Below are positions 1 to 64,000 of a stretch of DNA of 64,000 nucleotides, piece after piece. The notes below the pieces were generated by a model. It had not been told where the DNA came from. It ran no database searches and saw only the letters and a list, made by a program, of their open reading frames with translations. Within the stretch, counting starts at the first letter, position 1; each line of letters opens with the position of its first letter. The stretch is from positions 218,568 through 282,567 of the forward strand of contig CAWBIH010000002.1 in the NCBI GenBank assembly GCA_963788925.1. Direction: 5' to 3'. This stretch comes from an uncultured Actinomycetota bacterium. Lineage in GTDB: Bacteria > Actinomycetota > UBA4738 > HRBIN12. The position numbers and the translations under genes are program-made.

Positions 1-54
1 GCCCCGCGGTGCGTCCCCGATCGTGGAGGAGCAGCAGGATCGGCCGATCGTCCG

Positions 55-903
55 TCACGGCCGCTCCCGGGTGATCGCATCCACGACACGGAGCGCCCGA
101 ACCGTCGCCCCCACGTCGTGGACCCGCACCATCTCCACCCCTTGCGACGCACACCACACGGCCGCCGCGACGGAGCCCTCCAACCGGCTCGCGGGGTCGT
201 CCGCACCCGAGAGCTCGCCGACGAAGCGCTTCCGGGAGACGCCGACCAGCACCGGCACGCCCAGATCGCGGAACGAGCCGATCGAACGGAGCAGGGCGAG
301 GTTGTGCTCGAGGTTCTTCCCGAACCCGATCCCGGGGTCGACGCAGAGGCGGTCGCGGCCGATCCCGGCCGCGACCGCCGCCTCGAGGCGCCCGGCGAGG
401 GATCCGCGCACCTCCGCGACGACGTCGTCGTAGTGGGGATCCGCCTGCATCGTCTTGGGGTCGCCTCGCATGTGCATCAGGACCATCCCCGCCCTCGCGG
501 ACTCGACCACGTCGAACATCTCCGGGTCCGAGCCGGCGCCGATGTCGTTCACGACATCGGCGCCCGCCGCGAGCGCGTCGCGCGCGACCGCGGCCTTGCG
601 CGTGTCCACCGACAGGAGGGCCTCCGGCGCTTCGCGCCGGAGGCCCTCGACCACCGGCAGCACACGAGCGCGTTCCTCGTCCCCCGGCACCGGATCGGAC
701 CCCGGTCGGGTCGACTCGCCGCCGAGGTCGAGGACGTCGGCGCCCTCCTCCAAGAGCCGAAGCCCGTGCTTCACGGCCGCCTCGGCATCGTCGAACATCC
801 CGCCGTCGCTGAACGAGTCTGGTGTGACGTTCACGATGCCCATCACGAGCGTCCGCTCCCCGAGCGGCAGCTCACGATCGCGGCAGTGCCATACGCGGTT
901 CAT
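55..903 (-). CDS. folP: dihydropteroate synthase
   Basis: 282-aa ORF with DHPS motifs (GIVNVTPDSFSDGG, DLGGESTRPG, VNDIGAG). Followed by folE in the conserved actinobacterial folP-folE-ftsH order. Confidence 0.9.
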   Translation of the reverse strand: MNRVWHCRDRELPLGERTLVMGIVNVTPDSFSDGGMFDDAEAAVKHGLRLLEEGADVLDLGGESTRPGSDPVPGDEERARVLPVVEGLRREAPEALLSVDTRKAAVARDALAAGADVVNDIGAGSDPEMFDVVESARAGMVLMHMRGDPKTMQADPHYDDVVAEVRGSLAGRLEAAVAAGIGRDRLCVDPGIGFGKNLEHNLALLRSIGSFRDLGVPVLVGVSRKRFVGELSGADDPASRLEGSVAAAVWCASQGVEMVRVHDVGATVRALRVVDAITRERP

Positions 904-936
904 CGATCCAGATGGTAGTGCGGGCGGGACGATGGC

Positions 937-1527
937 TCAGCGCATGCTGATGTGGTCCATCGCCTCCTGCCGCGTCCGCGCATCGGATCGGAAGAGCCCC
1001 CGCACGGTCGAGGTCACCGTCAACGCCCCGGGCTTCTTGATCCCGCGCATCGTCATGCAGAAGTGCTCCGCTTCGATCACGACGAACACCCCTCGAGGCG
1101 ACAGGGCCCGGTCGATCGCCTCGGCGATCTCGGTCGTGAGCCGCTCCTGGACCTGGGGCTTCTTCGCGAGAAGGTCGACCACGCGTGCGATCTTCGACAG
1201 GCCGGTGATCTGCTGCGCCTTGTTCGGGATGTACGCCACGTGCGCGCGTCCCGCGAACGGGATCAGGTGATGCTCGCACATGGACTGCAAGGGGATGTCA
1301 CGGACCATGATCATCTCGTCGTAGTCGGCTCCCTCGACCACGGTGACGAGCTGTGATGCGTCCTTGCCGATCCCTGCGAAGATCTCCTCGTACATGCGGG
1401 CCACGCGGGCGGGCGTCTCGCGGAGGCCGCCGCGATCGGGATCCTCGCCGATGCCCTCGAGGATCGACCGCACGCCTTCCTCCACCTTCTTGGCGTCGAA
1501 CGCCGCCGGCGGTCCGAGCAGGTCCAT
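937..1527 (-). CDS. folE: GTP cyclohydrolase I
   Basis: 196 aa with MCEHHLIPF and [14 protein letters not shown] motifs typical of FolE. Confidence 0.9.
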
Positions 1528-1539
1528 AGGGCGGGGATG

Positions 1540-2202
1540 CTACTTGGGAACCAGCGCGTCCAGCGCTCCAGGCAGCGTGGTGAGGTTGAACAACTCCCCG
1601 GCGCGCGGGAGATCGCTCGATCCGTCCAGACGATTGATCCACACGCACGGCAGGCCGAGCTGCGCACACGGCTCGACGTCGTGATAGAGCGACGCCGCGA
1701 CGTGGACGTGGCGCTCCCGGTCGGCCGTCGTCGTCCGGAAGAACGTGTCCCAATGGCCGAAGGCGGGCTTGTACGAATGGGCCTCCGCGGCGGTGATCCG
1801 GAGGTCCACCTCGACGCCGATCGTCTTCAGCGACGACGCGAGCATGTCGGGGTCCGTGTTCGAAAGGATCGCGAGCCTCCAGCCACGGTCGCGGAGCTCC
1901 CCGAGCGCTTCCGGCACCTCCGAGAACGGTCGCCATGACGGCACGGAATCGGCGAGCGCGTCGTCCTGGCCCGGTGGGACCTCGAGCCCGTCCTCCTCCG
2001 CGATCGTGGACAGCGTCTCGCGCAGGACCTGTCGATAGGAGATACCCCGGCCCGCCTGGATGCGCGGCTCGACGTCGTGGTAGCGCTGGAAGAGCCGCTG
2101 GACGTCTTCTTCCGGCCAGACCTTGCCCAGGGCCCGGCGCACACCACCGTCCCAATCGATCAGAGTCCCGTAGCAGTCGAACGTCGCCCAGCGATCGGTC
2201 AT
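1540..2202 (-). CDS. HAD-superfamily hydrolase (haloacid dehalogenase-like subfamily)
   Basis: 220 aa with an N-terminal FDCYGTLID motif-I variant and a C-terminal SYKP..G motif. The 4-nt gap to ftsH above suggests the same operon. Confidence 0.7.
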
Positions 2203-4171
2203 CGCCGGAGCGGCCCGGGTGCGTCCGGCTGCGGGAACATCTCGACGCGAGAGACGGCCAGGCCGGCGCTTCGGACCTCCGGGGCGCGGGGCGAGCGCTT
2301 CGCGACGGCCTTGAAGAACGACTCGACCTCTTCTCGATCGAGCGTCTCCTTCTCCAACAGGAGGGCGGCCAGCTCGTCGAGCTTGCTCCGATGCTCATCC
2401 AGGATCTCGAGCGCGACGTCGTGCGCCTCGTCGAGCAGGTGGCTGACCTCCCGATCGATCTCGAACGCCACCGCGTCCGAGTAGTCGGGCGTCGTCGCCC
2501 AGTCTCTGCCCAGGAACACCTCGCCTTGCTTCTGTCCGAGGGTCCTCGGTCCGATCGAGTCGCTCATCCCGTGTTCGGTCACCATCTGGCGCGCGATCTT
2601 GGTCGCCCGCTCGATGTCGTTGCCGGCGCCGGTGGAGACGTCTCCAGCGACGATCTCCTCCGCGACACGCCCGCCCATCAGCATCGCCAGCTCGTCCCGG
2701 AGCTCCTCGCGCGTCATCATGAACTTGTCCTGCTCGGGAAGCGTAAGCGTGTAGCCGAGCGCGCGACCGCGAGGGATCACCGTGATCTTGTGCACCTCGT
2801 CGGTGTTGGGGAGGACATGGGCGACCATCGCGTGACCACCCTCGTGGTAGGCGATCAAGCGCCGCTCCGCCTCGCTCATCACTCGGCTCTTGCGCTCCGG
2901 CCCCGCCATCACGCGGTCGACGGCTTCCTCGACCTCTTTCATCGTGATGCTCTTCTTCGAGCGCCTGGCGGCGAGGAGAGCGGCCTCGTTGATCACGTTG
3001 GCGAGGTCGGCGCCGGTGAACCCCGGCGTGCGTCGGGCGAGGATGTCGAGATCCGCGCCCGGATCGAGCGGCTTCCCTTTCGCGTGCACGCGGAGGATCG
3101 CCTTCCGCCCCTCGAGGTCGGGACGGTCGACGACGATCTGCCGGTCGAACCGACCGGGGCGCAGGAGCGCGGGGTCCAGGATGTCGGGTCGGTTGGTCGC
3201 GGCCATCAAGATCACCGTGGTCCGCTGGTCGAAGCCGTCCATCTCCACCAGCAGCTGGTTCAGGGTCTGCTCGCGCTCGTCGTGTCCCCCGCCGAGCCCG
3301 GCCCCGCGGTGGCGGCCCACGGCGTCGATCTCGTCGACGAAGACGATCGCCGGTGCGCTCGCCTTCGCCTGCTCGAAGAGGTCACGCACCCGGGCGGCGC
3401 CGACACCCACGAACATCTCGACGAAATCGGAGCCACTGATGGAGAAGAAGGGAACGCCGGCCTCTCCCGCGACCGCCCGCGCGAGGAGGGTCTTGCCCGT
3501 GCCGGGGGGACCGAACAACAGCACGCCGCGCGGGATCTTCGCGCCCATCGCCTGGAACTTGGCCGGGTGCTGGAGGTACTCCTTGACCTCCTCCAACTCC
3601 TCGATCGCCTCGTCCACGCCCGCCACGTCCTTGAACGTGGTCTTGGGCTGATCCTTCCCGACGGTCTTGTGACGGCTGCGGCCGAACTGCATCACGCGCC
3701 CCCCGCCGCCCTGCGCCCGGTTCATCATCCAGAGGAACAGTCCGGCGAGCAGAAGGATGGGGAGGACGTAGTACAGGAGCCCAGACGAGCTCACTTGGCT
3801 TCTGAGGCTTGACTTCCGTCGGCACACCCGCGTCTTGGAGTTGGGTCGTGATCTCGTCGGCGCTCTCGGCGAGGAACGTGACCACGTAGTCCGTGCCGTC
3901 GTCGAGCTTCCCTTGGATCTGCTGGTCGCCCTCGAGGACGAGGCGCATCGCTGACCTTCCCCTCGTCGACCAGGTTCAGGTATGCACTCAGCTTGATCGT
4001 CTTCCCGGGCTCGGGCCGGGTCATGACGGAGAGCACGCCGAAGAACAACACGGTCGCGAGCACGATCCAGATGGTGGGGGTGCGGGCGAGTCGTCGGAGC
4101 GGGGGTTCTTGTTGGGACAAACCGGCCTCTTCCCTGGAGCGCGATCCTGGGGACGCAATGGGCCCCGGCAT
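2199..4171 (-). CDS. ftsH: ATP-dependent zinc metalloprotease FtsH, with N-terminal region split over three frames by two 1-nt frame breaks near 3790 and 3950
   Basis: The main 542-aa ORF (2199..3827) has the AAA Walker A motif GPPGTGKT, the SRH, and the HEGGH zinc site. TM1 and the periplasmic domain ([14 protein letters not shown] / [36 protein letters not shown] / [14 protein letters not shown]) read in two other minus frames at 3828..4171. Confidence 0.85.
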
Positions 4172-4228
4172 ATGGTGCGCCCGAGCCCGCAGTCAGCGTA
4201 GCACCAGCCCCCGTTCCGGAGGCCGTCG

Positions 4229-4600
4229 CTACCGGATGCCGGTGTCGACGGAAACGGTGATCTCGGTGAACGAGTCGGGCTCGACCGTCACGGTCTGGGG
4301 CTTCGCGAACGGAGGCGAGGTCTCGGAGACGATCGACACCTCATATGAGCCCGGCTCGAGCGAAAGCTCGAAGCGACCATCCGCGCCGGTATCGACCGTG
4401 TACTCGGCGCCGCTCTCCACATCGGTCGCGATCACGGTCCCCTCGTACGGGACGGGGGGACAGGGAGAAGCCTGCGTCTCGACGGGACACTGTGGGCCGG
4501 CGAGCGCCTGCCCACGGATGCCTGAGGTCCCGTCGCCGGCGCCCTCGCCTCCGCAGGAGGCGAGGGCGACGGCGACGAGAACAACGGCGAACCGTTTCAC
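4229..4600 (-). CDS. secreted lipoprotein, unknown function
   Basis: 123 aa. Signal peptide with a lipobox (LASC). The rest is a Thr/Val/Glu-rich beta-type domain. Confidence 0.55.
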
Positions 4601-4637
4601 GTTCGCTTGGACGGGCGGTACGTGCGGCCTGGTTCCG

Positions 4638-5240
4638 CTAGCCGCCGTAGGCCTCGGGCTTCAGGGTCGCGATGTAGGGCAGGTTCCGGTACCGCTCCGC
4701 GAAGTCCAGGCCGTAGCCGACCACGAAGTCCGGCGGGATGTCGAAGCCCACGTACCGGATGTCGAGGGGAACCTTCTGGATCCCCGTCTTCCGAAGCAGC
4801 GCCGCGACTTCGAGCGATGCCGGCTTGCGCGCCGCGAGGTTCTTCAACAGGTATTTGAGCGTGAGTCCCGAGTCGACGATGTCTTCGACGAGGAGCACGT
4901 CCATCCCGTCGAGATCGTGGTCAAGGTCCTTCAGGATCCGCACGACCCCCGAGGTCTTGGTGGCGGCCCCATAGGACGAGACCGCCATGAAGTCGAACTC
5001 GAGCGGCAACCGGACGTAACGGGCGAGGTCGGCCATGACCACGAACGCGCCCTTCAACACCCCCACGAGCAGCAACGACTTGCCCTGGTAGTCGGCAGAG
5101 ATCTGCTCGCCCATCTCCGCGAGCTTGCCCTGGATCTCCTCGGAGGAGATCAGAACGCGTTCGATGTCGGGTTCATAGGCCTGCACGTAGTCGGTCAGTG
5201 TAGAGACCGCGGTCATCGCTCCCCCTTCGGCATCGAGCAA
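4638..5240 (-). CDS. hpt: hypoxanthine-guanine phosphoribosyltransferase
   Basis: 200 aa with the PRTase motif VLLVEDIVDSGLT. Alternative start at 5216 (MTAVSTL). Sits between tilS and ftsH as in Actinobacteria. Confidence 0.9.
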   Translation of the reverse strand: MLDAEGGAMTAVSTLTDYVQAYEPDIERVLISSEEIQGKLAEMGEQISADYQGKSLLLVGVLKGAFVVMADLARYVRLPLEFDFMAVSSYGAATKTSGVVRILKDLDHDLDGMDVLLVEDIVDSGLTLKYLLKNLAARKPASLEVAALLRKTGIQKVPLDIRYVGFDIPPDFVVGYGLDFAERYRNLPYIATLKPEAYGG

Positions 5241-5244
5241 CCCA

Positions 5245-6274
5245 TCAGCTCTCCGGGGAAGGCGGGGAAGAACGAGAAACGCGAACGTACTCCTTCTCGC
5301 GGATCGCTTTCAAGCCGTTCGGGAGATCCCGCCTCCGGCCGGGCCGGCCGTTCGCGAGATCGAGGATCGATCCGATCGCCTCTTTCGTCCACGGCGATGC
5401 CGAGTCGGTCGAAAGGATGTTGTACGCGGCAAGCCGGATCACGCGCGAGGCGACCGATCGGGGCAACGCGAGGAGTTCGGTGGCCTTGAGCCGAATATCC
5501 GTTCCCCGGACGCCATCGCCGACGCCCTCGAGTGCCCGTACCGCGGCGGCGAACAGCTCATCGCGGTCGCCACGAAGCAGGTCTGCCGTCCTCGCGATCG
5601 ACCGGGTGACGCCTCGGCCCGTCTCGCGCTCCAAGACCGGCATGACCTCGTGCCGGATCGCGGCCCGTAGATAGCGGCGATCCTCGTTCATCGGATCGCG
5701 CCGAGGCCTGAGATGGATCGCCCGGCAGAACGCCTCCACATCTGCTCGTTCGACATCGAAGAGAGGTTGCACGAGCGCGCGGTTCCGGTGGCCAGGATCG
5801 ATCCCCGCGATCCCCTCGAGACCGGAGCCACGGATCAGGTTGAGCAAGACCGTCTCGGCCTGATCGTCGAGGGTGTGCCCCTCCGCGGTTGCGCTTGCCG
5901 CCGATCTCGCGACGAACGTCGTTCGCGGCGCTCATCCGAGCCACGGTGGCCCACGCCTCGACGGACACTCCCTTGCTCGGTCCGTCCTCGGCCGTTCGGA
6001 GATAGACCGGGAGCATCAAGCGTTCGGCGAGGTTCCGAACATACGCGGCGTCCTTCGCAGAATCGGGCCGCAGCTTGTGATCGAAGTGGAAGACCGCCAG
6101 CCGGATCTTGAACAGGCGCCGGAGGTGCCACAACGAATAGAGCAGACAGACGGAGTCCGGGCCGCCGCTGCACGCAACGAGCACGAGGTCACCGGGGCCG
6201 AACATCTCGTGCTCGCGGACCGTCTTGGTGACCCGCTCCAGCACCCTGGCGACCGCCGGAGGCCGGCGAGGCAT
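5245..6274 (-). CDS. tilS: tRNA(Ile)-lysidine synthetase TilS, split by one frame break near 5860-5890
   Basis: The N-terminal ORF (5558..6274) has the PP-loop SGGPDS. The C-terminal ORF (5245..5847) begins LNLIRGSGLEG and continues the TilS fold. The two frames join within the DDQAETV region at a GGGG run. Confidence 0.8.
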
Positions 6275-6275
6275 C

Positions 6276-7352
6276 TCAGCTCCCGGCGACGCGCGCGATC
6301 CAGCGGGCGGGCTCTTCGATCTCCTCCACGGTCGGAAGCCCTTCCGGCGCGAGCCACGCGCGGTTGAACCCGTCCATGCCCGAGTGGGCGACGACCTCTC
6401 GGACGAATCGCTCGCCGGCGTCGTATTGCTCGATCTTCTTGTCGAACCCGATCGCGCGCTGGAAGGACCGCTCGAGGCTCCCCGCCCGCTGCCTCCGGTC
6501 CGCCAGCGCTTTCCGCATCCGCGCCAGGTCCTTGACGTGATCCTGGGCGACCTCGTTCATCACGAACGATGCGTGGCCCTCGAGGAGGGACATCACGCCC
6601 TGGACGTGGCGGACGATGTCGCGTTGCTCGTCGTTCAGCAGGAGGAAGAGCCCGCCCATCCCTCGAAGGTCGGCCCCGGCGCGCGCCTCCTCGATCGCTC
6701 GTCGGAGCTGCTGCCCGAAGTCCATCGACTCGAGGGAGATCGTGCCGAGATAGCGATCCACCTGCGCGCGGATGTGACCTCGGAGCCAGGGCGCGGCTCC
6801 GAACTGGACGCGGTGTGTCACCTCGTGGACGGCGATCCACAAACGGAAGTCGCGGGGCGGGAGCGAGAAGCGCTGCTCCACCTCGGCCACGTTGGGCCCG
6901 ACGAAGTACAGGAGTCCCTCGTCATCCGGTGGGAGGAAGGCGTCGTATTGCCCCAGCACCCGCCTCGAGACGTAGCCGAGGAGCCCGCCGGCCTGGGCGC
7001 CGAGCGCCTTCCGTCGGATCGTGCCGTGACCGGACTGCTTGGCCAAGATCCGGCCCGCCAACGGCTCCAGCATCCGCTGGAGGCCGGCGAGATTCGCGCG
7101 GATCCAATCGCCCCGACCCATCACCCAGGCTCGTGATCGGAACCCACCGGGATCGAGCGCGGTGAATCCGGTGATCCGCTCCTCGGCGAACGAGACGAGC
7201 TCCGCGAAGTCCTCCCGCATGCGTGCTCGCTCGGCGGGCGGGACGCGGACACCGGGACCGGCGACTCGTCGGCCGATCGCGAGAGCGGCGTCCCAGTCCG
7301 CCAGACGAGCGGCCTCGGATCCCATGGACCAGTCGACCTGGGTTGCGTCCAT
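6276..7352 (-). CDS. zinc-dependent metalloprotease (HEXXH) of unknown function, conserved upstream of tilS in Actinobacteria
   Basis: 358 aa with an HEVTH motif. The position next to tilS matches actinobacterial synteny. Confidence 0.65.
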   Translation of the reverse strand: MDATQVDWSMGSEAARLADWDAALAIGRRVAGPGVRVPPAERARMREDFAELVSFAEERITGFTALDPGGFRSRAWVMGRGDWIRANLAGLQRMLEPLAGRILAKQSGHGTIRRKALGAQAGGLLGYVSRRVLGQYDAFLPPDDEGLLYFVGPNVAEVEQRFSLPPRDFRLWIAVHEVTHRVQFGAAPWLRGHIRAQVDRYLGTISLESMDFGQQLRRAIEEARAGADLRGMGGLFLLLNDEQRDIVRHVQGVMSLLEGHASFVMNEVAQDHVKDLARMRKALADRRQRAGSLERSFQRAIGFDKKIEQYDAGERFVREVVAHSGMDGFNRAWLAPEGLPTVEEIEEPARWIARVAGS

Positions 7353-7378
7353 CTCGACAGGCTACGCGCTTCGGGAGG

Positions 7379-8086
7379 CTAGGCCTCGCCGGCGGCCTTC
7401 TTGCGCGCCGCGATCATCGCGGCGCGACGAGCCTGCCCCTCCGCGACGCGCTTGTCGGTCCCCTTGTCGAGCAGCTCCTTCAATGTCTGGTCGAAAACCT
7501 CCTGGTCCAATGCGACCTCGACCCGCTCGGCCGGGGGAGGTGCCGCGGCCGGGGGGGCATCGGCGGGTGCCGGCTGAGCTTGGGCCGCTTCCGCAGGGGC
7601 CTCCTCGCTCGCGGGCGCTTCCGGCGGCGCCTCGGTCGACGGCGCCTCAGCCGCCTGGGCGGGCGCGGGAGCCGGAGCAGCCGCAGCTGGCGCGGGCGCG
7701 GCGGCGGCAGCGGCCGCCGGCGCGGAGGCCGCGACACCGGCGGGCTGCGGCAAGGGCGGTGGGGCCACCACCATCGGAGCCGCCGCCTTGATGTCCACGG
7801 TGCGGCGCGGGAGCTCCTCGCCGGGGCGAACCCGGTCGGCGCGCACGACCTTCAGGGTCGACTCGTCAGTGGAGAAGCGCGGCGCGTAGCGGATGTAGGC
7901 GGCCACCAGCATCAAGAGCACGAGGAGTCCGATCGCACCGAACAGGATCGCCATCCCGTGGACCCAGCCGCCCGTGTTGATCTCGGGAGTGACGGAAGGG
8001 TCGACCGGGGTCTGGGCGAGAGCGGCGGTGGCAGGGAGGAGCATCACGAGGGCGGCGGCAGACATGATCGCTCGGAGGGCCCTCAT
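7379..8086 (-). CDS. membrane-anchored Ala/Pro-rich protein, unknown function
   Basis: Start reset to the ATG at 8086 (MRALRAIMSAAALVML...). The 376-aa track ORF runs through the tRNA and is too long. Signal/TM segment, a second TM, then a low-complexity (PA)n region and a charged C-terminus. Confidence 0.55.
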   Translation of the reverse strand: MRALRAIMSAAALVMLLPATAALAQTPVDPSVTPEINTGGWVHGMAILFGAIGLLVLLMLVAAYIRYAPRFSTDESTLKVVRADRVRPGEELPRRTVDIKAAAPMVVAPPPLPQPAGVAASAPAAAAAAAPAPAAAAPAPAPAQAAEAPSTEAPPEAPASEEAPAEAAQAQPAPADAPPAAAPPPAERVEVALDQEVFDQTLKELLDKGTDKRVAEGQARRAAMIAARKKAAGEA

Positions 8087-8152
8087 TCGCGGCGATTCTC
8101 CCAACCTGTGACCTCCTCCTGCAACTTTCGCCGGCGCCCGTGACGGCAGCCG

Positions 8153-8224
8153 AGCCGGAGATGGGATTCGAACCCATGACCTACCACTTACGAGGCGGTT
8201 GCTCTGCCACTGAGCTACTCCGGC
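8153..8224 (-). tRNA. tRNA-Thr (anticodon CGU)
   Basis: Reverse complement is GCCGGAGTAGCTCAGTGGCAGAGCAACCGCCTCGTAAGTGGTAGGTCATGGGTTCGAATCCCATCTCCGGCT. Cloverleaf folds with a 7-bp acceptor stem, D and T arms (GGGTTCGAATCCC), and anticodon loop CTCGTAA, giving anticodon CGT. Confidence 0.9.
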
Positions 8225-8339
8225 GAACGAGGCAGGATACCAACGGCCCAGGTCGCGGCCGGTATGAGTGCTGGCATCACCCACGGTTCGCCGGCCCTCA
8301 CCATTGGCTGCGAACCACCCGAGGCGCCATGATGCGCGG

Positions 8340-10448
8340 ATGGCATCCATCGACACCGACGCCGTGGGCCCGGTCCGCCGGGTGATGGTGGGCACCGATC
8401 GATCCGAAACCGCCACGAGAGCGGTCGAGTGGGCTGCCTCGTTCGCCGAGCGGTTCGGCGCCGAGCTCCACGTCGTGCAGGTGGTCGTCCCCCAGCACCC
8501 GGCCGACACGGAGTACGGCGCGGCCGAAGCGACGCGGGCGCACAGCGCCGCCGACGAGCTCCAGGTCTATACGACACAACTCGCGGGCGAGCGGGGACAC
8601 GCGCATGTGGTGATCGACGACGACCCCGCGATGGCGATCGTGCGCTCCTCCGAGGACCAGGCGGTCGACGTCCTGATCGTCGGGAACGCAGGGATGGCGG
8701 GCCGCAAGGAATTCCTCCTCGGGAACGTGCCGAACCGGATCAGCCACAACGCGCGCTGCACGGTGATCATCGTGAACACCACGAACGGCCAGACGACCGC
8801 GGTGCGGAACCCGTCCTCCGCCACCGCGATCCGTTCATCCCACGCGGAACCGGTGACCCGGCCGCATCTGGTCGCCCGCGGCACGAAGATCGGCGTCGTC
8901 TTCGCGAAGCACGGCCTGCGGGAGCTCTTCGGCCGACCCGACGAGGAGGGCATCGTGGGCCGGCGACGCCAGGCCAAACGACTCCGTACGGCATTGGAGG
9001 AGCTCGGTCCCACGTTCTGCAAGCTCGGTCAGATCCTTTCGACGCGGCCGGACCTGCTCCCGTCTGAGTTCATCGAAGAGCTCGCGACCTTGCAGGACAA
9101 CGTGCCCCCGCTCAGCGAGGCACAGGTCGTTTCGGTGATGGAGCAAGAGCTCGGCGTCCCCTGGGAGGACGTCTTCGAGACGATCGAACCGCACCCGCTC
9201 GCGGCCGGAACGATCGCCCAGGTTCACCGGGCGTCGCTCGCGACGGGAGAGAAGGTCGTGATCAAGATCCAGCGACCCGATGCGCGGGAGCTGATCGAGC
9301 AGGACCTCGCGCTGTTGGAGGTCTTCGCGGAGAAGGCATCGAAACGCCCCGGTCTGAAACTCGTCATCGACATGGAAGCGGTCTTCCAGCACCTGTCGGA
9401 CTCGCTCCAGCGAGAGCTGGACTTCCGACAGGAAGCCTCGAACATGCAGCGGATCGGTGAGGTGCTCGAACCCTTCCCGAGGCTCGCCGTGCCGGCGGTG
9501 CACCGTGACCTGTCCACCTCGCGGCTCCTGGTGATGCACGACGTGGGTGGGGGCCCGCTCGACTCGGCTCCTGAAGGCGCGCCGAGACAGGAGGCTGCCC
9601 GTCAGCTGCTCGAGTCCTTCTACAAGCAGATCATGGTCGACGGGTTCTTCCACGCCGACCCGCATCCAGGGAACCTGATGTGGCAGCCGCTGGAGGAGCG
9701 CCTGTACTTCCTCGACCTCGGGATGGTCGGCGAAGTCGGCGCCGACATGCGCGAACACCTGATGCTCCTCCTGATGGCGTTCTCTCAGGAGGACGTCGGA
9801 TTCCTGACGGACGTCACGCTGATGCTGGCGAACGCGATCGAGCGCAGCGACCTCGACGTGGACAAATTCCAGTCGGAGATCGGGGGGCTCATGGCTCGAT
9901 ACCGGACGTCCTCCCTGAAGGACATCCAACTCGGTCCGATCCTCCAGGAGATGACGGAGATCTCGCTCCGTTTCGGCGTGCCGCTGCCCGCATCGCTGGC
10001 GCTCACCGGCAAGGCCCTCGCGCAGATGCAGCTCGCGACCGCGCAACTCGATCCCGACCTGGATCCCTTCGAAGTGGCCGGCAAGTTCCTGATGCGCAGC
10101 CTGCTGCGCGGGATGGCCGGGCGGATCGATCCGAAGGCGGTCTTCTACCAGTCGCAGAAGCTGAAGGTGCGCGCGATGCGTGTCGTCGAGGCGATCGAGC
10201 GGATGATCGGCGCCCGGCCCGGTCAGAAGATGGAGATCAACTTCCGGGCGGCGCCGCTCGAGGCCACGGTGCGCCGGGCCGGGCGCCAGCTCGCGCTCGG
10301 TCTCACGGCGGGCGCGGCGATCCTCGCGAGCGGGCTGACCGCGATGTCGGCGCGGGTGCCCGGTTGGGTTCCGATCACGTTCGGCATCGTCGGCGGCGTG
10401 CTGACGTTCGGGTTGCTCCTGGACCTCTTCAACAACCGCAGCCGCTAG
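8340..10448 (+). CDS. universal stress protein domain fused to an ABC1/UbiB-family atypical protein kinase with C-terminal TM helices
   Basis: N-terminus has the USP ATP-binding signature (VGNAGMAGRKEFLLGNVPNRISH). The remainder shows ABC1/UbiB kinase motifs (EELGPTFCKLGQILSTRPDLLP, HADPHPGNL). Start taken at the in-frame ATG at 8340. Confidence 0.75.
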   Translation: MASIDTDAVGPVRRVMVGTDRSETATRAVEWAASFAERFGAELHVVQVVVPQHPADTEYGAAEATRAHSAADELQVYTTQLAGERGHAHVVIDDDPAMAIVRSSEDQAVDVLIVGNAGMAGRKEFLLGNVPNRISHNARCTVIIVNTTNGQTTAVRNPSSATAIRSSHAEPVTRPHLVARGTKIGVVFAKHGLRELFGRPDEEGIVGRRRQAKRLRTALEELGPTFCKLGQILSTRPDLLPSEFIEELATLQDNVPPLSEAQVVSVMEQELGVPWEDVFETIEPHPLAAGTIAQVHRASLATGEKVVIKIQRPDARELIEQDLALLEVFAEKASKRPGLKLVIDMEAVFQHLSDSLQRELDFRQEASNMQRIGEVLEPFPRLAVPAVHRDLSTSRLLVMHDVGGGPLDSAPEGAPRQEAARQLLESFYKQIMVDGFFHADPHPGNLMWQPLEERLYFLDLGMVGEVGADMREHLMLLLMAFSQEDVGFLTDVTLMLANAIERSDLDVDKFQSEIGGLMARYRTSSLKDIQLGPILQEMTEISLRFGVPLPASLALTGKALAQMQLATAQLDPDLDPFEVAGKFLMRSLLRGMAGRIDPKAVFYQSQKLKVRAMRVVEAIERMIGARPGQKMEINFRAAPLEATVRRAGRQLALGLTAGAAILASGLTAMSARVPGWVPITFGIVGGVLTFGLLLDLFNNRSR

Positions 10449-10870
10449 GCGGAGCCGGCGCTGTCGACGCGCTCCTGGACCTCGCGCAGTCGCTCGACGA
10501 CGCCGTGGAGGATCGCGACCGCGACGCTCGGGTTCTGGATCAGGAACGGGTCGAAGTAGATCGTCTCGATCACCAAGGCCTCCACCGGCTCCGCCGCCGT
10601 GACGCTCGCGGACCGGCGCGTGTGTCCGAGCAACGCCATCTCGCCGAAGAAGTCTCCGGGCGCGAGGTCGTGGACGGCGCCGCCGACCTCGACCTGCGCG
10701 GCACCCGACAGGATCACGAAGAGGCCGCCGCGGTCGGAGTCGCGCTCGACGAGCGCGTCGCCGGCCGCGTAGCTGCGTCGCTGACCGACCTTGGCGACAC
10801 GCGAGAGATCGTCGTCCGTCAGCTCCTCGAAGAAGCGGACCTTGCGGAGGGCCTCGACATCGCTCGTCAT
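10445..10870 (-). CDS. stand-alone cyclic-nucleotide-binding (CAP-effector) domain protein
   Basis: 141 aa with a canonical phosphate-binding cassette (FGEMALL ... RRSASVTA). Confidence 0.8.
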   Translation of the reverse strand: MTSDVEALRKVRFFEELTDDDLSRVAKVGQRRSYAAGDALVERDSDRGGLFVILSGAAQVEVGGAVHDLAPGDFFGEMALLGHTRRSASVTAAEPVEALVIETIYFDPFLIQNPSVAVAILHGVVERLREVQERVDSAGSA

Positions 10871-10885
10871 CTCATCTCCTCCCGA

Positions 10886-13232
10886 TCATCCTAATGAGAC
10901 GAGCTCCACGGCCTCGTCGCGGAGCTTCGCGGGGTCGGCCAGGCCGCCCGACCGGATGATGCCCATCGCATCCTGGACGTCGGCGGGACGGTCCACGGAG
11001 ACCACGGCCTGGACCCGGCCGTCGAGCATGTAGAAAGCGGCGAAGCTCCGCGACTCCAGGCTCCCGCGGATCACCAGGTCGTCCCACTCCCGGTGATACC
11101 CGGCGTACTGGATGGTGTGCTCGTACTGATCCGACCAGAACCAGTGGATCTCCTCGTACGGCGTGTCGCGGCCGAGCATGTTCAGGGCCGCGGCACGCCC
11201 CTGACGCCGCGCGTTGTCCCAGTGCTCGACCCGGATCCGGCGCCCGTAGATCGGGTGGTAGTGGTTGGCGACGTCGCCGGCGGCGAAGACGCCGTCGACG
11301 CTTGCCCGGCAGTGCTCGTCCACCACGACGCCGTCGTCCACCTCGATCCCCGATCCATCGAGGAAGCCGACCACCGGCTCCACACCGAGGCCGAGCACGG
11401 CGAAGTCGCACGACAGGCTGAGACCGCTCGCCGATCTCACCGTCCGGACGGCGGCCGTCCCCTTCGAAGCTCGCCACCTGATCATCGAACGTCATCTCGA
11501 CACCGTGATCACGATGGATGCCTTCGATCACGCGACCCACGTCCTCGCCCAGTACCCGGTCGAGGGGCGCCTTCCCGCCTGCGACGACGTGAACCTCGAG
11601 GCCTCGCTGCCGGAGCGATGCCGTCACCTCGGAGCCGATGAACCCCATCCCCGCCATCACGACCCGACGGCCCGGCAGCATCTCCGCGCGGATCGCGGCC
11701 GCATCGCCGAGCGTCCGCAGGTCGAGGACCCCTGCGAGGTCGATCCCCGGGATCGGGAAGCGCCGGTTGCGCGCACCGGTCGCGATCAGGAGCTTGTCGA
11801 AGGACACGGGATCGCCGCCCGCGACCGTGATCGTCTTCCCGGCGCCGTCCACGGCGACGACCGTCGTTCCGAACCGTGTCTCGATGCGGTTGTCGGCGTA
11901 GAACGCTTCGGGCCGGACCATGGCCTCCTGGATCGTCGACTCACCTCGGAGGAACGACTTCGAGAGCGGCGGCCGCTCGTAGGGGAACGTTGGCTCCGAC
12001 CCGATCAGCACGACCTCGCCGTCGAAGCCTTCCTCACGAAGGGTCGCGGCAGCCGTGGCTCCGGTGAGGCTCGCGCCCACGACGACATATCGTTCCTTCT
12101 TCGCGCCAGGATGGGTGTCCCGGCCGGCAGACGGCGCGGGAGATGGCGAGGCGGACACCTCCGCGCCTTCCGTCGCCGCTCGTTCTTCAGCCGGAGCCGT
12201 GCCTCCCACGCGTTCCAGTGGCTCGGCCGCGGGGCCGCGGACCACCGATCCGTCGAAGCCGAACCTCGAACCGTGGCACGGACAGTCCCAGGTCTTGGCG
12301 GAGTCGTTCCAGTCGACCGTGCAGCCCATGTGCGTGCAACGAGACGAGAGCTCGTACGTCTGGCCTCCCTCGTCGCGATAGACGGCGAGCTGCTGACCGT
12401 CGACGCTCACCAATCCCCCGTGGCCGGCCACGAGATCGTCCACCGAACGGTCCACGGTCTTCACGATCAAGACGTCCGAGGGCACCTCGTGGGCGACCTT
12501 GTTGGGCACGGATCCCAGGAACCGTCGAACGCCCGACATCCCCTTGTTCCCGACCACCACGAGCTGCACATCTTCCGACTCGGCCAGCTCGCAGATCCGC
12601 TGGGCGGGGTCTCCTTCGACGGTCCGCTTCTCGACCGTGACGTCCTCGGGTCGGGTCGAGGCGACCTCCTCGAGCTTGATGGCGCCGACCAGTGGATCGC
12701 CCACATGGACGAGCGTGACCGTGCCGGCGTAGACGGAGGCGAGCGTGTAGGCCTTGCGGACGGCTTCGGTCGCCGTCCCCGAGCCGTCCGTCCCCGCCAG
12801 GATCCGCATGTACGGCGGGGCGGGATCTCGCGGACCGGCGCGGCCGGTGGTGTCCACGATCAGGAGGTCGCAGGGCGCGTCATGCGCGATCCAGTCGGGC
12901 ACGCTGCCGAGTCGGAACCGGGTCGCCTGCCCCATGCCGCGGTTGCCGACGACGATCAGGTCGGCTCCGTGCTTGATCGCGGCCGCGAGGATGGATTCCC
13001 CGGGTGTCCCCTCGATCAATTCCGCGATCGCATCGACCTTCTTCGCACGCGCCGCCTCCGCCGCCTCGTAGAGGGCGGTCTGGAGCGGCTGCCGCGAGAT
13101 GCCGAAGGCGTCGAGCGCCCCGACGAGCACGAGGGTGCCGTGGAGACGTTTCGCGAGCTTCTGCGCCACCTCGACGGCGACCGACGCGGTCGGTGAGCCG
13201 TCGGTGCCGACGACGATCTTCCGGTAGGACAT
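10886..13232 (-). CDS. fusion of tandem universal stress protein domains, a Rieske [2Fe-2S] domain and an FAD/NAD(P)-dependent ferredoxin reductase, with a 1-nt frame break at the CCCC run 11459-11462
   Basis: One continuous 786-aa ORF holds two USP domains (VVGNRGMG..., VVGNKGMSG...), a Rieske CTHMGC...CPCHGS motif, and a reductase Rossmann start (VVVGASLTGATAA). The reductase C-terminus (GIEVDDGVVVDEHCRASVDGVFAAGDVANH) continues in ORF 10886..11485. Confidence 0.8.
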
Positions 13233-14030
13233 CTAGGCCGCCGCCTCCAGAGTGCCGTTCATCTGCGGATGGACGTCACATCGGAAGTAGTACGAGCCGG
13301 GATCGAGCGCCGGCACGTCATAGGTCACGGTCTCGGGGCCGTCGACGAGGTCGCCGACGAACAGCGACTCCGCCGCGGAGTCGTCCGTGTAGATCGCCAC
13401 GTTGTGCGGCACGCCATCGTCTTCGTTATCGAAGACCAGCCCGAACGCCTCGCCGGCCGGCGCGGTCAGGCGATCGCTCGAGAAGCTCTGGTCGTCGAAC
13501 GCGCACACCGTGACGGCCGCGTCCGGCGTAGGGGAACACTCGGCTTCCGTCCCACCGAACCCGAGCGTCGGCTTGAAGATCATCAGCCAGAGGATCGCGA
13601 GTAGGCCGACGAAGCCGACCGCCGCGATCGTGTACGGCCGCTTCGAATGGAGGATCTCCTCGAACTGCTCCTGGGAGACCGCCTCGGTTCCCCCCACCTT
13701 CGCAGCGGAGATCGTCCGCAGCCGCTTGGCCCATGTGGTTCCCATGGCGTACATCGCGGCGATGACCGCGACGAGGATCACGATCGCCGCCCAGATCCAC
13801 GCCTGCCCCCAGAAGTGACCCGTGAACCCGGCCAGGATCCCTCCCAGCAAGAGGAGGCCGATCGAGTTCCACATGAACCCGACCGAGGACGCCGAGAGCT
13901 CGAGCAGATGGCTCACCCGCGCCGGGTCGCGCTCCCTCGGGAGCCGCAGCGTCACGTACGCCGAAACGCCGTGCGCCATCAGGAAGCCGAACACGCCGGC
14001 GATGTGAAGGAACACCCACCATCGATGCAC
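13233..14030 (-). CDS. membrane-anchored cupredoxin (type-1 blue copper) protein
   Basis: Four N-terminal TM helices, then a plastocyanin/azurin-like domain. Candidate copper ligands are His (VPHNVAIY) and the Cys-x2-His-x2-Met in YYFRCDVHPQMNG. Its stop abuts the start of the USP-Rieske gene. Confidence 0.7.
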   Translation of the reverse strand: MHRWWVFLHIAGVFGFLMAHGVSAYVTLRLPRERDPARVSHLLELSASSVGFMWNSIGLLLLGGILAGFTGHFWGQAWIWAAIVILVAVIAAMYAMGTTWAKRLRTISAAKVGGTEAVSQEQFEEILHSKRPYTIAAVGFVGLLAILWLMIFKPTLGFGGTEAECSPTPDAAVTVCAFDDQSFSSDRLTAPAGEAFGLVFDNEDDGVPHNVAIYTDDSAAESLFVGDLVDGPETVTYDVPALDPGSYYFRCDVHPQMNGTLEAAA

Positions 14031-14033
14031 GGC

Positions 14034-14204
14034 CTACTCCTCCCCCACGGTGACGGCGGCGGCCGTCGACTCCGGCCTCGCCTGTTCCTTCTTCTTGATC
14101 TGGCGCATCACGAGACGCTCCAGCACGAACACGAGCACGGCCATGAAGACGCCGACGAGCCACCGCTCGAAGCGACGGAAAGGGGACCGTCCCTGAGACG
14201 TCAC
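14034..14204 (-). CDS. small single-TM protein (about 57 aa)
   Basis: GTG start at 14204 overlaps the upstream stop as GTGA. Has a hydrophobic helix (LVGVFMAVLVFVL) and a basic tail. A real CDS is uncertain. Confidence 0.4.
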   Translation of the reverse strand: MTSQGRSPFRRFERWLVGVFMAVLVFVLERLVMRQIKKKEQARPESTAAAVTVGEE

Positions 14205-14966
14205 CCGGTGGATGCCTCCCGCGCCGCTTCGACACGGGCGAGGAGCCAGAATCCGATGCCGGCGGCGACCGCCAGCCACGACCACCCGTTCGGCGGCGCG
14301 CCCGCGTAGCCGGCGAACACGAGGCCGGCCACACCGAAGAGGACCGCCGCGATCGACGCCGCCGTGCCCGCGAACTCCCAACCGACGCCGCGCAGAGACG
14401 TCGCGATCCCGGCACCTGCGATCGAGAGCGCGGCCACGGCGACACCCGACCAGTGGTGCATCTGGACGTGCGGGTCCGCGGCCGGTCCGTGCTGGAGCTC
14501 CGCCTCGGTCACCGCGTAGATCCAGGCCGGCATCGTCGCGATCACGGCATAGGTCATCAGCGCGATGCTCGGGTGTCCGGGGAGCCGGAGGAGCGACCGG
14601 GGATCTGGATGCAGCAGCAGCAAGACGATCACCCCGATCGGACCGGAGACGTAGAAGCCGGTCAGGAAGTCACCACCCATCAACCCGCCGATCGTCCACG
14701 CGATCGCCTGGGCGACGAGGACGTGGAAGGCAGACGTCCAGCCCGGTCGCACTGACCAGGGCGATCGAGAACACGCCGATCAGTCCCCCGCCGGCGAGAC
14801 CCGCGAGGTAGTGGAAACGATGGATCGTGTCGGAGAGATCGCCGGACACGATCGACAACAGGACGAGGAACAGCGAGTACCCGATCGTGAGCACTCCGAA
14901 GATCCAGCCGACGAGGCGGAAGGCCAGCCGCCCCCGAGATACGTCCGGTGTGTAGGTGGATCCCAT
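14201..14966 (-). CDS. polytopic integral membrane protein of unknown function, with a frame break near 14730-14760
   Basis: ORFs 14670..14966 and 14201..14752 are both strongly hydrophobic and consecutive, giving about 8 predicted TM segments. I do not recognise the family. Confidence 0.5.
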
Positions 14967-14990
14967 CTCCTCGATCGTTCCCTTCCGAGA

Positions 14991-17067
14991 TCAGGCAGCC
15001 GTGACCGGCACCCGGCCCGCTACCGTGGTGCCGCGGCCGGGTGCCGACCGGATCTCGAGAGAGCCTCCCACGGCTGCGAGCCGGTCGGCCATGCCCTGGA
15101 GGCCGGAGCCGGTGGCCACGGCGTCCGGGTCGAAGCCGCGGCCCTCGTCGACGACCTCGAACGAAAGGCTGCCGTTCGATTGCGACAGATGGATCACGGT
15201 GCGATCCGCGTCGGCGTACTTGGCAACGTTCTGGAGCGCCTCGAGGGCGCAGAAGTAGACGGTGGCCTCCACGTCGACGGAGTAACGGCCCACCGCGTCC
15301 GCCTCCACGCTCACGGGGACGGCAGCCTTCCTTGACTGCGCCTCGAGGGCTGCGACCAAACCACGATCGGCGAGCAGCGGAGGATAGATGCCACGGGCGA
15401 GATCCCTCAGGTCTTCCAGCGCCGTCTGGGTCTCCGTCTCGATCTGGATGAGCATCTCCGCGGTCTTCGCCGGATCGCGCTCCGTCAGTTGCCGGGCGAG
15501 CCGAGCCTTGACGGCGAGCGCGACGAGCTGCTGCTGGGCGCCGTCATGGATGTTGCGCTCCAGGCGACGCCGCTCCTCGTCCTGCGCAGCGACCAGACGC
15601 TGGCGTGAAGCCCGGAGGTCCTCCACGAGACGGACGTTGCGAAGCACGAGGCCCGCCTGGGCGGCGAGGTCGCGGACCAACTTCTCCTTCGTGGGATTCA
15701 TCGGGTCGGCAGCCGGCATGCGAACCGAAAGCGCCCCGAGGAGCTCCCCGCGATCGCGGACCTCGACGGCAGTTTCGCCCGGGACGCTCCACACCTCCCC
15801 GTCGGTGGTGGGGACAGCACCGATGACGGTCGCGTCTTCAGGCCAGGCGGCCGCCTGGCGAAGCTCGCGTCCAGCCCGTAACCACACGCGGGCCACCTCC
15901 GCGCCGGCGCCCTCGCCGAGTACCTGGGCCATCCGAGGCAGCACGTCCTCGGTCGCGTAGGACGTCCCCACGCGCTCGGAGAACTCCGTCAGCACCTCGT
16001 ACGGCGTGGCACGCCGGCCGTAGACGAACCGATCGACCACCTTGCGGGCGATGCGCATGACGGGTCGGAAGGCGATCCCGAGCAGGAGCGCGATGACGAA
16101 CAGGGATCCGGGACTTTGGCGGTCGGCGGCCGCAACGCCGAACAACGCGACCGCGCCCCCGTACACCGCGAGTGCCAACACCACGAGTGCTCCGGCGACG
16201 AGCGCCTTCTTCACCACGACATCCAGGTCCCACAGGCGGTACTGCAAGATCGCGATCCCGACGGTCAAAGGGATTCCGAGGAAGGCCAGGCCCGAGATGA
16301 ACTCGCCCACACCTCCCTCCGAGATGCCGAGGCCCTCGAGGATCGCGCTGATCACGAAGTAGGTGGCGAGCACGACGACCGCGAACGCGAACCATTTGAG
16401 CTGCTGTCGCTCGACGCCGCTCGACCGGCGGAATCGGATGACCATCGACGTGGCCGCCGCCGCGAAGAGGCCGAGGAGCACCGGCCAGAGCACGTTCCCG
16501 ATGGATTCGATCTCCAGCCCGGGGATATGCAGTGGGTTCGCGACCGTGATCGTTGGACCGACGTCACCGAGCTCGAACGTGGCTGTCCCGAACCCGATCG
16601 TGACGAACGCGAGGATCGAGATGCCGACACCCGCCCAGGCGAGCCACCGCCAGCGAGGTGACGGCAGCTCTCCGTTGGGGAAGACCAGGGGGAGGAGGAT
16701 CAACAGCGGGAAGAGCCCGAGGGCCCAGAGCGCGTTGCCCGGCCAGGCGAGCCACGACGCGAGAGCGGGCTCGCCTTGTGTGGCCGCGTAGATCGACGCC
16801 TCGCCGGTCGTGAAGGCCGCGCCCACCGTGATCGCGACCCAGAGGAGCAGCCATCCGATCCGATTGTCCGGTGCCCGGCTCAAGCTCAGGGCGCCGACGA
16901 CGCCCATCCCCATGAACGCGGTGAAGTTCGTGGAATCGCCGAGGAGCGAGTCATCCGTTCAGTGACACGAGGACCAGGCCGATCGCCGCGAAGCCAGCCG
17001 TGACCCAGAGCACGATCCAGGGCCATCGAGACGGCCGCGACGTCGGTGTCGCCGTAGTCGCGGCCAT
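14991..17067 (-). CDS. membrane sensor histidine kinase (multi-TM sensor - GAF-like - HisKA_3 - HATPase_c), paralogue 1, with a frame break near 16950-16980
   Basis: HisKA_3 motif (ERNIHDGAQQQLVAL) and HATPase G-boxes. The N-terminus (PSRWPWIVLWVTAGFAAIGLVLV) matches the paralogues at 19710 and 21839 but lies in another frame. The start ATG at 17067 shares one base with the upstream stop (TGATG). Confidence 0.8.
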
Positions 17068-18353
17068 CACGCGCCGCCCCCCAGGATCCGGAAGACTTCA
17101 ACAGGCTCTTCGCGGCCTTTGACGAGACGGGGACCGATCGACTCGGCGGCGACCGAGGGCGCCGCTGAGACGGTCGAGGCCGCGGCGACGACCTCGCCGC
17201 CCTTGGCCTCGGATTGGAGACGCTGCGCGACGTTGACGGCGTCGCCGATCACCGTGTACTCGAGTCGGCCGCCGCCGCCGATCGCGCCGGCCATGACGAT
17301 CCCGGTGTTCAGCCCGATCCCGACGTGAAGTCCGTCGACCGCCTCGGTCCCCCACCCCATCGAGTTGAGCTCGCGCTGGCGATCCTGCATGGCGAGCGCG
17401 CACTGCAGCGCCCGCTCGGCATGATCCGAAGACGGCTCCGGAGCACCGAAGACGGCCATCACGGCGTCGCCCTGGAACTTGTCGATCGTGCCGCCGTGCT
17501 CGGAGATCACCTCGGCCATCGCGCCGAGGTGACGTCCGACGATCTCGCCGATCTCCCGAGCCGTGAGTCGCTCCGCGATCGTGGAGAAGCCACGGATGTC
17601 GCTGAACAGGACGGTCACCTCGAGCTCGCGCTGGCTCGCGGCGTCACCGCCGCGAGCCAGCGCGTCCACGAACTGCGACGGCACGTAGGACTTGAGCGAC
17701 GTCGCCGTGGCCGACTGCTCGACGACCGCCGCGTGCAGCTTCTTGAACTCCCCCAGCAGGCCGGTGCCGGCTCCGCCGTCACCGGCCATCCGCCGGAAGA
17801 GCATCGTCACGCGCCCGTCCACGGCCTCTTGGGTCGTGCCCAGGGCGGCCGCCATCGCCTCGTAGCCGAGACCCTGAGCCATCATGTCGAGCACGATGCG
17901 GTCCTCCTCCTGGGACTCGGCCCGCCCCGACAGACGTTCGGCGATCGTGGGATCGACGACGCTCCCGCCGCTCTGCACTTCCCGGATCGCACGGGCGAGC
18001 TCGTCGCCCTGCGCGATCCGGTCCTTCAGCAGGTACGCGAGCCCGCTGTGTCCCTTGCCGAGCAGCGCGATCGCGTACTCCTCGTCGTCGTGCGCCGAAA
18101 GCACCACCACGCCCGTATCCGGGTGACGCTCGCGGATCGCGTGGGCGCAGTCGATCCCCTCGAGCTGGAAGGAGGGCGGCATCTTGATGTCGGTCACGAC
18201 GACGTCGGGGCTGTGCTCCGCCGCCGTCGCCAGGAGTGTCGGTGCATCCTCCGCGACCCCGACGACCTCGATGTCGTCATAGGAGTTCAGGAGCGCCCGG
18301 ACGCCCTCACGCACGAGGACGTTGTCCTCCCCGAGCACCACTCTGATCGTCAC
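17067..18353 (-). CDS. response-regulator receiver - LuxR-like HTH - class III adenylate/guanylate cyclase fusion
   Basis: GTG start at 18353. The REC domain has the phosphoacceptor context VVVTDIKMP. The HTH-like segment is DRIVLDMMAQGLGYEAMAAALGTTQEAV. The C-terminal cyclase homology domain includes VLFSDIRGFS, KFQGDAVMAVFGAP and IGLNTG. Confidence 0.75.
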   Translation of the reverse strand: MTIRVVLGEDNVLVREGVRALLNSYDDIEVVGVAEDAPTLLATAAEHSPDVVVTDIKMPPSFQLEGIDCAHAIRERHPDTGVVVLSAHDDEEYAIALLGKGHSGLAYLLKDRIAQGDELARAIREVQSGGSVVDPTIAERLSGRAESQEEDRIVLDMMAQGLGYEAMAAALGTTQEAVDGRVTMLFRRMAGDGGAGTGLLGEFKKLHAAVVEQSATATSLKSYVPSQFVDALARGGDAASQRELEVTVLFSDIRGFSTIAERLTAREIGEIVGRHLGAMAEVISEHGGTIDKFQGDAVMAVFGAPEPSSDHAERALQCALAMQDRQRELNSMGWGTEAVDGLHVGIGLNTGIVMAGAIGGGGRLEYTVIGDAVNVAQRLQSEAKGGEVVAAASTVSAAPSVAAESIGPRLVKGREEPVEVFRILGGGA

Positions 18354-18391
18354 GCAACCGCCCCCAACTTCCTCGCGTGTACCATCCGCGC

Positions 18392-19058
18392 ATGCCGCTG
18401 CGGGTGGTCTTCGCCGAGGATAACTACCTCGTGCGGGAAGGAACCGCCGCCCTCCTCGCGACCGCCGACGAGGTCGAGATCGTGGGCACGGCGGCAAGCC
18501 TCGATGAGCTGCTCTCCGCGGTCGACGAGCACGGACCCGACGCCGTGCTCACCGATATCCGGATGCCGCCCAGCGGGACCGACGAGGGGATCCGGGGTGC
18601 CAAGCAGATCCGCGCGTCGCACCCGGACATCGGGGTCGTCGTGCTGTCGCAGTTCGCGGAGGAGGAATACGCGTACGACCTGCTGAAGGACGGAGCGGCC
18701 GGCCTCGGCTACCTGTTGAAGGAGCGCGTGGCCGACGTCGAGGAGCTGGTGCGGGCGCTGACGGAGGTGGCCCGCGGTGGCAGCGTCCTCGATCCCGAAG
18801 ATCGTCGAGGCGCTCGTCGCCGCGAAGGAGCACCTCGCGCATTCGCCGCTCGCCAGGCTGACCGACCGGGAGCGCGAGGTGCTCGGCCACATGGCCCAGG
18901 GGCAGAACAACGCCGCCATCGCGAAGTCGCTCTTCCTCACCGAGCGCGCGGTCGAGAAGCACATCAACTCGCTGTTCCACAAGCTGGGACTGACCGAGGA
19001 GCCCGACGTGCACCGCCGGGTGATGGCGGTGCTCGCCTTCCTCCGCGATCAGTCGTAG
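18392..19058 (+). CDS. NarL/LuxR-family response regulator, with a frame break near 18790-18800 at a CCC run
   Basis: REC domain (MPLRVVFAEDNYLVREG...VLTDIRMP...), then a LuxR HTH (LTDREREVLGHMAQGQNNAAIAKSLFLTERAVEKHINSLFHKL) in the next frame. Transcribed divergently from the cyclase gene. Confidence 0.8.
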
Positions 19059-19099
19059 CGCGGCCACTCGTCGCGCCCGCAACCGGCCACCGTGCATCG

Positions 19100-19507
19100 T
19101 CACTGCGCTTTCCGCGTATCGACGATGTAGACGCTGCAGGGGGCGTGCCGGAGCACGAGGTTGGGAACGCTTTCGCGGACGTGCCACCGGGATCCCTGGG
19201 TCCCCCGGTTCCCGAGCACGATCGTCTCGGCCATGACCTCCGCCGCGACATCGCAGATCCGAGACGCCGCGTCCCCGTCCTCGATCCGAGTCTTGACCGA
19301 TGTTCCCGGGAAGCGCGCGGCCAGTCGCTGCAGGTGCGCTCGCGGATCTGCCGCCCGGTCCGGGTCGACGACCGCCCGGATGTCGCCCTCCGGCTTCACA
19401 TACAGCACCAGCAGCTCGGCGCCGCGCTCGCGCGCGAGTCGCGCCGCGTCCTCGACCGCGAGATCCGCGGCCGCCGAGGTGTCTGTTCCCACCAGGATCG
19501 TTGTCAT
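19100..19507 (-). CDS. universal stress protein (UspA family)
   Basis: 135 aa with USP fold motifs (ILVGTDTS..., LGNRGTQGSRWHVRESVPNLVLRHAPCSVYIV). Confidence 0.8.
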   Translation of the reverse strand: MTTILVGTDTSAAADLAVEDAARLARERGAELLVLYVKPEGDIRAVVDPDRAADPRAHLQRLAARFPGTSVKTRIEDGDAASRICDVAAEVMAETIVLGNRGTQGSRWHVRESVPNLVLRHAPCSVYIVDTRKAQ

Positions 19508-19709
19508 CGTGGGCCTCCTTCGTTCGTCACCGCGACGCTACGCCGCCGACCCGAGCCCGACGACGGCGCCCGCATGCCGAGTTCGGCAGGGTGCCAGCAC
19601 CCCGGTCCGAGGGGTGTTCGAGGACGCGGAACCGCAGGTCGGCCCCATTGGCCCGCGGAGCGCCGGGTGGGACGATTCGGTTCGATATGGACGGACCGAA
19701 GGCGATCAC

Positions 19710-21842
19710 GTGAGCTTGCCGGCGACGCAGGCCCGGCTCGATCAGCCCAGATCGCGCTGGCCGTGGCTGCTCTGCGCGCTCGCGGTGCTCCTGGTGCTCG
19801 CGGCGATCACGCTCTACGTCATCGGCGGACCCGGCGACCAGGCTTCGACGGACACCCTCGTGTTCCTGCCTGTGGTCCTCCTCACCATCCTGGGCTACTC
19901 GACCGTCGGGGCGATCCTCGCCTCGAGGAACACGAGGAACCCGATGGGCTGGATCATGTTGACGGTCGGTCTTGCCTTCGCCCTCGCACAGGCGACGGAG
20001 ACCTACGCCAAGTACACCCTGGAGATCGATCCCGGCGTCCTCCCGTTCGGTGCGGTCGCCGCCTGGTTCGGGACCTGGGACTACGCCGTCGCGTTCTGCG
20101 CGCTTCTGGTTCTCGCCCAGCTGTATCCCTCGGGCCGTGTCCTCAGCCCCCGCTGGCGGAAAGTGCCATGGATCGTGGTGGCGGCCGCATCCGTCGCATC
20201 GGTGGGAACGGCGTTGGGTCCGGGAACGCTCGAGGTCGAGACCGGGTTCGCGGTCGATAACCCCTTCGGGCTCGAGGCGATCCGTCCGATCGTCGAGATC
20301 ACCGGTGGGATCGGATGGATCGTTCTGCTCGCCTCGGTGCCGGTCTCGATCGCGTCGCTCGTGCTGCGCTTCCGCCGCTCGGAGGGCGAATCGAGGCAAC
20401 AGATCCGATGGCTCGCCTTCATCGCCGTCGCGGTGGTCGCATCCCTCCTGCTTGCCGCCGCGGCCGTGATCGTCTTCGGAGAGCGATTCGACCGATCCAT
20501 CGGTCCAGAGGTGTTCTTCGGCGTGATCTTCTCGCTCATCGGCGTGGGCGTGCCGGCGGCGATGGGTGTCGCGGTCCTGAAGTACCGCCTCTACGACCTC
20601 GACCTCGTGATCAAGAAGACGATCGTGTTCGCGATCCTGGTCCTGCTGCTGCTCGCCCTCGTGGGCGTCGGCGCCCTGCTGCTCGGCGGCACGCTGGTGC
20701 CGTCGCTCTCCGACCGGCCCCCGCTGCTCGTCGTGTTCGGAGTCGTGTTCGGGCTGCTCGTCATCCCGGCGTACCGGCTGGCGCGCAGGATCGCGGATCG
20801 CGTGGTCTACGGCGGTCGAGCGTCTCCCTACGAAGTCCTTTCCGAGTTCTCCGAACGGGCGAGCGAGACGTACTCGACCGAGGACGTGCTGCCGCGGATG
20901 GCGCAGCTGATCGGCCAGGCCACGGGCGCGGACGCAGCGAGGGTGTGGCTCAAGGTCGGCTCCGAGCTGCGCCCGGCGGCCGCCTGGCCGGCCGAGGCGA
21001 TCGGGACACGATCGCTGCCTTCTCGTGACGGCGAGCTGCCCGACTTCGAGGACACGGCCGTCGAGATCCGCCACCAAGGTGAGCTGCTCGGTGCCCTCAC
21101 GCTCGAGATGCGCGCGAGCGATCCGATGAATCCGTCGAAAGAGCGGATCGTCCGTGACCTTGCCTCGCAGACCGGCCTCGTGCTTCGGAACGTGCGCCTC
21201 ATCGAAGAGCTCCGAGAGTCCCGGCGCAGGATCGTCACGGCGCAGGACGAGCGCGCCAGGAAGCTCGAACGCAACATCCACGACGGCGCACAACAGCAGC
21301 TGGTCGCGCTGGCCGTGAAGGTCGGGCTCGTCGAACGCCTCGTACAGGCCGACGCGCAGAAGGCCGTGGCGATGCTCGGCGAGGTGAAGAGCGAAGCCAA
21401 CGACGCGCTCGAGAACCTCCGAGATCTCGCGCGAGGGATCTACCCGCCGCTGCTCGCCGACCAGGGCCTCGCCGCGGCGCTGGGCGCGCAGGCTCGGAAG
21501 GTGTCGATCCCGGTCGCCGTCGAGCCGGACGGGATCGGCCGCTATCCGGAAGAGACGGAGGCGGCGGTGTATTTCTCCTGCCTCGAAGCCCTGCAGAACA
21601 TCACGAAGTACGCGGGCGCGTCGAGGGTGACCGTGCGGCTCGCTCAGGCCGACGGCACCCTTACGTTCGAGGTGAGCGACGACGGCCGAGGCTTCGACCC
21701 GGGCGTCGTCGGACACGGCACGGGTCTCCAGGGGATCGCCGACCGCCTCGCCTCGCTCGGCGGCGAGCTCGAGGTCAGGTCGGCGATCGGCGACGGCACG
21801 ACCGTTGCCGGACGCCTCCCGGTCCGTGGGGAAAGCCCATGA
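19710..21842 (+). CDS. membrane sensor histidine kinase (multi-TM - GAF-like - HisKA_3 - HATPase_c), paralogue 2
   Basis: GTG start at 19710 preceded by a GAAGG ribosome-binding site. The track ORF from 19161 overlaps the antisense usp gene and is too long. The GAF/HisKA_3/ATPase region is highly similar to the kinases at 14991 and 21839. Confidence 0.85.
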   Translation: MSLPATQARLDQPRSRWPWLLCALAVLLVLAAITLYVIGGPGDQASTDTLVFLPVVLLTILGYSTVGAILASRNTRNPMGWIMLTVGLAFALAQATETYAKYTLEIDPGVLPFGAVAAWFGTWDYAVAFCALLVLAQLYPSGRVLSPRWRKVPWIVVAAASVASVGTALGPGTLEVETGFAVDNPFGLEAIRPIVEITGGIGWIVLLASVPVSIASLVLRFRRSEGESRQQIRWLAFIAVAVVASLLLAAAAVIVFGERFDRSIGPEVFFGVIFSLIGVGVPAAMGVAVLKYRLYDLDLVIKKTIVFAILVLLLLALVGVGALLLGGTLVPSLSDRPPLLVVFGVVFGLLVIPAYRLARRIADRVVYGGRASPYEVLSEFSERASETYSTEDVLPRMAQLIGQATGADAARVWLKVGSELRPAAAWPAEAIGTRSLPSRDGELPDFEDTAVEIRHQGELLGALTLEMRASDPMNPSKERIVRDLASQTGLVLRNVRLIEELRESRRRIVTAQDERARKLERNIHDGAQQQLVALAVKVGLVERLVQADAQKAVAMLGEVKSEANDALENLRDLARGIYPPLLADQGLAAALGAQARKVSIPVAVEPDGIGRYPEETEAAVYFSCLEALQNITKYAGASRVTVRLAQADGTLTFEVSDDGRGFDPGVVGHGTGLQGIADRLASLGGELEVRSAIGDGTTVAGRLPVRGESP

Positions 21843-23920
21843 ATCAGCGGCGTCTCGCCTGGACGATCTGGGGCGTCTCGGTCGCGTTCCTCATCGCGTG
21901 GTTGATCGTGGACGCGTCGAGCACGCCGGTCGACATCGGCGAGTACGCCTTCGTCGTGTTCGCGGTGCTCCTGTACTCGACCGTCGGAGTACTGATCACG
22001 TCGCGACAGCCGGCGAACCGCGTCGGCCTGTTGTTCGCCTGGGTCGGGCTCTCCGCGTCCATCAGTGGCCTGGCGGGCTCGTACGCCGTCATGGCCCAGC
22101 AGCGGGACCTGCCTTTCCTCGCCGCGTCGGCATGGGTCGGGCGGGTCGGGTTCGTCGCGATGTTCGGTCCGCTCGCGTTCCTCTTCCTCATCTTCCCCAC
22201 CGGCCGGCCACTGTCCCGCCGCTGGGGCTGGCTCATGAAGGCGATGATGGTCGGCTTCGCCATCACGCTGATCGGGTTCGCGTTCACTCCCGGATCCCTC
22301 ACCGCCGGGTTCGCCGAACTGCCGCGCCCGGTCGCGAACCCGATCGGGTTCCCGATCTCCTGGAAGCCGGCGATGGAGGCGGTCACGACAGCAGCCGGTT
22401 TCCTCGTGTTCGTCGGTGCGCTGCTGTCCGTCGTCTGCCTGATCCAGCGCTACCGTCGCGCCGCGCAGCTCGAGCGGCAGCAGATCAGATGGCTGGCGTT
22501 CCTCGGTGTGTTCCTCGGGGTCATCTTGTTGATCTCCATGGGGCTGTTCTCCACCGGCATCGTCAGCGACGACAGCGTCGCCTCGGGCGTCGCCTTCTTC
22601 ACCTTCATCTTCGGCGTGTTCCTCGGCATCCCGGCGGTGTGCGGCCTCGCGATCCTGCGGCACGGCCTGTGGGACCTCGACGTCGTGGTCCGGAAGACCG
22701 TGCAGTACGGACTCCTCGTCGCCGGGTTCGTGCTTGTCCTGGGGGTCGTCGTCTTCCTGGCGCCGCTCATGTTCATCGGCGTGGGAGGCAGCGTCGATGT
22801 GCCGACGCTCGTGGTCGCAGCCCTCCTCGCGGTCGGGTTCACGTTGGTGCGGTCCCGGGCGCGCCGTTGGGCGAATCGGATCGTCTACGGCAAGCGATCG
22901 ACCCCGTACGAGGTCCTCTCCGAGTTCGCCGAACGCGTAGGAGGTACGTACTCAACGGAGGACGTCCTCCCGCGGATGGCCCAGCTCCTCGGTGAAGCGA
23001 CCGGCGCGCGGGAGGCTCGGGTCTGGCTGCGCATCGGCAACGAGATGCGGGCGGATGCATCCTGGCCTCTCGATGCCGCGCAGACCCGGAACGTGCCGGC
23101 CCGGGCAGACGAGCTCCCAGACTTCGGTGACGACGTTGCATTCGAAGTGAGGCACCAGGGCGAGCTGCTCGGTGCGCTCACCGTTTCCGTGGCGGCCAAC
23201 GACCCGATGAACCCGACGAAGGAGAAGCTCGCGCGCGATATGGCCGCACAGGCGGGCCTGGTGCTCAGGAACGTCCGCCTGATCGAGGACCTTCGGGAAT
23301 CGCGCCGCCGGATCGTCAGCGCGCAGGACGAGCGAGCCCGCGCGCTGGAGCGGAACATCCACGACGGCGCGCAGCAACAGCTCGTGGCCCTCTCGGTGAA
23401 GCTCCGCCTCGCGACCGGGTTCGTCGAACGCGACCCGGCGAAGGCCAGGGCCATGTTGGAGGAGCTGCAGGGCCAGACGACGGAGACGCTGGAGGACCTC
23501 CGCGATCTCGCTCGAGGGATCTACCCGCCGCTGCTCGCCGACAAGGGTCTTCCAGCCGCGTTGGAAGCCCAGGCGAGGAAGTCGCCCGTTCCCGTGACCG
23601 TGCAACCCGACGGTGTGGGCCGCTACCGCCAAGATGTCGAGTCGGCCGTCTACTTCTGTTGTCTCGAGGCGCTCAACAATGTCGCGAAGTACGCCGACGC
23701 GTCCTCCGTCGAGATCCGCCTGCAGCAGAGCGACGGCGAGCTTCGTTTCCAGGTGGCGGACGACGGGCGCGGATTCGACACCGCGGCCATGAGTGACGGC
23801 ACCGGTCTCCAGGGGATGGCCGACCGCCTCGACGCGATCGGAGGGATGTTCGAGATCGTGAGCGTCCCCGGGGCCGGCACCACCGTGACGGGCCGGCTTG
23901 CGGTGCTGGAGGCCGGTTAG
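21839..23920 (+). CDS. membrane sensor histidine kinase, paralogue 3
   Basis: 693 aa with the same architecture. Its ATG overlaps the stop of the previous kinase as ATGA, indicating tandem duplication with translational coupling. Confidence 0.85.
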   Translation: MNQRRLAWTIWGVSVAFLIAWLIVDASSTPVDIGEYAFVVFAVLLYSTVGVLITSRQPANRVGLLFAWVGLSASISGLAGSYAVMAQQRDLPFLAASAWVGRVGFVAMFGPLAFLFLIFPTGRPLSRRWGWLMKAMMVGFAITLIGFAFTPGSLTAGFAELPRPVANPIGFPISWKPAMEAVTTAAGFLVFVGALLSVVCLIQRYRRAAQLERQQIRWLAFLGVFLGVILLISMGLFSTGIVSDDSVASGVAFFTFIFGVFLGIPAVCGLAILRHGLWDLDVVVRKTVQYGLLVAGFVLVLGVVVFLAPLMFIGVGGSVDVPTLVVAALLAVGFTLVRSRARRWANRIVYGKRSTPYEVLSEFAERVGGTYSTEDVLPRMAQLLGEATGAREARVWLRIGNEMRADASWPLDAAQTRNVPARADELPDFGDDVAFEVRHQGELLGALTVSVAANDPMNPTKEKLARDMAAQAGLVLRNVRLIEDLRESRRRIVSAQDERARALERNIHDGAQQQLVALSVKLRLATGFVERDPAKARAMLEELQGQTTETLEDLRDLARGIYPPLLADKGLPAALEAQARKSPVPVTVQPDGVGRYRQDVESAVYFCCLEALNNVAKYADASSVEIRLQQSDGELRFQVADDGRGFDTAAMSDGTGLQGMADRLDAIGGMFEIVSVPGAGTTVTGRLAVLEAG

Positions 23921-23927
23921 ACCTGCC

Positions 23928-24305
23928 TCAGGCGGCGCCGCGCGCGGCGGCCCACGCCTCTTCCAGCCGGTCGGGGCCGAAGGCCGACTTGGGGATGTAG
24001 GCGGCCGCGCCGCACTCCGCGGCGCGCGGCGCGTACTCCTCTTCTTCATACGTCGACAGGAGCAACACGACGGAGCTGTTCGCGTTGTCGGCGAGGATCT
24101 GGCGAGTGGCGTCGAGCCCGTTGATCCCCGGCAGGTTCACGTCCATCAGGACGAGATCCGGCGTGAGATCGGACGCCATCGTCACGGAATCCTCACCGGT
24201 CTCGGCTTCGCCCACGACTTCGAAGCCCTCCGTGGCATCGACCACCATCCTGGCCGCCATCCGGAAGGGCTCCTGATCGTCCACGATGAGAACCCGCACC
24301 GTCAT
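23928..24305 (-). CDS. single-domain response regulator (REC only)
   Basis: Start at MTVRVLIVDDQ. Has the conserved Asp context (LVLMDVNLP) and no output domain. Convergent with kinase 3. Confidence 0.75.
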   Translation of the reverse strand: MTVRVLIVDDQEPFRMAARMVVDATEGFEVVGEAETGEDSVTMASDLTPDLVLMDVNLPGINGLDATRQILADNANSSVVLLLSTYEEEEYAPRAAECGAAAYIPKSAFGPDRLEEAWAAARGAA

Positions 24306-24388
24306 CCGTTCCTCCACACGCAAGCGTCCCACCGACGGCTGCATGCGCCAGGGGTGCCAGCACCACAGTTGTCGTCCCCCGAGCGACC

Positions 24389-25513
24389 CTACGCCGCAAC
24401 GTCGCCGAGGCGGAGGAACGCCCGCTCGAGGACCAGACGGGTGTTGAGGTTGATGTCATCGGCGAGGGCGGCGCGCGCCTCCTCGACCGCCGCCATGCCA
24501 CGGGCCGCCCGGACGACGGGGAGGCGCGCGCCGCCCGCCTCGCCCGCCAGGTCGGGGTTGAGCAGGACCTCGATCCCCCCGCCGACCTCGGAGGCCACCG
24601 AATCCCGGAGCAGGGCGGACACACCCAAGAGCACCCAGTCGACGTAGTCCCGCTCCGCGCGGCGCTCCCGCCGCTGGAACCTGAGCTCGAGACGTTTGAT
24701 CGCGCCCCGGTAGGCCTCCTCGAGCTGACCACGATCGTCCAGGAAGGGCGCGAGCTCCTCCTTCAGCTGGTCTTTCATCCCTTTCTTGTAGCCGGCGGCC
24801 GCCTGCAGGACGACATCCGCCGCTTCGAGGGCGCCGGCCGGCCCCGCCACGGCGAGCTCGATCGCGGTCCTTGCGGCGTCCCGGAACCGGAGCCCCTCAT
24901 CCGACCCTGCGAGCCTCCTCGCCCGTCCCAGGTTCCCTCCGGCCAGACGCGCCGCCAGCCGCGCCCGGACGTCGTCGGCGCCCGCTCGTATCAGCTCCTC
25001 GACGACGAAGGCTTCCGGCAGCGCGGTGAACGTGACGATGTGGCAGCGGGACAACACGGTCTCGGGCAGCTCGTGCGCCCGTGCCGACAGCAGGAGCAGG
25101 ACCGCGTCCGCGGGAGGCTCCTCCAGCACCTTCAGCAAGGTGTCGGCGGCCGAGGGTGAGAGACGGTCGGCCTCGCGAACGATGAAGAGCTTCCTTCCCG
25201 GCTCCGGCGCCGTTCGGTACGCGGGCTGCCAGACCTCGGTGCGGATCGTCTCGACGTGGATGTCGCGGCCCTCGGGCTCGATGACGAACTGGTTCGGATG
25301 GTGGTCCTCCTCCGCGAGGCGGCAATCGCGGCACTCGCCGCACCCTCCCTGCTTGCACAGCAGCGCGGCGGCGAACGCTCGGGCGGCGAGCGACTTCCCG
25401 CTGCCCTCGGGACCCGCGAACACGTAGGCGTGGTGGGGGCGCTCGGTCGCGCCGCGCAGGAACGCGATCGCGGCCACCTGGCCGGGGACGCGATCGAGGA
25501 CGGGAACGGTCAC
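24389..25513 (-). CDS. holB: DNA polymerase III subunit delta-prime
   Basis: 374 aa with the AAA P-loop GPEGSGKS, a zinc module (CGECRDC) and an SRC-like motif. Lies in the topA-tmk-holB arrangement. Confidence 0.8.
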   Translation of the reverse strand: MTVPVLDRVPGQVAAIAFLRGATERPHHAYVFAGPEGSGKSLAARAFAAALLCKQGGCGECRDCRLAEEDHHPNQFVIEPEGRDIHVETIRTEVWQPAYRTAPEPGRKLFIVREADRLSPSAADTLLKVLEEPPADAVLLLLSARAHELPETVLSRCHIVTFTALPEAFVVEELIRAGADDVRARLAARLAGGNLGRARRLAGSDEGLRFRDAARTAIELAVAGPAGALEAADVVLQAAAGYKKGMKDQLKEELAPFLDDRGQLEEAYRGAIKRLELRFQRRERRAERDYVDWVLLGVSALLRDSVASEVGGGIEVLLNPDLAGEAGGARLPVVRAARGMAAVEEARAALADDINLNTRLVLERAFLRLGDVAA

Positions 25514-25544
25514 GAGCGCACGCTATCGCGGGCCACCGACGACG

Positions 25545-27641
25545 TCAGTCGGAGGGCAAGGCCTCGGGTTCGGCCTCGTCATCGTTCGAGCCCGTCGCAC
25601 CCGACTCCGCGGCGCCGGCGGCCGGCTTGAGCGATCCGGCGCCGCCGCCTTCCTCACGCTCACCGATCGCTTTGTCGAGCGCGACCCGCACGGCGTCGAA
25701 CACCTCGGCCACGGGCTTGTCCGCGTCGATGACGACGATCCGCTCCGGGTGTTCTTCGGCGATCTTCAGGTACGCGTCGGCCACCTTGGCGTGGAAGTCC
25801 TGCCCCTCGAGCTCCATCCGGTCGGGCGCCTCGGTCGACCGGAGCAAGCCTCGCTCGGGTTCCAGATGCAGCAGGATCACGAGGTCGGGGAACAGCCCTT
25901 GCGTACCCCACACGTTCAACGTGAGGATGTCCTGCTCGCCCAAGCCTCGCCCCCACCCCTGGTACGCGAGCGAGGAGTCCACGTATCGGTCACAGATCAC
26001 GACCTTCCCCTCCGCGAGGGCGGGCCGGATCACCGAATGCACCGTCTGCGCGCGCGAGGCCGCGAACAGCAAGGCTTCGGTCCGCGAGTCGAGCTTCCCC
26101 GTCTCGGGGTCCAGCAGCAGCTCACGCACCCGTTCGCCGACCGCGGTCCCCCCCGGCTCGCGCGTCACCAGCACGTCGTACCCCTCGGAGCGCATGAACT
26201 CCTCCGCCATCCGCACCTGGGTGCCCTTGCCGGAGCCCTCGACGCCCTCGAAGGCGATGAAGAACCCGGTGGCCGGTGGCCGCTTCAGCTTCGGCACGAG
26301 GGTGAGGGGTTGGGGGCGAGAGAGCCGGTATCGCTTGAGGAGCCGCCACGTGTTGAGACCGGCGATGGCCACCGCGATGCCCGCGCTCGCGAGAGCCAGT
26401 CGGATCCCGAGCTCGGAGCCGGCGCCCAACGTCCCATAGACACCCGCCAGCGTAGGGAACGTGGCGAGGGAGAGGAACAACCCCATCCGCGAAAGCACCG
26501 TGAGCGAGGCGAACGTGCGACCTCGGAACTCGTCCCGGACGTTCTCCTGCAGCAAGGTGTAGCCGGTGACCCAGGCCAGCCCGCAGAACGCACCGAGCCA
26601 GACGGTCACGACGGCGGCGAAGGCGAACGTCGGCATCGCCGAGAGCACGAACAGGGTGGCGGCGGCCACGACGATCGACCACGGGAAGATCGAGACGCGA
26701 TCGATGAGGCGGGAGACCTGGTTGGCGCTCGCCATCCCCAGGCCGATCCCGACGCCGAACGCCGTGACCATGAACCCCCAGCCCCCCTTGTCGGCGCCGA
26801 GGGTGTCGACGACGAAGATCGGCGCGAGCGCCAACACGGCGCCGACGGCGGAGAAGGCGACCACGATCCCGGCCGTCATCGCCGAGGCCATGGAGTCCTC
26901 GCGGAGGAACCGGATCCCGTCGCGCACGTCGCGCCAGATGCGCGAGAAGTCCAGACGCCCGGTGAGCATCGCCGGCGAGGGAGGGATCGGAACGCGGCTG
27001 ATCATGGCGGCCGAGAACACGAACGTCGCGGCGTCGAGGAACAGCGGCACGGCCTGGTCGCGTCCTCGGAGGATCGGGATCGCGTGGCTGAGCAGCGTGT
27101 TCAGTCCGACGAGCACGGTGAACACGATCCCGCCGAGCGGAAGGGTGCCGTAGGTGGAAGCGAGCGCGATCGAGTTCGCGTTCGCGAGCTGGCGGCGGGG
27201 AACCAAGTTGGGGAGCGACGCGTCGCGGGCGGGCCCCCAGACGAGAGAGAAGCTCTCGATCGCGAACGACAGCGCGTAGATCGCCCAGAGTTGCCCGATG
27301 AACACCATCGCGACGTACATCGTGCCGCGGGCGAGGTCGGCCATGACCATGATGCGTTTCCGGTCCAGCCGGTCGACGAGGGTCCCGGCGATCGGCCCGA
27401 ACAAGACGGCGGGGAGCGTGCGCGCGAGCATCAGGCCCGCGACGGAGAACGCGGCTCCGCCGGTGCCGCCGGCGAGATCCGCAACGAGCGAGGTCACGGC
27501 GAGGAATCCCACCCAGTCCCCGAGCGAGGACACGGACATCGCTGCGAGGAGCCGCGCGAACGGCGGATGCGTGAGCAGATCGCCGAGCGTCGCCGACCGG
27601 GTGCCGCGAAGCGCGGCAACCTCGTCGGCGACGCTCGCCAC
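25545..27641 (-). CDS. tmk: thymidylate kinase fused to an N-terminal 12-TM MFS-like membrane domain
   Basis: 698 aa. About 430 aa of polytopic membrane domain are followed by a Tmk P-loop (FIAFEGVEGSGKGTQ), DRY motif and lid. From memory, the same fusion occurs next to topA in Streptomyces. Confidence 0.8.
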   Translation of the reverse strand: MASVADEVAALRGTRSATLGDLLTHPPFARLLAAMSVSSLGDWVGFLAVTSLVADLAGGTGGAAFSVAGLMLARTLPAVLFGPIAGTLVDRLDRKRIMVMADLARGTMYVAMVFIGQLWAIYALSFAIESFSLVWGPARDASLPNLVPRRQLANANSIALASTYGTLPLGGIVFTVLVGLNTLLSHAIPILRGRDQAVPLFLDAATFVFSAAMISRVPIPPSPAMLTGRLDFSRIWRDVRDGIRFLREDSMASAMTAGIVVAFSAVGAVLALAPIFVVDTLGADKGGWGFMVTAFGVGIGLGMASANQVSRLIDRVSIFPWSIVVAAATLFVLSAMPTFAFAAVVTVWLGAFCGLAWVTGYTLLQENVRDEFRGRTFASLTVLSRMGLFLSLATFPTLAGVYGTLGAGSELGIRLALASAGIAVAIAGLNTWRLLKRYRLSRPQPLTLVPKLKRPPATGFFIAFEGVEGSGKGTQVRMAEEFMRSEGYDVLVTREPGGTAVGERVRELLLDPETGKLDSRTEALLFAASRAQTVHSVIRPALAEGKVVICDRYVDSSLAYQGWGRGLGEQDILTLNVWGTQGLFPDLVILLHLEPERGLLRSTEAPDRMELEGQDFHAKVADAYLKIAEEHPERIVVIDADKPVAEVFDAVRVALDKAIGEREEGGGAGSLKPAAGAAESGATGSNDDEAEPEALPSD

Positions 27642-27643
27642 GC

Positions 27644-30190
27644 CTAGCTTTCCTCGCCGGCGGTGACCGGCTCGGGCACCGTCTCCTCAACCACCGCGAC
27701 CTTCGGCTTCGCCGCGGTCGTCGTCTTCGCCGCGGTCTTCTTGGTCGCGGGCGCCTTCTTCTTCGTCGACTTCTTCTTCTTGGCGGCCGTCTTCCCGGCC
27801 GGGGCCTTCCTCGAGGCCGCGGTCTTCTTCTTCGGGGCGCGCGCGGCCGCTCGTGACTTCCGCGCCTCGGCCTTGGCCGCGCGCGACGCCGCCTCTGCCT
27901 CGAGATCCCCCGACTTGGTCACCTTCATGTCGAGATCCACTTCGGCTCCGCAGTGCCAACAGCGAAGGCTCTTCGGTCGGCGGAGGAGCAGGCCGCCGCA
28001 CTCGGGGCACGGGATGTCCTTCTCCGGTGGGTTGTTCACGGCGCAATCGCAGTCGGGGTATCGCTCGCACCCGTACATCAGCCCGAAGCGAGTGCGCTTC
28101 TCGACCAGCTCGCCCTGGCCGCATTGCGGGCAGGTCACCCCGGTGCTCTTGGGCGGCTCCTTCTTGATGTAGCGGCAGTCCGGGTACCCGCTGCAGCCGA
28201 CGAACGGCCCGAAGCGGCCGACCTTCTTCACCAGCTGCCGTCCGCAGTCGGGGCACTTCTCATCGAGCAGCTCGGGCTCCGGCCGCTCGGTCCCGTCGAG
28301 GTTCCTGATGTAGTCGCAGTCCGGGAAGTTCTCGCATCCGATGAACTTCCCGAACCTGCCAAGCCGCACCTGCAGGCGCCCGGGTGTGCGGCCCTCGGTC
28401 GGACACTTCGGACAGAGCTCTTCGGTCTCCTCGAGGTAGCGCTCCCACTTCTCCTCGGCCAGGAGCAAGGACTCGGAGAACGGGTCGTAGAAGTCCCGGA
28501 GGACCTTCGACCGCGTGGCCTTGCCCTCCGCGATGTCGTCCAGCTCCTCCTCCATCCGAGCGGTGAAGTGGACGTCGACGATGTCGGGGAAGTGCTGGAC
28601 CAGCCGGTCGGTGACGACCTCGGCGACGTCCTCCGGCATGAACCGCTTCTGCTCGAGGCGGACGTAGTTGCGGGCCTGGATCGTCTGGATGATCGACGCG
28701 TACGTCGAGGGTCGCCCGATCCCGAGCTCCTCGAGCGTCTTCACCAGCGTCGCCTCCGTGTAGCGCGGCGGCGGCTGCGTGAAGTGCTGCTCGGGCAGGA
28801 CCTCGAGGAGCTTCAGGAGTTGCTCGGCCGCGAGCTCGGGCAGGCGCGACTCGGCATCCTCGTCCGGCCCCTCGTCGCGTCCCTCGGTGTAGACACGGAT
28901 GAAACCGTCGAACACCATCGTCTGGCCGGTCGCTCGCAGGCCGTAGGTCGCGTCCCCGTCGACGGCCTGGATGTCGACGCCCACCTGGTCGAAGCGTGCT
29001 TCGGCCATCTGCGTGGCCACGGTCCGCTTCCAGATCAGGTCGTAGAGCCGCAGCTGATCGCGATCGAGTGCGGCCGCGACCCGCGCAGGTGTGCGGAGCA
29101 CCGACGTCGGACGGATCGCCTCGTGTGCCTCCTGCGCATTCCTGGACCTGGTCTTGTAGCGGCGATGCTCGGCGAGCGAGTAGGGGCCGCCGTACTCGAC
29201 CTTGACGAGTTCCGCGATCTCGCGAAGCGCGGTCTCGGCGACGTTCACCGAGTCGGTCCGCATGTACGTGATGAGGCCGACCGAGCCCTCACCCGGCAGG
29301 CTGACGCCCTCGTACAGGCGCTGGGCGAGCGTCATCGTCTTGCGCGCGGAGAAGCCGAGCTTCCGGGCGGCCTCCTGCTGGAGCGTCGAGGTGGTGAACG
29401 GGGGCGCCGGCGAGCGCTTCCGCTCCTTCCGCTGGACGTCGGTGACCTGATAGGTGGCTCGGCCGAGCCGATCGACGTGCGGGGTGGCGTCTGTTTCGGC
29501 ACCGAGCAGGATGCCCTTCTTCTCCGGGGCGGTCGCGAGCTTGCCCTCGGGGATCTCGGTGAGACGCGCCACGAACGGCAGCTCTTCACCGTCCGGCGTG
29601 AGCCGGACGTCGATGCTCCAGTACTCGACCGGGTTGAAGGCCCGGATCTCACGTTCGCGCTCCACGATCAACCGCACGGCGACCGACTGCACGCGGCCGG
29701 CGGACAGACCGGGCCGCACTCGCCTCCACAGGATGGGGCTGATGCGGTAGCCCACCAGCCGGTCGAGCACGCGCCGAGCCTCCTGGGCATCGAAGAGCTC
29801 TGAGTCGATCGGGCGAGGATGCTGCACCGCCTCGAGGATCGCGTCGCGGGTGATCTCGGTGAACGCGATGCGCTTCGTCTCACGGGGATCGAGACCGAGC
29901 AGGGTCGCCACGTGGAACGCGATCGCCTCTCCCTCGCGGTCGTAGTCGGTGGCGAGGATCAGGTCACTCGCCCCCTTCATCGCCCGCTTCAGGTCGGCGA
30001 CGTGCTTCTTCGAGTCCTCCGGCACCTCGTAGGTCACGCCGAAGTCTTTCTCCACGTCGACGCCGAGCTGGCTCTTGGGCAGGTCCCGGACATGCCCGAA
30101 GGAAGCCCGGACGGCATAGTCGTCGCCCAGGTACTTCTCGATGGTCTTCGCCTTGGCAGGCGATTCGACGATGACGAGGGTTCCTGGCAT
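27644..30190 (-). CDS. topA: DNA topoisomerase I with four C-terminal C4 zinc ribbons and a Lys/Ala-rich basic tail
   Basis: Start at the ATG at 30190 (MPGTLVIVESPAKAKT). TOPRIM and catalytic Tyr region present. Four CxxC-x(16-20)-CxxC modules, then a KKKK/AAK low-complexity tail. Confidence 0.9.
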   Translation of the reverse strand: MPGTLVIVESPAKAKTIEKYLGDDYAVRASFGHVRDLPKSQLGVDVEKDFGVTYEVPEDSKKHVADLKRAMKGASDLILATDYDREGEAIAFHVATLLGLDPRETKRIAFTEITRDAILEAVQHPRPIDSELFDAQEARRVLDRLVGYRISPILWRRVRPGLSAGRVQSVAVRLIVEREREIRAFNPVEYWSIDVRLTPDGEELPFVARLTEIPEGKLATAPEKKGILLGAETDATPHVDRLGRATYQVTDVQRKERKRSPAPPFTTSTLQQEAARKLGFSARKTMTLAQRLYEGVSLPGEGSVGLITYMRTDSVNVAETALREIAELVKVEYGGPYSLAEHRRYKTRSRNAQEAHEAIRPTSVLRTPARVAAALDRDQLRLYDLIWKRTVATQMAEARFDQVGVDIQAVDGDATYGLRATGQTMVFDGFIRVYTEGRDEGPDEDAESRLPELAAEQLLKLLEVLPEQHFTQPPPRYTEATLVKTLEELGIGRPSTYASIIQTIQARNYVRLEQKRFMPEDVAEVVTDRLVQHFPDIVDVHFTARMEEELDDIAEGKATRSKVLRDFYDPFSESLLLAEEKWERYLEETEELCPKCPTEGRTPGRLQVRLGRFGKFIGCENFPDCDYIRNLDGTERPEPELLDEKCPDCGRQLVKKVGRFGPFVGCSGYPDCRYIKKEPPKSTGVTCPQCGQGELVEKRTRFGLMYGCERYPDCDCAVNNPPEKDIPCPECGGLLLRRPKSLRCWHCGAEVDLDMKVTKSGDLEAEAASRAAKAEARKSRAAARAPKKKTAASRKAPAGKTAAKKKKSTKKKAPATKKTAAKTTTAAKPKVAVVEETVPEPVTAGEES

Positions 30191-30389
30191 ATCGATTTCA
30201 GCTTCTTTCAGGAGATGTTGTCGGGTGCTGTCAAGGCGACCTCGCTGGGGACGGTACCACCGGCCTCGGGGGCCTCCAGGGAGCATCGGCCGAGCTCTCG
30301 AGCGACATGAGCACCGGGCGCCACCGCTCCAGAGCCTCTGGAACGCACTGGTACGCTGCCTCTATTCCCGCACCGGAAGGCGTCGCTGC

Positions 30390-31058
30390 GTGCTCGCGAT
30401 CCTCAACGATCTCATCACGAACCTGATCGGCGACTACGGCTACCTGGCCGTCTTCCTCCTCATGGTGCTCGAGTCGGCCTGCGTCCCGGTCCCCTCGGAG
30501 GTCACGATGCTCTTCGGGGGCGCACTCGCGAGCGCCGCGTTCGCCGGCGCGGGGCAGGAGCTCGACTTCGCGGCCGTGGGGCTGCTCGGGACGGCGGGGA
30601 ACCTCGTCGGGTCCTGGCTGGCGTACTGGGCGGGCTACGCAGGCGGGCGGCCGCTGGTGGACCGGTTCGGCAGGTATCTGTTGGTGCTCCCCCACGAGGT
30701 CGACCGCGCGCATGTCTGGTTCGAGCGGCGAGGCGAGCTGGCGGTCTTCGTCTCCAGGCTCCTCCCCGTGATCCGCACCTTCATCTCTTTGCCGGCGGGG
30801 GTGGCGCGGATGCCGTTCTGGCGGTTCACTCTCTACACGGTGCTCGGATGTCTGCCGTGGACGTTCGCGCTCGCATGGCTCGGATACGCCCTCGGCGAGA
30901 ACTGGACGAAGGTCGAGGCCGTCCTGCAGCCCATCGCGTGGGCGATCGCGGCGGTCGTCCTGGTGGTCGGCGTGTGGTGGGTGTCCCGCCGATATCGCAA
31001 GGTGCGCGCCGCCTATGCCGAGCTCGACCGAGCCGCCGAAGGACCGATCGCGGAGTAG
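30390..31058 (+). CDS. DedA/SNARE-associated family membrane protein
   Basis: GTG start at 30390 with a GGAAGG site upstream. DedA-type motifs present (LESACVPVPSEV, FVSRLLPVIRTFISLPAG). Confidence 0.7.
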   Translation: MLAILNDLITNLIGDYGYLAVFLLMVLESACVPVPSEVTMLFGGALASAAFAGAGQELDFAAVGLLGTAGNLVGSWLAYWAGYAGGRPLVDRFGRYLLVLPHEVDRAHVWFERRGELAVFVSRLLPVIRTFISLPAGVARMPFWRFTLYTVLGCLPWTFALAWLGYALGENWTKVEAVLQPIAWAIAAVVLVVGVWWVSRRYRKVRAAYAELDRAAEGPIAE

Positions 31059-31077
31059 GTCCGTCGATCCGGGACTG

Positions 31078-32058
31078 CTACGACCGAGCGCCGGGCGCGT
31101 AGCCCAGCTCGACGTCGACGACGTTCCGCAGCGGCTCCCCGGCGACGAACTGCCGGAGGTTGTCGACGAAGAGCGCCACGACGTCCGACTTCCACCCCTC
31201 GTGATCGCCGGCGCGGTGCGGCGACACCAGGACGTTCGGCATCCGCCAGAGGGGATCCTCGGCGGGGAGCGGTTCCTCCTCGAAGACGTCGAGCGCCGCG
31301 CCGGCGAGCACGCCGCCGCGCAGCGCTTGGATCAGCGCCGGCTCGTCGACCGTCGCCCCGCGGCCGATGTTCACGAACAGGGCGGTCGGCTTCATCGAGG
31401 CGAACTGGGACGAGCCGAACATGCGGTGGGTCGCCGGCGTGATCGGGAGCACGTTCACGACGTGGTCGGCCCTCGCCAGCTCCGCCTCCAGGGCATCGGG
31501 ACCAACGATCGACTCGAAGACGTCATCGGCCGGCCGGGCGGTGCGTGCGACCCCGCGCACGCGCAGCCCGACCGACCGGAGCAGTCGTCCCGTCTCGGTC
31601 CCGATCGAACCGGCGCCGACGATCAGCACGGTCGTCCCTCTGAGCAGCGCGATCCGCTCCGACGGCCAGTCACCCGGCGAGAGCCGCGCGTCCTCGAGGA
31701 TCCGCGCGGAGAACGCCAGCAGGAACCCGAGCACCGATTCCGCGAGGCCGGGATCGTAGACGCCGGCGGCGTTGGTGAGGACGACACCGTGTGCGCGGAG
31801 CTCGGGGAACGCGAGATCCTCGACCCCCGCCGAGATCGACTGGATCCATCGCAGACGCGGCGCGCGCGGGATGACGTTCCGCAGGCCCGGCCGGTCGAAG
31901 TTCCACGCGAAGATCACGTCGACCCGGTCCAGATGGGGCGCCAACTCGTCGACTCCGCGCACGCGGACGACGCGGGCAAGCTCCTCCACGGCGTCCAAGT
32001 CGGGAGGGCGGCGGTCGACCGCGTCGACGAGCGCGACGAGCGGACGACCGTCCTCCAC
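31078..32058 (-). CDS. D-isomer-specific 2-hydroxyacid dehydrogenase (NAD-binding)
   Basis: GTG start at 32058 overlaps the upstream stop (TAGTG). NAD-binding motif GAGSIGTETGR and catalytic His/Glu/Arg context present. The N-terminal 112 aa of the 438-aa track ORF are Arg-rich junk. Confidence 0.75.
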   Translation of the reverse strand: MEDGRPLVALVDAVDRRPPDLDAVEELARVVRVRGVDELAPHLDRVDVIFAWNFDRPGLRNVIPRAPRLRWIQSISAGVEDLAFPELRAHGVVLTNAAGVYDPGLAESVLGFLLAFSARILEDARLSPGDWPSERIALLRGTTVLIVGAGSIGTETGRLLRSVGLRVRGVARTARPADDVFESIVGPDALEAELARADHVVNVLPITPATHRMFGSSQFASMKPTALFVNIGRGATVDEPALIQALRGGVLAGAALDVFEEEPLPAEDPLWRMPNVLVSPHRAGDHEGWKSDVVALFVDNLRQFVAGEPLRNVVDVELGYAPGARS

Positions 32059-32537
32059 TACAGGTTGGACAGCATCGTCCAGGATTCGCCGGACTCGCCG
32101 ATCTTCTCGAACCCGGCCCGCTGGTACATCATCCGCGAGCGGTTGTGGACGGCGACCGACAACGACAGAGCCTGGAACCCTTCCTCGCGGGCTTGGACGA
32201 TGCAGGAGCGAAGCAGCGCCTGACCGATCCCCTTCCGCCGGTGCAGCGGGGCGACCGCGATGCTCAGCTCGGGTGTCTTCTCGTTCACGAATCCGAGCCC
32301 GGGCATCTCCTCGGTGAACACCCGGTACCACGCGGCGCCGACGGGCTCCCCGTCGATCTCCGCGATCACGCCGCCGTCGCCCTCGCGTCCCCAATCCTCG
32401 TGATAGCGACGGAGGCTGGGCTCATCGAGGAACTCCTCGATCGACTCCCGCGGCCAATCCGGATTCCAGCGAGCGGCCTCGTAGAGCATCGTCCCGATGA
32501 AGTCGGCGTCGTCCTTGGTCGCAGGCCGGATGTTCAC
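32058..32537 (-). CDS. GNAT-family N-acetyltransferase
   Basis: Acetyl-CoA-binding motif (HRRKGIGQALL). GTG start chosen at 32537. Confidence 0.7.
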   Translation of the reverse strand: MNIRPATKDDADFIGTMLYEAARWNPDWPRESIEEFLDEPSLRRYHEDWGREGDGGVIAEIDGEPVGAAWYRVFTEEMPGLGFVNEKTPELSIAVAPLHRRKGIGQALLRSCIVQAREEGFQALSLSVAVHNRSRMMYQRAGFEKIGESGESWTMLSNL

Positions 32538-32541
32538 GTGG

Positions 32542-34925
32542 CTAGCGTACCTCGGGGCTCGACGGTGCCCTTGGGCTCGACGGCGCCTCGTTGCCGGCAC
32601 CATGGATCGTCTCCGGCGCCGCGAGGTGGAACGGGACGCTCGTGACGACGACGTCCGGCTCGAAGAGCAGGATCCTCTTGAAGAACAGGGCCGACTGGTT
32701 GTGGAGCAGGTTCTGCCACCAGTGCTCCGGCACCAGCTCCGGGAGGACGACGGTCACGACCGTGTCGCCGCGGGCCGTTCGGCTCCGGATCTCCTCCAGC
32801 AGCGGGGGACCGAGGTCGCGGAAGGGCGCCTCGATCAGCACGAGCGGGACGTCCATCCGCCGGTCGTGCCAGCCCTCGACCACCTTCGGGATCTCCTCGG
32901 GGTCGGTGGCCATGTGGATGGCTTCGACCGAGGAGGGTTGGAGCGACTTCGCGTAGATGACCGCGCGCACGGTGGCGTCGTGCACGGTGGAGACGGGCAC
33001 GATGACCTCGCTCCGGGGCCGTTCGACCGGACGCGCCCCTGCGGCGGGGTGCGGCTCCCCCGGCACCAGCGGGACGTTGGTCACCACGATGCCGGGTTGG
33101 AACAGCAACGACGTCTTCAGCAGGAACGTCGTCCGTTGCCGGACGAGCTGCATGAGCGATCCGGACGACACCACCTCGGGGATCACGATCGTGACGAAGT
33201 CCGTCTCGAACCGTCGGTCCTTCAGGAAACGACGGACGGCGCGGACCGGGTGCTCCTCCCCGCGCGCCAGCAGCTCGAGGTCGTCATAGCGTGGAGCGAA
33301 GCGGCGCCACGTCTCGCGCGCCTCCTCGAACCCCTCCTCCGGCCCGACCCAAAGGGCGACCAGCTCCTGGCAGCGGATCGTGAAGAGGTAGGAGACGGCG
33401 TCGATCGTGGCGGGTCCGAAGTCGCCGACCAGGAGCACGAACGAGTTCGACGCCGTGACGTCGCCGGTGAGCCGGCCGGCGGCGAGCAGGCGCCCGATCC
33501 GCCGGTAGTGACGGTTGATCAGCAGGAAGAGGGTCACGATGATCACGGGGATCGCGACGATCACGACCACGTGCGCACCCAGGAGGAACTTCGTGATCGT
33601 GGCGACCACGAGCACGATGCCCGGTGACGAGCGGCGCCCGACGCCGTTCAGGGTCGCGCGCCAACGCCAGCCGGCCCCCTTCAGCCGGAACCAGCGCCGG
33701 ACCATCCCCGCCTGCGAAAGCGTGAACGCCGTGAAGACGCCGATCACGTAGAGCTGGATCAGGCGTGTCAGCTGCGCATCGTAGTGCCAGATCAAGAGCG
33801 ATCGCGAGCGCGGCGAGCACGATGACACCGTTCGAGAACACGAGGCGGTCGCCTCGGTTCCGGAATTGGCTCGGCATGAAGCTGATCTCGCGCGAGGATC
33901 GACGAGAGTCGCGGGAAGTCCTGGAACGCGGTGTTCGCAGCGAGGATGAGGATCCCCGCGGTGAAGACCTGCAGCACGAAGAACCACAGCGCCGCCGCCC
34001 GAAGATCGCGTCGCCGATGAGGGAGAGCACGGATCGGCGATTTCGCCATCTCCTCGGTGATCCGAACGTCGAGAAGACGCGGACAGGACGGTGATGCCGA
34101 GGAACAGCACCGTCGCGAGCGCGCCCATGATGGCGAGCGTCGCGGCGGCGTTCTTCGCTTGTGGTCGCCGGAAGGCCTGGACGCCGTCGGCGACCGCCTC
34201 GACGCCGGTGAGCGCCGAGGCACCCGAAGAGAACGCACGCAGCAGCAGGAACAGGGTCACGGTCGTCACCGGCTCGATGGGGAGCGTTGGCGGTGTCCGC
34301 CACGTGGCATTCCGACAAACATTGGAAGAGCCCGGTCAGGATCGTGCGCCGCCACGATCGCGACGAAGCCGTACGTCGGGATCGCGAAGAGGGCGCCGGC
34401 CTCCTTCACGCCGCGGAGGTTCGCCGCCGTGACGAGAGATCACGAGCAGGGATGCGATCAGGACCTGGTGTTTCTCGAGGGAGGGAGCCGCCGAGGTGAT
34501 CGCGACCGTGCCCGCCGTCACCGACACGGCGACGGTCAGCACGTAGTCCGTGAGGATCGCGGCCGCGGCGACCAGGCCGGGCACCGTCCCCAGGTTCTCG
34601 CGGGCGACGATGTACGAGCCGCCACCGCGCGGGTAGGCGCGCACCGTCTGCCGGTACGAGGTCACGACGATCGCGAGGAGGGCGGCGATCGCGATCGCGA
34701 TGGGGAGCCGGTACGAGAGCGCCGCGGCCCCGGCCAGTGACGAGGACGAGCATCATCTCCTCGGTGGCGTACGCCACCGAGGAGAGGGTGTCCGAGGAGA
34801 AGACCGGCAGCGCGAGCGATCTTCGGGAGGAGCTGGTGCTCCTGGGAGTAGATCGACAGAGCCCGCCCGAGCAGGAGGCGCTTCAGTGCGCTGCCGACAC
34901 GGGCACCGTCGGTCTTCGTCGACAT
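32542..34925 (-). pseudogene. APC-superfamily-like permease with a large cytoplasmic C-terminal domain (Rv2690c-like, putative partner of the TrkA pair), broken by at least 4-5 frame breaks
   Basis: Permease-like segments lie in different minus frames (34662..34925, 34336..34665, 33792..34238, 32542..34269), for example AYPRGGGSYIVARENLG and LWFFVLQVFTAGILILAANTAFQDFPRLSSILARDQ. The C-terminal ~300 aa are intact. From memory, Mtb Rv2690c sits next to ceoB/ceoC. Confidence 0.55.
34759..34782. repeat. perfect 24-bp palindrome CCTCGGTGGCGTACGCCACCGAGG at a frame-break site in the disrupted permease
   Basis: Read directly from the sequence; it is exactly self-complementary. Confidence 0.9.
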
Positions 34926-34935
34926 CCGACGGATG

Positions 34936-35634
34936 CTACGACTCGGCGCCCGAAGCTTCCGCGATCCACCGGTAGCCCACGCCGGGTTCCGTGACGATCA
35001 ACTGCGGCGCCTGCGCATCGTCGCCCAGCTTCTTCCGAAGAGCCCGGACGTAGGTCCGCAGATACGTGGTCTCCGTGCCGTAGCCCTGGCCCCACACCTT
35101 CCGCAGGAGCCACTGGTGCGTGAGGAGCTTCCCGGGATTGGTCACCAGCGCCTCGAGGAGCAGGTATTCGGTCGGCGTGAGACGGAGTGGGTCGCCGTCG
35201 AGCGTCACGAGCCGACGGCCGAGGTCGATCTCGAGCGAGCCGTAGCGCATCGAGGGTGCGGGCGGCTCGCCGGGCTGCGCCCGGCGCATCGCCGCCCGCG
35301 CCCTCGCCAGCAGCTCCTCCATCGCGAACGGCTTCGTGACGTAGTCGTCCGCCCCGGCGTCCAGCGCCGCCACCTTGTCGTGCTGGCCGTCCCGGACGGA
35401 CAGCACGATGATCGGCATCTCGGTGAATCCGCGAACGCGCCGGATCACCTCGGTCCCGTCGAGGTCCGGGAGCCCGAGGTCCAGGAGCATCAGCTCCGGG
35501 GCGATCTCGGCGGCGCCGATCACCGCCTCCTCGCCGGTGCCGACCGTCTGCACCTCGTAGCCGTGGGCCTCCAGGCTCGTGCGCAAGGCACGACGGATCT
35601 GTGGCTCGTCATCGACCACCAGCACTCGGTTCAC
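34936..35634 (-). CDS. OmpR-family response regulator (KdpE-like)
   Basis: 232 aa. REC domain plus a winged-helix output (TPTEYLLLEALVTNPGKLLTHQWLLRKVWG). Overlaps the kinase stop by 4 nt. Confidence 0.85.
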   Translation of the reverse strand: MNRVLVVDDEPQIRRALRTSLEAHGYEVQTVGTGEEAVIGAAEIAPELMLLDLGLPDLDGTEVIRRVRGFTEMPIIVLSVRDGQHDKVAALDAGADDYVTKPFAMEELLARARAAMRRAQPGEPPAPSMRYGSLEIDLGRRLVTLDGDPLRLTPTEYLLLEALVTNPGKLLTHQWLLRKVWGQGYGTETTYLRTYVRALRKKLGDDAQAPQLIVTEPGVGYRWIAEASGAES

Positions 35635-37076
35635 GGCCCGTCATCCTCGCCGGGGATCTCGAAGGCGACCACGCAGCCCCCACCGGGGTTGTCCTCGATC
35701 CAGATCCGCCCGCCGTGGGCCACGACCACGGCCTTCGAGATCGCGAGACCCAGGCCGCTCCCCGGTGTCTCGGGGCTCGACGAGCCACGGTAGAAGGCCT
35801 CGAAGACCCGATCTCGCTCGTCGAACGGGATGCCGGGACCCTCGTCGCTGACCCGGACCTGGACGGCGCCGTGCATCCACAGGACGCTCACCCGGATCTC
35901 GCTCCCCTTGGGCGCATGCCTCCCGGCATTCTCGAGGAGGTTCGTGAGCACCTGGTCGAGCTGGACGGGGTCGACCGAGACATCGGGAAGCGTCGCCGGG
36001 AGATCCGCGGTGACGACGTGGTCCGCGAGCCGCGAACGCATCCTCGCGAGCACGACCTCGACGATCTCATCCATCGCACCGGGTTGGCGGGTCGGCGTGA
36101 GCGCGCCGGCCCGGATCCGAGCCAGGTCGAGCAGGTTGCCGACCAACCGGTTCAGGCGGTCGGTCTCCTCCAGGATCGTCGTCAGCAGCTCCCGCTCCTG
36201 CGTGGGGTCGTGCCGGACCGCGGAGTCCAGGAGGCTCGTCACGCCCGCTTTGATGGATGCCAAGGGCGTGCGAAGGTCGTGCGTGACCGAGGAGAACATC
36301 GCCGCGCGCAGCTGGTTGGTCTCGGCATCGAGCTGCGCGTTCCGCGCTCGCGCGTCCAGCCGGGCGCGGTCGAGCGCCGCCGTGGCCTGGCGCGCGGCCG
36401 CCTCGAGCAGGAGTTGGTCGTCGCGGGAGAACGGCCGGCCCCCTGCCGGCCGCTCCGCGACGAGCGTGCCGATGGGCGCATCCCCGGCGAGGAGCCTCAC
36501 GGACGTGCGTGGGCCCCCGGCCGCCGCTTCCCCGTTGGCTCGCGCGACGGCGCGCATGTCCGTTCCGTCCAGGGTCGCGTCGATCTCGACCTTCGAGAGG
36601 GCGAACGGCTCCATCAGCACGGAGGCGAACTCATCGAGGACGCGATCGGGCACCTCTCTCGTGTGCAGCGTGCTCGAGAGCGTCCCGAGGAAGCGCGCCT
36701 CCCGCTCCCGGCGCGAGGCGCGCGCCCGGTCCTCGCTGGCCTGACCGACCAGCAGACCCACGACGAGCGCCACGGACAGGAACACGACGCCGGTCGCGAT
36801 GTCCTCCACGGAGTCCAGGCGGAACGTGAGCTGCGGATCGACCACCACCAGCGGGCGGATGGTCGATGCGAGGATCCCGGCGACGAGGCCGCTCCAGAGC
36901 CCTCCGGCCACGGCGGCGATCACGACCGCGAGCATGAACACCGCGATCGAGATCTCAGGTCTCGAGGGGGCGATCGGGTACGCCACCACCGTCGCGATCG
37001 AAGGCGCGAGCACGCCGATCACGATCCCCCGGACCGTGACCTTGGCGCTGACCTCGGCCTCGCCTTCCTCGCTCAC
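35631..37076 (-). CDS. sensor histidine kinase, KdpD C-terminal-like (4-TM DUF4118-type domain - GAF-like - HisKA - HATPase_c), lacking the KdpD N-terminal sensor and USP domains
   Basis: GTG start at 37076. H-box SSVTHDLRTPL plus N, G1 and G2 boxes. Four TM helices at the N-terminus. Confidence 0.8.
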   Translation of the reverse strand: MSEEGEAEVSAKVTVRGIVIGVLAPSIATVVAYPIAPSRPEISIAVFMLAVVIAAVAGGLWSGLVAGILASTIRPLVVVDPQLTFRLDSVEDIATGVVFLSVALVVGLLVGQASEDRARASRREREARFLGTLSSTLHTREVPDRVLDEFASVLMEPFALSKVEIDATLDGTDMRAVARANGEAAAGGPRTSVRLLAGDAPIGTLVAERPAGGRPFSRDDQLLLEAAARQATAALDRARLDARARNAQLDAETNQLRAAMFSSVTHDLRTPLASIKAGVTSLLDSAVRHDPTQERELLTTILEETDRLNRLVGNLLDLARIRAGALTPTRQPGAMDEIVEVVLARMRSRLADHVVTADLPATLPDVSVDPVQLDQVLTNLLENAGRHAPKGSEIRVSVLWMHGAVQVRVSDEGPGIPFDERDRVFEAFYRGSSSPETPGSGLGLAISKAVVVAHGGRIWIEDNPGGGCVVAFEIPGEDDGP

Positions 37077-37081
37077 GACGA

Positions 37082-37149
37082 CTTCACGCTAAGCCCCTTT
37101 CACGGGATCTTCACGCCTCGGGAGGGATCCTTCACGCTTCCCTCACGCC
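37082..37149. promoter_or_regulatory. array of four or five direct CTTCACGC / TCACGC repeats in the divergent promoter region between the KdpD-like kinase and trkA
   Basis: Copies at 37082, 37098 (TTCACGG), 37109, 37130 and 37142. Spacings of about 21-27 bp place them on the same helical face. Candidate response-regulator binding sites. Confidence 0.4.
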
Positions 37150-37383
37150 GCTGTCTCGAAGATGCAAACAGAGGAACCCATCCTCCGAGTTATATCCGGG
37201 GGGTCGACAGCTCCCTCCAGTTGTCGGACCTCCGGATCCGTCCTCATCATTCGGGCCCGCTCTGCGGGCCCGAACTCTTTCCCGGGCCGTCCGACCGACC
37301 CGGGACCCTCCCCCTCGATACAGGATCCCCTTCGGCAGGGTCCTTGGTGGCCGCTCCGGCACCGGGGTAGGCTTCTTGGCCTT

Positions 37384-38040
37384 ATGCACGTGATCATCAT
37401 GGGTTGCGGTCGCGTGGGCTCGGAGCTCTCCAATGCGCTCGTCGGAGACCACGACGTCGCCATCATCGACAAGAACCCCGAGGCGTTCCATGCCTACCCA
37501 CCGGGGGACCAGGCGCGTCAGATCGTAGGCCTCGGCTTCGACCGTGACGTCCTTGAGGACGCAGGGATCAAGGACGCGGACGGATTCGTCGCGGTCTCGA
37601 GCGGGGACAACTCGAACATCGTCTCGGCTCGCGTCGCGCTCGAGTACTACCACGTGCCTCGCGTCATCGCCCGGATCTACGACTCGCGGCGAGCGGAGAT
37701 CTACGAGCGCCTCAACATCCCGACGGTCGCGACCACGCGATGGGGCGTGAAGCAGATCCAGCTGATGTTGTTCCACGACCGCGAGGAGATCCGCGAGACC
37801 CTCGGAGGCGGCGATCTCCTCCGCCTCCGGGTCCCCGTGCCCGAGCACCTCGCCGGCGAACCCGTGTCCTCCCTCGAGATCGAGGGCAAGGTCCGCGTGG
37901 CGGGGATCTCGCGCGGTGGCGGCGGGTTCATCCCGACGGGGTCGTCGACGCTCCAAGCGGGCGACTACCTCATCTTGATGATCGCCAAGGAAGGTCTCGA
38001 CCTCGTCGACGAGCTCCTGGGCGAGGAGCATCCCGCATGA
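37384..38040 (+). CDS. trkA: TrkA-family potassium uptake regulatory protein (RCK: TrkA-N plus TrkA-C)
   Basis: ATG start at 37384 (MHVIIMGCGRVGSEL, Rossmann GxGxxG). The 74-aa N-terminal extension in the track ORF is Pro/Arg-rich junk. CeoB-like. Confidence 0.85.
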   Translation: MHVIIMGCGRVGSELSNALVGDHDVAIIDKNPEAFHAYPPGDQARQIVGLGFDRDVLEDAGIKDADGFVAVSSGDNSNIVSARVALEYYHVPRVIARIYDSRRAEIYERLNIPTVATTRWGVKQIQLMLFHDREEIRETLGGGDLLRLRVPVPEHLAGEPVSSLEIEGKVRVAGISRGGGGFIPTGSSTLQAGDYLILMIAKEGLDLVDELLGEEHPA

Positions 38041-38783
38041 AGGTCGTCGTGACCGGCGGCGGAGCGGTGGGACGGCACCTCGCACAGGATCTCACCGAGC
38101 GAGGGCACGACGTCACCCTCGTCGAGCAACGCCGGGATCTGGCGGAGAAGCTCGAGAACTGGGCCCCCGATACCCACGTGGTGTACGGCGACGCGTGCGA
38201 GCCTCGGATCCTCGAGAAGGCCGACGTGCGATCTGCCGACGTGGTCGTTGCCGCGACCGGCGACGACGAGGACAACCTCGTCACCTCCCTGCTCGCCAAG
38301 CAGGAATTCGGCGTGCCGAGGGTGCTCGCGCGGGTCAACCACCCCAAGAACGAGTGGCTCTTCGACGAGCAGTGGGGGGTGGACGCCTCGGTGTCGCCGC
38401 CGCACATCCTGACGGCGATGGTCGAAGAGGCCGTCACGGTCGGCGACCTCGTTCGCCTCCTCCGTCTGGAAGGTGGGAAGGTCGCGTTGGTCGAGATGCG
38501 CCTGCCCGAGCAGTCACCGAACGCGGGGAAGGCGCTCTACGAGCTCCGGCTGCCGCCCGACACGACCCTCGTCGCGATCCTCCGCGAAGGACACGTGATG
38601 ATCCCGCAGCCGGAGACGACCCTCGCAGCGGGGGACGAGATCGTGGCGCTCGCCAGCGTCGCCTCGGAACGGGCGCTCCGCGACACCGTGATGGGCACGA
38701 CGGGCGACACGCCTGCCAACGGGCCGCAGGGAGCGCCGAAGAGCGCGGACGAGACCGAGCCCGACGGCTCCGCAGGCGCCTGA
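38037..38783 (+). CDS. trkA: second TrkA-family RCK protein (CeoC-like)
   Basis: MKVVVTGGGAVGRHL. The ATGA start/stop overlap with the previous gene indicates translational coupling. Confidence 0.85.
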   Translation: MKVVVTGGGAVGRHLAQDLTERGHDVTLVEQRRDLAEKLENWAPDTHVVYGDACEPRILEKADVRSADVVVAATGDDEDNLVTSLLAKQEFGVPRVLARVNHPKNEWLFDEQWGVDASVSPPHILTAMVEEAVTVGDLVRLLRLEGGKVALVEMRLPEQSPNAGKALYELRLPPDTTLVAILREGHVMIPQPETTLAAGDEIVALASVASERALRDTVMGTTGDTPANGPQGAPKSADETEPDGSAGA

Positions 38784-38787
38784 GCGC

Positions 38788-39147
38788 CTAGCCGGCGAAC
38801 TCCAGCCGGGGGTTCACCATCCGGGTCTCCCCGTGATGCGCCCCGAGGACACCCTCCACCACGACGCGCCTTCCCAACGAGAGACCGCCGATCCCTCGTC
38901 GACCCATGAACACGGCCGTCACCTCCCCGGTGCCGTCGGAGATCAGCGCTTGGAGCGCCTCCTTCCCCTCCATCGGCAGAACGGTGATGCGCCGGATCAC
39001 GCCCGCGATCCGCACCGGCTGCCGGAGCGGCGCATCCGCGATCCTGACCGACCCCTCGACCGTGTCGGCCCAGGCACGCGTCTCCTCGGCGAGACGTGTT
39101 TCATCGCTCTCGTTCAGGCGCTCGAGGAGTCGATGGACGAAGCCCAC
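38788..39147 (-). CDS. small OB-fold-like conserved actinobacterial protein, unknown function
   Basis: 119 aa, soluble. The assignment is weak. Confidence 0.4.
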
Positions 39148-39153
39148 GACGGC

Positions 39154-41415
39154 TTACGAGGGCGCTCCCGCCGCATCCATCTCTTGGATCTCGGTCCCGA
39201 GCTCCGACTTCCGTGATTTCGAGATCCAGATCATCGACGCCAGCACGATCGCGGCGATCGCCACGACGGCCACACGGATCGCGGTGTCGTCCGTGTGGGT
39301 GACCACGATCGGCGCGATCAGGAGGGCGACGAGGTTCATCACCTTGATCAGCGGGTTCAGGGCCGGTCCGGCCGTGTCCTTGAACGGGTCGCCCACCGTG
39401 TCGCCGATCACTGCGGCCGTGTGCGCCTCGCTCCCCTTGCCGCCGTAGTGACCCTCCTCGATGTACTTCTTCGCGTTGTCCCACGCCCCCCCGGCGTTCG
39501 ACAGCATCACCGCGAGGAGCTGGCCCGTGAGGATCGACCCGGCGAGGAACGCGCCGAGCGCCTCGGCGCCCAGGAAGAACCCGGCGATCACCGGGCTCAG
39601 CACCGCGAGCAGCCCGGGGGTCGTCAGCTCGCGGAGCGAGGTGCGGGTGCAGATGTCCACGACCCGGCTGTAATCGGGCTTCTCCGTGTAGTCCATGATC
39701 CCCGGGTGGTCGCGGAACTGGTTGCGAACCTCGACGACCACCTGCATCGCGGCGCGTCCGACGGCGCGGATCGCGAGCGAGGAGAACAGGAACGCGACCG
39801 ATCCTCCGAGGAGGAGCCCAACGAGGACGTTCGGCTCGTCGACCTTGATGCCGTGGAAGTCGAAGCCGGCGGCCTCGAGCGCGACCTCGAACGAGCCGAA
39901 GAGCGAGGTGGCCGCGAGCACCGCCGTCGCGATCGCCATCCCCTTCGTGATCGCCTTCGTGGAGTTCCCGACGGCGTCGAGACCGCCGAGGATCTCGGAG
40001 GCACGGCCATCGAACTCTCCCGACATCTCCGCGATGCCCTGGGCGTTGTCCGAGATCGGCCCGTACGTGTCCATCGAGACCACGACGCCCACCGTGGTGA
40101 GCATCCCCATCCCGGTGAGGGCGATGAAATAGAGCCGCTCCGCGAGCGTGTCGCCCAAGTAGAAGGAACCCATCACGGCGCCGGCGATGATCAGCACCGA
40201 CCACACCGTCGACTCGAGGCCGATCGAGAAGCCGGACAGGATCGTGGTGGCCGGTCCCGTGACCGTGGACTCCGCGATCTCCTGCACGGGCTTGTACTTC
40301 GTGTCGGTGAAGTACTGCGTGAGGATCTGGATCACGCTCGCGAGGAGGAGCCCGATCACCACCGCGGCGGCCGGCTTCCAGTCGTCGAGGTAGACCTGCG
40401 AGATCACGAAGACGGCCGCCGCGGAGATCGCGGCCGACAGGAAGAAACCACGGTTGATCGCCTTCATCCCGTGCTCGGTCTCGCTCCTCGGCGTGACCGC
40501 GAGGATCCCGATGATCGAGGTCACCACGCCCACGGCGCGAACGAACAGCGGGAACATCACACCGATGATCGCGCCGCCCGGGTGGTTCGTGAACGCGGCG
40601 GCGCCGAGGATCAGCGAGGCGACGAGCGTGACCTCGTAGGACTCGAACAGGTCCGCGGCCATCCCCGCGCAGTCGCCGACGTTGTCGCCGACGTTGTCGG
40701 CGATCACGGCGGCGTTGCGCGGATCGTCCTCCGGGATCCCCTGCTCGATCTTGCCCACCAGGTCGGCGCCCACGTCGGCCGCCTTCGTGAAGATGCCGCC
40801 GCCGACCCTCATGAACATCGCGAGCAGCGCGCCACCGAACCCGAACCCGACGAGGACCGAGGTGGCATCGCCCTTGTAGATCAGGAGGATCACGGTCGCC
40901 CCGAGCAGACCGAGACCGACCGTGAACATGCCGGCCACACCTCCGGCCCGGAACGCGATCTTCAGCGCCCGCCGCAGACCCGACTCCCGGGCGGCGTTGG
41001 CGGTCCGGACGTTGGCTCGAACCGCGAGCCACATCCCGGCGTACCCGGTGGTCGCGCTGAACACCGCACCGAGGATGAACGCCAGTGACCGGCCGAGCTT
41101 GATCGAGAGCTCCGAGTGCACCGCGTTCGTCGGCGCGGGCAGGATGAAGAACAGGATGACGGTGAGGATCGCGAGGAAGATGCCGAGCGTCCGGAACTGC
41201 CGCGACAGGTACGCCTTCGCGCCTTCCTGGATCGCGCGTGCGATCTCCTTCATCTTCTCGGTCCCCTCCGAAGCGGCGAGGACCTCTCGAACCAGGTAGT
41301 ACGCGAACGCGAGCGCCACGAGTGAGATGACGAAGATCACCCAGAGATAGGTGGTCTCCTTCGACGTGAAGAGGACCTCGAGCGGCCCGCTCTCTTGAGC
41401 AAGGATGCCGTGCAC
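39154..41415 (-). CDS. hppA: membrane-bound proton/sodium-translocating pyrophosphatase
   Basis: 753 aa, polytopic, with V-PPase motifs ([52 protein letters not shown]). Confidence 0.9.
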
Positions 41416-41511
41416 GTTGGAACCCTCCCGGAAGTTGAGATGCCCGGCCGCAGCCGGGACGAGCGGGAAGTATACGGGGGGCGTTCACGCCCGAACCACC
41501 GCGCGACAGGC

Positions 41512-42963
41512 TCAGGTTGGCTCCGCGGCAGTGCCGTCCGTCGCCACCCCCGACGCCCGCCCTGCCCACCGCAACAGAAGGAGTGCGAGGACCGCGGAGA
41601 CGACCGAGGCCGCCAGCAACGAGATCTTCACGTGCGCCAGCAGAGGGCTCTCACGACCGAAGGCGACCTCGGCGACGAACAACGAGACCGTGAACCCGGT
41701 GCCGGCCGCCGCCGCCATCCCGGCGAGGTGCACCTGCCGTACGCCGCGCGGCAGGTCGACAAGCCCGAGCCTCGATGCGACGGCGGCGCCGCCCCAGATC
41801 CCGACGATCTTGCCTCCGACCCGCGCTATCAGGACCGCCCAGGCGACGGCACTGCCAGCCGCTGCGGCTATCGAGGAAGCCGACAGAGGAACCCCGACGT
41901 TCGCGAGCGCGAACACCGGCAGGACGACGAAGCTCGTCCACGGGAGCAGGATGTGCTCGACTCGCGTGAGTGGAGAGACCGCCTCGCGTGACAGCTCGGC
42001 CAGCCGGAGCCAATCGCTCGCGTCGGCATCGGGCAGGCGCGGATCGTCCTCGGTCCGCTCGGCGGTGCGATGAGCCTCCTCACTGACGGCGTGCGGTCGC
42101 TGGAAGGGCTCCGACGGCGTCAGGAGCCCGACCACGACCCCGGCGAGCGCGGGATGGAGCCCGGAGCGAAACATCGCGTACCAGAGCACGATCCCGAGGG
42201 TGACGTAAACGGGCGTGGCGCGGATATGGATCTTCGGGAAGACGAAGACGAGGGCGGCCACACCGATGCATGTGGCCAGCCAGCCGACCGCGATCGCACC
42301 GGGATAGAACGCCGCCACGACGATCACCGAACCGATGTCGTCAACGATCGCGATCGCCAGGAGGAGAGGACGGAGGCCGCTAGGCGTCCGCGCGGCCGCG
42401 AGCGCCAGCACGCCCAACGCGAAGGCGACGTCCGTCGCCATCGGGATCCCCCAGCCGCGAGCGCCCGGACCGCTACCGACGAGCGCTGCGAACAGCAGCG
42501 CCGGAACGGCCATCCCGGTCGCAGCTGCGACCACGGGGAGCAGCGCGGCACGCGGGCGACGGAGCTCGCCTGTGGTGAGCTCGCGCTTGATCTCGAGACC
42601 GACGACGAGGAAGAAGAGCGCCATCAGACCTTCGTTGATCCAGAAATGGAGGTCCCCGGCCACCGTGAGTTCCCCGACCCCGACCGAGATCGACGTGGCG
42701 AGGAGCGAGGAGTAGGACCCGTCCCACGGCGAGTTCACCCACACCAGCGCCACGACGACCGCTCCGAGGAGGACCACTCCGCTCGCCGTGGAGGTCTCGA
42801 GGAACTCCTGGAGCGGGCGCAGCAGGCGACGCGGAACCGGTCGGTCGGAGCGTGACCACGGGGCTTTGATCTCGGGATCCTGGCTGGGGCGCGGGGCGTT
42901 CGTGCATGTCGGACCTCGCTCGCCGACCAGTCTTCCCGGCACACCATCCGTGGACGACGGCAT
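41512..42963 (-). CDS. nhaA: Na+/H+ antiporter NhaA
   Basis: NhaA core motifs (LVVGLEIKREL, ATDVAFALGVLAL, IVDDIG). The start codon is uncertain, and the first ~40 aa of the ORF are probably not translated. Confidence 0.8.
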   Translation of the reverse strand: MPSSTDGVPGRLVGERGPTCTNAPRPSQDPEIKAPWSRSDRPVPRRLLRPLQEFLETSTASGVVLLGAVVVALVWVNSPWDGSYSSLLATSISVGVGELTVAGDLHFWINEGLMALFFLVVGLEIKRELTTGELRRPRAALLPVVAAATGMAVPALLFAALVGSGPGARGWGIPMATDVAFALGVLALAAARTPSGLRPLLLAIAIVDDIGSVIVVAAFYPGAIAVGWLATCIGVAALVFVFPKIHIRATPVYVTLGIVLWYAMFRSGLHPALAGVVVGLLTPSEPFQRPHAVSEEAHRTAERTEDDPRLPDADASDWLRLAELSREAVSPLTRVEHILLPWTSFVVLPVFALANVGVPLSASSIAAAAGSAVAWAVLIARVGGKIVGIWGGAAVASRLGLVDLPRGVRQVHLAGMAAAAGTGFTVSLFVAEVAFGRESPLLAHVKISLLAASVVSAVLALLLLRWAGRASGVATDGTAAEPT

Positions 42964-42999
42964 CCTATCCCACCCCGGCTCGACGTCGTCATCGGGTGT

Positions 43000-43750
43000 T
43001 TGGAACGCGGTCGGTCGGCGTGTAGCCTCGGCCCCGCTTTGACAGACCAGCCCTCAGCCGCCGATCCCGAGCGGCGACCCCCCTCCAGACGAGCCAACGA
43101 GGCCGCGCGCCATCGCGCCACCGTCCGATGGCGCGTGGCGATCGCCATCGTCGTGGTCGCCCTCTTGGCGATCGGTGGCTTCCTGCGTGTTCGGCGGAGA
43201 CGTGCCGTTGATCGGCGACGGGCCGACGGGACCGGGTGAGTTCAGTTTCGAACTCAAGAAGGTGGAGGGTTCGGCGACCAGTAAGACGCCGCCCGACAAG
43301 CTGAAGGACACGGTCCGAGAGGCCGGAACCGGGGTCAAGGAGACGATGGATGAGCTCTATCTCCGTGCGTTCGTCGACACCGGCTCCTGGGGCGACTACG
43401 GCGCCGCCTTCGAGCTCTTCGACGCGGAGACGAAGGTCCGCGCCGAAGCGGATGTCGACGTCCTCACCCTCGGCGCCTCCGCGAACGACGACTTCCAAGC
43501 TCTGAGCGCTCCCAGCGGCACGCTCGGGATCGCCGTCCTGACGGACAAGAAGGACGCCCCGATGACGGCCATCGCCGAGGTCCAGTTCCTGGCGAACGCC
43601 CGGCGCACGGACGGCACCTCGGTCGAGATCTCGAGCGTCGGATCGTTCTTCCTGCGACAGGTCGGCGGGACCTGGACGATCTTCGCCTACCGCGTGGATC
43701 GCGACGATCAGGCGGCCGAGGAACCGAGCGCGACGGGGTCGCCGTCATGA
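43000..43750 (+). CDS. membrane-anchored (single N-terminal TM) extracytoplasmic protein, paralogue A1 of an LCP-associated partner, with a frame break near 43190-43200 and an uncertain start
   Basis: TM helix VAIAIVVVALLAIGGFL in ORF 43000..43239, then the domain in ORF 43175..43750. Its C-terminal motif (FFLRQVGGTWTIFAYRVDRDD) matches the paralogue at 44686. Confidence 0.5.
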
Positions 43751-44682
43751 TGCGTCGCAAGATGGTCGCGGCTCTCGCGTCGCTCGCGGCGGGCGTCGCG
43801 GGACTCGGCGTCGCGACGCTCCAGGCGACGCCCGCCGCGAGCGTCCCCCTGCTGCAGATCGGGAAGGCGCACGCGGAGTTCGCTCCCGCGCTGGAGGGCA
43901 ACCGTCCGATCTTCATCCTGATCCTGGGCAGCGACTCGCGACCCGGAACGCCACTGGAACGAGGGCTCTGCGACTCGATCCACATCTTGGGGATCAACCC
44001 CAAGGCGAAGCGCGCGACGCTGCTCGGGATCCCACGTGACTCCTACGTGCCGATCGCGACCGGCGGCACGAACAAGATCAACAGCGCCCTCGCCCAGGGA
44101 GGGGCACAGGGGATGATCGACACGGTCGAGGATCTCACCGGCGTGAGGCTCGACTACTACGTGATCACCGGCTTCGACGGGACGAAGAGGATCTTCGATG
44201 CGCTGGGCGGTCTCAAGGTGAACGCTCCGTACTCGTTCGAAGGACACGAGGGGACCCCGTTCAAGGAAGGAAGGCAGACGCTCACCGGTGCGCAGGCGTT
44301 GGAGTTCGCGCGGACGCGCAAGTCTCTCTCCCAGGGCGACTTCGACCGGTCGATGAACCAGGGGCGACTCCTCCTCGCGTCGTTCTCCCAGTTCTTGACG
44401 GAGTTCCGGAAGGATCCGACCGAGCTGTTCCACTGGATCGCGGTGGGGATGCGCAACGTCGCCACCGATGTGCCGCTGAAGGAGCTGCTCACCCTCGCGT
44501 TCACGTCCTCGGAGATCGGTCCCAAGCGGGTCACGAACCTCGTCGCCGTCGGGAGCATCGGGACGGCGGGGGGAGCCAGCATCGTCAACCTCCCCTCACC
44601 GAACCCTGTGTTCCAGGATGTGGCCGCGGACGGGTACGTCTTGCCCAAGGACATCCCGGCCGAGAACGCGCCCTCCGGATAG
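43747..44682 (+). CDS. LytR-CpsA-Psr (LCP) family cell-wall glycopolymer phosphotransferase
   Basis: Signal/anchor sequence then LCP motifs (ILILGSDSR, DSIHIL, INSA, RTRK). ATGA start/stop overlap with the upstream gene. Confidence 0.85.
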   Translation: MMRRKMVAALASLAAGVAGLGVATLQATPAASVPLLQIGKAHAEFAPALEGNRPIFILILGSDSRPGTPLERGLCDSIHILGINPKAKRATLLGIPRDSYVPIATGGTNKINSALAQGGAQGMIDTVEDLTGVRLDYYVITGFDGTKRIFDALGGLKVNAPYSFEGHEGTPFKEGRQTLTGAQALEFARTRKSLSQGDFDRSMNQGRLLLASFSQFLTEFRKDPTELFHWIAVGMRNVATDVPLKELLTLAFTSSEIGPKRVTNLVAVGSIGTAGGASIVNLPSPNPVFQDVAADGYVLPKDIPAENAPSG

Positions 44683-44685
44683 ACC

Positions 44686-45363
44686 TTGGCGAACGAGCGC
44701 ACGTCCTCTCGGACTCCTCGCCGGATGCTCCTCATCGGCGTCGGACTCGTCGCGGTGCTGGCGATCGGCGCGATCGCGCTTCTCCTGCGGGACGACGATG
44801 CGCCCGTGAGAGCGGGGCAAGGGGCGACCACGCCGAGTGAGGGCGACGTGGCCGCTCCGGCGACTCCCGCGTTCCGGTTCGCGAAGCCGACGCGCAAGCT
44901 CGTCCGCACCTCGCCGGGAAACATCAAGCGGCGCCAGCGGGAAGCGAGCAACCGCGCCGCGAAGGCGGCCACCGCCATCATCACCGACTTCTATGAGGAA
45001 GGGTTCCTCGATCCCGCGAACTGGCAACAGGGCTCCTACACGGACGTGTTCGGAGACTTCGCGGGCGGTGCGCGGGAGCAAGCGGAGACGCGCCTGGGCC
45101 TGCTCACCGCCGGGCCTGGCGCCGGCGACCGATACGAACAGATCCTGCCGGTGTCCGGACGCCTCTTCACGCGGATCCTGCTGGATCGCGCCGGGAAGCC
45201 CGCGCTCCTGTGGAGCGCCGTGCGGTTCTCCGCAGCGGCTCTGGGACCCGAACCCGTCACGCTGCGTTCCACCGCACAGTTCTTCTTCGAACGCATCGGC
45301 GGGTCGTGGAAGATCGTGTCCTTCCACGTGAAGCGGAGCGACGTCCCTCGGGAGGCGGCGTGA
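44686..45363 (+). CDS. membrane-anchored extracytoplasmic protein, paralogue A2
   Basis: N-terminal TM helix (MLLIGVGLVAVLAIGAIALLL). C-terminal motif FFFERIGGSWKIVSFHVKRSD is shared with A1. Confidence 0.55.
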   Translation: MANERTSSRTPRRMLLIGVGLVAVLAIGAIALLLRDDDAPVRAGQGATTPSEGDVAAPATPAFRFAKPTRKLVRTSPGNIKRRQREASNRAAKAATAIITDFYEEGFLDPANWQQGSYTDVFGDFAGGAREQAETRLGLLTAGPGAGDRYEQILPVSGRLFTRILLDRAGKPALLWSAVRFSAAALGPEPVTLRSTAQFFFERIGGSWKIVSFHVKRSDVPREAA

Positions 45364-46307
45364 GCCGCAGGGTCCTCGTCGTCGCCACACTGTTGATCTC
45401 ATGGGCGGCCGGCTCCACGTTCGGCTCGATCGCCGAGCTCCCGGCCGCGAACGCGCGGACCGCGGGCGTCGTGATCGGCAAGGCCCACGGCGGCTACACC
45501 CCCGAGCCGACCGGCCGGCGGACCATCACGATCCTCGCCGTCGGCTCGGACGCCCGACCCGGGCAGAACCCACTCCGCTCTCGCGCGGACTCGATCCACG
45601 TGATCTTCCTCCAGCCTCGGAAAGGGCAGGCCGTCATCGTCGGCATCCCTCGCGACTCGTGGGTCTCGATCCCGGGACTGGGCACCAACAAGATCAACGC
45701 CGCGATGGGGAGCGGCGGACCGGCAAGGCTGGTGCAGACGATCGAACGCAACTTCGGCGCCCGGATCGACTACTGGGCCGTCACGACGTTCTGGGGGATC
45801 ACTCGGATGGTGAATCAGGTGGGCGGGCTGCAGGTACGGATCCCGTTCGAGATGCACGACCCCTATTCGGGCTCCAACTTCCATCGGGGTCTCAAGAGGC
45901 TCCGCGGCAGCCAGGTGCTCTCGTTCGCGCGCGACCGACACAGCGTGGCGGGCGGGGATTTCGGCCGACAGGAGAACGGCGGGCGGGTCTTCGAATCAGC
46001 CCTCGTCCAGTTCCAGAAGGAGTACCGGAGGGATCCGAGCCGGCTTCTCACGTGGATGGCGGCAGGCGTGCGGAACGTGGACACGCAACTCTCGGTGGAC
46101 CAGCTCGTGCGGCTCGCGTTCACCGCGAGCCACCTCCGCCCGGCTCGCATCAGGAACGTGGTCCTGCCCGGAGGCACGGGGTCCATCGGCGGCCTCTCGG
46201 TGGTCACGCTCTCGATGTCTGCGGCCAGGGCGATCTTCTCCGACGCGAAGACCGACGGCGCGCTGCGGCCCGGGAACGTCCCCCGAAGTCCGACCGGCAC
46301 CGGGTGA
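45360..46307 (+). CDS. LCP family protein, second copy
   Basis: GTG start overlaps the upstream stop (GTGA). LCP motifs present (ILAVGSDAR, DSIHVIF, INAA, FARDRH). Confidence 0.85.
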   Translation: MSRRVLVVATLLISWAAGSTFGSIAELPAANARTAGVVIGKAHGGYTPEPTGRRTITILAVGSDARPGQNPLRSRADSIHVIFLQPRKGQAVIVGIPRDSWVSIPGLGTNKINAAMGSGGPARLVQTIERNFGARIDYWAVTTFWGITRMVNQVGGLQVRIPFEMHDPYSGSNFHRGLKRLRGSQVLSFARDRHSVAGGDFGRQENGGRVFESALVQFQKEYRRDPSRLLTWMAAGVRNVDTQLSVDQLVRLAFTASHLRPARIRNVVLPGGTGSIGGLSVVTLSMSAARAIFSDAKTDGALRPGNVPRSPTGTG

Positions 46308-46363
46308 GGCGACGCCCGTGAGGCGATGCCCGTAGCCGCCACGAACAGCCCGTCGGAGGGCCG

Positions 46364-47794
46364 GTGATACGCTCGCCCGGAAGCAGCGAACCACCTCCCG
46401 ACGACCTGCACCCGGTGACCGTGCACGAAGATCTGATCGACATACACCCCGGCCGCCAGCGCGCAGCGCTGGCGGCCGCCGCGCTCGCCACGGTCCCGGC
46501 CTTCCTCCTGCGCTTCGCGGGACTCGATACCTCGCACGCGCTGGCGGCGGCGCTGTTCGGTCTCGCGATCGTGGGCGCCGCCTTCGCGATCTCCTGGGCC
46601 GCGGAGACCGCACAGCTCGATATCTCCGCCGGTCTCGCGATCGCGGTCCTCGCGCTGATCGCCGTGCTCCCCGAATACGCGGTCGACTTCGTCTTCACGT
46701 CCCAAGGTGGGAACTCCTTCCAGCAGGATCCGAGTTGTCCCCCCTTGGTCGGTGGCGGACGCGAATCACCCTGTGACCTCGCCCTGGCCAACATGACCGG
46801 GGCCAACCGGTTGCTGATCGGGTTGGGCTGGTCGATGGTGGTCTTCATCGCGTGGTACCGGCTGCGAAGGGCGGACGAGATGCCACCCGGGCGCTGGGAG
46901 GGGATCGAGCTCACGCGGGATCACTCGATCGAGCTCGGCTTCCTGTGGGTGGCGACGCTCTACTCGCTCACCTTGCCCCTCAAAGGATCGATCACGTTGA
47001 TCGACACGCTGGTTCTCGTCGGACTGTTCGCCGGCTACACCTGGCGGGTCTCGAGAGCGCCGGCCGAGCAGCCCCATCTCGTCGGTCCCGCGAGGTACCT
47101 GGGTTCGTTCCCGGTCGCCGCACGCCGGGCGTCCGTGATCGGGCTGTTCGCGGGGTCCGGCACGGTGATCTGGCTCTTCGCACACCCGTTCGCCGAGGCA
47201 TTGGTCGAGACCGGCCAGCAGCTCCAGATCAGCGAGTTCCTCCTGGTCCAGTGGCTCGCCCCGCTCGCATCAGAGGCCCCCGAGCTCCTCGTCGCCGGCC
47301 TGTTCGCGTGGCGTCTCAACACCAACTCCGCCCTCGGGACACTCGTCTCCTCGAAGGTGAACCAGTGGACGCTCCTCGTCGGCACGCTCCCGATCGTCTT
47401 CGCGATCTCCAGCGCGTCGAGCCACGGACTGCCGATCAGCGACGTGCAACGTGAGGAGCTCTTCCTGACGGCGGCGCAGTCCTTCTTCGCCGTCGCGATC
47501 ATGTCGAACCTCTCGCTGTCGCTTCGCGAGGCGGGGTACCTGTTCGGGCTCTTCTGGGCGCAGTTCATCGTCGGCGCCCTGGTCCCCGAATCGGCGCACG
47601 GCATCGAGCGGGTCGCGGTCGGCATCCTCTATCTGATCCTCGGCGTCGCGATCATGGCGCGCGACCGGCGACGGATCCCGCACCTCCTGCGTGACGCCTT
47701 CGTCGTCTCGTACGCGGAGCTCTCGGGGAAGCGATTGCAGGACGCGCTCGGAGAAGCCGAAGAGGATCGCCCATCGCCGCCGCACGTCGACTAG
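46364..47794 (+). CDS. CaCA-family cation/Ca2+ antiporter-like membrane protein
   Basis: Polytopic, with two alpha-repeat-like motifs (VLPEYAVDFVF; SEAPELLVAG...GTLVSSKVNQ). Confidence 0.6.
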   Translation: MIRSPGSSEPPPDDLHPVTVHEDLIDIHPGRQRAALAAAALATVPAFLLRFAGLDTSHALAAALFGLAIVGAAFAISWAAETAQLDISAGLAIAVLALIAVLPEYAVDFVFTSQGGNSFQQDPSCPPLVGGGRESPCDLALANMTGANRLLIGLGWSMVVFIAWYRLRRADEMPPGRWEGIELTRDHSIELGFLWVATLYSLTLPLKGSITLIDTLVLVGLFAGYTWRVSRAPAEQPHLVGPARYLGSFPVAARRASVIGLFAGSGTVIWLFAHPFAEALVETGQQLQISEFLLVQWLAPLASEAPELLVAGLFAWRLNTNSALGTLVSSKVNQWTLLVGTLPIVFAISSASSHGLPISDVQREELFLTAAQSFFAVAIMSNLSLSLREAGYLFGLFWAQFIVGALVPESAHGIERVAVGILYLILGVAIMARDRRRIPHLLRDAFVVSYAELSGKRLQDALGEAEEDRPSPPHVD

Positions 47795-47801
47795 CGCACC
47801 G

Positions 47802-50078
47802 GTGGATGCTCGAGCGTTCCTCGAGGAGCTGACGGCGGAGGATCCCGACACCGCTGCCTGTCTGGTGGGCGTGCGGGAGCTGCGGGCGCGGGAGCCTCGG
47901 CTGGATCCGTTCCCCGAGGATCTGCCCGAGCTCGTCCGCTCCCGCCTCGGCCTGCTCGGCATCGAGGGGCTCTACCCGCACCAGTCCCGAGGGCTCGAGG
48001 CCCTCCGATCCGGAAGAGACGTGATCCTCGCGACCGGCACCGCGAGCGGCAAGACGCTGGTGTACGACGTCGCGTTCGCCGAAGCCGCCATCACCACCCC
48101 CAAAGCGACGGCCCTCTATCTGTTCCCGACGAAGGCGCTCGCGCGCGACCAACTCCGCGCGGTGCGCGCCCTGAAACTGACGCAGATCCGGGCGTCCGCC
48201 TACGACGGCGACACGCCCAAGGCCGAGCGACCGCTGATCCGGAAGAACGCGAACCTCGTGCTGACGAACCCCGACATGCTCCATCTCTCGATCCTTCCCG
48301 ACCACGCGAGATGGGCCGACTTCTTCTTCCGGCTCTCGATGATCGTGGTCGACGAGGCGCACGTGTGCCGCGGGGTGTTCGGCTCGCACGTCGCGATGGT
48401 GCTTCGACGCCTCCGACGACTGATCGCGCACTACGGCGGGAGCCCGCGTTGGTGTCTCGCGAGCGCGACGGTCGGCAACCCCGGCGAGCTCGCGTCGCGG
48501 CTGACCGGGCTCGACGTCGACGTCGTCGAGGCCCCCGGCGGACCCGCCGGGGACAAGCTCTTCGCCCTGTGGAACCCCCCGATCGTCGACGAGGAGACCG
48601 GACGTCGGCGGAGCGCGCTGGCCGAGGCGTCGTGGCTGATGGGGAAGCTCGTGGCGAAGGACGTTCGGACGATCGGGTTCACGAGGTCGCGGCGGGCCGC
48701 GGAGCTGCTCGCGGAGTTCACACGACGCGAGGTCGGCGACGCGGCCCGCCGCGACCGGATCGTCTCCTACCGCGCCGGATACCTCGCGGAGGACCGCCGG
48801 AAGATCGAGCGCCGGCTCGCGGACGGAGACCTGCTCGCCGTCGCCGCGACCACCGCGCTCGAGCTCGGGATCGACATCGGCTCCCTCGATGCCGCCGTGC
48901 TGACCGGCTATCCCGGCACACGGGCCTCGATGTGGCAACAGGCGGGTCGCGCGGGCCGCAGGACCGACGGATCGCTCGCGATGCTGGTCGCGCAGGACGA
49001 CCCGCTCGACCAGTACCTCGTGCATCACCCCGAGGATCTCTTCGACAAGCCGGCGGAGGACGCGGTGATCGACCCCGAGAACCCCTACGTGTTGGAACCG
49101 CATCTGCGTTGCGCCGCGCGCGAGCTGCCGATCGCGGACGAGGACCAGACGTTCTTCGGTCCCGACGCCGCGGCGGCGCTCGAACGGATGGGTGCTCGGG
49201 GGGAGCTCGCGTGGCGCCGGGACGCGTGGCACGACGCCGGACGCGAGTCGCCCCACCGGCAGGTCGACGTCCGCGCCGGCGCGGGCAGCGTGTACACGAT
49301 CGTGAACCGCGACACGGGAGAGGTGATCGGCACCGCCGACGAGCACCGCGCGTTCGCGACGCTGCACCCGGGCGCCGTCTACCTGCACATGGGAGAACAG
49401 TTCCTCGTGCGCGAGCTGGACCTCGTGAGAGGCGTCGCCGCCGTCGAGTCCGCCGACCCCGACTACTACACGCAGGCGCGCGACGTCACCGACATCGAGG
49501 TCGTCGAGGAGCTCGAGCGTGGGTCGCTCGGCGACGTCGGCGTCTCGTTCGGCTCCGTGCTCGTCACCGATCAGGTCGTCGGCTTCGTGCGCAAGCTGGT
49601 CTCGACCAACGAGATCGTGGACGAGGAGACGCTGGCGCTCCCACCGCAGCACCTGGAGACGCGAGCTCTCTGGCTCACGATCCCCGGCATCGTGATCTCG
49701 AAGGCCGCCGTCACCCCTCGCCAGCTCCCCGGCGCGATCCATGCCGCCGAGCACGCGGCGATCGGACTGATGCCGTTGATCGCCACGTGCGACCGGTGGG
49801 ACCTCGGCGGCGTGTCCACCCCACTGCATCCCGACACGGGCCTCACGACGATCTTCATCCACGATGCGTACCCGGGCGGTGCGGGGATCAGCGAACGCGG
49901 GTTCCGTCATGTCCAACGGCTCCTCGAGGCCACGCTCGAGACGATCCGGCAGTGTCCCTGCTCGCTCGGATGCCCCTCGTGCGTCCAGAGCCCCAAGTGC
50001 GGGAACGGCAACGAGCCACTCGACAAGCCGGCGGCGGCTTCGCTTCTGGCGGCCGTGCTCGGCGTCACGTGGGGCTGA
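47802..50078 (+). CDS. DEAD/DEAH-box helicase with C-terminal DUF1998 zinc-binding domain (MrfA/Rv3649-like)
   Basis: In-frame GTG start at 47802. Walker A (GTASGKT), DEAH (VVDEAH) and helicase C motifs, plus a C-terminal 4-Cys cluster (CPCSLGCPSCVQSPKCGN). Confidence 0.85.
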   Translation: MDARAFLEELTAEDPDTAACLVGVRELRAREPRLDPFPEDLPELVRSRLGLLGIEGLYPHQSRGLEALRSGRDVILATGTASGKTLVYDVAFAEAAITTPKATALYLFPTKALARDQLRAVRALKLTQIRASAYDGDTPKAERPLIRKNANLVLTNPDMLHLSILPDHARWADFFFRLSMIVVDEAHVCRGVFGSHVAMVLRRLRRLIAHYGGSPRWCLASATVGNPGELASRLTGLDVDVVEAPGGPAGDKLFALWNPPIVDEETGRRRSALAEASWLMGKLVAKDVRTIGFTRSRRAAELLAEFTRREVGDAARRDRIVSYRAGYLAEDRRKIERRLADGDLLAVAATTALELGIDIGSLDAAVLTGYPGTRASMWQQAGRAGRRTDGSLAMLVAQDDPLDQYLVHHPEDLFDKPAEDAVIDPENPYVLEPHLRCAARELPIADEDQTFFGPDAAAALERMGARGELAWRRDAWHDAGRESPHRQVDVRAGAGSVYTIVNRDTGEVIGTADEHRAFATLHPGAVYLHMGEQFLVRELDLVRGVAAVESADPDYYTQARDVTDIEVVEELERGSLGDVGVSFGSVLVTDQVVGFVRKLVSTNEIVDEETLALPPQHLETRALWLTIPGIVISKAAVTPRQLPGAIHAAEHAAIGLMPLIATCDRWDLGGVSTPLHPDTGLTTIFIHDAYPGGAGISERGFRHVQRLLEATLETIRQCPCSLGCPSCVQSPKCGNGNEPLDKPAAASLLAAVLGVTWG

Positions 50079-50111
50079 GGCCGCCGGGCTAGGGGCTGGG
50101 ATACTCCGGCG

Positions 50112-50609
50112 GTGAGCGAGGCGCCATACATCTCGGTGATCGGCGCGGGGCAGGCGTCCGAGGACGAGGCGGCCGCCGCCGAGGAGATCGGACGCCTGCT
50201 CGCCGAGGCCGGCGCGCTCCTCATCTGCGGCGGTCTCGGCGGGGTGATGGACGCGGCCGCCCGCGGCTGCCGAGCCGCGGGCGGCACATCGGTGGGCATC
50301 CTCCCGGGCGACGATCGCGCCGACGGCTCACCACACCTCACGGTCCGGATCGCAACCGGCCTCGGCGAGGCCCGGAACGCCATCGTGGCGCGCGCCGCCG
50401 ACGCCGTGATCGCCGTCGGCGGCGAGTTCGGCACGCTGTCGGAGATCGCTCTCGCCCTCAAGATGGGGAAGCCCGTCGTCGGCCTGGGGACCTGGACGCT
50501 CGATCTCGAAGGACTGCCCGGCGACCCCCTGCAGCGGGCGGCGGATCCTCCCGAGGCCGTCGCCAAGGCGCTCGAGGCCGCCGAGCGATCGGTTGGGAGC
50601 GCGTGGTGA
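50112..50609 (+). CDS. TIGR00725/LOG-like (SLOG) Rossmann-fold nucleotide-binding protein
   Basis: 165 aa with LICGGLGGVMDAAARG and AVGGEFGTLSEIALAL motifs typical of the LOG/YgdH-like fold. Confidence 0.65.
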   Translation: MSEAPYISVIGAGQASEDEAAAAEEIGRLLAEAGALLICGGLGGVMDAAARGCRAAGGTSVGILPGDDRADGSPHLTVRIATGLGEARNAIVARAADAVIAVGGEFGTLSEIALALKMGKPVVGLGTWTLDLEGLPGDPLQRAADPPEAVAKALEAAERSVGSAW

Positions 50610-50733
50610 GTGCGGGGTCGCCGTCTTGTCGTCTTTCTGGCCTCATCCAGATGCGCTATTGACCGAAGGGCTCCCGCCGGTACAGGCTCCACCGGCACCT
50701 CCGCACTCCCCCCAGAGAGGAGCTGGATCGCGC

Positions 50734-51276
50734 ATGCCGGGGATCATCGCCATCGGGCTGGCAGCGGTGTGGACCGCGTTCGTCACCGAGACGATCGTCG
50801 AGAGCGCCCGTCTCTACGGTGGTTCGATCCAGTTCGTCGGACGCACGCTTCTTTCCCCGGGGATCCGACCGGGCATCTTCATCCTCTGTGGACTCGCGGT
50901 CTCCGCCGGGCTCGCCTGGGCGGCAGCTGTCGCATACGCGCGCGGCCGCCGGCTCGAGCAGCGGATGGCCGCGGAGCTCGACGCACGCTACGCGGAGATG
51001 ACGGCTCAGGCGGCGGGCGACTTCGCCCGCGCCGGGCTGCTCTCCTGGCGGGTCGCCGAGCTCCGAACGTCGCTGGACGACCTGATCAAGCGCCGGGACG
51101 AGATCCTGGCGGAGATGGAGCTCGAGCGCCGGCGGACGTCGGAGCTCCGTGCCCTCGCCGACGACTACAAGCGATCGCTGGCCGACCTACAGGATCGGTT
51201 GATCATCTTGCCGGACATCGAGGACGAGCTCGGCCGGCGGCGATCGGCGCGGCAGGCGATCGACCCGGCCGGCTAG
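50734..51276 (+). CDS. membrane protein with two TM helices and a C-terminal coiled-coil region, unknown function
   Basis: ATG start at 50734 preceded by GAGAGGAG. A hydrophobic N-terminus is followed by a heptad-like Arg/Glu/Leu-rich tail. Confidence 0.5.
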   Translation: MPGIIAIGLAAVWTAFVTETIVESARLYGGSIQFVGRTLLSPGIRPGIFILCGLAVSAGLAWAAAVAYARGRRLEQRMAAELDARYAEMTAQAAGDFARAGLLSWRVAELRTSLDDLIKRRDEILAEMELERRRTSELRALADDYKRSLADLQDRLIILPDIEDELGRRRSARQAIDPAG

Positions 51277-51586
51277 TCGTGTCGGTGGGCTGGGATAGCG
51301 TCTGACGGTCACGTCTCGTCGCTTTCCTGCGTGGAGCTCCCCCTGTGAGGAGTTCTTCCGTGCCTGCCCATACCGATCCTGAGATAGGACGCGCCTCGGA
51401 ACTCGCGGACGATGAGCCCATATCACTGCCGACATGGGCCAGCGGGACCGACCCTCTGCAGCCCATCCCATCTCATTCTCGATATGAGCCGCCGGACATC
51501 GTCGTCGCCTCGCGCAGACGGGCGCGCTCCGTCGCCGCCTGGTACGCGCAGGTCGGCTGGGCCATTCGATCGGCCTCGGCTACCTG

Positions 51587-51889
51587 GTGCTCACGTTGCG
51601 GGAGCTCTCCGGGCTGTCGCAGTCTCGCCTCGCGGCCCGTGCAGGAACCTCGCAACCGGCGATCGCTCGCCTCGAATCGGGTCGTCACGTCCCGAGCGTC
51701 AACACGTTGCTGAGGATCGCCTCCGCCTGCGGGATGCATCTGATCGTCGGCCTCGCCGACCCGGAGCTCGACGTGGCGGATCTCTGCATGCACGACCTGA
51801 CGCTCCTCGGGATCTTGCGGCCTTCCTCGGACGGCCTTCCGGACTTCTTCGTCATCCGCGAGCCGCCGCCCTGGGTCGGCGAAGGATGA
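51587..51889 (+). CDS. XRE-family helix-turn-helix transcriptional regulator (N-terminus possibly truncated or frame-shifted)
   Basis: Cro/C1-type HTH (LRELSGLSQSRLAARAGTSQPAIARLESGRHVPSVNTLLRIASACG). Starts at a GTG without a clear ribosome-binding site. Confidence 0.5.
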   Translation: MLTLRELSGLSQSRLAARAGTSQPAIARLESGRHVPSVNTLLRIASACGMHLIVGLADPELDVADLCMHDLTLLGILRPSSDGLPDFFVIREPPPWVGEG

Positions 51890-53402
51890 GCCGAGTCACG
51901 GCGGCGCGCTCCGTCGGCGAAAGCCCCACGGCCAGCATCGCCGCGCCGTAGACCCCCGTACCGAGCGCGGCCGACACGAGGAGATCCAGCGCCCACTTGC
52001 CCTCGGGCATGACCGCGTGCACCAACCCCATCGTGAGCGCCCCCAGCAGCGCGGGGACCGCGAGGCGCAACCACTTCCCATCGAACGGCCAGATCCCGAG
52101 GAAGCGCCGGACGAGCAGCAGACGGGCGACCGCCGAGAACGTCAGCGTCGACGCCTGCGCGATCGCGGCGCCTCGGATGCCCAGGCTGTTCGGACCCGCC
52201 AGCGCGAGCGCGACACCGACGTCGATCGCGAACCCGCAGAGGTAGAGGGTGAGGTCCCAACCCGTCCGTCCCGCCATGATGAGGATGAACCCGACCGTGC
52301 CGACCGTGACGTTCACCGCCATCCCGATGATCAAGATCCGGAGCGCATCGGCGCCGCTCGTGAAGTCCGGACCGAAGATCCGAAGCGTCTGTGCCGGCAG
52401 GATCCCGAGCACCAGCAGCACGGGGATCGTCGCCGCCAACGTCCACCGCGTGACGTTCTTGTAGAGGGCGTCCAGTTGTTCTCGCTCACCTCGATGGTGC
52501 AGGTCGGCCACGAACGGACTGAACGTGAGCGACACCGAGGTGATGAAGAGGAACAGCGCCTGCCCGGCTCGGAGGACCGCGCCGTAGATCCCCACCTGCG
52601 CCGCGCCGACCGGTCCCTGTCCGCTCCACAGCACCGAGAGGACGAAGAGGTCCGTCCAGAAGAGGAGCTGGGAGAACAGCGTCGCGGGCGCGCGGAGTGC
52701 GCCGAAGCGCACGAGCGCACCGATGTGCTCCTCGGGGACCCCTTCCCCGACGGCCTCCTGCGCGGGGAACCGTCGCTGCTCCCGTTCCCATCCTCCGAAC
52801 GCGACCGCGAGGGCGAGCGCCCAGGACGCCGCGAACGCGAGCGTGGTCATCGCCGCCGTCTTCGATGCCGCCCAGAACGCGACGGTGAGGACGATCCAGC
52901 CGATCGGCTGCACGATCCATTGCGAGTACAGCGTGTACCGCATGATCTTCAGCCCGCGGGTCGCGCCCATGTACACGAACGCGAGGGCGGCGAACGGCAC
53001 CGTCACCGCCGCGGCCCGGAACGCCGGCTCGCCGAGCGAGGGAACCGCGGTGAATCGCTCGGCGAGCCACGGCGACGCGAAGAACGCCACCACGCTGAAC
53101 GGCAGCGAAACAGCGGCCGCGATCGCGACCGAACGTCGGACCAGGCCGCGCGCGCGAACGACCTCACCTCGCCCGGCGAGGATCGCCACCAGGCGAACAT
53201 CCGCGACGTCCATCCCGAATCGCGTGGCCGCCGCCGCGATGAAGGCCGCCTGGGTGGTCAACGTCACGACGCCGAACGCCTCATCACCCAGCGCGTTGGT
53301 GATCAGGACCTGGGCGGCGAACGTCGCGACCCCGCCGATCGCGAGCCCGAGCACGTTCTGTCCGGTCTGCCCCACGATGACCCGGTGGTCGGAGCTGCTC
53401 AC
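51852..53402 (-). CDS. MOP-superfamily polysaccharide/oligosaccharide flippase (Wzx/MurJ-like)
   Basis: 516 aa with about 14 TM segments and a polysaccharide-biosynthesis-protein-like profile. Confidence 0.65.
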   Translation of the reverse strand: MSSSDHRVIVGQTGQNVLGLAIGGVATFAAQVLITNALGDEAFGVVTLTTQAAFIAAAATRFGMDVADVRLVAILAGRGEVVRARGLVRRSVAIAAAVSLPFSVVAFFASPWLAERFTAVPSLGEPAFRAAAVTVPFAALAFVYMGATRGLKIMRYTLYSQWIVQPIGWIVLTVAFWAASKTAAMTTLAFAASWALALAVAFGGWEREQRRFPAQEAVGEGVPEEHIGALVRFGALRAPATLFSQLLFWTDLFVLSVLWSGQGPVGAAQVGIYGAVLRAGQALFLFITSVSLTFSPFVADLHHRGEREQLDALYKNVTRWTLAATIPVLLVLGILPAQTLRIFGPDFTSGADALRILIIGMAVNVTVGTVGFILIMAGRTGWDLTLYLCGFAIDVGVALALAGPNSLGIRGAAIAQASTLTFSAVARLLLVRRFLGIWPFDGKWLRLAVPALLGALTMGLVHAVMPEGKWALDLLVSAALGTGVYGAAMLAVGLSPTERAAVTRLILRRPRAAARG

Positions 53403-53520
53403 GGTTCCGAAGCTTACGGTGCGAGGTCGGGGCGGCCGGGAGCGGCGGAAGCCCGGTCCGTCAGAAATGGTGGTCGAGTGACGCTACCCTCACGCGGGAA
53501 CGGTCCGAGAGGAGAGAGCC

Positions 53521-53950
53521 ATGACCTTCGATGCACTGGGCGATCTGAACTGGCTGGCCGTCATCGTGGCCGCCCTCGCCTATTTCGCGATCGGCGCGGT
53601 GTGGTACGCGCCGCCGGTGTTCGGCAGGGCGTGGATGGCGGCCGGAGGCATGGCGATGCCGGAGGCCGGCACCCGGCCGAGCCCCGCGATCTACCTGACG
53701 CCTCTGGTCGGAAGCGTGCTGTCCGCGATCGCCCTCGGGATGCTGGCGAAAGCCACCGGCACCGACACGCTGGAGGAGGGCATCGCCCTGGGCCTGGTCG
53801 TCGCGATCGGGTTCGCGGTCGCGATCTCCTTCGTCACCGCGCAGTTCGAATCCGAGAAGCCGAAACCGATGGTCTGGGGTGCGGTGAACGCCGGGTACCA
53901 CGTGGTCGGGCAACCTCGTCGCCGCGATCATCGTCGCGAGCTGGCAGTAG
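53521..53950 (+). CDS. DUF1761-like small membrane protein, with a frame break at 53908-53912 (GGGC run)
   Basis: MTFDALGDLNWLAVIVAALAYFAIGAVWYAPPVFG... The true C-terminus (...YHVVGNLVAAIIVASWQ) is in the +1 frame and ends at TAG 53948-53950. The 540-aa track ORF is an artefact read-through. Confidence 0.55.
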
Positions 53951-53955
53951 AACCG

Positions 53956-54777
53956 CTAAACGGCTCGGCGATAGCGCCGAACGGCGAGCGGCGCGAACAC
54001 GAGCAGGATGCCCGCGATCCACAGCAGCGCCTCCCACACGTCGGAAGCGTGGCCGAACGGGCTCGCGCCGAGCGTGAGGAACCGGATCGCCTTCGCCGTC
54101 ACGGACACCGGCTGGTGGTTCGCCCACGGCTGCAGCCACCCCGGCATCGATTGCACCGGGACGAAGAGCGACGAGGCGAACACGAGCGGCGCGAGCAGGG
54201 GGAACGCGGCGGCCTGCGCCGTCTCCGGGTCACCCACGAGGAGGCCGACGCTCGCGAAGATCCAGCTCATCGCGTACCCGAACGCCAGGAGGAGCAGGAT
54301 CCCCCCGATCAGCCCGAGCGCGTCGGTGTGGACGCGGAAGCCGACCAGGAACCCGACGGCGAGCATCAGCAGGACCACGAACAGGTTCCGGGTGAGATCG
54401 GCGAGCGTCCGACCGGCGAGCACCGCGCTCCGAGCCATCGGCAGCGATCGGAACCGTTCCATCAGCCCGCTCTTCATGTCGGACGCGAGCCCGATCGCCG
54501 TCGCCAGCGCGCCGAACACCACCGTCTGCACGAAGACCCCGGGCATCAGGAAGTCCACGTACGGGAGACCGCGGACCGGCAGGGCGATCGCCCCTCCGAA
54601 GACGTAGCGGAACATCACCACGAAGATCACCGGCTGGATCGTCGAGAAGACCAGCAGCTGTGGCACCCGCCGGTACGCGATCAGGTTCCGCCAGGTGACG
54701 GCGAGCGCGTCGCGGACCGCACGCACCGCGATCGGGCGTTCCCGGACGGCGACCTCGGCCACGGTCGTCTCGCTCAC
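53956..54777 (-). CDS. ABC-2 type transporter permease (DrrB-like)
   Basis: 273 aa with six TM segments. Shares a 4-nt overlap with the ATPase gene. Confidence 0.8.
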   Translation of the reverse strand: MSETTVAEVAVRERPIAVRAVRDALAVTWRNLIAYRRVPQLLVFSTIQPVIFVVMFRYVFGGAIALPVRGLPYVDFLMPGVFVQTVVFGALATAIGLASDMKSGLMERFRSLPMARSAVLAGRTLADLTRNLFVVLLMLAVGFLVGFRVHTDALGLIGGILLLLAFGYAMSWIFASVGLLVGDPETAQAAAFPLLAPLVFASSLFVPVQSMPGWLQPWANHQPVSVTAKAIRFLTLGASPFGHASDVWEALLWIAGILLVFAPLAVRRYRRAV

Positions 54778-55772
54778 GCCGCCGCCCCCCGTCGCCTGCG
54801 CCGGCCGCCCGGCGTCGGCTGGTCCGTCGTCACATCGGCGCTCTCCGCGTGGCGTCCTGTGAGCTTGAGGAACACATCGTCGAGGCTCGGCTCGTGCACG
54901 GTGAGGGTCGCCGGCGAGAGGCCTGCCACGTCCAGTTCCCGGAGCACGCCGATCAGCACCCGAGGACCTTCGTTCGTGTTGAGGCGAACGACGCTCCCCT
55001 CGCGCTCCGCGGGATGCGCCCGCGCGAGGAGCTCGCGGGCACGCTCGGCCCCTGTGTCGTCATCGAACCCCATCTCGGCGACCGTGTTGCCGAGCTGCGC
55101 CTTCAGCACCGACGGCGCGTCGTTCGCGATCACCCGGCCCTGATCGACGACCGCGATGCGTTGCGCGAGCCGGTCCGCCTCCTCCAGGTACTGGGTGGTG
55201 AGCAGGACCGTCGTCCCCTCTTCGACCAGTTCTCGGATCATGTCCCACAACTCGTTCCGGCTGTAGAGATCCAAGCCCGTCGTCGGTTCGTCGAGGAACA
55301 GGACGGGTGGCCGCGGCATCAGGGCGGCGGCGATGTCGAGCCGCCGCCGCATCCCGCCCGAGTACGTCTTGGCAGGGCGGTCCGCCGCATCGGTGAGATC
55401 GAACCGGCCGAGCAGCGCCGCCGCTCGAGGAGAGATGTCCGTCGAGGACATCTGGGTGAGCAAGCCGATCAGCCGGAGATTCTCCCGTCCCGTGAGGTTG
55501 GGATCGACGGCGGCGAATTGGCCCGCGAGACCGATCACGCGCCGGACGCCGTCCGGATCTCGGACGACGTCGCGTCCGAGGACCGAGGCATGCCCGGCGT
55601 CGGGCTCGAGGACGGTGGCGAGGATCCGGATCGCGGTGGTCTTGCCCGCGCCGTTCGGACCGAGGAGACCGAACACCGAGCGCATGGGCACCGAGAAGTC
55701 GATGCCGTCGAGGGCGACGACGTCCCCGAACCGCTTGGTGAGCCCCTCGACCTCGATCGCCGCGTCCGTCAC
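54774..55772 (-). CDS. ABC transporter ATP-binding protein (DrrA-like)
   Basis: Walker A (GPNGAGKTT), signature (YSGGMRRRL) and Walker B (LFLDEPTTGLD). Confidence 0.9.
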   Translation of the reverse strand: MTDAAIEVEGLTKRFGDVVALDGIDFSVPMRSVFGLLGPNGAGKTTAIRILATVLEPDAGHASVLGRDVVRDPDGVRRVIGLAGQFAAVDPNLTGRENLRLIGLLTQMSSTDISPRAAALLGRFDLTDAADRPAKTYSGGMRRRLDIAAALMPRPPVLFLDEPTTGLDLYSRNELWDMIRELVEEGTTVLLTTQYLEEADRLAQRIAVVDQGRVIANDAPSVLKAQLGNTVAEMGFDDDTGAERARELLARAHPAEREGSVVRLNTNEGPRVLIGVLRELDVAGLSPATLTVHEPSLDDVFLKLTGRHAESADVTTDQPTPGGRRRRRGAAA

Positions 55773-55805
55773 GAGCAGTACCCTGTCACAGATAATTGAA
55801 TGGTG

Positions 55806-55834
55806 TCAACCATCCAGTGACTCCGATGGTTGAA
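55806..55834. promoter_or_regulatory. 9-bp perfect inverted repeat TCAACCATC-n11-GATGGTTGA in the divergent marR/ABC promoter region (candidate MarR operator)
   Basis: Read from the sequence. Lies in the relatively AT-rich 102-bp intergenic region between divergent genes. Confidence 0.5.
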
Positions 55835-55874
55835 GCGACTGGACCATCGACCCACATTCGGCTAGGATGGAGAG

Positions 55875-56351
55875 GTGGTCGCGCGAACATCATCTGCGAA
55901 GCAGGATCTGGCCGCTGAGGCGTGGCGGCCGCTCGCGCGCTTCTTCTTCGACACCGTCCGCCACCGACAGAAGGTCATGAGCAGCGAGGGCCTCACCCCC
56001 AACGACGTCCGCGCCCTGATGGCCCTCGCTCCCTCGGAGGGTCGGACGATGAGCGACCTGGCGGAGGCGTGGAGCTGCGACGCGTCCAACGCCACGTTCA
56101 TCGTCGATCGACTCGAGGAGCGCGAGCTCGCCGAGCGGCGGACCGTGGCGACCGATCGTCGCGTCAAGCTGGTGGTGCTGACCGCCCGAGGGGCGGCGAT
56201 CCGCGGCCGCATCCTCCAGCGGTTCTTCGAGCCCCCTCCCGAGCTTCTCGAGCTCAGCCGCGCGGACCTGGAGGCGCTGCGTGAGGCGGCGGGACGGCTC
56301 CCCGTCACGGATGGCTGGGGGACCGAGGCCGCGGCTGAGCGGTCCGGGTGA
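55875..56351 (+). CDS. MarR-family transcriptional regulator
   Basis: 158 aa with a winged-HTH (LTPNDVRALMALAPSEGRTMSDLAEAWSCDASNATFIVDRLEERELAERR). Divergent from the ABC exporter. Confidence 0.8.
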   Translation: MVARTSSAKQDLAAEAWRPLARFFFDTVRHRQKVMSSEGLTPNDVRALMALAPSEGRTMSDLAEAWSCDASNATFIVDRLEERELAERRTVATDRRVKLVVLTARGAAIRGRILQRFFEPPPELLELSRADLEALREAAGRLPVTDGWGTEAAAERSG

Positions 56352-56401
56352 TCCGGCCGGGACGTGCCGACCCCACCGCTCCCGTGCTGAGATAGGGAGC
56401 G

Positions 56402-57436
56402 ATGCGCGCGCTGGTGAAGGACAAGGCAGCACCAGGACTCGTCATGACGGACGTCCCCGAGCCCGAGATCGGGATCAACGATGTCCTGATCCGTGTGGAT
56501 CGCACGGGGATCTGCGGGACCGACCTCCACATCGAGGAGTGGAACGAGTGGGCGCAGCAGGCGGTCCCGGTCCCCCTGGTGATCGGCCACGAGTTCGTCG
56601 GCGAGATCGTGGACGTCGGGTCGAACGTCAGCGACTTCCGACCCGGCGACCTGGTGAGCGGTGAGGGACACGTCGTGTGCGGCCGATGCCGGAACTGTAT
56701 GGCCGGCCGGCGGCACCTCTGCAACGACGCCACCGGGATCGGCGTGAACCGGCCGGGGGCGTTCGCCGAGTTCATCGCGCTGCCGATGACGAACGTCTGG
56801 CATCACGAGCCGTCGATCGACCGGGACGTCGGGGCGATCTTCGACCCGTTCGGCAACGCGGTGCACTCCGCGTTGCAGTTCCCGGTCCTGGGTGAGGACG
56901 TGCTGATCACCGGCGCCGGTCCGATCGGGCTGATGGCGACGGCGGTCGTCCGGCATGCGGGAGCCCGCCACGTCGTGATCACCGACGTCAATCCGTACCG
57001 CCTCGAGCTGGCGCGGAAGATGGGCGCCACGGTCGCGCTCGACGTGCGGGAGGGCTCGCTCGCGGACACGCAGGTGGCGCTCGGCATGAAGGAGGGCTTC
57101 GACGTCGGCCTCGAGATGAGCGGCAACCCGTCGGCCCTCCGCGACATGGTGGAGAACCTGTCGCACGGCGCCAGCGTTGCGATGCTCGGACTTCCGGACG
57201 AGCCGTTCGCGATCGACTGGAACACCGTGATCTTCGACCAGCTCACGATCCGCGGCGTCTACGGGCGGGAGATGTACGAGACGTGGTACCAGATGACCGT
57301 GATGCTGCAGAGCGGCCTCGACATCTCGCCGGTCATAACCCATCGCTTCCCGGCGGAGCGGTTCGAGGAGGCGTTCGCCGCGATCCGCAGCGGCGAGACG
57401 GGCAAGGTGCTCCTGTATTGGAAGGACGCTCCGTGA
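56402..57436 (+). CDS. tdh: L-threonine 3-dehydrogenase (zinc-dependent MDR family)
   Basis: 344 aa with Zn ligands ([24 protein letters not shown]) and the Rossmann motif GAGPIGL. Followed by kbl. Confidence 0.85.
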
Positions 57437-58623
57437 CGAGCGAGACGGTGCGGCCCGTCCTCGCCGCGGAGCTCGAGGAGATCCGTACCGCGGGGCTCGA
57501 GAAGCCCGAGCGGGTGCTCACGTCGCCCCAAGGTTCTCGGGTGCGCGTGCGCGGCGGCGACGGCGAGGTCCTCAACATGTGCGCCAACAACTACCTCGGA
57601 CTCGCCGATCACCCAGAGGTGATCGCGGCCGCGCACGCCGCGATGGACGAGTGGGGCTTCGGGCTCGCGTCGGTCCGGTTCATCTGCGGGACGCAGCAGA
57701 TCCACAAGGACCTGGAGGACGCGCTGAGCGAGTTCCTCGGGACCGAGGACACGATCCTGTACTCCTCGTGCTTCGACGCGAACGGCGGCCTGTTCGAGGT
57801 GTTGCTCGGCGAAGGGGACGCCGTGATCTCCGACGAGCTGAACCACGCCAGCATCATCGACGGGGTTCGCCTCTCGAAGGCGCAGCGGTTCCGCTATCGG
57901 AACAACGACATGGACGACCTCGAGGCCCAACTGAAAGAGGCGGCGGGTGCCCGCCGGCGGCTGATCGCGACCGACGGCGTCTTCTCGATGGACGGCTACC
58001 TCGCCGACCTCCCGGCGATCTGCGACCTGGCCGAGCGACACGACGCGATGGTGATGGTCGACGACTCCCACGCCGTCGGGTTCATGGGTCCGGGCGGGCG
58101 GGGGACGCACGAGCATCACGACGTGATGGGGCGCGTCGACATCCTCACCGGGACGATGGGCAAGGCGCTGGGCGGCGCCAGCGGCGGCTACGTGGCGGGA
58201 CCCAAGGAGGTCGTGGAGCTGCTCCGTCAACGGTCGCGCCCGTACCTGTTCTCCAACACGATCGCGCCCGCGGTGGCCGGCGGGTCGCTGAAGGCGATCG
58301 AGCTGCTGACGGCGTCGACGGAGCTCCGCGATCGATTGGCGGACAACACGGCGTTCTTCCGGAGCGAGATGGAGACGGCCGGGCTGGACGTGCTCCCCGG
58401 TGAGCATCCGATCGTGCCGGTGATGCTGGGTGACGCGGCGCTCGCGGGGCGGATGGCCGAGACGATGCTCGCGAAGGGCGTCTACGTGATCGGGTTCTCC
58501 TACCCGGTGGTGCCGAAGGGCAAGGCGCGGATCCGCGCGCAGGTCTCGGCGGCGCACACGCGGGAGGACCTAGCGTTCGCGGTACGGGCGTTCGCAGAGT
58601 CGAAGTCCGAGCTCGGCGGCTAG
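57433..58623 (+). CDS. kbl: glycine C-acetyltransferase (2-amino-3-ketobutyrate CoA ligase)
   Basis: GTG start overlaps the tdh stop (GTGA). PLP-dependent alpha-oxoamine synthase motifs present ([23 protein letters not shown] with the PLP-binding Lys). Confidence 0.85.
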
Positions 58624-58781
58624 GCCCGACACGCCGACGCGACGCATATCGGGGATGAGATGGAGCGTGGCGTCGGGGATGGCTGACCTCAGCGCGATAC
58701 CGACGGTGGTATGGGCCCTGCCTCCGCGAGGTACGGAGCCCCCGCCGATCTGATCTCCGGTATGGGACCGCGGTCGCGCGC

Positions 58782-59204
58782 CTATGGCACGCCGGGACGC
58801 TGCGGCGCGTCGGTGATCGGCTCCGGGCTGTGGAACACGGCCTCGACGTTGTTCCCGTGGAGATCGTTCACGAACGCACCGTAGTAGCGAGGGGAGTACT
58901 GGATCCAGACGCCGGGCTCGCCGCGGGCGCTCGCGCCCGCGGCGAGCGCGGCCTCGAAGAACGCGTCGACCGCTTCGCGGTCGGCCGCGTCGAACGCGAC
59001 GTGCGCGGCGGTCGTCACCGGAGACCCTTCGCAGATCGAGAAGTCGTCCAGATCCTCTCGGCCGTACGAGATGCAATTCGGCTCCTCGTACAACTCCTCC
59101 ATCCCGAGCGGCGCGAGCGCCGCCGTGTACAGGCGCCTGCTCGCCGGAAAGTCCTCCACGACGAACAGGACGTGGTCGACGATGATCAACCGCTCGGTCA
59201 TCAC
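58782..59204 (-). CDS. VOC-family (glyoxalase/bleomycin-resistance/dioxygenase) protein
   Basis: 140 aa with a beta-alpha-beta(3) module and an HV..V.D signature. Confidence 0.6.
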   Translation of the reverse strand: MMTERLIIVDHVLFVVEDFPASRRLYTAALAPLGMEELYEEPNCISYGREDLDDFSICEGSPVTTAAHVAFDAADREAVDAFFEAALAAGASARGEPGVWIQYSPRYYGAFVNDLHGNNVEAVFHSPEPITDAPQRPGVP

Positions 59205-59252
59205 CCCTCCTCGGATTGGCTGCCTCGGCCCCGATGCGGGAGGATGCTACTC

Positions 59253-59771
59253 ATGACGCACTCGGTCGGTGACCTGGCGGAGGTGCTCGACAACCTCGGG
59301 GTGTTCTCGATGCACCCGGAGGAGGTCCTCGCGCTCTGCCCGTCCGGGTTCCGCCGGGTCCCGATCACGCAGGGCGACGAGTTCTACCTCTCGCTCCAGG
59401 GGTTCACCGCGAACCAGCCTGCTTACGCCCACACCCATCCCGATTCCGAGGAGTGGGTCGTGGTCCTCGAGGGCGCCGGGAAGGCCCTCCTGGCGGACAA
59501 CCCCGTCCCCCTCGACGGCAGCCTCGTGATCGGCCGAGCGACCGCGCACCCCCACGGATTCCTCAGCGGTGACGGCCCGATGACCCTCCTCTCGATCCAG
59601 CTCCCCCGGCCGTCGGAGCCCGCGACGACCTGGGACCAGCCGGGCGAGACGACCGACCCGATCGATTGCGCCTCCGGAGGCACGTGCCGGCGTTGCTATC
59701 GCTGCGGCGGCCACAGCCTGAACTTCAGGGCCCGGGGCTTCGTCTGCGAGAACTGCACGCTCGAGTTCTGA
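59253..59771 (+). CDS. cupin-domain protein with C-terminal CxxC-x17-CxxC zinc ribbon
   Basis: ATG at 59253 preceded by GGGAGGA. Cupin His motif (AHTHPDSEEWVVVLEG). C-terminus is CRRCYRCGG...CENC. Confidence 0.6.
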   Translation: MTHSVGDLAEVLDNLGVFSMHPEEVLALCPSGFRRVPITQGDEFYLSLQGFTANQPAYAHTHPDSEEWVVVLEGAGKALLADNPVPLDGSLVIGRATAHPHGFLSGDGPMTLLSIQLPRPSEPATTWDQPGETTDPIDCASGGTCRRCYRCGGHSLNFRARGFVCENCTLEF

Positions 59772-59772
59772 G

Positions 59773-60309
59773 CTACGACGGAGTTGACCCCGAGCGCTCC
59801 TCCGCCAGCCGCGCGAGGTTCTCCAGCTGCTTCCTATCCGCGCGGTTCACGTAGACGGTGAACAGGGACCGGATCACCGGCTGCAGCCAGTAGGGCACGT
59901 AGTTCACTCGCTCGATCGTCTCGGTGTAGGTGATCCTCGAGCCGCCGCCCTCGGGAGCGACCTCGTAGCGGTGGATGAAGTGCGCGTCCCACGGCTTCCC
60001 CCGCTTCCGGTCGAGGTGGGCGTCGGTCTCGATCACGAACGAGGAGGGGCTCGTCGCCACCGTGACCTCGGAGCGATCATGGAACGTGCCGTTGTCCGCC
60101 GCGCCGGAGGAGGTGAAGGCGGTGCCGACGGCCGCGGGACCGTCGGGCGCCTCGATCGACAGGAGCTTGAACGTCTGGCTGCTCGCGCGCTCGCCCGACC
60201 AGTCGAGGTGGTTCCGAAGATCCGCGATCGTTTCGAACACGACCAGCGGCGGCGCCGTCGACGTCACCGATGTCCGGGTCCGGTAGCCGAGCGGTCGATC
60301 CGCGGCCAT
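59773..60309 (-). CDS. SRPBCC (START/polyketide-cyclase-like) family protein
   Basis: Start at the internal ATG at 60309. The family call is tentative. Confidence 0.5.
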   Translation of the reverse strand: MAADRPLGYRTRTSVTSTAPPLVVFETIADLRNHLDWSGERASSQTFKLLSIEAPDGPAAVGTAFTSSGAADNGTFHDRSEVTVATSPSSFVIETDAHLDRKRGKPWDAHFIHRYEVAPEGGGSRITYTETIERVNYVPYWLQPVIRSLFTVYVNRADRKQLENLARLAEERSGSTPS

Positions 60310-60316
60310 CGAACGC

Positions 60317-60971
60317 CTACGAGGTAGAACCGCCTCGAGGGAGACGGACGTGGTCTTCCTCGGACTCCTTCCAGACCTCCTCGACGTTCTCGACGTTGAA
60401 GCCGTACTCGAACACGAGCGTGCCACCGTACGCGGCGCCGAACGTGACGAGGGCGGCCGCGAGGAGCGAGAGGATCAGCCAGAGAGCCGAGCGTCCCTGC
60501 CCGTGCCCTCAGGAAGTCTGAGGGACGGAGGAGAAAGTCGATGGCGTCAGATCGCGGTAACGGCGAGCATCACCGTCGCGTGCCAGTTGATGGTCCGCCA
60601 CACCTGCGTGTGCTTGGCCTTGCCGATCGGTCCGCTCTTGCGGTCGCGCGGGATGCCCTTCCACCAGTCCATGAATCCGGTGAGTGCGGCGCGCAGGCCA
60701 CGATGAAGCCCGCCGACCATCACGAACGTCGCGGCAACGAAGAAGTCCCTCGCCCTTCCGCCGGCGCTGATCCCGACGGCGCCGGATCCTTCAGATCGCC
60801 GTAGCCCTGCGAGAAGTACGAGATCAGGTCGAATACTGCGGCGAGCGTGTAGCAGACGATCGGGAAGTCCGTGAGCGGCGGGTGGAACGGCTTCCCCGTG
60901 AAGCCTCTCAGTCCCTGGAAACGGCGGCCCTTCAGGGACAACGTCGGACGGATCGAATAGATCCTCGGCAT
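60317..60971 (-). CDS. DUF2231-like small integral membrane protein, with two compensating 1-nt frame breaks near 60770 and 60545
   Basis: N-terminus (MPRIYSIRP...CYTLAAVFDLISYF) and C-terminus (LWLILSLLAAALVTFGAAYGGTLVFEYGF) are in one frame. About 75 central codons are in another frame. Confidence 0.45.
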
Positions 60972-61036
60972 GGCTCCCTCCTCGCTCGGGTCGACCTCGA
61001 AGGGGCGGGGGACCCCTCGGCGACTAGCATCATGGC

Positions 61037-61720
61037 ATGCGCGTCGGGGTGCTCGGGACGGGGATCGTGGGACGGACCATCGCGGGCAAGCTGGGGGAGC
61101 TCGGCCATGACGTCGCGATCGGGACCAGGGACCCGGCGGCGCTCGCGGGGCGCACCGAGCCGGACTACATGGGGAATCCCCCCTTCTCCGTCTGGCAGGC
61201 CGATCATCCGAACATCGGGGTGGCGACCTTCGAGGAGGTCGCCGCTCGTTCCGAGCTCCTCGTGAACGCCACCAACGGTGCCGGCTCCCTCGAGGCGCTG
61301 CGGGCCGCGGGCGAGCACAACCTCGACGGCAAGGTCCTGATCGATATCTCGAACCCTCTCGACTTCTCCCACGGGATGCCGCCGTCGCTGTTCGTGTCGA
61401 ACACCGACTCGCTCGCCGAACAGATCCAGCGAGCCTTCCCGGGTGCCAGGGTCGTCAAGGCCCTCAACACCGTGACGGCGGCGGTGATGGTGGACCCGGC
61501 CCGTATCGGTGGTGGGGAGCACACGATGTTCCTGAGTGGCGACGACGCCGACGCGAAAGCCGAGGTCACGACCCTCCTGCAGGACGGCTTCGGTTGGAAG
61601 CACGTGATGGACCTCGGAGGCATCCAGTCGGCTCGCGGGATGGAGATGGCGCTCCCCCTGTGGCTCGCCATCGTCACGACGTCCAACGACCCGATGTTCA
61701 ACTTCTCGATCGTCCGCTGA
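61037..61720 (+). CDS. NADP-dependent F420 reductase-like oxidoreductase (Fno/NpdG-like)
   Basis: N-terminal Rossmann fold (MRVGVLGTGIVGRTIAGKLGELGHDVAIGTRD). Size and profile fit the F420:NADP oxidoreductase family. Confidence 0.6.
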   Translation: MRVGVLGTGIVGRTIAGKLGELGHDVAIGTRDPAALAGRTEPDYMGNPPFSVWQADHPNIGVATFEEVAARSELLVNATNGAGSLEALRAAGEHNLDGKVLIDISNPLDFSHGMPPSLFVSNTDSLAEQIQRAFPGARVVKALNTVTAAVMVDPARIGGGEHTMFLSGDDADAKAEVTTLLQDGFGWKHVMDLGGIQSARGMEMALPLWLAIVTTSNDPMFNFSIVR

Positions 61721-61771
61721 CGGCGGCGGCCGGAAGGTTTGCCGGGTCGCCTCGGCGGACATCATGCCCAC

Positions 61772-62734
61772 ATGGTGCAGATCGGCTACACCCTTTCGAG
61801 CGAGGAGCACCCGCCCGGCGACCTCCTTCTCTACGGACGGATCGCCGAGGAGACGGGCTTCGACTTCCTGACGATCTCCGACCATTTCCACCCGTGGATC
61901 TCGCGCCAGGGGCAGAGCCCGCTCGTGTGGAGCGTGCTCGGGGGCCTGTCCGTGAAGACGGAGCGCGTGCCGATCATGACGGCCGTGACCTGCCCGACGA
62001 TCCGGATCCATCCGGCGATCGTCGCGCAGGCCGCGGCCACCACCGCGGCCCTCCTCCCCGACCGCTTCATCCTCGGCCTGGGGAGCGGCGAGAACCTGAA
62101 CGAGCACATCGTCGGGATGGGATGGCCGCATCCGGAGGAGCGGCTGGACATGCTCGAGGAGGCGATCGAACTGATCCGGCGGCTCTGGACGGGCGAGCTC
62201 GTCACCGAGTGGACCGACCACTTCACCGTCGACCGTGCCCGCCTCTACACGCTCCCGGAGACCTCGCCCCCGATCGCGGTCGCCGCGTCGACCACGGCGG
62301 CGGCGAAGCTCGCCGGACGGAGCGGCGACGCGTTGATCTCGACGGCACCCAAGGCAGAGCTCGTGGATGCGTTCCGCGAAGCCGGGGGCGACGGCCAGCC
62401 CGTCTACGGCCAGGTCACCCTCTGCTACGGCCCGGAGGAGCAGAAGGCGAAGGACGAGGCGCTCGAGTGGTGGCCCAACACCAGCGTCCCCGGCGAGCTC
62501 GGGGTCGAGCTGGCCGAGCCGCAGCACTTCGAAGAGGTGGCACAGCTGATCACCGCCGAAGCGGTCGCGGAGAAGGTGGTCTGCGGGCCCGGGGCGGACC
62601 CGATCCTCGAGCAGATCGGGACGTTCGTGGACGCGGGCTTCGACCACGTCTTCCTGCACCAGGTCGGTCCGCGGCAGGAGGAGTTCCTGGAGTTCGCGAA
62701 GGACTCGCTGCTTCCGGCGATCGATCGTCGCTGA
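61772..62734 (+). CDS. fgd: F420-dependent glucose-6-phosphate dehydrogenase-like LLM-class oxidoreductase
   Basis: Start at MVQIGYTLS. Strong similarity to Fgd motifs (TISDHFHPW, PAIVAQAAAT, LGLGSGENLNE, LLPAI). Confidence 0.75.
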   Translation: MVQIGYTLSSEEHPPGDLLLYGRIAEETGFDFLTISDHFHPWISRQGQSPLVWSVLGGLSVKTERVPIMTAVTCPTIRIHPAIVAQAAATTAALLPDRFILGLGSGENLNEHIVGMGWPHPEERLDMLEEAIELIRRLWTGELVTEWTDHFTVDRARLYTLPETSPPIAVAASTTAAAKLAGRSGDALISTAPKAELVDAFREAGGDGQPVYGQVTLCYGPEEQKAKDEALEWWPNTSVPGELGVELAEPQHFEEVAQLITAEAVAEKVVCGPGADPILEQIGTFVDAGFDHVFLHQVGPRQEEFLEFAKDSLLPAIDRR

Positions 62735-62786
62735 CCTTGCCACCGCGTTTGCCGGGGACGGTCCCGGCCGCTACCGTCGCGCCGAG

Positions 62787-63302
62787 ATGGACACGTACAT
62801 GGTGGTGCTGCGGATCGTGCACATCCTGGCCGGCGTCTTCTGGGTCGGGGCCGCGTTGACCGTGATCCTGTTCATCCAACCGACGGCGAGTGAGGTCGGG
62901 CCGGCGGCCGGACCGTTCATGTCTCACCTGGCCGGTAACAAGCGCCTCGTCGACTTCGTGCTGGGCGCGGCGGGCCTCACCATCCTCGCGGGGCTCCTGA
63001 TGTATTGGCGGGTCTCGGGTGGCCTGGATCCCGACTGGATCGGATCGACGTACGGCCTCACCATCACCGTGGGTGCGCTGTGCGGGATCGCTGCGGTGGC
63101 GATCGCCGGCTCGGTGGTCCGACCGGGGATCATGGCGACGCTCGCGATCGGGCGTGAGGTCGCCGCAAGCGGCGGTCCTCCCACGCCGGAACAGGCGGCA
63201 CGGCTCCAGGCGATCCAGCACCGCTCGCACGTCGCCGGCAGGGTGATCGTCCCGCTGTTGATCGTGGCCGTCGCCGCGATGGCTGCAGCGCGTTACCTGT
63301 AA
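62787..63302 (+). CDS. 4-TM membrane protein of unknown function
   Basis: 171 aa, hydrophobic, no recognisable catalytic motif. Confidence 0.45.
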   Translation: MDTYMVVLRIVHILAGVFWVGAALTVILFIQPTASEVGPAAGPFMSHLAGNKRLVDFVLGAAGLTILAGLLMYWRVSGGLDPDWIGSTYGLTITVGALCGIAAVAIAGSVVRPGIMATLAIGREVAASGGPPTPEQAARLQAIQHRSHVAGRVIVPLLIVAVAAMAAARYL

Positions 63303-63485
63303 ACACCATCCTCACAAGTCACTACCTATCGACACCCACCCCCGCAACGCACCCCGGCTCCGGGGGACGCCCATCGGCCCCGAGAGTCGCGTGTCTTCCC
63401 CCGCTGCGTGGGCGGGTCCTCGTGTAGAGGATGTTCAGCGCCGGCGAAGCCGCCCTGACGGAGGGTGGACGCTCGAAGGAGCTGA

Positions 63486-64000
63486 TGGTGGCAACCACAA
63501 CCCAACCCCTCACGGGGCACACGTGGAAGGTCTTCCTCGGGATCGGGGCTGTCTCGACCCTGACCTATTTCCTCATCGGTGAGCCGAAGATCCAGATGCT
63601 CCTCTACCAAGCAACGGGCATCGTCTCCGTCGGCGCCATGCTCGTCGGCATCGGTCGCAACCGTCCGGTCTCGACGCGCTCGTGGATCCTCCTCGCGCTC
63701 GGCATCTCGATGTGGGTGATCGGCGACGGCATCTGGAACAGCTACGAGCTCGTCTTCCATCGGGTCGCCCCGTGGCCCTCGACCGCCGACTCCATCTATC
63801 TCGTCGGCCCGGTGCTGATGGCCCTCGGCCTCACCGGCATGCTCCGGCGGCGAGGCAGCCCCCGGGACATCGAAGGGGTCCTCGATGCGCTGATCATCGC
63901 GGCCGGTGCCGGCGCCCTCTCATGGGCATTCCTCATGGCGCCCTACGCCGCGGATACGTCGCTGAACGGCTTCTCGGAAGTGGTAGCGGTCGCGTACCCG
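63486..64000 (+). CDS. polytopic membrane protein, N-terminal part; the gene runs off the window end
   Basis: In-frame ATG at 63486 (MVATTTQPLTGHTWKVFLGIGAV...) and open to position 64000 with repeated TM segments. Absent from the ORF track, presumably because no stop lies in the window. Confidence 0.5.

Follow-up and report, generated by a model that had tools for sequence, protein, structure and literature searches.

In a 64,000-nucleotide stretch of DNA from a soil actinobacterium (hereafter the window), we found a minus-strand gene, 13232..10886, whose product joins two universal stress protein (USP) domains, a Rieske [2Fe-2S] domain and a ferredoxin reductase in a single chain. This is a new combination of known parts, and our search of the literature on USP-Rieske fusions returned nothing relevant. 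The gene stands directly beside a gene for a DUF2269 membrane protein with a blue-copper domain, and together they suggest an undescribed, possibly nucleotide-regulated electron route to the membrane. The features of the locus, in coding order, are:

13566..14030, minus strand: DUF2269 four-helix transmembrane domain of the partner protein (aa 1-155; Pfam PF10027)
13233..13565, minus strand: type-1 (blue) copper cupredoxin domain of the partner protein, with stop codon (aa 156-265; ligands H209, C251, H254 and M257)
12849..13232, minus strand: USP domain 1 (aa 1-128; Pfam Usp; VGTDGS and G-x2-G-x9-G-S, GNRGMGQATRFRLGS)
12456..12815, minus strand: USP domain 2 (aa 140-259; second stretch of Pfam Usp; AGTDGS and G-x2-G-x8-G-S, GNKGMSGVRRFLGS)
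12213..12443, minus strand: Rieske [2Fe-2S] domain of the b6f/bc1 type (aa 264-340; Pfam Rieske, E 2.9e-13; CTHMGC...CPCHGSRF)
12096..12212, minus strand: Ala/Pro/Ser/Glu-rich linker between Rieske domain and reductase, variable in length and sequence (aa 341-379)
11451..12095, minus strand: N-terminal part of the reductase (aa 380-594; Pfam Pyr_redox_2 positions 2-214 and Pyr_redox; FAD/NAD(P)H Rossmann folds)
11450/11451, minus strand: extra C that breaks the frame, one of two Cs (sole gap column against L008, L009 and L001)
10886..11449, minus strand: C-terminal part of the reductase and TGA stop, in a shifted frame (Pfam rest of Pyr_redox_2 and Reductase_C)
10445..10870, minus strand: stand-alone cNMP-binding protein of 141 aa, directly downstream of the fusion (Pfam cNMP_binding, E 7e-16)

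A single 786-aa open reading frame (10872..13232, minus strand) holds both Usp domains, the Rieske domain and Pyr_redox_2 profile positions 2-214 (at aa 381-594), while an overlapping frame (11485..10886) carries the rest of Pyr_redox_2 (profile 217-291) and Reductase_C. The preliminary description had placed the USP pair, the Rieske module and the N-terminal part of the reductase in one frame and had held that the frame break did not create the fusion. The Pfam scan that it proposed bears out the first point and matched every expected domain, including the USP region, whose failure to match a profile had been named as a possible refutation. The same USP-USP-Rieske-reductase architecture occurs in at least 113 intact homologues (764-789 aa, 57-97% identical). 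Usp, Rieske, Pyr_redox_2 and Reductase_C were all matched in 113 of 113 full-length homologues. Since these come from independent assemblies (ENA, JGI, NCBI and Logan), the fusion is not a chimera; it recurs among many related uncultured bacteria. A representative-library search at 50% clustering returned only one full-length fusion representative, along with stand-alone USP-USP-Rieske proteins and proteins of the reverse order, reductase-Rieske. The N-terminal USP pair had been called unusual, and it is indeed fused, recurrently so; but tandem USP plus Rieske is common on its own, as a protein of ~345 aa in Actinomycetota MAGs. The linker forms gapped, poorly conserved alignment columns and falls below a pLDDT of 50 at residues 344-378 of the AF2 model. 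For the whole fusion, AF2 (14-sequence alignment) gave a pTM of 0.43 and no confident packing between domains.

The span 13232..10886 measures 2347 nt (1 mod 3). Alignment to three homologous genes without a break, which are 95-97% and 87% identical to it, left a single gap column in 2347 nt, at an extra C in the minus-strand context GGCCG[C]CGTCC, and the same gap was seen against L010. In tblastn, aa 1-594 of an intact homologue fell on 13232..11451 and aa 595-781 on 11449..10889. Once the extra C is deleted, the gene encodes a 781-aa protein that reads ...FEGDGRVRTVRSASG... and agrees with its homologues. The break had first been assigned to the C-run at 11459-11462, but the DNA alignment puts the real lesion at 11450/11451, and the GGGG/CCCC run occurs in the intact genes too. 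Repair by deleting a G from that run, which would give ...FEGTAAVRTV..., is ruled out, as the extra C sits 9-10 nt further on. That the break reaches only the C-terminal part of the reductase was correctly foreseen, with the Pfam match split across the two frames. Programmed frameshifting was rejected because all homologues consist of one frame.

Most likely, the extra C is an assembly error, and the organism therefore probably makes the intact 781-aa protein. Within the same 17 kb, the genes for a 254-aa membrane protein and a GerE-type response regulator have similar single-base breaks, as do TilS and, at two sites, FtsH. Because cells normally cannot do without FtsH and TilS, these breaks point to an indel-prone assembly. 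P0081, another MAG copy of the fusion gene, has a double frameshift of like kind. That the fusion is an assembly artefact, or the locus a dead gene in this genome, would fit the +1 insertion, which cuts the reductase short in the window sequence. We nevertheless consider it quite unlikely: the 113 intact homologues exclude a chimera, the gene is otherwise 95-97% identical to intact genes with no second lesion, and both the neighbouring breaks and the P0081 copy speak against it.

The USP region matched Pfam Usp at aa 3-126 and in a second copy (E 6.6e-49), and the AF2 model has two alpha/beta domains there. The [GA]TDGS motif was found twice in all 113 homologues. Domain 1 matches G-x2-G-x9-G-[ST] exactly and keeps its motifs in 113 of 113; in domain 2 the spacer counts 8 residues in this clade and 9 in 28 of the 113 relatives. 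As had been proposed, both domains of the tandem retain nucleotide-binding motifs, and binding is predicted for both. The protein shares an Asp-containing N-terminal motif and G-x2-G-x9-G-[ST] with Rv2623, UspE, Rv1636/MSMEG_3811, TTHA0895 and the MJ0577 class; the 8-residue spacer of domain 2 in this clade is a point of difference. With Rv2623 and E. coli UspE it further shares the tandem arrangement, but Rv2623, UspE and the single USPs are stand-alone proteins, whereas the pair described here continues into redox domains. The label 'Rv2623-like' fits this arrangement; in sequence, the pair appears nearer to the single-domain Rv1636, MSMEG_3811 and TTHA0895. In phmmer, Rv2623 (2jax/3cis) reached an E of about 7e-8 with no stretch significant singly, single-domain USPs scored higher, and the best PDB matches of domain 2 were MSMEG_3811 (5ahw) and Rv1636 (1tq8). 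Rv1636 and MSMEG_3811 have been reported to bind cAMP.

The Rieske module keeps CTHMGC...CPCHGSRF, including the two disulfide cysteines, without exception in the 113 homologues. Its top PDB matches in phmmer were cytochrome b6f PetC and PetC3-like proteins (E 4e-14), and oxygenase ferredoxins were absent from the best 60 of 75 PDB matches (E <= 0.01). PetC was also its best NCBIfam match, at 67 bits far below the cut-off of 250. Ser follows CPCHG in all 113 fusions, and the Tyr is present in 35 of them. In the chain from b6f to plastocyanin, a high-potential cluster of the Rieske type feeds blue copper. In b6f/bc1 Rieske proteins these Ser and Tyr residues accompany positive midpoint potentials (PMC10172866). 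By analogy, the cluster described here appears well placed thermodynamically to pass electrons to blue copper.

We therefore depart from the earlier label 'Rieske ferredoxin' in so far as it implies the oxygenase type: disulfide cysteines, Ser after CPCHG and the PetC matches make the module b6f/bc1-type, and its conserved context holds no oxygenase. Neither does it look like a subunit of a Rieske/cytochrome b complex, since its N-terminus is a USP domain and it has no Tat signal or membrane anchor; no cytochrome b gene occurred in any neighbourhood looked at. Compared with the b6f chain (PetC to cytochrome f to plastocyanin) and stand-alone PetC3, the module is most similar to PetC/PetC3, and its partner likewise carries a plastocyanin-like/auracyanin-like T1 copper domain. 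Unlike PetC, it lacks an anchor or export signal and has no cytochrome b/f gene nearby; it is predicted to be cytoplasmic, and we propose that it is reduced by the fused flavoprotein rather than by quinol. Unlike plastocyanin, the copper domain has a four-helix DUF2269 protein as its tether.

By Pfam, in two frames, and by PDB matches, the reductase belongs to the glutathione-reductase-fold ferredoxin reductase family. It matched FdR9, ArR, putidaredoxin reductase, TodA and BphA4 over its full length (E 5e-74 to 6e-49), and its NCBIfam matches to AndAa and HcaD fell below the cut-offs. GMGFIGSE, the NAD motif, does not vary; for FAD, the motif of the first Rossmann fold reads GASLTG here and in many members, and GAGxxG in some relatives. 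BphA4-BphA3, TodA-TodB and Rieske-reductase fusions of ~520-545 aa use the same reductase family (Pyr_redox_2 and Reductase_C), and the dioxygenase pairs follow the same NAD(P)H to FAD to [2Fe-2S] Rieske logic. Their Rieske domains, however, belong to the oxygenase type, with CxH...CPWH and without disulfide cysteines, and neither the pairs nor the fusions have USP domains. In contrast to dioxygenase systems, no oxygenase partner was found here, and the module goes together with a DUF2269 membrane protein. That Rieske-reductase fusions exist was already part of the preliminary description, and P0280, P0305, P0309 and P0324 are examples without USP and with an oxygenase-type Rieske domain. The eukaryotic AIFM3-type protein is another natural fusion of this kind.

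The partner gene (14030..13233, minus strand) ends in a TAG stop that abuts the ATG of the fusion. Pfam PF10027 was matched in all eight diverse partners (best E 2.6e-12), and the AF2 model gave four long helices, in agreement with hydropathy. In an alignment of 8 sequences (36-55% identity), the invariant residues of DUF2269 were H9 and H20 (helix 1), E33/D35/P36 (cytoplasmic loop 1), W74/W78/W80, M93 (helix 3) and M150 (helix 4). By the positive-inside rule only, K+R counts put the two termini on the outer side and loops 1 and 3 in the cytoplasm, so that the conserved ERDP loop is predicted to be cytoplasmic and the cupredoxin domain extracytoplasmic. All four copper ligands (His, Cys, His and Met) are invariant, and the best structural match of the domain is the electron carrier auracyanin. 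The cupredoxin had been put forward as a downstream acceptor. Conserved synteny does link it to the fusion, but on the coding strand its gene precedes the fusion, and with the cupredoxin predicted outside and the fusion cytoplasmic, direct transfer from Rieske to copper is topologically unlikely. When the DUF2269 domains were scanned against Pfam at relaxed settings, no CopD, HemJ or cytochrome-b-like family was matched, and the literature on DUF2269 function yielded nothing relevant beyond a marginal similarity to DUF989 (E = 0.15 in an HMM-HMM comparison, PMC4562309). The membrane urate oxidase PuuD, DUF989 with an outward cytochrome c, also combines a small helical membrane domain with an extracytoplasmic one-electron carrier; its carrier is heme c instead of copper, and it has no Rieske, USP or reductase partner.

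We also compared gene neighbourhoods. Each of the 28 loci that could be assessed has a DUF2269 gene next to the USP-USP-Rieske gene, either upstream with a gap of 0-44 nt or directly downstream and convergent; in the 8 convergent loci it is not co-transcribed. These loci span 36-97% identity, and their neighbourhoods are otherwise unrelated. DUF2269 was absent from about 140 control loci, which comprised ~78 reductase-only loci, 61 with the same Rieske type without USP, and L091. The reductase-only controls stem from a scan of the genome collection by full-length alignment, where the reductase motif dominated the patterns and 78 of 80 loci had the reductase only.

The reductase is fused in nine loci (the window, L001, L002, L005, L008-L010, L016 and L100), and all nine have the cupredoxin-bearing form of DUF2269. 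As a separate gene, it lies downstream in L098 and L099 (62% identical, overlapping the USP-USP-Rieske gene by 4 nt) and upstream in L101. By the Rosetta-stone argument, a reductase that is fused to, downstream of or upstream of the Rieske gene indicates that the components work together. In 17 of the 28 loci the DUF2269 protein lacks a cupredoxin, and the flanking sequence that was retrieved contains no reductase. The cupredoxin is an optional C-terminal addition, and the DUF2269 domain is the invariant partner. It follows from these 17 loci that the core pair must work with other donors and acceptors and that the full chain applies only to this sub-lineage.

Downstream, the cNMP-binding gene begins 15 nt past the stop of the fusion and is preceded by AGGAGA, so that it is likely co-transcribed; it was found only in close relatives and, divergently oriented, in L096. 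A promoter and terminator scan of the operon gave nothing above chance. The window further holds a response-regulator-adenylate cyclase, at least two HisKA_3 kinases, further USP genes and a USP-ABC1 kinase near the fusion, but these signalling neighbours are kept only among close relatives and are missing in L002, L005 and L016.

We propose, with a probability of roughly 45%, that the fusion is a cytoplasmic electron-input protein with its own reductase, which feeds DUF2269 and then blue copper while the USP pair docks or gates. The C-terminal reductase domain would transfer hydride from NAD(P)H to FAD, and FAD would pass single electrons over the flexible linker of ~40 residues to the b6f-type Rieske [2Fe-2S] cluster of the same chain. 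The tandem USP unit would bind nucleotide (ATP or cAMP) and couple the Rieske centre to the DUF2269 protein of the adjacent gene. From the Rieske centre inside, electrons may then cross the membrane through DUF2269 by way of a putative cofactor, possibly held by the invariant His/Met pairs, to the blue copper outside and on to a putative extracytoplasmic acceptor; the nucleotide state of the USP pair would control flux or docking. What we observe are the domains themselves, their motifs for cofactors and ligands, the conservation of the operon and the series of fused and split genes; the direction of electron flow, the conduit role of DUF2269 and the gating by USP are inferred. The strict adjacency to DUF2269, its absence from the controls and the abutting stop and start codons argue for this chain, as do the cupredoxin in all nine fused loci, the invariant His and Met residues and ERDP loop of DUF2269, the invariant T1 ligands and the Ser after CPCHG. 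Against it stand the 8-residue spacer of USP domain 2, GASLTG in place of GxGxxG in many members, the low pTM of the fusion model, a topology drawn from the positive-inside rule only, the 8 convergent loci and the 17 without cupredoxin and reductase. A more specific version, in which DUF2269 is a cofactor-binding four-helix conduit with His/Met pairs at two depths and USP-USP-Rieske its ATP/cAMP-switched input subunit, giving electron export from two genes, seems rather unlikely to us.

Three other readings were weighed against this electron-input chain. The module may instead sense redox or energy state: the reductase would set the Rieske state by the NAD(P)H/NAD(P)+ ratio, and this state, together with the USP nucleotide (ATP/cAMP), would steer DUF2269 or another target. 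USP domains are typically regulatory, those most similar to domain 2 are reported to bind cAMP, the neighbourhood in the window is rich in signalling genes, a cNMP-binding gene recurs beside the module in L096, and most core modules have neither a reductase nor a cupredoxin. The signalling neighbours, however, do not extend beyond close relatives, the T1 copper site and the FAD/NAD(P)H reductase, both complete, are typical of electron-transfer systems, and the reductase stays beside the Rieske protein in three independent gene arrangements. We regard such a sensor as unlikely.

Both remaining readings are less probable still. If the fusion were a soluble reductase and ferredoxin supplying a Rieske oxygenase or P450, with USP only stabilising it under stress and DUF2269 unrelated, this would agree with its automatic annotation as a dioxygenase ferredoxin reductase, with FdR9, ArR, putidaredoxin reductase, TodA and BphA4 as nearest relatives, with the sub-threshold similarity to AndAa and HcaD, and with proteins such as P0280, P0305, P0309 and P0324 that fuse the same reductase family to an oxygenase-type Rieske. 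But no oxygenase or P450 gene adjoins the module in the loci with listed gene calls, the Rieske module and its PDB matches are of the b6f/bc1 type, and the adjacency to DUF2269 is strict. In addition, the Ser, often with Tyr, is tied to positive potentials, so that this Rieske would be a poor reductant for oxygenases; the proposal is very unlikely. Just as improbable is a role in copper handling, with the pair acting as a cupric reductase driven by NAD(P)H or as a device for copper uptake; the outward cupredoxin-like domain and the DUF2269 bundle would then bind copper ions and move these rather than electrons alone. His, Met and Trp residues that are invariant in the membrane bundle do resemble Cu(I) ligand sets known from CusF and CopD chemistry, yet the copper domain has the full T1 ligand set for electron transfer, with auracyanin as its best structural match, and is missing from most DUF2269 partners, and Pfam gave no relation to CopC or CopD.

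The electron-input reading has functional parallels. Ferric-reductase-domain proteins (NOX/FRE/STEAP) and MsrQ with the flavin reductase Fre export electrons across the membrane from cytoplasmic NAD(P)H. The proposed logic would be the same in function only: NAD(P)H and flavin inside, a helical conduit and an acceptor outside. Their conduits, however, are six-helix di-heme b proteins, whereas DUF2269 has four helices and no detectable relation in sequence or specific fold, and those systems work without a Rieske centre or blue-copper domain.

USP domains are very widespread in bacteria and their mechanisms poorly understood. A tandem USP tied to a redox chain and to one membrane partner gives nucleotide binding by USP an output that can be tested, namely electron transfer, and would be the first mechanistic role of USP domains in gating electron transfer if the chain holds. 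The strict pairing provides a first functional handle on the DUF2269 family, and the series from separate to fused genes shows which components act together. Should DUF2269 be a conduit, Gram-positive soil bacteria would have a compact new way to export reducing power, through a regulated redox chain across the membrane, of a new kind, that would be complete in two genes in this lineage. Current automatic names for the fusion, 'phenylpropionate dioxygenase ferredoxin reductase' or 'universal stress protein', are both misleading.

The 786-aa open reading frame of the fusion gene carries both USP domains (E 6.6e-49), a Rieske domain at residues 264-340 (E 2.9e-13) and, at residues 381-594, positions 2-214 of the Pyr_redox_2 profile.

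13232..10872, minus strand: 786-aa ORF with two USP domains, Rieske and the N-terminal part of Pyr_redox_2
11485..10886: overlapping ORF in the other frame, with Pyr_redox_2 positions 217-291 and Reductase_C

The stretch 13232..10886 is 2347 nt long, that is, a multiple of three plus one base. The Pfam domain scan agrees with the preliminary description, which had placed USP domains, Rieske and the N-terminal part of the reductase in a single frame and had confined the break to the reductase; the C-terminal third alone is affected.

To locate the break, the DNA of the window gene was aligned with three intact homologues, each taken from an independent assembly (L008, L009 and L001; 97%, 95% and 87% identical). 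This revealed one gap column in 2347 nt, an extra C at 11450/11451 (GGCCG[C]CGTCC on the coding strand), and alignment with a further relative, L010, showed the same inserted C in the window gene. The CCCC run at 11459-11462, where the break had initially been located, is kept in the intact genes (GGGG on their coding strand). Deleting the extra C yields a 781-aa protein with ...FEGDGRVRTVRSASG..., in agreement with the homologues. When intact neighbour genes were compared with the window by tblastn, four further genes among 16 checked within 17 kb contained frame switches.

3782-3944, 5831-5895, 14742-14752 and 18795-18799: sites where, compared with intact homologues, FtsH (twice), TilS, a 254-aa membrane protein and a GerE-type response regulator switch frame by a single base

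As a rule, FtsH and TilS are essential genes. With the fusion included, 5 of the 16 genes have a broken frame. This speaks for a (long-read-like) assembly prone to indels, which, and not a pseudogene, is the simplest reading of the frame breaks. Indel errors also hit this gene in other assemblies, since P0081, a MAG homologue on an 845-kb contig, leaves the frame internally and then regains it (a double frameshift, columns ~666-730 of the homologue alignment A2).

A homologue search over 5.8 billion proteins confirmed that the architecture exists in other genomes. Among the 120 matches listed, at least 113 were full-length homologues (764-789 aa, 57-97% identical), and Usp, Rieske, Pyr_redox_2, Pyr_redox and Reductase_C were annotated in all 113. 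Their source assemblies are those of JGI, ENA, NCBI and Logan, and the label, where one is named, is Actinomycetota. This excludes a chimeric assembly join behind the fusion. After 50% clustering (1.84 billion representatives) essentially one full-length fusion representative was left, so the fusion family is a narrow clade.

Every related locus has a DUF2269-cupredoxin gene ahead of the fusion, even at 46%, 60% and 63% identity, where the other neighbours are unrelated. The representative search also found stand-alone USP-USP-Rieske proteins of 326-350 aa. These are numerous in Actinomycetota MAGs; among 120 clusters listed at 90% identity, 117 have the stand-alone length.

Gene arrangements at the compared loci, a graded series
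Series A, DUF2269 alone (~155 aa) and USP-USP-Rieske: L090, L092, L094, L095, L102-L105
Series A', the same pair with DUF2269 immediately downstream, convergent: L106, L108, L110, L111, L113-L115, L119
Series B, DUF2269-cupredoxin and USP-USP-Rieske: L096
Series C, DUF2269-cupredoxin, USP-USP-Rieske and a separate reductase gene (4-nt overlap): L098/L099, two independent assemblies
Series E, reductase, then DUF2269, then USP-USP-Rieske: L101
Series D, DUF2269-cupredoxin and the fused protein: window, L001, L002, L005, L008-L010, L016, L100

DUF2269 adjoins the USP-USP-Rieske gene in 28 of the 28 loci with enough flank. No DUF2269 neighbour was found in ~78 reductase-only loci, in 61 loci with the same Rieske type without USP, or at L091, a reverse-order reductase-Rieske locus. 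The association therefore tracks the USP-bearing form and not the Rieske domain as such. The separate reductase of L098/L099 is 62% identical to the window reductase domain, and the window gene unites what elsewhere are separate, adjacent genes. No USP-Rieske fusion and no function of DUF2269 was described in the literature searched. We rate the fusion as known parts, newly combined; the conserved DUF2269/USP-USP-Rieske module is an undescribed system.

The 61 control loci (L117-L179 except L119) carry a WDCPCHGS-type Rieske without USP and DUF2269; L122, within this range, is a reductase-Rieske fusion. P0244 (L091, 4295-5902) and P0247 are reverse-order fusions of ~535 aa, with the same reductase family followed by a C-terminal b6f-type Rieske (CTHLGC...CPCHGS), without USP.

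The cupredoxin, first described as downstream of the fusion, in fact precedes it on the coding strand, and the TAG of its gene directly abuts the ATG of the fusion.

14030..13233, minus strand: four-helix DUF2269 membrane domain, then cupredoxin

The cupredoxin has a complete type-1 copper ligand set (H209, C251, H254, M257). Across eight aligned DUF2269 domains (36-55% identical), H9 and H20 in helix 1, E33/D35/P36 in loop 1, W74/W78/W80 at the outer end of helix 3, M93 (helix 3) and M150 (helix 4) are invariant. In 11 DUF2269 sequences, loops 1 and 3 each contain 4-8 Lys+Arg, whereas the N-terminal end, loop 2 and the stretch that follows helix 4 have 0-1. The positive-inside rule then predicts that the N- and C-termini, and with them the cupredoxin, face outward. 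Some partners have a Cys pair and Ser/Pro-rich tails, typical of exported domains. The fusion begins directly at the first USP strand, without signal or anchor, and should thus be cytoplasmic. Pfam returned no family but DUF2269 for the DUF2269 domains, and NCBIfam no match whatever for the partner protein. In the literature, DUF2269 is reported to have a marginal similarity to DUF989, a domain of PuuD, the membrane urate oxidase that bears an outward cytochrome c.

No NCBIfam model matched the fusion at its cut-off. The reductase domain has full-length matches to FdR9, ArR, putidaredoxin reductase, TodA and BphA4 (E 5e-74 to 6e-49). The Rieske module is not an oxygenase-type ferredoxin: among solved structures it comes nearest to cytochrome b6f PetC and small PetC3-like proteins (E 4e-14), arsenite oxidase AioB and bc1 Rieske proteins come next, and there is no dioxygenase ferredoxin in the best 60 of 75 matches. 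PetC is also its best NCBIfam match, far below the PetC cut-off. All 113 homologues have the motif CTHMGC...CxCHGS-[RKQ]-[FY], including two extra cysteines, the stabilising-disulfide pair of b6f/bc1 proteins. Oxygenase ferredoxins have potentials of roughly -150 mV. In b6f/bc1-type Rieske proteins, loss of the two H-bond donors (Ser, Tyr) lowers the potential from ~+300 mV to +160 and +135 mV (PMC10172866). Since the Ser is retained in 113/113 homologues and the Tyr in 35/113, we infer a probably positive potential of the cluster, far from oxygenase-ferredoxin values.

Both USP domains contain [GA]TDGS and G-x2-G-x8/9-G-[ST] in 113/113 homologues. The earlier comparison with Rv2623 stands for the tandem arrangement, which UspE shares; in sequence, the solved proteins closest to the USP domains are the single-domain nucleotide-binding USPs Rv1636, MSMEG_3811 and TTHA0895, which score above Rv2623. 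The Rieske-reductase linker (~40 residues) is Ala/Pro/Ser-rich and variable in the alignment, and is disordered in the AF2 model (pLDDT 67, pTM 0.43), where domain packing is without confidence.

Judged by its motifs, one chain joins two USP domains with nucleotide motifs to a Rieske centre and an NAD(P)H/FAD reductase, both of them complete. The DUF2269 neighbour is strictly conserved and, in the window's lineage, bears a complete blue-copper site. NAD(P)H would reduce the FAD, which would reduce the tethered Rieske centre, standard chemistry of the ferredoxin reductase family. The USP pair would dock this centre on the cytoplasmic face of DUF2269, and USP-bound nucleotide may control the docking or transfer step. 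DUF2269, a putative conduit of predicted topology, would take the electron through the membrane as far as the copper domain, and from there it would pass to an external acceptor. The Rieske-cupredoxin pairing echoes the b6f-to-plastocyanin chain; tested for membership of a Rieske/cytochrome b complex, it fell outside. Most core modules have neither reductase nor cupredoxin; the pair must therefore serve, in general, a wider function than this particular chain.

The strongest rival to such electron transfer is a signalling role in redox and nucleotide sensing. It is favoured by the cAMP-related genes that surround the window copy, although distant relatives do not conserve them.

10870..10445: cNMP-binding gene
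16913..14991: HisKA_3 kinase with GAF-like region
18353..17067: response regulator-adenylate/guanylate cyclase
plus strand, within the cluster: GerE response regulator
19507..19100: single-domain USP
19161-21842 and 21839-23920: two more HisKA_3 kinases, paralogous, ~69% DNA identity to the first

The cNMP-binding gene and this signalling cluster upstream of the module (14991-19507, both strands, reaching 23920) suggest cAMP signalling around it in the window's clade. Conventional oxygenase supply is less likely: the reductase-Rieske half has functional parallels both in known Rieske-reductase fusions and in the electron supply of ring-hydroxylating dioxygenases, but its Rieske subtype differs. 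Copper handling is likewise less likely.

Flavoproteins beside stand-alone modules may be alternative electron donors: an FMN-dependent dehydrogenase at L092 (7050-8231) overlaps the USP-USP-Rieske gene by 4 nt, and at L095 (6001-7425, 7415-8653) an NDH-2-type Pyr_redox_2 protein is convergent with it. The L095 USP-USP-Rieske protein (474 aa) has an extra second Rieske_2-type domain. Directly upstream of the window's DUF2269-cupredoxin gene lie a 56-aa ORF (14037-14204, minus strand) and the frameshifted 254-aa membrane protein (14204-14966, minus strand); Pfam gives no match for either of them, L001, L008 and L009 conserve both, and in the window's clade they may belong to the DUF2269-cupredoxin operon. 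Convergent with the operon, a second USP fusion near the module joins USP to an ABC1/UbiB-type atypical kinase (8340-10448, plus strand, ~702 aa by homology) and is kept in the close relatives L001 and L008-L010. A tRNA-Thr (CGT) gene (8152-8224, minus strand) lies between it and a hypothetical gene (8086..7382).

Follow-up and report, generated by a model that had tools for sequence, protein, structure and literature searches.

Here we report that a gene in the 64,000-nucleotide stretch of DNA analysed in this study (the window) probably encodes a two-component response regulator whose predicted output is the synthesis of cAMP. The gene runs without stop or frame break from a GTG start codon at 18353 to a TGA stop codon at 17069-17067, and its boundaries and single uninterrupted frame are exactly those proposed in an earlier, sequence-only reading of the window. 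That reading described a receiver (REC), a degenerate LuxR-type helix-turn-helix (HTH) and a complete cyclase homology domain (CHD), in that order, an architecture borne out by Pfam, by models of the NarL family and by a profile of the protein's own family. We refer to the protein as a response-regulator adenylyl cyclase (RR-AC). Its full-length homologues fall into more than 120 protein clusters, with orthologues of 423-432 aa at 80 genomic loci, full-length orthologues in at least 80 species-level Actinomycetota MAGs, and ATG or GTG kept at the start position in ~70 related loci. The family is conserved in soil Actinomycetota, with host genomes known from metagenomes only. Residue conservation is given for a set of 80 sequences (79 orthologues and the window protein), and the comparisons rest on close orthologues, the identical protein having no match in public assemblies. 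The features of the gene and its surroundings are collected in Table 1.

Table 1. Features of the RR-AC gene and its neighbourhood (positions in the window).
Feature	Position	Strand	Description or basis
RR-AC gene	17067..18353	-	428 aa, predicted response-regulator adenylyl cyclase (REC, HTH-like, signalling helix + CTE, CHD)
Receiver (REC), residues 1-120	17994..18353	-	Pfam Response_reg, Foldseek, AF2
alpha6 linker, residues 121-146	17916-17993	-	Precedes HTH
Diverged LuxR/GerE-type HTH, residues 147-190	17784..17915	-	Equivalent to NarL alpha7-alpha9; identity, profile matches, AF2
Gly-rich variable linker, residues 191-198 (GDGGAGTG)	17760..17783	-	Conservation minimum
Signalling helix (~199-220) + short putative CTE helix (~226-233, SLKSYVPSQFVDAL), residues 199-244	17622..17759	-	Leads into CHD
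Class IIIb cyclase homology domain, residues 245-428 (domain proper 245-420)	17070..17621	-	Pfam, PDB matches, AF2
Co-operonic histidine kinase (multi-TM sensor, GAF, HisKA_3, HATPase_c)	14991..17070	-	Sequence reading, Pfam
Conserved 15-nt non-coding element GTGTACCATCCGCGC (+ strand reading)	18377..18391		Abuts NarL-regulator ATG, in 38-bp divergent spacer
Divergent paralogous NarL-type response regulator (REC + GerE)	18392..19058	+	221 aa reconstructed; 1-nt insertion at 18793
Universal stress protein	19100..19507	-	135 aa; Pfam Usp E 7.3e-26
Two paralogous tandem TM-GAF-HisKA_3 histidine kinases	19710..23920 (~19710-21842, 21839-23920)	+	ORFs, Pfam
Stand-alone receiver closing the kinase array	23928..24344	-	138 aa; ORF
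Stand-alone cNMP-binding protein	10445..10870	-	141 aa; Pfam cNMP_binding E 7.3e-16

On sequence and model evidence the receiver is of the NarL subfamily, with an intact phospho-acceptor pocket. Response_reg (PF00072) matches residues 6-104 with E 1.6e-17, far over the gathering score, and the phospho-acceptor D55, the acidic pair E9/D10, S86 and K110 are each conserved in 80/80 sequences, giving the receiver fold and pocket residues of a two-component response regulator. The AF2 model of this domain has pLDDT mostly above 80, apart from two 10-residue blocks at 62-64, and superimposes on the receivers of DesR, VraR and NarL with TM scores of 0.84-0.88 (Foldseek, normalised to the target). The likeness to NarL-type regulators extends beyond the receiver: over residues 1-189 the protein shares 48% identity with the neighbouring NarL regulator (E 6e-53), full-length NarL-family models align through residues ~181-190, and residues 1-190 show the full NarL-family fold when compared with full-length DesR, LiaR, VraR and NarL (Foldseek E 7e-11 to 2e-9). 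Full-length equivalogs of NCBIfam score the protein at 53-106 bits against cut-offs of 242-343. A C-terminal GerE/LuxR HTH recognised by the family model, by which members of the NarL/FixJ family are defined, is absent from RR-AC, and Pfam GerE (PF00196) gives no match to the window protein at E<=1. Sub-threshold GerE and Sigma70_r4_2 matches do occur in its relatives, the segment is modelled as three helices with pLDDT 86-90, and a family profile of the mid-region matches the isolated DNA-binding domains of NarL (NarL-C, 1je8, 1.6e-5) and DosR (DosR-C, 1zlj, 8.6e-5). The degenerate HTH is thus real, and by these profile and sequence matches it is NarL-derived but degraded.

It had also been proposed that phosphorylation could control DNA binding through this domain, an idea for which we find no support. 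Among the domains of RR-AC the HTH-like segment is conserved least, with a mean pairwise identity of 71%, compared with 88% for the receiver and 78% for the CHD; its net charge lies between -2 and -5, and the residues that vary are the basic ones, the invariant ones being acidic or polar. In the neighbouring NarL regulator from the same 71 genomes the pattern is the opposite, the HTH being the most conserved part of the protein (90%) with a charge that is close to 0/+1 and, one outlier aside, ranges from -2 to +2. This reversed conservation pattern, together with the negative charge and the variable basic residues, makes controlled DNA binding by RR-AC unlikely. A regulator that still binds DNA, such that phosphorylation would control both transcription and cAMP synthesis or the cyclase would be tethered at promoters, nevertheless retains a modest chance of being correct, as the HTH fold is kept at high model confidence and its homology to the NarL and DosR DNA-binding domains is significant. 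Moreover, E176, D179 and T183, which lie exposed on the recognition helix, vary hardly or not at all, indicating that some selection remains, and the recognition helix keeps 2-4 Arg in most family members, with up to four in the branch of the window protein. Against such a double role, the position equivalent to DosR K179 (PMC5861037) is Glu in 79/80 RR-AC sequences, the recognition helix of the distant homologues P0125 and P0128 has few or no basic residues, and in place of alpha10, the canonical dimerisation helix, RR-AC has the helix that leads into its cyclase. Charge reversal at DosR DNA-contact residues was considered as proof that DNA binding has been lost, but this argument is weakened because the paralogous NarL neighbour, which presumably binds DNA, likewise carries Glu where DosR has K182.

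The HTH-like module therefore most likely no longer recognises DNA and probably acts between the receiver and cyclase domains as an adaptor or clamp. We propose that the TM-GAF-HisKA_3 kinase of the same operon, perhaps along with its tandem paralogues, would phosphorylate D55; that phosphorylation would alter dimerisation of the receiver and free or reorient the HTH-like module, as in other NarL-family regulators; that movement of this module would set the register of two parallel helices and their transducer elements; and that the two cyclase domains would then close into an active dimer, turning ATP into cAMP. An activating sign has precedents among receiver-linked cyclases, since Kasahara and Ohmori reportedly found in 1999 that the cyclase activity of CyaC is under His-Asp phosphotransfer, which activates it, and REC-GGDEF cyclases are activated through phosphorylation-induced dimerisation. 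These precedents make it improbable, though by no means negligibly so, that unphosphorylated RR-AC is the active cyclase and that phosphorylation, or kinase-driven dephosphorylation, switches it off; the sequence and models are compatible with either sign, and basal activity is frequent in isolated class III cyclase domains (PMC5995499). A more speculative idea, to which we give a small chance, is that the decayed HTH has been repurposed as a phosphorylation-controlled protein-protein interface, its E176, D179 and T183 surface either clamping the transducer helix or heterodimerising with the NarL paralogue. If so, transcription and cAMP synthesis would both be set by one kinase array, through a pair of regulators in physical contact.

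The geometry of the proposed coupling between receiver and cyclase is tentative, residues 192-245 having low AF2 confidence in both of our models. The full-length model, built from a shallow family alignment, was confident for REC and HTH but gave the cyclase a pLDDT of only 30-50, and the cyclase was remodelled as residues 197-428 with sister cyclase domains added to the alignment. A mixed alignment of RR-AC with full-length TM-GAF-CHD proteins was left out of the modelling because the TM and GAF parts were mis-aligned onto REC and HTH. Conservation is lowest in the Gly-rich linker (major-residue frequency 0.54, 0/8 invariant columns). In class IIIa/b cyclases the cyclase transducer element (CTE) is a conserved helical stretch of ~19 residues that comes after a coiled-coil helix and immediately before the CHD. 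The signalling helix and the putative CTE helix that follow the linker in RR-AC are both predicted in the fragment model, at a pLDDT of only 41-51, and the fragment that includes them aligns with 6fht, 5o5l, OaPAC and bPAC over 231-242 columns (Foldseek); HMMER alignments of RR-AC to bPAC, OaPAC and Rv1625c begin at residues 216-223. The position of the transducer motif, quoted as FGRY (PMC5995499), reads LKSY in RR-AC.

The output domain has the family profile, fold and residues of a class III nucleotidyl cyclase. Guanylate_cyc (PF00211) matches residues 240-417 with E 1.5e-25 and 90.3 bits against a cut-off of 21.9, the best PDB matches by sequence are Cya2 (2w01, 2e-35) and CyaB (3r5g, 4.7e-31; both phmmer), and the core of the AF2 model, with pLDDT 75-94, aligns with CyaB, Cya2 and CyaC at TM scores of 0.81-0.86 (Foldseek, target-normalised). 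All three motifs singled out in the sequence-only reading are found in the protein, namely VLFSDIRGFS (with D252), KFQGDAVMAVFGAP (with K292 and D296) and IGLNTG (347-351); the last had been taken for a substrate-specifying segment and is in fact a conserved core strand, the second specificity residue being T367 within LEYTVIGDAVN. By alignment, D252 and D296 would bind metal, K292 and T367 would specify the substrate, and N374 and R378 would stabilise the transition state. Each of the six is conserved in 80/80 sequences, which disposes of the concern that the domain might lack its catalytic Asp, Asn or Arg residues. Since all six lie in one chain, RR-AC would form a head-to-tail homodimer with two active sites, the arrangement described for single chains with all catalytic residues (PMC2613629).

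The earlier proposal left the product as cAMP or cGMP; the complete cyclase domain stands, and the Lys/Thr pair K292/T367 points to cAMP rather than cGMP. Replacement of the substrate-binding Asp by Thr (or Ser) is the hallmark of class IIIb (PMC2613629), the Lys is kept, and the nearest neighbours of the domain by both structure and sequence are the IIIb enzymes CyaB, Cya2 and CyaC. RR-AC should accordingly be read, on its sequence, as a predicted class IIIb adenylyl cyclase making cAMP, not cGMP. We regard it as very unlikely that the domain makes cGMP or another product, or that it is a catalytically dead regulatory domain. The top PDB sequence match, Cya2, is a guanylyl cyclase and Gln takes the place of the Lys in the distant homologues P0125 and P0128, but K292 and T367 are invariant in RR-AC and none of the metal-binding, Asn or Arg residues is lost. 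Furthermore, it is a Glu at the base-specifying position that makes Cya2 a guanylyl cyclase, E488K converting it to an adenylyl cyclase (PMC5995499), and K292 aligns with Cya2 E488 and with K488 of that variant. Every prokaryotic IIIb enzyme that had been examined by 2009 is reported to be stimulated by CO2 or bicarbonate (PMC2613629), and purely by analogy RR-AC might respond likewise.

RR-AC was proposed to be the first gene of an operon, and this is corroborated by the start of the downstream histidine kinase, which overlaps the RR-AC stop codon (GTGA); a kinase on the same strand lies directly downstream in 61/68 loci. From this overlap and synteny we infer that the kinase is the putative cognate partner of RR-AC. 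The kinase has a GTG/ATG start and its frame is broken in the window by a 1-nt insertion near 16952, visible against three close relatives, and an intact 690-aa orthologue (locus L001) overlaps the RR-AC stop codon by 4 nt. A second NarL-type regulator was said to be transcribed divergently from 18392; it is present there, but with its frame broken. The reconstructed protein matches GerE with E 4.3e-14, and intact 221-aa orthologues are found in nearly all related loci. The 15-nt element next to its ATG is kept in nearly all of ~70 aligned loci, the remaining spacer varying both in length (26-65 bp) and in sequence, and might represent the TACCAT -10 box of a leaderless NarL-regulator mRNA. 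Our scan for sigma-70 consensus promoters and terminators over 16700-18700 found none, a result that is uninformative for a high-GC actinobacterium.

A region-wide survey of indels against relatives, at a DNA identity of 85% that is too noisy for a genome-wide error rate, yielded only three insertions reproducible across all comparators. Genuine frameshifts in the kinase and the NarL regulator would leave this organism with an orphaned system. That RR-AC itself is an assembly artefact, with separate NarL regulator and cyclase genes joined by a sequencing indel in an error-prone assembly, is refuted despite the three or more single-base insertions that break neighbouring genes in the window, because the same unbroken 423-432 aa frame recurs in 79 MAG loci independent of one another and across more than 120 protein clusters, to which several assemblers and sequencing platforms contributed, and the gene has no non-triplet indel relative to its relatives; it is a single gene, not two.

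Further along the cluster, the universal stress protein gene adjoins the NarL regulator in nearly all loci; its candidacy as a cAMP-binding universal stress protein was dropped, as a PDB search returned generic matches to this family only. The first of the tandem kinases has a likely start at 19710, and related loci hold 0-4 such kinases at this position, with the stand-alone receiver conserved in at least 43/80 loci. The whole cluster has the look of a conserved island of multiple kinases, its three receiver outputs being the NarL transcription factor, the RR-AC cyclase and the stand-alone receiver. On the other side, ~6 kb downstream of RR-AC, the cNMP-binding gene occurs in 12 of the 15 loci whose RR-AC is at least 88% identical (two of the 15 being too short to reach it) and in none below 88%, making its product a candidate cAMP receptor in the closest clade only.

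Two gene fusions tie RR-AC functionally to its cluster. The closest cyclase domains, 50-54% identical over helix, CTE and CHD, belong to TM-GAF-CHD proteins (P0140/P0145) whose TM+GAF sensor in turn shares 33-37% identity with the sensor half of each of the three window kinases, and the distant RR-AC homologue P0125 bears an extra C-terminal receiver with 60% identity (E 7e-38) to the cluster's stand-alone receiver. The genomic contexts of the one-component TM-GAF-CHD genes are unrelated to the RR-AC cluster and uninformative. In these sequences what appears to be the same pair of TM-GAF sensor and cyclase is connected in either of two arrangements, as a single polypeptide or as a two-component relay through a former transcription factor.

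Receiver-regulated cyclases are already known, although few have been characterised. What seems to be new in RR-AC is its construction on a complete NarL-type regulator scaffold, of which we found no other example; a full-text literature search returned no description of a REC-LuxR-HTH-CHD protein, absence there being no proof. While RR-AC overturns no concept, the family offers a route from membrane sensing to cAMP that lends itself to testing, in abundant soil Actinomycetota that are known from MAGs only and in which cAMP signalling is unexplored. It would also illustrate domain repurposing, with an HTH retained for structure while its DNA-reading surface was let go. One- and two-component versions of a single sensor-cyclase pathway amount to a natural experiment in turning a DNA-binding regulator into an enzyme regulator, and the paired versions should help in working out how class III cyclases are coupled by signalling helices to different inputs, and in designing regulated cyclases.

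Among known systems, CyaC of Spirulina and Anabaena shares with RR-AC a class IIIb CHD and the Lys/Thr pair and is regulated by receiver domains, as proposed for RR-AC, and the two CHDs are 32% identical with TM scores of 0.79-0.83 (target-normalised, structures 1wc0-1wc6). CyaC is, however, a hybrid REC-GAF-HK-REC-CHD protein with its own kinase, whereas RR-AC is a separate protein with its kinase in a separate gene, a NarL-type receiver and an HTH remnant between receiver and cyclase. The regulators NarL, DosR, DesR and VraR have the fold of RR-AC residues 1-190 and the HisKA_3-type partner kinase that is usual for their family, but in RR-AC Pfam does not detect GerE, the acidic recognition helix shows poor conservation, and the predicted output is enzymatic. 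Rv0386, Rv1358 and Rv2488c of M. tuberculosis, which combine CHD, ATPase and LuxR HTH, likewise bring a class III CHD and a LuxR-type HTH together in one actinobacterial polypeptide, and a survey reports the CHD and LuxR combination in Mycobacterium only (PMC3466318); in these proteins, in contrast to RR-AC, the CHD is N-terminal, the HTH is C-terminal and canonical, there is no receiver and a large NB-ARC/TPR module is present. The one-component TM-GAF-CHD cyclases, known from metagenomes only, have the same Lys/Thr hexad and a sensor like that of the cluster kinases, but join sensor and cyclase in one polypeptide and thus have no phosphotransfer step, receiver or HTH. Finally, REC-GGDEF proteins of the PleD/WspR type resemble the logic proposed for RR-AC, in that a receiver controls, by phosphorylation-dependent dimerisation, a nucleotide cyclase active only as a dimer, but belong to another catalytic fold family, produce c-di-GMP and have no HTH remnant.

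The response-regulator adenylyl cyclase (RR-AC) is encoded in one open frame (table), with Response_reg matched at residues 6-104 (Pfam, E 1.6e-17) and Guanylate_cyc, the cyclase homology domain (CHD) profile that the sequence-only reading had proposed to scan for, at residues 240-417 (E 1.5e-25). The same unbroken protein of 423-432 aa recurs in over 120 protein clusters and at 79 loci of species-representative genomes, which excludes the earlier concern that the region might be two genes or contain a hidden stop or frame break; comparison with relatives found no non-triplet indels in RR-AC. The start at 18353 was set by the orthologues, which begin M/V-T/S-I-R-V-V-L-G-E-D-N and in many relatives have ATG at this position. 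A longer ORF listed back to 18497 was rejected as an extension of RR-AC, the extra part being antisense to the neighbouring gene. One 506 aa family member (P0074) carries an internal duplication of ~75 receiver residues that is probably an assembly artefact.

Compared with every close relative, three genes around the intact RR-AC each contain one inserted base, and these insertions are probably assembly errors, the alternative being recent pseudogenes. Elsewhere in the window, a 698-aa ORF combining an MFS transporter with a thymidylate kinase is an uncommon gene fusion or else one more frame artefact.

Features of the RR-AC region (window coordinates)
Feature	Position	Strand	Remarks
RR-AC	17067..18353	-	single open frame, 428 codons, GTG 18353 to TGA 17069-17067
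NarL-type regulator (receiver + GerE), divergent neighbour	18392..19058	+	
15-nt element GTGTACCATCCGCGC	18377-18391	+	directly upstream of NarL regulator ATG
Three paralogous multi-TM + GAF + HisKA_3 kinases	19710-23920; 14991-17070	+; -	one cluster
Stand-alone receiver	23928..24344	-	closes kinase array; kept in at least 43 loci
Stand-alone cNMP-binding protein, 141 aa	10445-10870	-	~6 kb downstream, same strand as RR-AC
Insertion in NarL regulator	18793		receiver and HTH put in different frames
Insertion in partner kinase	about 16952		N-terminal TM piece separated
Insertion in Usp-Rieske-FAD reductase	about 11451		frame broken
698-aa ORF	25545-27641	-	MFS transporter (residues 35-432), thymidylate kinase (residues 464-649); adjoins holB and topA

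The domain between receiver and CHD gave no Pfam GerE match at E<=1, and in RR-AC relatives both GerE and Sigma70_r4_2 matches were sub-threshold. Full-length models of the NarL family (MctR, MadR, NarL and NarP) align from residue 3 to ~180-190, all far under their family cut-offs, and sequence matches in the PDB cover residues 3-189 (DosR) and 5-189 (NarL). Three lines of evidence show that this domain is a true LuxR-type HTH. By BLASTP, RR-AC residues 1-189 are 48% identical to the reconstructed divergent NarL regulator (E 6e-53), the alignment continuing through the recognition helix (LGTTQEAVDGRVTMLFRRM in RR-AC versus LFLTERAVEKHINSLFHKL). A profile of the middle region built from 13 family members matches isolated DNA-binding domains of NarL (1je8, 1.6e-5) and DosR (1zlj, 8.6e-5), among others. 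Finally, pLDDT in the AF2 model is mostly above 80 for residues 1-190, three helices occupy 149-189, and the best Foldseek matches of the model are full-length DesR, LiaR, VraR and NarL (E 7e-11 to 2e-9). The architecture first read from the sequence, a receiver and degenerate LuxR-like HTH followed by a CHD, is therefore borne out even though GerE itself goes undetected; RR-AC is NarL-derived, yet its HTH is no longer recognised by the model of that family. The receiver residues E9, D10, D55, S86 and K110 are invariant.

Whether this HTH still binds DNA is a separate matter, and the evidence leans against the earlier suggestion of phosphorylation-controlled DNA binding. The HTH is usually the most conserved part of a DNA-binding regulator. 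This holds for the NarL regulator, in which the HTH (alpha7-alpha9) averages 90% pairwise identity against 78% for the receiver and the recognition helix is essentially invariant, whereas across the same 71 genomes the order is reversed in RR-AC (HTH-like domain 71%, receiver 88%, cyclase 78%). Net charge over the HTH-like segment of RR-AC is -2 to -5, compared with ~0/+1 in the NarL regulator (range -2 to +2, with one outlier). In this segment the basic positions 180, 181, 187 and 188 vary, and E176, D179 and T183 show little or no variation. In DosR, the counterparts of E176 and D179 are K179 and K182, both among the three residues that contact bases (PMC5861037); we give this argument little weight because Glu also occupies the K182 position in the NarL regulator. 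Instead of the canonical alpha10, RR-AC has a variable Gly-rich linker and a long helix, and in two distant homologues (P0125 and P0128) the recognition helix has few basic residues or none. Taken as a whole, these sequence features make it fairly likely that specific DNA binding has been lost, and in our reading the domain has been retained as an adaptor with a structural role or as a surface for interactions.

The nearest solved structure to the CHD by sequence is Synechocystis Cya2 (2w01, E 2e-35), with 6fht (an engineered adenylyl-cyclase variant of Cya2), Spirulina CyaC and Pseudomonas CyaB (3r5g, E 4.7e-31) also close. A model of residues 197-428 (core pLDDT 75-94) superposes on CyaB, Cya2 and CyaC with target-normalised TM scores of 0.81-0.86. 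All six catalytic residues, namely the metal ligands D252 and D296, the substrate residues K292 and T367 and the transition-state residues N374 and R378, do not vary in any of the 80 sequences compared. The enzyme is predicted to be a homodimer with two active sites. K292 lies opposite Glu488 of Cya2 and the Lys of the 6fht variant, and in Cya2 the E488K exchange turns a guanylyl cyclase into an adenylyl cyclase (PMC5995499). The defining feature of subclass IIIb is the exchange of the substrate-binding Asp for Thr, and all prokaryotic IIIb enzymes examined up to 2009 responded to CO2 or bicarbonate (PMC2613629). Because of the K292 alignment and the IIIb-type Thr, cAMP is the predicted product, and the cAMP or cGMP synthesis originally envisaged would narrow to cAMP. 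The IGLNTG segment, originally taken to specify substrate, is instead a conserved core strand and no specificity element. In P0125 and P0128, which share the domain order and are 44-47% identical to RR-AC, Gln takes the place of the substrate Lys (VMQFVGD / VMQYVGD), and in P0125 the substrate Thr is exchanged for Ser, changes hinting that sister clades may select substrates differently.

Residues ~199-220 and 226-233 are predicted, with low confidence, to be helical. Sequence alignments to bPAC, OaPAC and Rv1625c begin at residues 216-223, within the segment N-terminal to the cyclase that would correspond to the cyclase transducer element (CTE; PMC5995499), and Foldseek aligned the whole 197-428 fragment, helices included, to 6fht, 5o5l, OaPAC and bPAC. 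The most economical mechanism would be that phosphorylation rearranges receiver dimers and that the change passes through the helices to the cyclase.

A close-relative locus (L001) illustrates the genomic setting: five or more HisKA_3 kinases in tandem (the locus end truncates the outermost one), a universal stress protein (USP), the NarL regulator, a 38-bp spacer and RR-AC, followed by a kinase overlapping by 4 nt, membrane, cupredoxin and Usp-Rieske genes and a cNMP-binding protein. Practically all of the 80 loci share a core made up of USP, NarL regulator, a spacer of 26-65 bp and RR-AC; RR-AC is followed by a same-strand kinase in 61 of the 68 loci with enough flank, and the number of kinases upstream ranges from zero to four. 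Within the otherwise variable divergent spacer, the 15-nt element is kept in nearly all of ~70 aligned loci and may be the TACCAT -10 box of a leaderless mRNA, or an operator. The cNMP-binding protein, a candidate cAMP receptor, is restricted to the clade whose RR-AC identity is at least 88%. All RR-AC matches come from Actinomycetota MAGs, many of one large metagenome-assembled genome series, and the full architecture forms only ~four clusters at 50% clustering; the family is therefore phylogenetically narrow, yet frequent within its lineage.

The kinase cluster, which in relatives holds up to six paralogues, points to a network in which several kinases would feed two or three receivers. Outside the family, the closest CHDs share 50-54% identity with RR-AC from ~residue 188 onward, a stretch that reaches the C-terminal end and takes in the helix and the putative CTE. 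They are found in proteins of roughly 690-780 aa, whose N-terminal 490 residues match the multi-TM + GAF halves of all three window kinases (33-37% identity, E 1e-48 to 1e-74). The same sensor and cyclase lineages thus appear either fused or joined by a kinase-to-RR-AC relay, and the fusions offer independent support for a functional pairing of kinase and RR-AC. These one-component cyclases, with a kinase-type TM+GAF sensor and a sister CHD, form a large metagenomic family (P0140, P0145 and P0271-P0389; loci L082 and L083). The stand-alone receiver shares 60% identity with an additional receiver at the C-terminus of P0125 (REC-HTHlike-CHD-REC), a fusion suggesting that the stand-alone protein, too, acts on the cyclase.

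No description of the REC-HTH-CHD arrangement was found in the literature searched, where the mycobacterial Rv0386 type was the only other architecture combining a CHD with a LuxR HTH. RR-AC has these two domains in common with the Rv0386 type, in which their order is reversed and a receiver is lacking (PMC3466318). RR-AC would work on the principle of CyaC, as a putative receiver-regulated class IIIb adenylyl cyclase.

Follow-up and report, generated by a model that had tools for sequence, protein, structure and literature searches.

The locus described here belongs to a signalling island that is conserved among uncultured soil Actinomycetota. Several paralogous membrane kinases appear to converge in it on one set of three receivers with a transcriptional and a cAMP output, in a manner analogous to DosR; we assign this reading a probability of roughly 55%. 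Gene content, domain architecture, conservation, the variable kinase number, the invariance of the DHp region and a conserved operator-like box were established directly. The presumed phosphorylation partners of the kinases are candidate receivers read from the 64-kb window, the whole stretch of DNA that was analysed, and regulators encoded elsewhere in the chromosome might be partners too.

Gene content and conservation of the island

The window contains the following genes of interest.

8340..10448, plus strand: USP-ABC1 atypical kinase fusion, an ancestral island member (Pfam Usp and ABC1)
10445..10870, minus strand: stand-alone cyclic-nucleotide-binding protein of 141 aa (Pfam cNMP_binding, E = 7e-16)
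10886..13232, minus strand: USP-USP-Rieske-FAD reductase fusion with a 1-nt insertion near 11450 (Pfam Usp twice, Rieske, Pyr_redox_2, Reductase_C)
13233..14030, minus strand: membrane-anchored cupredoxin-like protein (Pfam Cupredoxin_1; weak, sub-threshold match to the DUF2269 membrane domain)
14037..14204, minus strand: p56, a small conserved protein (tblastn, 82% identity to the 56-aa gene of locus L001)
14204..14966, minus strand: p255, a conserved membrane protein downstream of K1, with a 1-nt insertion near 14754 (tblastn)
14991..17070, minus strand: kinase K1 (10 TM, GAF-like, HisKA_3, HATPase_c) with a 1-nt insertion near 16952
17067..18353, minus strand: fusion of REC, a degenerate LuxR-type HTH and a class III adenylyl cyclase (Pfam Response_reg, Guanylate_cyc)
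18392..19058, plus strand: NarL/DosR-like response regulator (REC and GerE) with a 1-nt insertion near 18793
19100..19507, minus strand: single-domain universal stress protein (Pfam Usp, E = 7e-26)
19710..21842, plus strand: kinase K2, an intact ORF (HisKA_3 and HATPase_c)
21839..23920, plus strand: kinase K3, an intact ORF (HisKA_3 and HATPase_c) with an ATGA overlap with K2
23928..24305, minus strand: single-domain receiver REC-only, convergent with K3 (Pfam Response_reg, E = 6e-23)

A first-pass annotation had pointed to an enrichment in universal stress proteins (USPs), and four USP domains are indeed found in three genes between 8.3 and 19.5 kb. The REC-only protein and the REC-cyclase fusion that it reported are both present with their Pfam domains. 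The single-domain USP is kept in nearly all related loci; p56 adjoins p255 in 31 related loci and p255 adjoins K1 in 29, and USP-ABC1 adjoins p56, p255 and K1 convergently in many distant loci. A Pfam search with p255 returned no family. The gene for the cyclic-nucleotide-binding protein is the last of its operon. Its product has NCBIfam matches to CRP-like cNMP domains, and homologues lie within eight related loci, six of which are distant (L031, L040, L059, L062, L069 and L079).

The related loci, about 80 in number, come without exception from MAGs of uncultured Actinomycetota; the set comprises 78 genome loci and L001–L003, which were obtained by contig look-ups. The fixed core consists of USP-ABC1, p56, p255, K1, the REC-degenerate HTH-adenylyl cyclase fusion (RECcyc), the NarL-type response regulator (RR), the USP, the kinase array, REC-only and holB. 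The common gene order throughout this set is

K(0–3) < RECcyc < RR > USP < K(1–6) > REC-only < holB

The number of kinases (K) per locus runs from one to six, with array sizes of (0,1) up to (1,4) and (0,5), while the three receivers are constant. Identity across the related loci is 74–99% for RR, 70–100% for REC-only and 63–98% for RECcyc, but only 35–58% for the kinases. The island is a lineage-wide conserved hub with variable kinase copy number, a point which the first-pass annotation had missed.

Single-base insertions in four genes

K1, RR, p255 and the reductase each carry a 1-nt insertion, four events in about 24 kb which distinguish the window from its relatives. In K1 the ORF restarts at 16913, downstream of the insertion near 16952, with TM1 in another frame; in RR the insertion near 18793 places REC and GerE in different frames, and in p255 the one near 14754 splits the tblastn match over two frames. 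In the reductase (insertion near 11450), positions 2–214 of the Pyr_redox_2 profile share a frame with the two Usp domains and Rieske, while positions 216–291 and Reductase_C lie in the frame of 10886..11491. The lengths originally given for K1 (14991..17067, 2077 nt) and RR (18392..19058, 667 nt) are not multiples of three because each gene carries such an insertion; both are frameshifted as assembled.

If the insertions were real, the hub would be broken in this strain. The four genes would be genuine frameshifted pseudogenes of a decaying island, and K2 and K3 would be left without a DNA-binding partner. This would agree with the uniqueness of the insertions to the window assembly and with their position, all four at 11.4–18.8 kb and none in the other ~16 kb surveyed. 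Four events within 7.3 of 24 kb do not, however, amount to significant clustering (p about 0.09). Moreover, all are +1 insertions, and they come without stop codons, deletions or any rise in non-synonymous change. Downstream of its frameshift RR differs from close relatives in 9–28 synonymous and 0–2 non-synonymous codons, which is a signature of purifying selection. Sibling contigs from the same MAG project contain 12–16 such insertions each, and even topA and tmk are split there. Decay of the island is therefore quite unlikely, and the interruptions are probably assembly errors.

Three old paralogous kinases

Pairwise alignments bear out that K1, K2 and K3 are paralogues, with an overall identity of 49–51%. 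The 60–70% identity proposed earlier fits the cytoplasmic part (62–66%) but not the whole length, the membrane part being only 32–34% identical. K2 and K3 form a tandem of intact ORFs with the ATGA overlap described before, and the start of K1 overlaps the RECcyc stop. Motifs said to be shared by the three are only partly so: RQQIRWLAF occurs in K2 and K3 and LKYRLYDLDLVIKK in K2, but K1 reads RQQLKWFAF. K1 (691 aa after repair), K2 and K3 are HisKA_3 kinases according to Pfam (HisKA_3 with E = 1e-11 to 1e-14, and HATPase_c), and the His-box ERNIHDG is conserved among the kinases. Their best PDB match, by sequence as well as by fold, is DesK.

The three are old paralogues and not recent duplicates, since each has its own orthologues in other species. 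Among the 23 members of the K1 orthogroup, 19 are located directly downstream of RECcyc, and the K2 orthogroup always occupies the first position after the USP. A separate orthogroup (‘last’) adjoins REC-only in 16 of 18 cases; K3 of the window is not a member of it. In a set of 211 kinases, identity in the TM region is 31–34%, in contrast to ERNIHDGAQQQLVAL and LRDLARGIYPPLLAD of the His-box and DHp helix 2, where invariance reaches 90% or more.

We infer that the kinases share a regulator because the DHp region is invariant in these 211 kinases. A shared docking surface is also suggested by the alpha-1 sequence ‘LVREG..ALL’, which RR and RECcyc have in common. Two observations count against a shared hub: DHp position H+11 is variable among the kinases, and REC-only has an alpha-1 helix unlike that of RR and RECcyc. 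Further, the fixed neighbours of some orthogroups (K1 with RECcyc, ‘last’ with REC-only) make a preferred one-to-one pairing possible. Three ordinary two-component systems would then lie side by side, K1 acting on RECcyc, the first right-hand kinase or kinases on RR, and the neighbour of REC-only on REC-only. Such insulation would suit the presence of exactly three kinases and three receivers in the window, the role of K1 as operon partner of RECcyc with overlapping stop and start, the two orthogroup placements and the distinct alpha-1 helix. It does not agree with a kinase number varying from one to six beside three constant receivers, nor with the window K3 falling outside the orthogroup which usually adjoins REC-only. 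Capra and Laub are said to have found that paralogues avoiding cross-talk normally diverge at positions of the His-box and DHp helix 2, which are invariant here at the level given above in all 211 kinases. We regard insulated pairs as rather unlikely and favour convergence of the kinases on a common receiver set.

The sensor module

The sensor had been described as an 8-TM domain. Ten TM helices are predicted instead, with the N and C termini inside, and the two motifs singled out in the first-pass annotation correspond to the loops TM6/7 and TM8/9 on the cytoplasmic side. AF2 models were made for K3. The 10-TM module belongs to no Pfam family, and a PDB fold search gave no significant match. 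Metagenomes contain it in great abundance; it is present in at least 12,800 protein clusters and also occurs in stand-alone and tandem-duplicated forms. An assignment to MASE1/UhpB-type 8-TM kinases was rejected, as 13 TM modules had no MASE1 (PF05231) match even at E ≤ 10; the UhpB match in NCBIfam covers the kinase core only and is far below the cut-off. HisKA_7TM (PF16927) did not match the window kinases or 13 relatives. One distant relative of 1131 aa has a sub-threshold HisKA_7TM match (E = 7.6e-5).

A GAF-like module is present as annotated, one per kinase at residues about 373–458, but it is short, of alpha/beta type and no more than marginal in its Pfam scores. The lack of haem-ligand context noted for this region holds, because residues 346–458 contain no invariant His or Cys.

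Three receivers

Beside the kinases, the window encodes one NarL-type DNA-binding regulator together with RECcyc and REC-only, in agreement with the earlier reading. RR belongs to the NarL/FixJ family (Response_reg and GerE by Pfam, in two frames as assembled). The repaired protein of 221 aa is 95–99% identical to the RRs of close relatives and can be aligned over its whole length with DevR, VraR and NarL. Its best relative in the PDB is DevR/DosR (3c3w, E = 3e-26).

RECcyc is encoded head-to-head with RR, and the two are 50% identical through REC and the HTH remnant. Judged by its sequence, the fusion is a paralogue of the DNA-binding regulator, a relationship overlooked at first. The degenerate HTH between REC and cyclase is conserved in RECcyc orthologues. 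Sequence criteria place the cyclase in class III of adenylyl cyclases (Pfam Guanylate_cyc, E = 1.5e-25), and FSDIRGF, DKFQGDAVMA and IGDAVNVAQRL, containing the catalytic D/K/D/D-N-R, show a conservation of 90% or more among 51 orthologues. We take these residues to be the two metal-binding Asp, the substrate-specifying Lys and Asp, and the transition-state Asn and Arg. In REC-only the acceptor Asp, the Ser/Thr and the Lys are present.

An operator-like palindrome

A search for operators upstream of the USP genes, as the first-pass annotation had proposed, revealed a conserved palindrome before two of them (the USP and USP-ABC1) and before REC-only. Its core is GGTGC-CA-GCACC, extending to 20 bp at REC-only, and the full conserved box is (CAGT)GGTGC-CA-GCACC(ACTG). 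The copies in the window are listed below, no strand being assigned.

8263..8282: operator-like box of variant type with the core GAGTGCTGGCATCACC, some 67 nt before the start codon of USP-ABC1
19586..19605: operator-like palindrome GGGTGC-CA-GCACCC between the divergent genes for the USP and K2
24349..24368: operator-like 20-bp palindrome with its centre about 53 nt before the start of REC-only

The USP/K2 copy has a PWM score of 21.3 compared with a shuffle maximum of 17.6. Of 14 aligned diverged loci, 13 preserve its 11-mer core without change and L077 has a single mismatch; more than 20 related loci carry the palindrome at this position. The REC-only copy scores 25.6 and recurs at its position in about 20 related loci, with the family consensus CAGTGGTGC-CA-GCACCACTG. 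Exact GTGCNNGCAC sites occur only twice in the 64 kb, both at box-bearing promoters, one being that of REC-only. The score of the variant copy (15.5) is inside the shuffle range for the window alone. The box upstream of USP-ABC1 orthologues is conserved in 72 metagenome loci, including unrelated genomic contexts, and in 29 of the 72 the exact GTGCNNGCAC core lies at −60 to −97, a ~100-fold enrichment. RR is a candidate for binding to the box, which could also belong to another regulator.

Relation to DosRST and other systems

Similarity to a DosR-type regulon of USP genes, seen earlier in the gene layout, is strengthened because RR is nearest to DevR/DosR among solved structures and because the palindrome precedes two USP genes and REC-only. 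As in the DosS/DosT-DosR system of Mycobacterium tuberculosis, there is more than one HisKA_3 kinase per NarL-family regulator (presumably so in the island), the neighbourhood is rich in USPs, and a palindrome of up to 20 bp is located upstream of USP genes. On these grounds the island might be taken for an orthologue of the mycobacterial system for hypoxia, NO and CO sensing, an interpretation which is largely refuted by the architecture. DosS and DosT are soluble proteins with tandem GAF domains and a haem-binding His, whereas the island sensors are membrane proteins of 10 TM helices that have a single short, truncated GAF-like module without conserved His or Cys, and resemble DevS/DosT in the ATPase domain only. 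The DosR box TTSGGGACTWWAGTCCCSAA is found upstream of regulon genes including those for USPs; the island box has the same length and symmetry but another sequence, and the recognition-helix residues of RR differ from those of DosR. Unlike DosRST, the island adds two receivers, RECcyc and REC-only, and its kinase number varies from one to six. Orthology is highly improbable; the island is analogous to DosR and not a member of the DosRST family.

AbrC1/AbrC2/AbrC3 of Streptomyces coelicolor, an atypical two-component system regulating antibiotic production, is likewise actinobacterial and has two different histidine kinases beside one response regulator (PMC4428217). It differs in having two kinases only, separate promoters and neither cyclase nor single-domain receiver; the likeness noted here is one of layout. 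In multikinase networks (GacS/RetS; KinA–E to Spo0F; Vibrio LuxN/LuxQ/CqsS to LuxU) several sensors for different signals also feed one output pathway (see PMC8498467), but there the sensor architectures of the kinases are unrelated and the genes usually lie dispersed over the genome. Those of the island are paralogues of one family, arranged in tandem around the receivers, with invariant docking helices and a proposed dual transcriptional/cAMP output. The HisKA_3 kinases of the DesK, NarX-NarQ and LiaS-VraS types have a homologous DHp-CA core, and NCBIfam gives NarX-like matches to the GAF-like region and core which are far below the cut-offs; the island kinases differ from these types in that they lack HAMP, a periplasmic sensor and a 5-TM sensor like that of DesK. 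Receiver-regulated class III adenylyl cyclases, for which cyanobacterial CyaC is an example, resemble RECcyc in the position of REC N-terminal to the cyclase and in the intact catalytic residues, but RECcyc has its origin in a NarL-type regulator and has retained a conserved degenerate HTH. The island is a variant of multi-sensor two-component signalling and not a new kind of system.

A model for the island

In the model that we favour, several paralogous membrane-embedded HisKA_3 kinases each carry a divergent 10-TM sensor module, joined to a nearly invariant DHp/His-box by way of the short GAF-like module and then a long signalling helix; the kinases would most likely converge on the three receivers encoded in the same island. 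RR would bind the palindrome before the USP gene, which is divergent from K2-K3, and before REC-only and USP-ABC1. Its paralogue with the class III adenylyl cyclase may dimerize upon phosphorylation and thereby switch on cAMP synthesis. The stand-alone cNMP-binding protein, and perhaps USPs, could sense this cAMP; USPs that bind cAMP have been documented in mycobacteria (PMC11107214). REC-only may serve as phosphate sink or adaptor. The output would be a USP-rich stress or redox programme. Both the phospho-activation of the cyclase and the identity of the signal are what we infer, the input being presumably membrane-borne and not haem-based. A more far-reaching version, with an undescribed dormancy or stress switch in which expandable sensor arrays on a new Pfam-less 10-TM fold drive a three-receiver hub with simultaneous transcriptional (palindromic USP operator) and cAMP (NarL-derived RECcyc) output, is conceivable but doubtful.

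The four island genes split by single-base insertions, probably sequencing errors, call for caution in annotation. The operator sequence is now defined and predicts a regulon in a testable manner, and a NarL-derived, putatively phospho-regulated adenylyl cyclase is offered for testing. The 10-TM sensor module is very abundant, with neither family assignment nor solved structure, and the island occurs in a large, never-cultured group of soil bacteria. If the model is true, these organisms would possess a compact natural form of signal integration in which many divergent membrane sensors act on one receiver set, and gene-expression and second-messenger outputs would arise from the same receivers.

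Gene organization of the signalling island

Between 14.9 and 24.4 kb, the window (G+C content 69%) encodes the following genes of the island:

17067..18353, minus strand: REC-cyclase, a fusion of a receiver (REC), a degenerate HTH and a class III adenylyl cyclase
minus strand, with REC-cyclase: sensor kinase K1
18392..19058, plus strand: RR, the NarL-type regulator (REC and GerE domains)
19100..19507, minus strand: USP
19710..21842, plus strand: sensor kinase K2
21839..23920, plus strand: sensor kinase K3
23928..24305, minus strand: REC-only, a single-domain receiver

The ATGA overlap of K2 and K3 reported by the first-pass annotation is present, and the stop codon of REC-cyclase is overlapped by the K1 start (GTGATG). 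REC-only is followed by holB, a gene for an MFS transporter domain fused to thymidylate kinase (25545..27641, minus strand, 698 aa) and topA; in relatives, this fusion is likewise kept between holB and topA. Synteny with the closest relative, L002, is lost after a VTT-domain gene (from about 31058 in the window). At this position, L002 encodes a large cyclase-AAA_16-TPR protein (18500..21341) without counterpart in the window.

Between 14 and 25 kb, a sigma-70 scan returned no promoter match, and terminator counts were not above those of shuffled sequences. Across the 64 kb, the sole Rfam or ARAGORN match is a tRNA-Thr (CGT; 8152..8224, minus strand) directly upstream of the promoter region of USP-ABC1, the gene for a USP/atypical-kinase fusion. 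In the conserved region between USP and K2, Rfam detected neither a riboswitch nor an sRNA.

Single-base insertions in K1 and RR

The coordinates first assigned to K1 and RR (2077 and 667 nt) are each a multiple of three plus one base and fail as reading frames: both genes contain a single-base insertion. The K1 reading frame opens only at 16913, with TM helix 1 in another frame, and the REC domain and GerE HTH of RR lie in different frames. We aligned the window to three related contigs over 17 kb and, over a further 7 kb, to metagenome contigs of the Illumina type. Exactly four 1-nt insertions in the aligned regions are private to the window:

11450: USP-USP-Rieske-reductase gene
14754: p255, the membrane protein gene downstream of K1
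16952: K1
18793: RR

No window-only insertion was found in the remaining approximately 16 kb of comparable sequence. Each sibling contig assembled in the same MAG project (named in the style MFD...bin, contig_N) has 12–16 insertions of its own, and these contigs have even topA and tmk split. Beyond the frameshift, the repaired RR frame differs from relatives by 9–28 synonymous and 0–2 non-synonymous codons. Given these indels in sibling contigs, the synonymous excess in RR and the lack of accompanying stop codons or deletions, the four insertions are probably assembly errors of the long-read type. Programmed frameshifting was rejected, as the four contexts differ, have no slippery motif and the insertions are missing from all relatives. 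Clustering of the four was not significant (p about 0.09, own calculation).

Three anciently duplicated kinases with a common cytoplasmic part

K1 was repaired to 691 aa before comparison. The 60–70% identity claimed at first pass is borne out only by the cytoplasmic part (62–66% between the post-TM linker and the C terminus); the full-length kinases are 49–51% identical and their membrane parts 32–34%. The related locus L001 has its own orthologues of K1 (81%), K2 (88%) and K3 (83%) while the paralogues remain near 50%, and judging from these identities the duplications are old. The K1 orthogroup can be traced to loci whose RR is only about 80% identical. In L001, two extra kinases, K4 (737 aa) and the shorter K5 (495 aa), lie between K3 and REC-only (12090..16379). 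Other related loci have up to six kinases; the kinase arrays thus gain and lose members.

Ten TM helices with both ends cytoplasmic are indicated by hydropathy and by two AlphaFold2 models in agreement (full length, pLDDT 77; TM-only, pLDDT 78, pTM 0.72). The outside loop between TM5 and TM6 is conserved and holds the invariant residues G157, N167 and P168. The motifs noted at first pass are cytoplasmic loops, TM6/7 (RxRR..ERQQIRW) and TM8/9 (LWDLDVVxKK). The TM module is followed by a short alpha/beta GAF-like module (about residues 373–458, marginal Pfam GAF scores) which contains no invariant His or Cys, and a long helix connects it to the DHp domain.

When 13 TM modules were compared with Pfam at E ≤ 10, no consistent family emerged (weak DUF2975 match in four). 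NCBIfam gave only kinase-core matches (MctS, UhpB, LiaS, NarX), far under the cut-offs, and Foldseek with the whole kinase only DHp-CA matches. The TM-only model had no significant match in the PDB: the best had E = 0.016 and a TM-score below 0.4, to generic GPCR or rhodopsin bundles. A profile search with the TM module detected 22 962 clusters (50% identity), of which 12 822 reach E ≤ 1e-10. Some of these relatives are kinases, either about 700 aa long or about 1070 aa long with two TM modules in tandem; others are stand-alone proteins of about 410 aa. The latter end right past a conserved stub, 'DRRFYRRKYDA..TLE.F', without a kinase. Stand-alone or tandem forms were noted for the relatives P0141, P0179, P0186, P0208 and P0233; P0122, P0143 and P0206.

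Conservation of the island

We scanned one genome per species and obtained 78 loci, all from uncultured Actinomycetota MAGs. These loci, the window and L001–L003 have a common order: (kinase ×0–3) < REC-cyclase < RR > USP < (kinase ×1–6) > REC-only < holB. Identity across loci is 74–99% for RR, 70–100% for REC-only, 63–98% for REC-cyclase and 35–58% for the kinases. Clustering the 211 intact kinases at roughly 55% identity gives about 40 groups. Their position is partly conserved: 19 of 23 K1-type kinases come immediately after REC-cyclase, and 16 of 18 members of another group adjoin REC-only.

The left arm of more distant loci reads USP-ABC1 > < p56 < p255 < K1 < REC-cyclase, where p56 encodes a small conserved protein. 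In the clade of the window, three genes were added between p56 and USP-ABC1:

10445..10870, minus strand: stand-alone cNMP-binding protein, 141 aa
10886..13232, minus strand: USP-USP-Rieske-ferredoxin-reductase fusion
13233..14030, minus strand: cupredoxin-like membrane protein (Cupredoxin_1; weak, sub-threshold DUF2269)

The latter two are found in this clade only and are predicted to be co-transcribed with K1; the pair could point to an output in redox chemistry or electron transfer.

Proposed convergence of the kinases on shared receivers

Over the 211 kinases, mean pairwise identity is 31–34% in the TM segments, 51% in the GAF-like module and 68% in both the signalling helix and DHp helix 1. 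The sequences ERNIHDGAQQQLVAL in DHp helix 1 and LRDLARGIYPPLLAD in DHp helix 2 are at least 90% invariant. Insulated paralogous kinases normally diverge at DHp docking positions. The invariant docking positions, together with a constant receiver trio and a variable kinase count, favour a convergence of the kinases on shared receivers.

The acceptor residues are intact in each of the three receivers. RR has a paralogue in REC-cyclase: the two are 50% identical through the REC domain and an HTH that in REC-cyclase is degenerate yet conserved, and both have the alpha-1 sequence 'LVREG..ALL'. The partner of REC-only is less clear, since its alpha-1 helix differs from theirs.

In the cyclase domain, both metal-binding Asp residues, the Lys/Asp pair characteristic of adenylyl cyclases and the Asn/Arg pair are kept among 51 orthologues. 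The minus-strand operon starting at REC-cyclase ends with the gene for the 141-aa cNMP-binding protein. Several distant related loci contain a homologue of this protein, usually together with REC-only. Cyclic AMP-binding USPs are known from mycobacteria (PMC11107214).

A candidate operator

The first-pass annotation had proposed a search for LuxR-box motifs upstream of the USP genes and the operon. A conserved palindrome (core GGTGC-CA-GCACC) is located upstream of USP, REC-only and USP-ABC1. Footprinting of the USP/K2 intergenic region in 14 loci revealed the block GGTGCCAGCAC, invariant in 13. The position of the palindrome is fixed in dozens of loci, where it precedes the USP start by about 85 nt and the REC-only start by about 50 nt; at REC-only, its family consensus is CAGTGGTGC-CA-GCACCACTG (20 bp). 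The 64 kb of the window contain just two exact copies of the core GTGCNNGCAC, one at each of these promoters. A one-mismatch copy 67 nt upstream of USP-ABC1 is not significant on its own. Among 72 metagenome USP-ABC1 orthologues, most in other genomic contexts, 29 have an exact match to the core between −60 and −97; of 38 core matches in 410 kb, 29 fall inside the 12 kb of USP-ABC1 upstream windows.

The case for the box is its positional conservation across loci, as the count in the window alone is not significant (3 versus 1.09 expected; 12% of shuffles reach 3). A 20-bp palindrome would suit a LuxR/NarL-type dimer, and we infer that RR of the island may bind it.

Further conserved blocks in the USP/K2 intergenic region (19610..19680) are GCATGC, GGGTGTTC, GAACCGCAGGTC and CCCTTGG-N17-GGTGGGAcgAT. 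The last resembles a SigB/SigF-type stress-sigma promoter (GGGxxxAT) that would serve K2–K3. A similar CATTGG-N20-CCATGAT is found upstream of USP-ABC1.

Comparison with known systems

The best solved relative of RR is DevR/DosR (roughly one-third identity to DevR), with VraR and NarL close behind. The nearest relative of the kinase core is DesK. By analogy, the island may work like a DosR-type multi-kinase USP regulon. However, its kinases lack the defining features of DosS/DosT (tandem GAF domains, haem, solubility), and its box differs in sequence from that of the DosR system. The initial observation is confirmed in part, and its interpretation, partly supported, can be extended. AbrC1/C2/C3 of Streptomyces, with two kinases and one regulator, provide a precedent (PMC4428217), and the literature recognises a class of multikinase networks (PMC8498467). 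Distinctive for the island are paralogous sensors in tandem, variable in copy number and built on a 10-TM module that is unclassified, the invariant docking surface and a NarL-derived REC-cyclase as predicted second output. The island represents a well-defined, testable signalling hub of uncultured bacteria, within established two-component logic.
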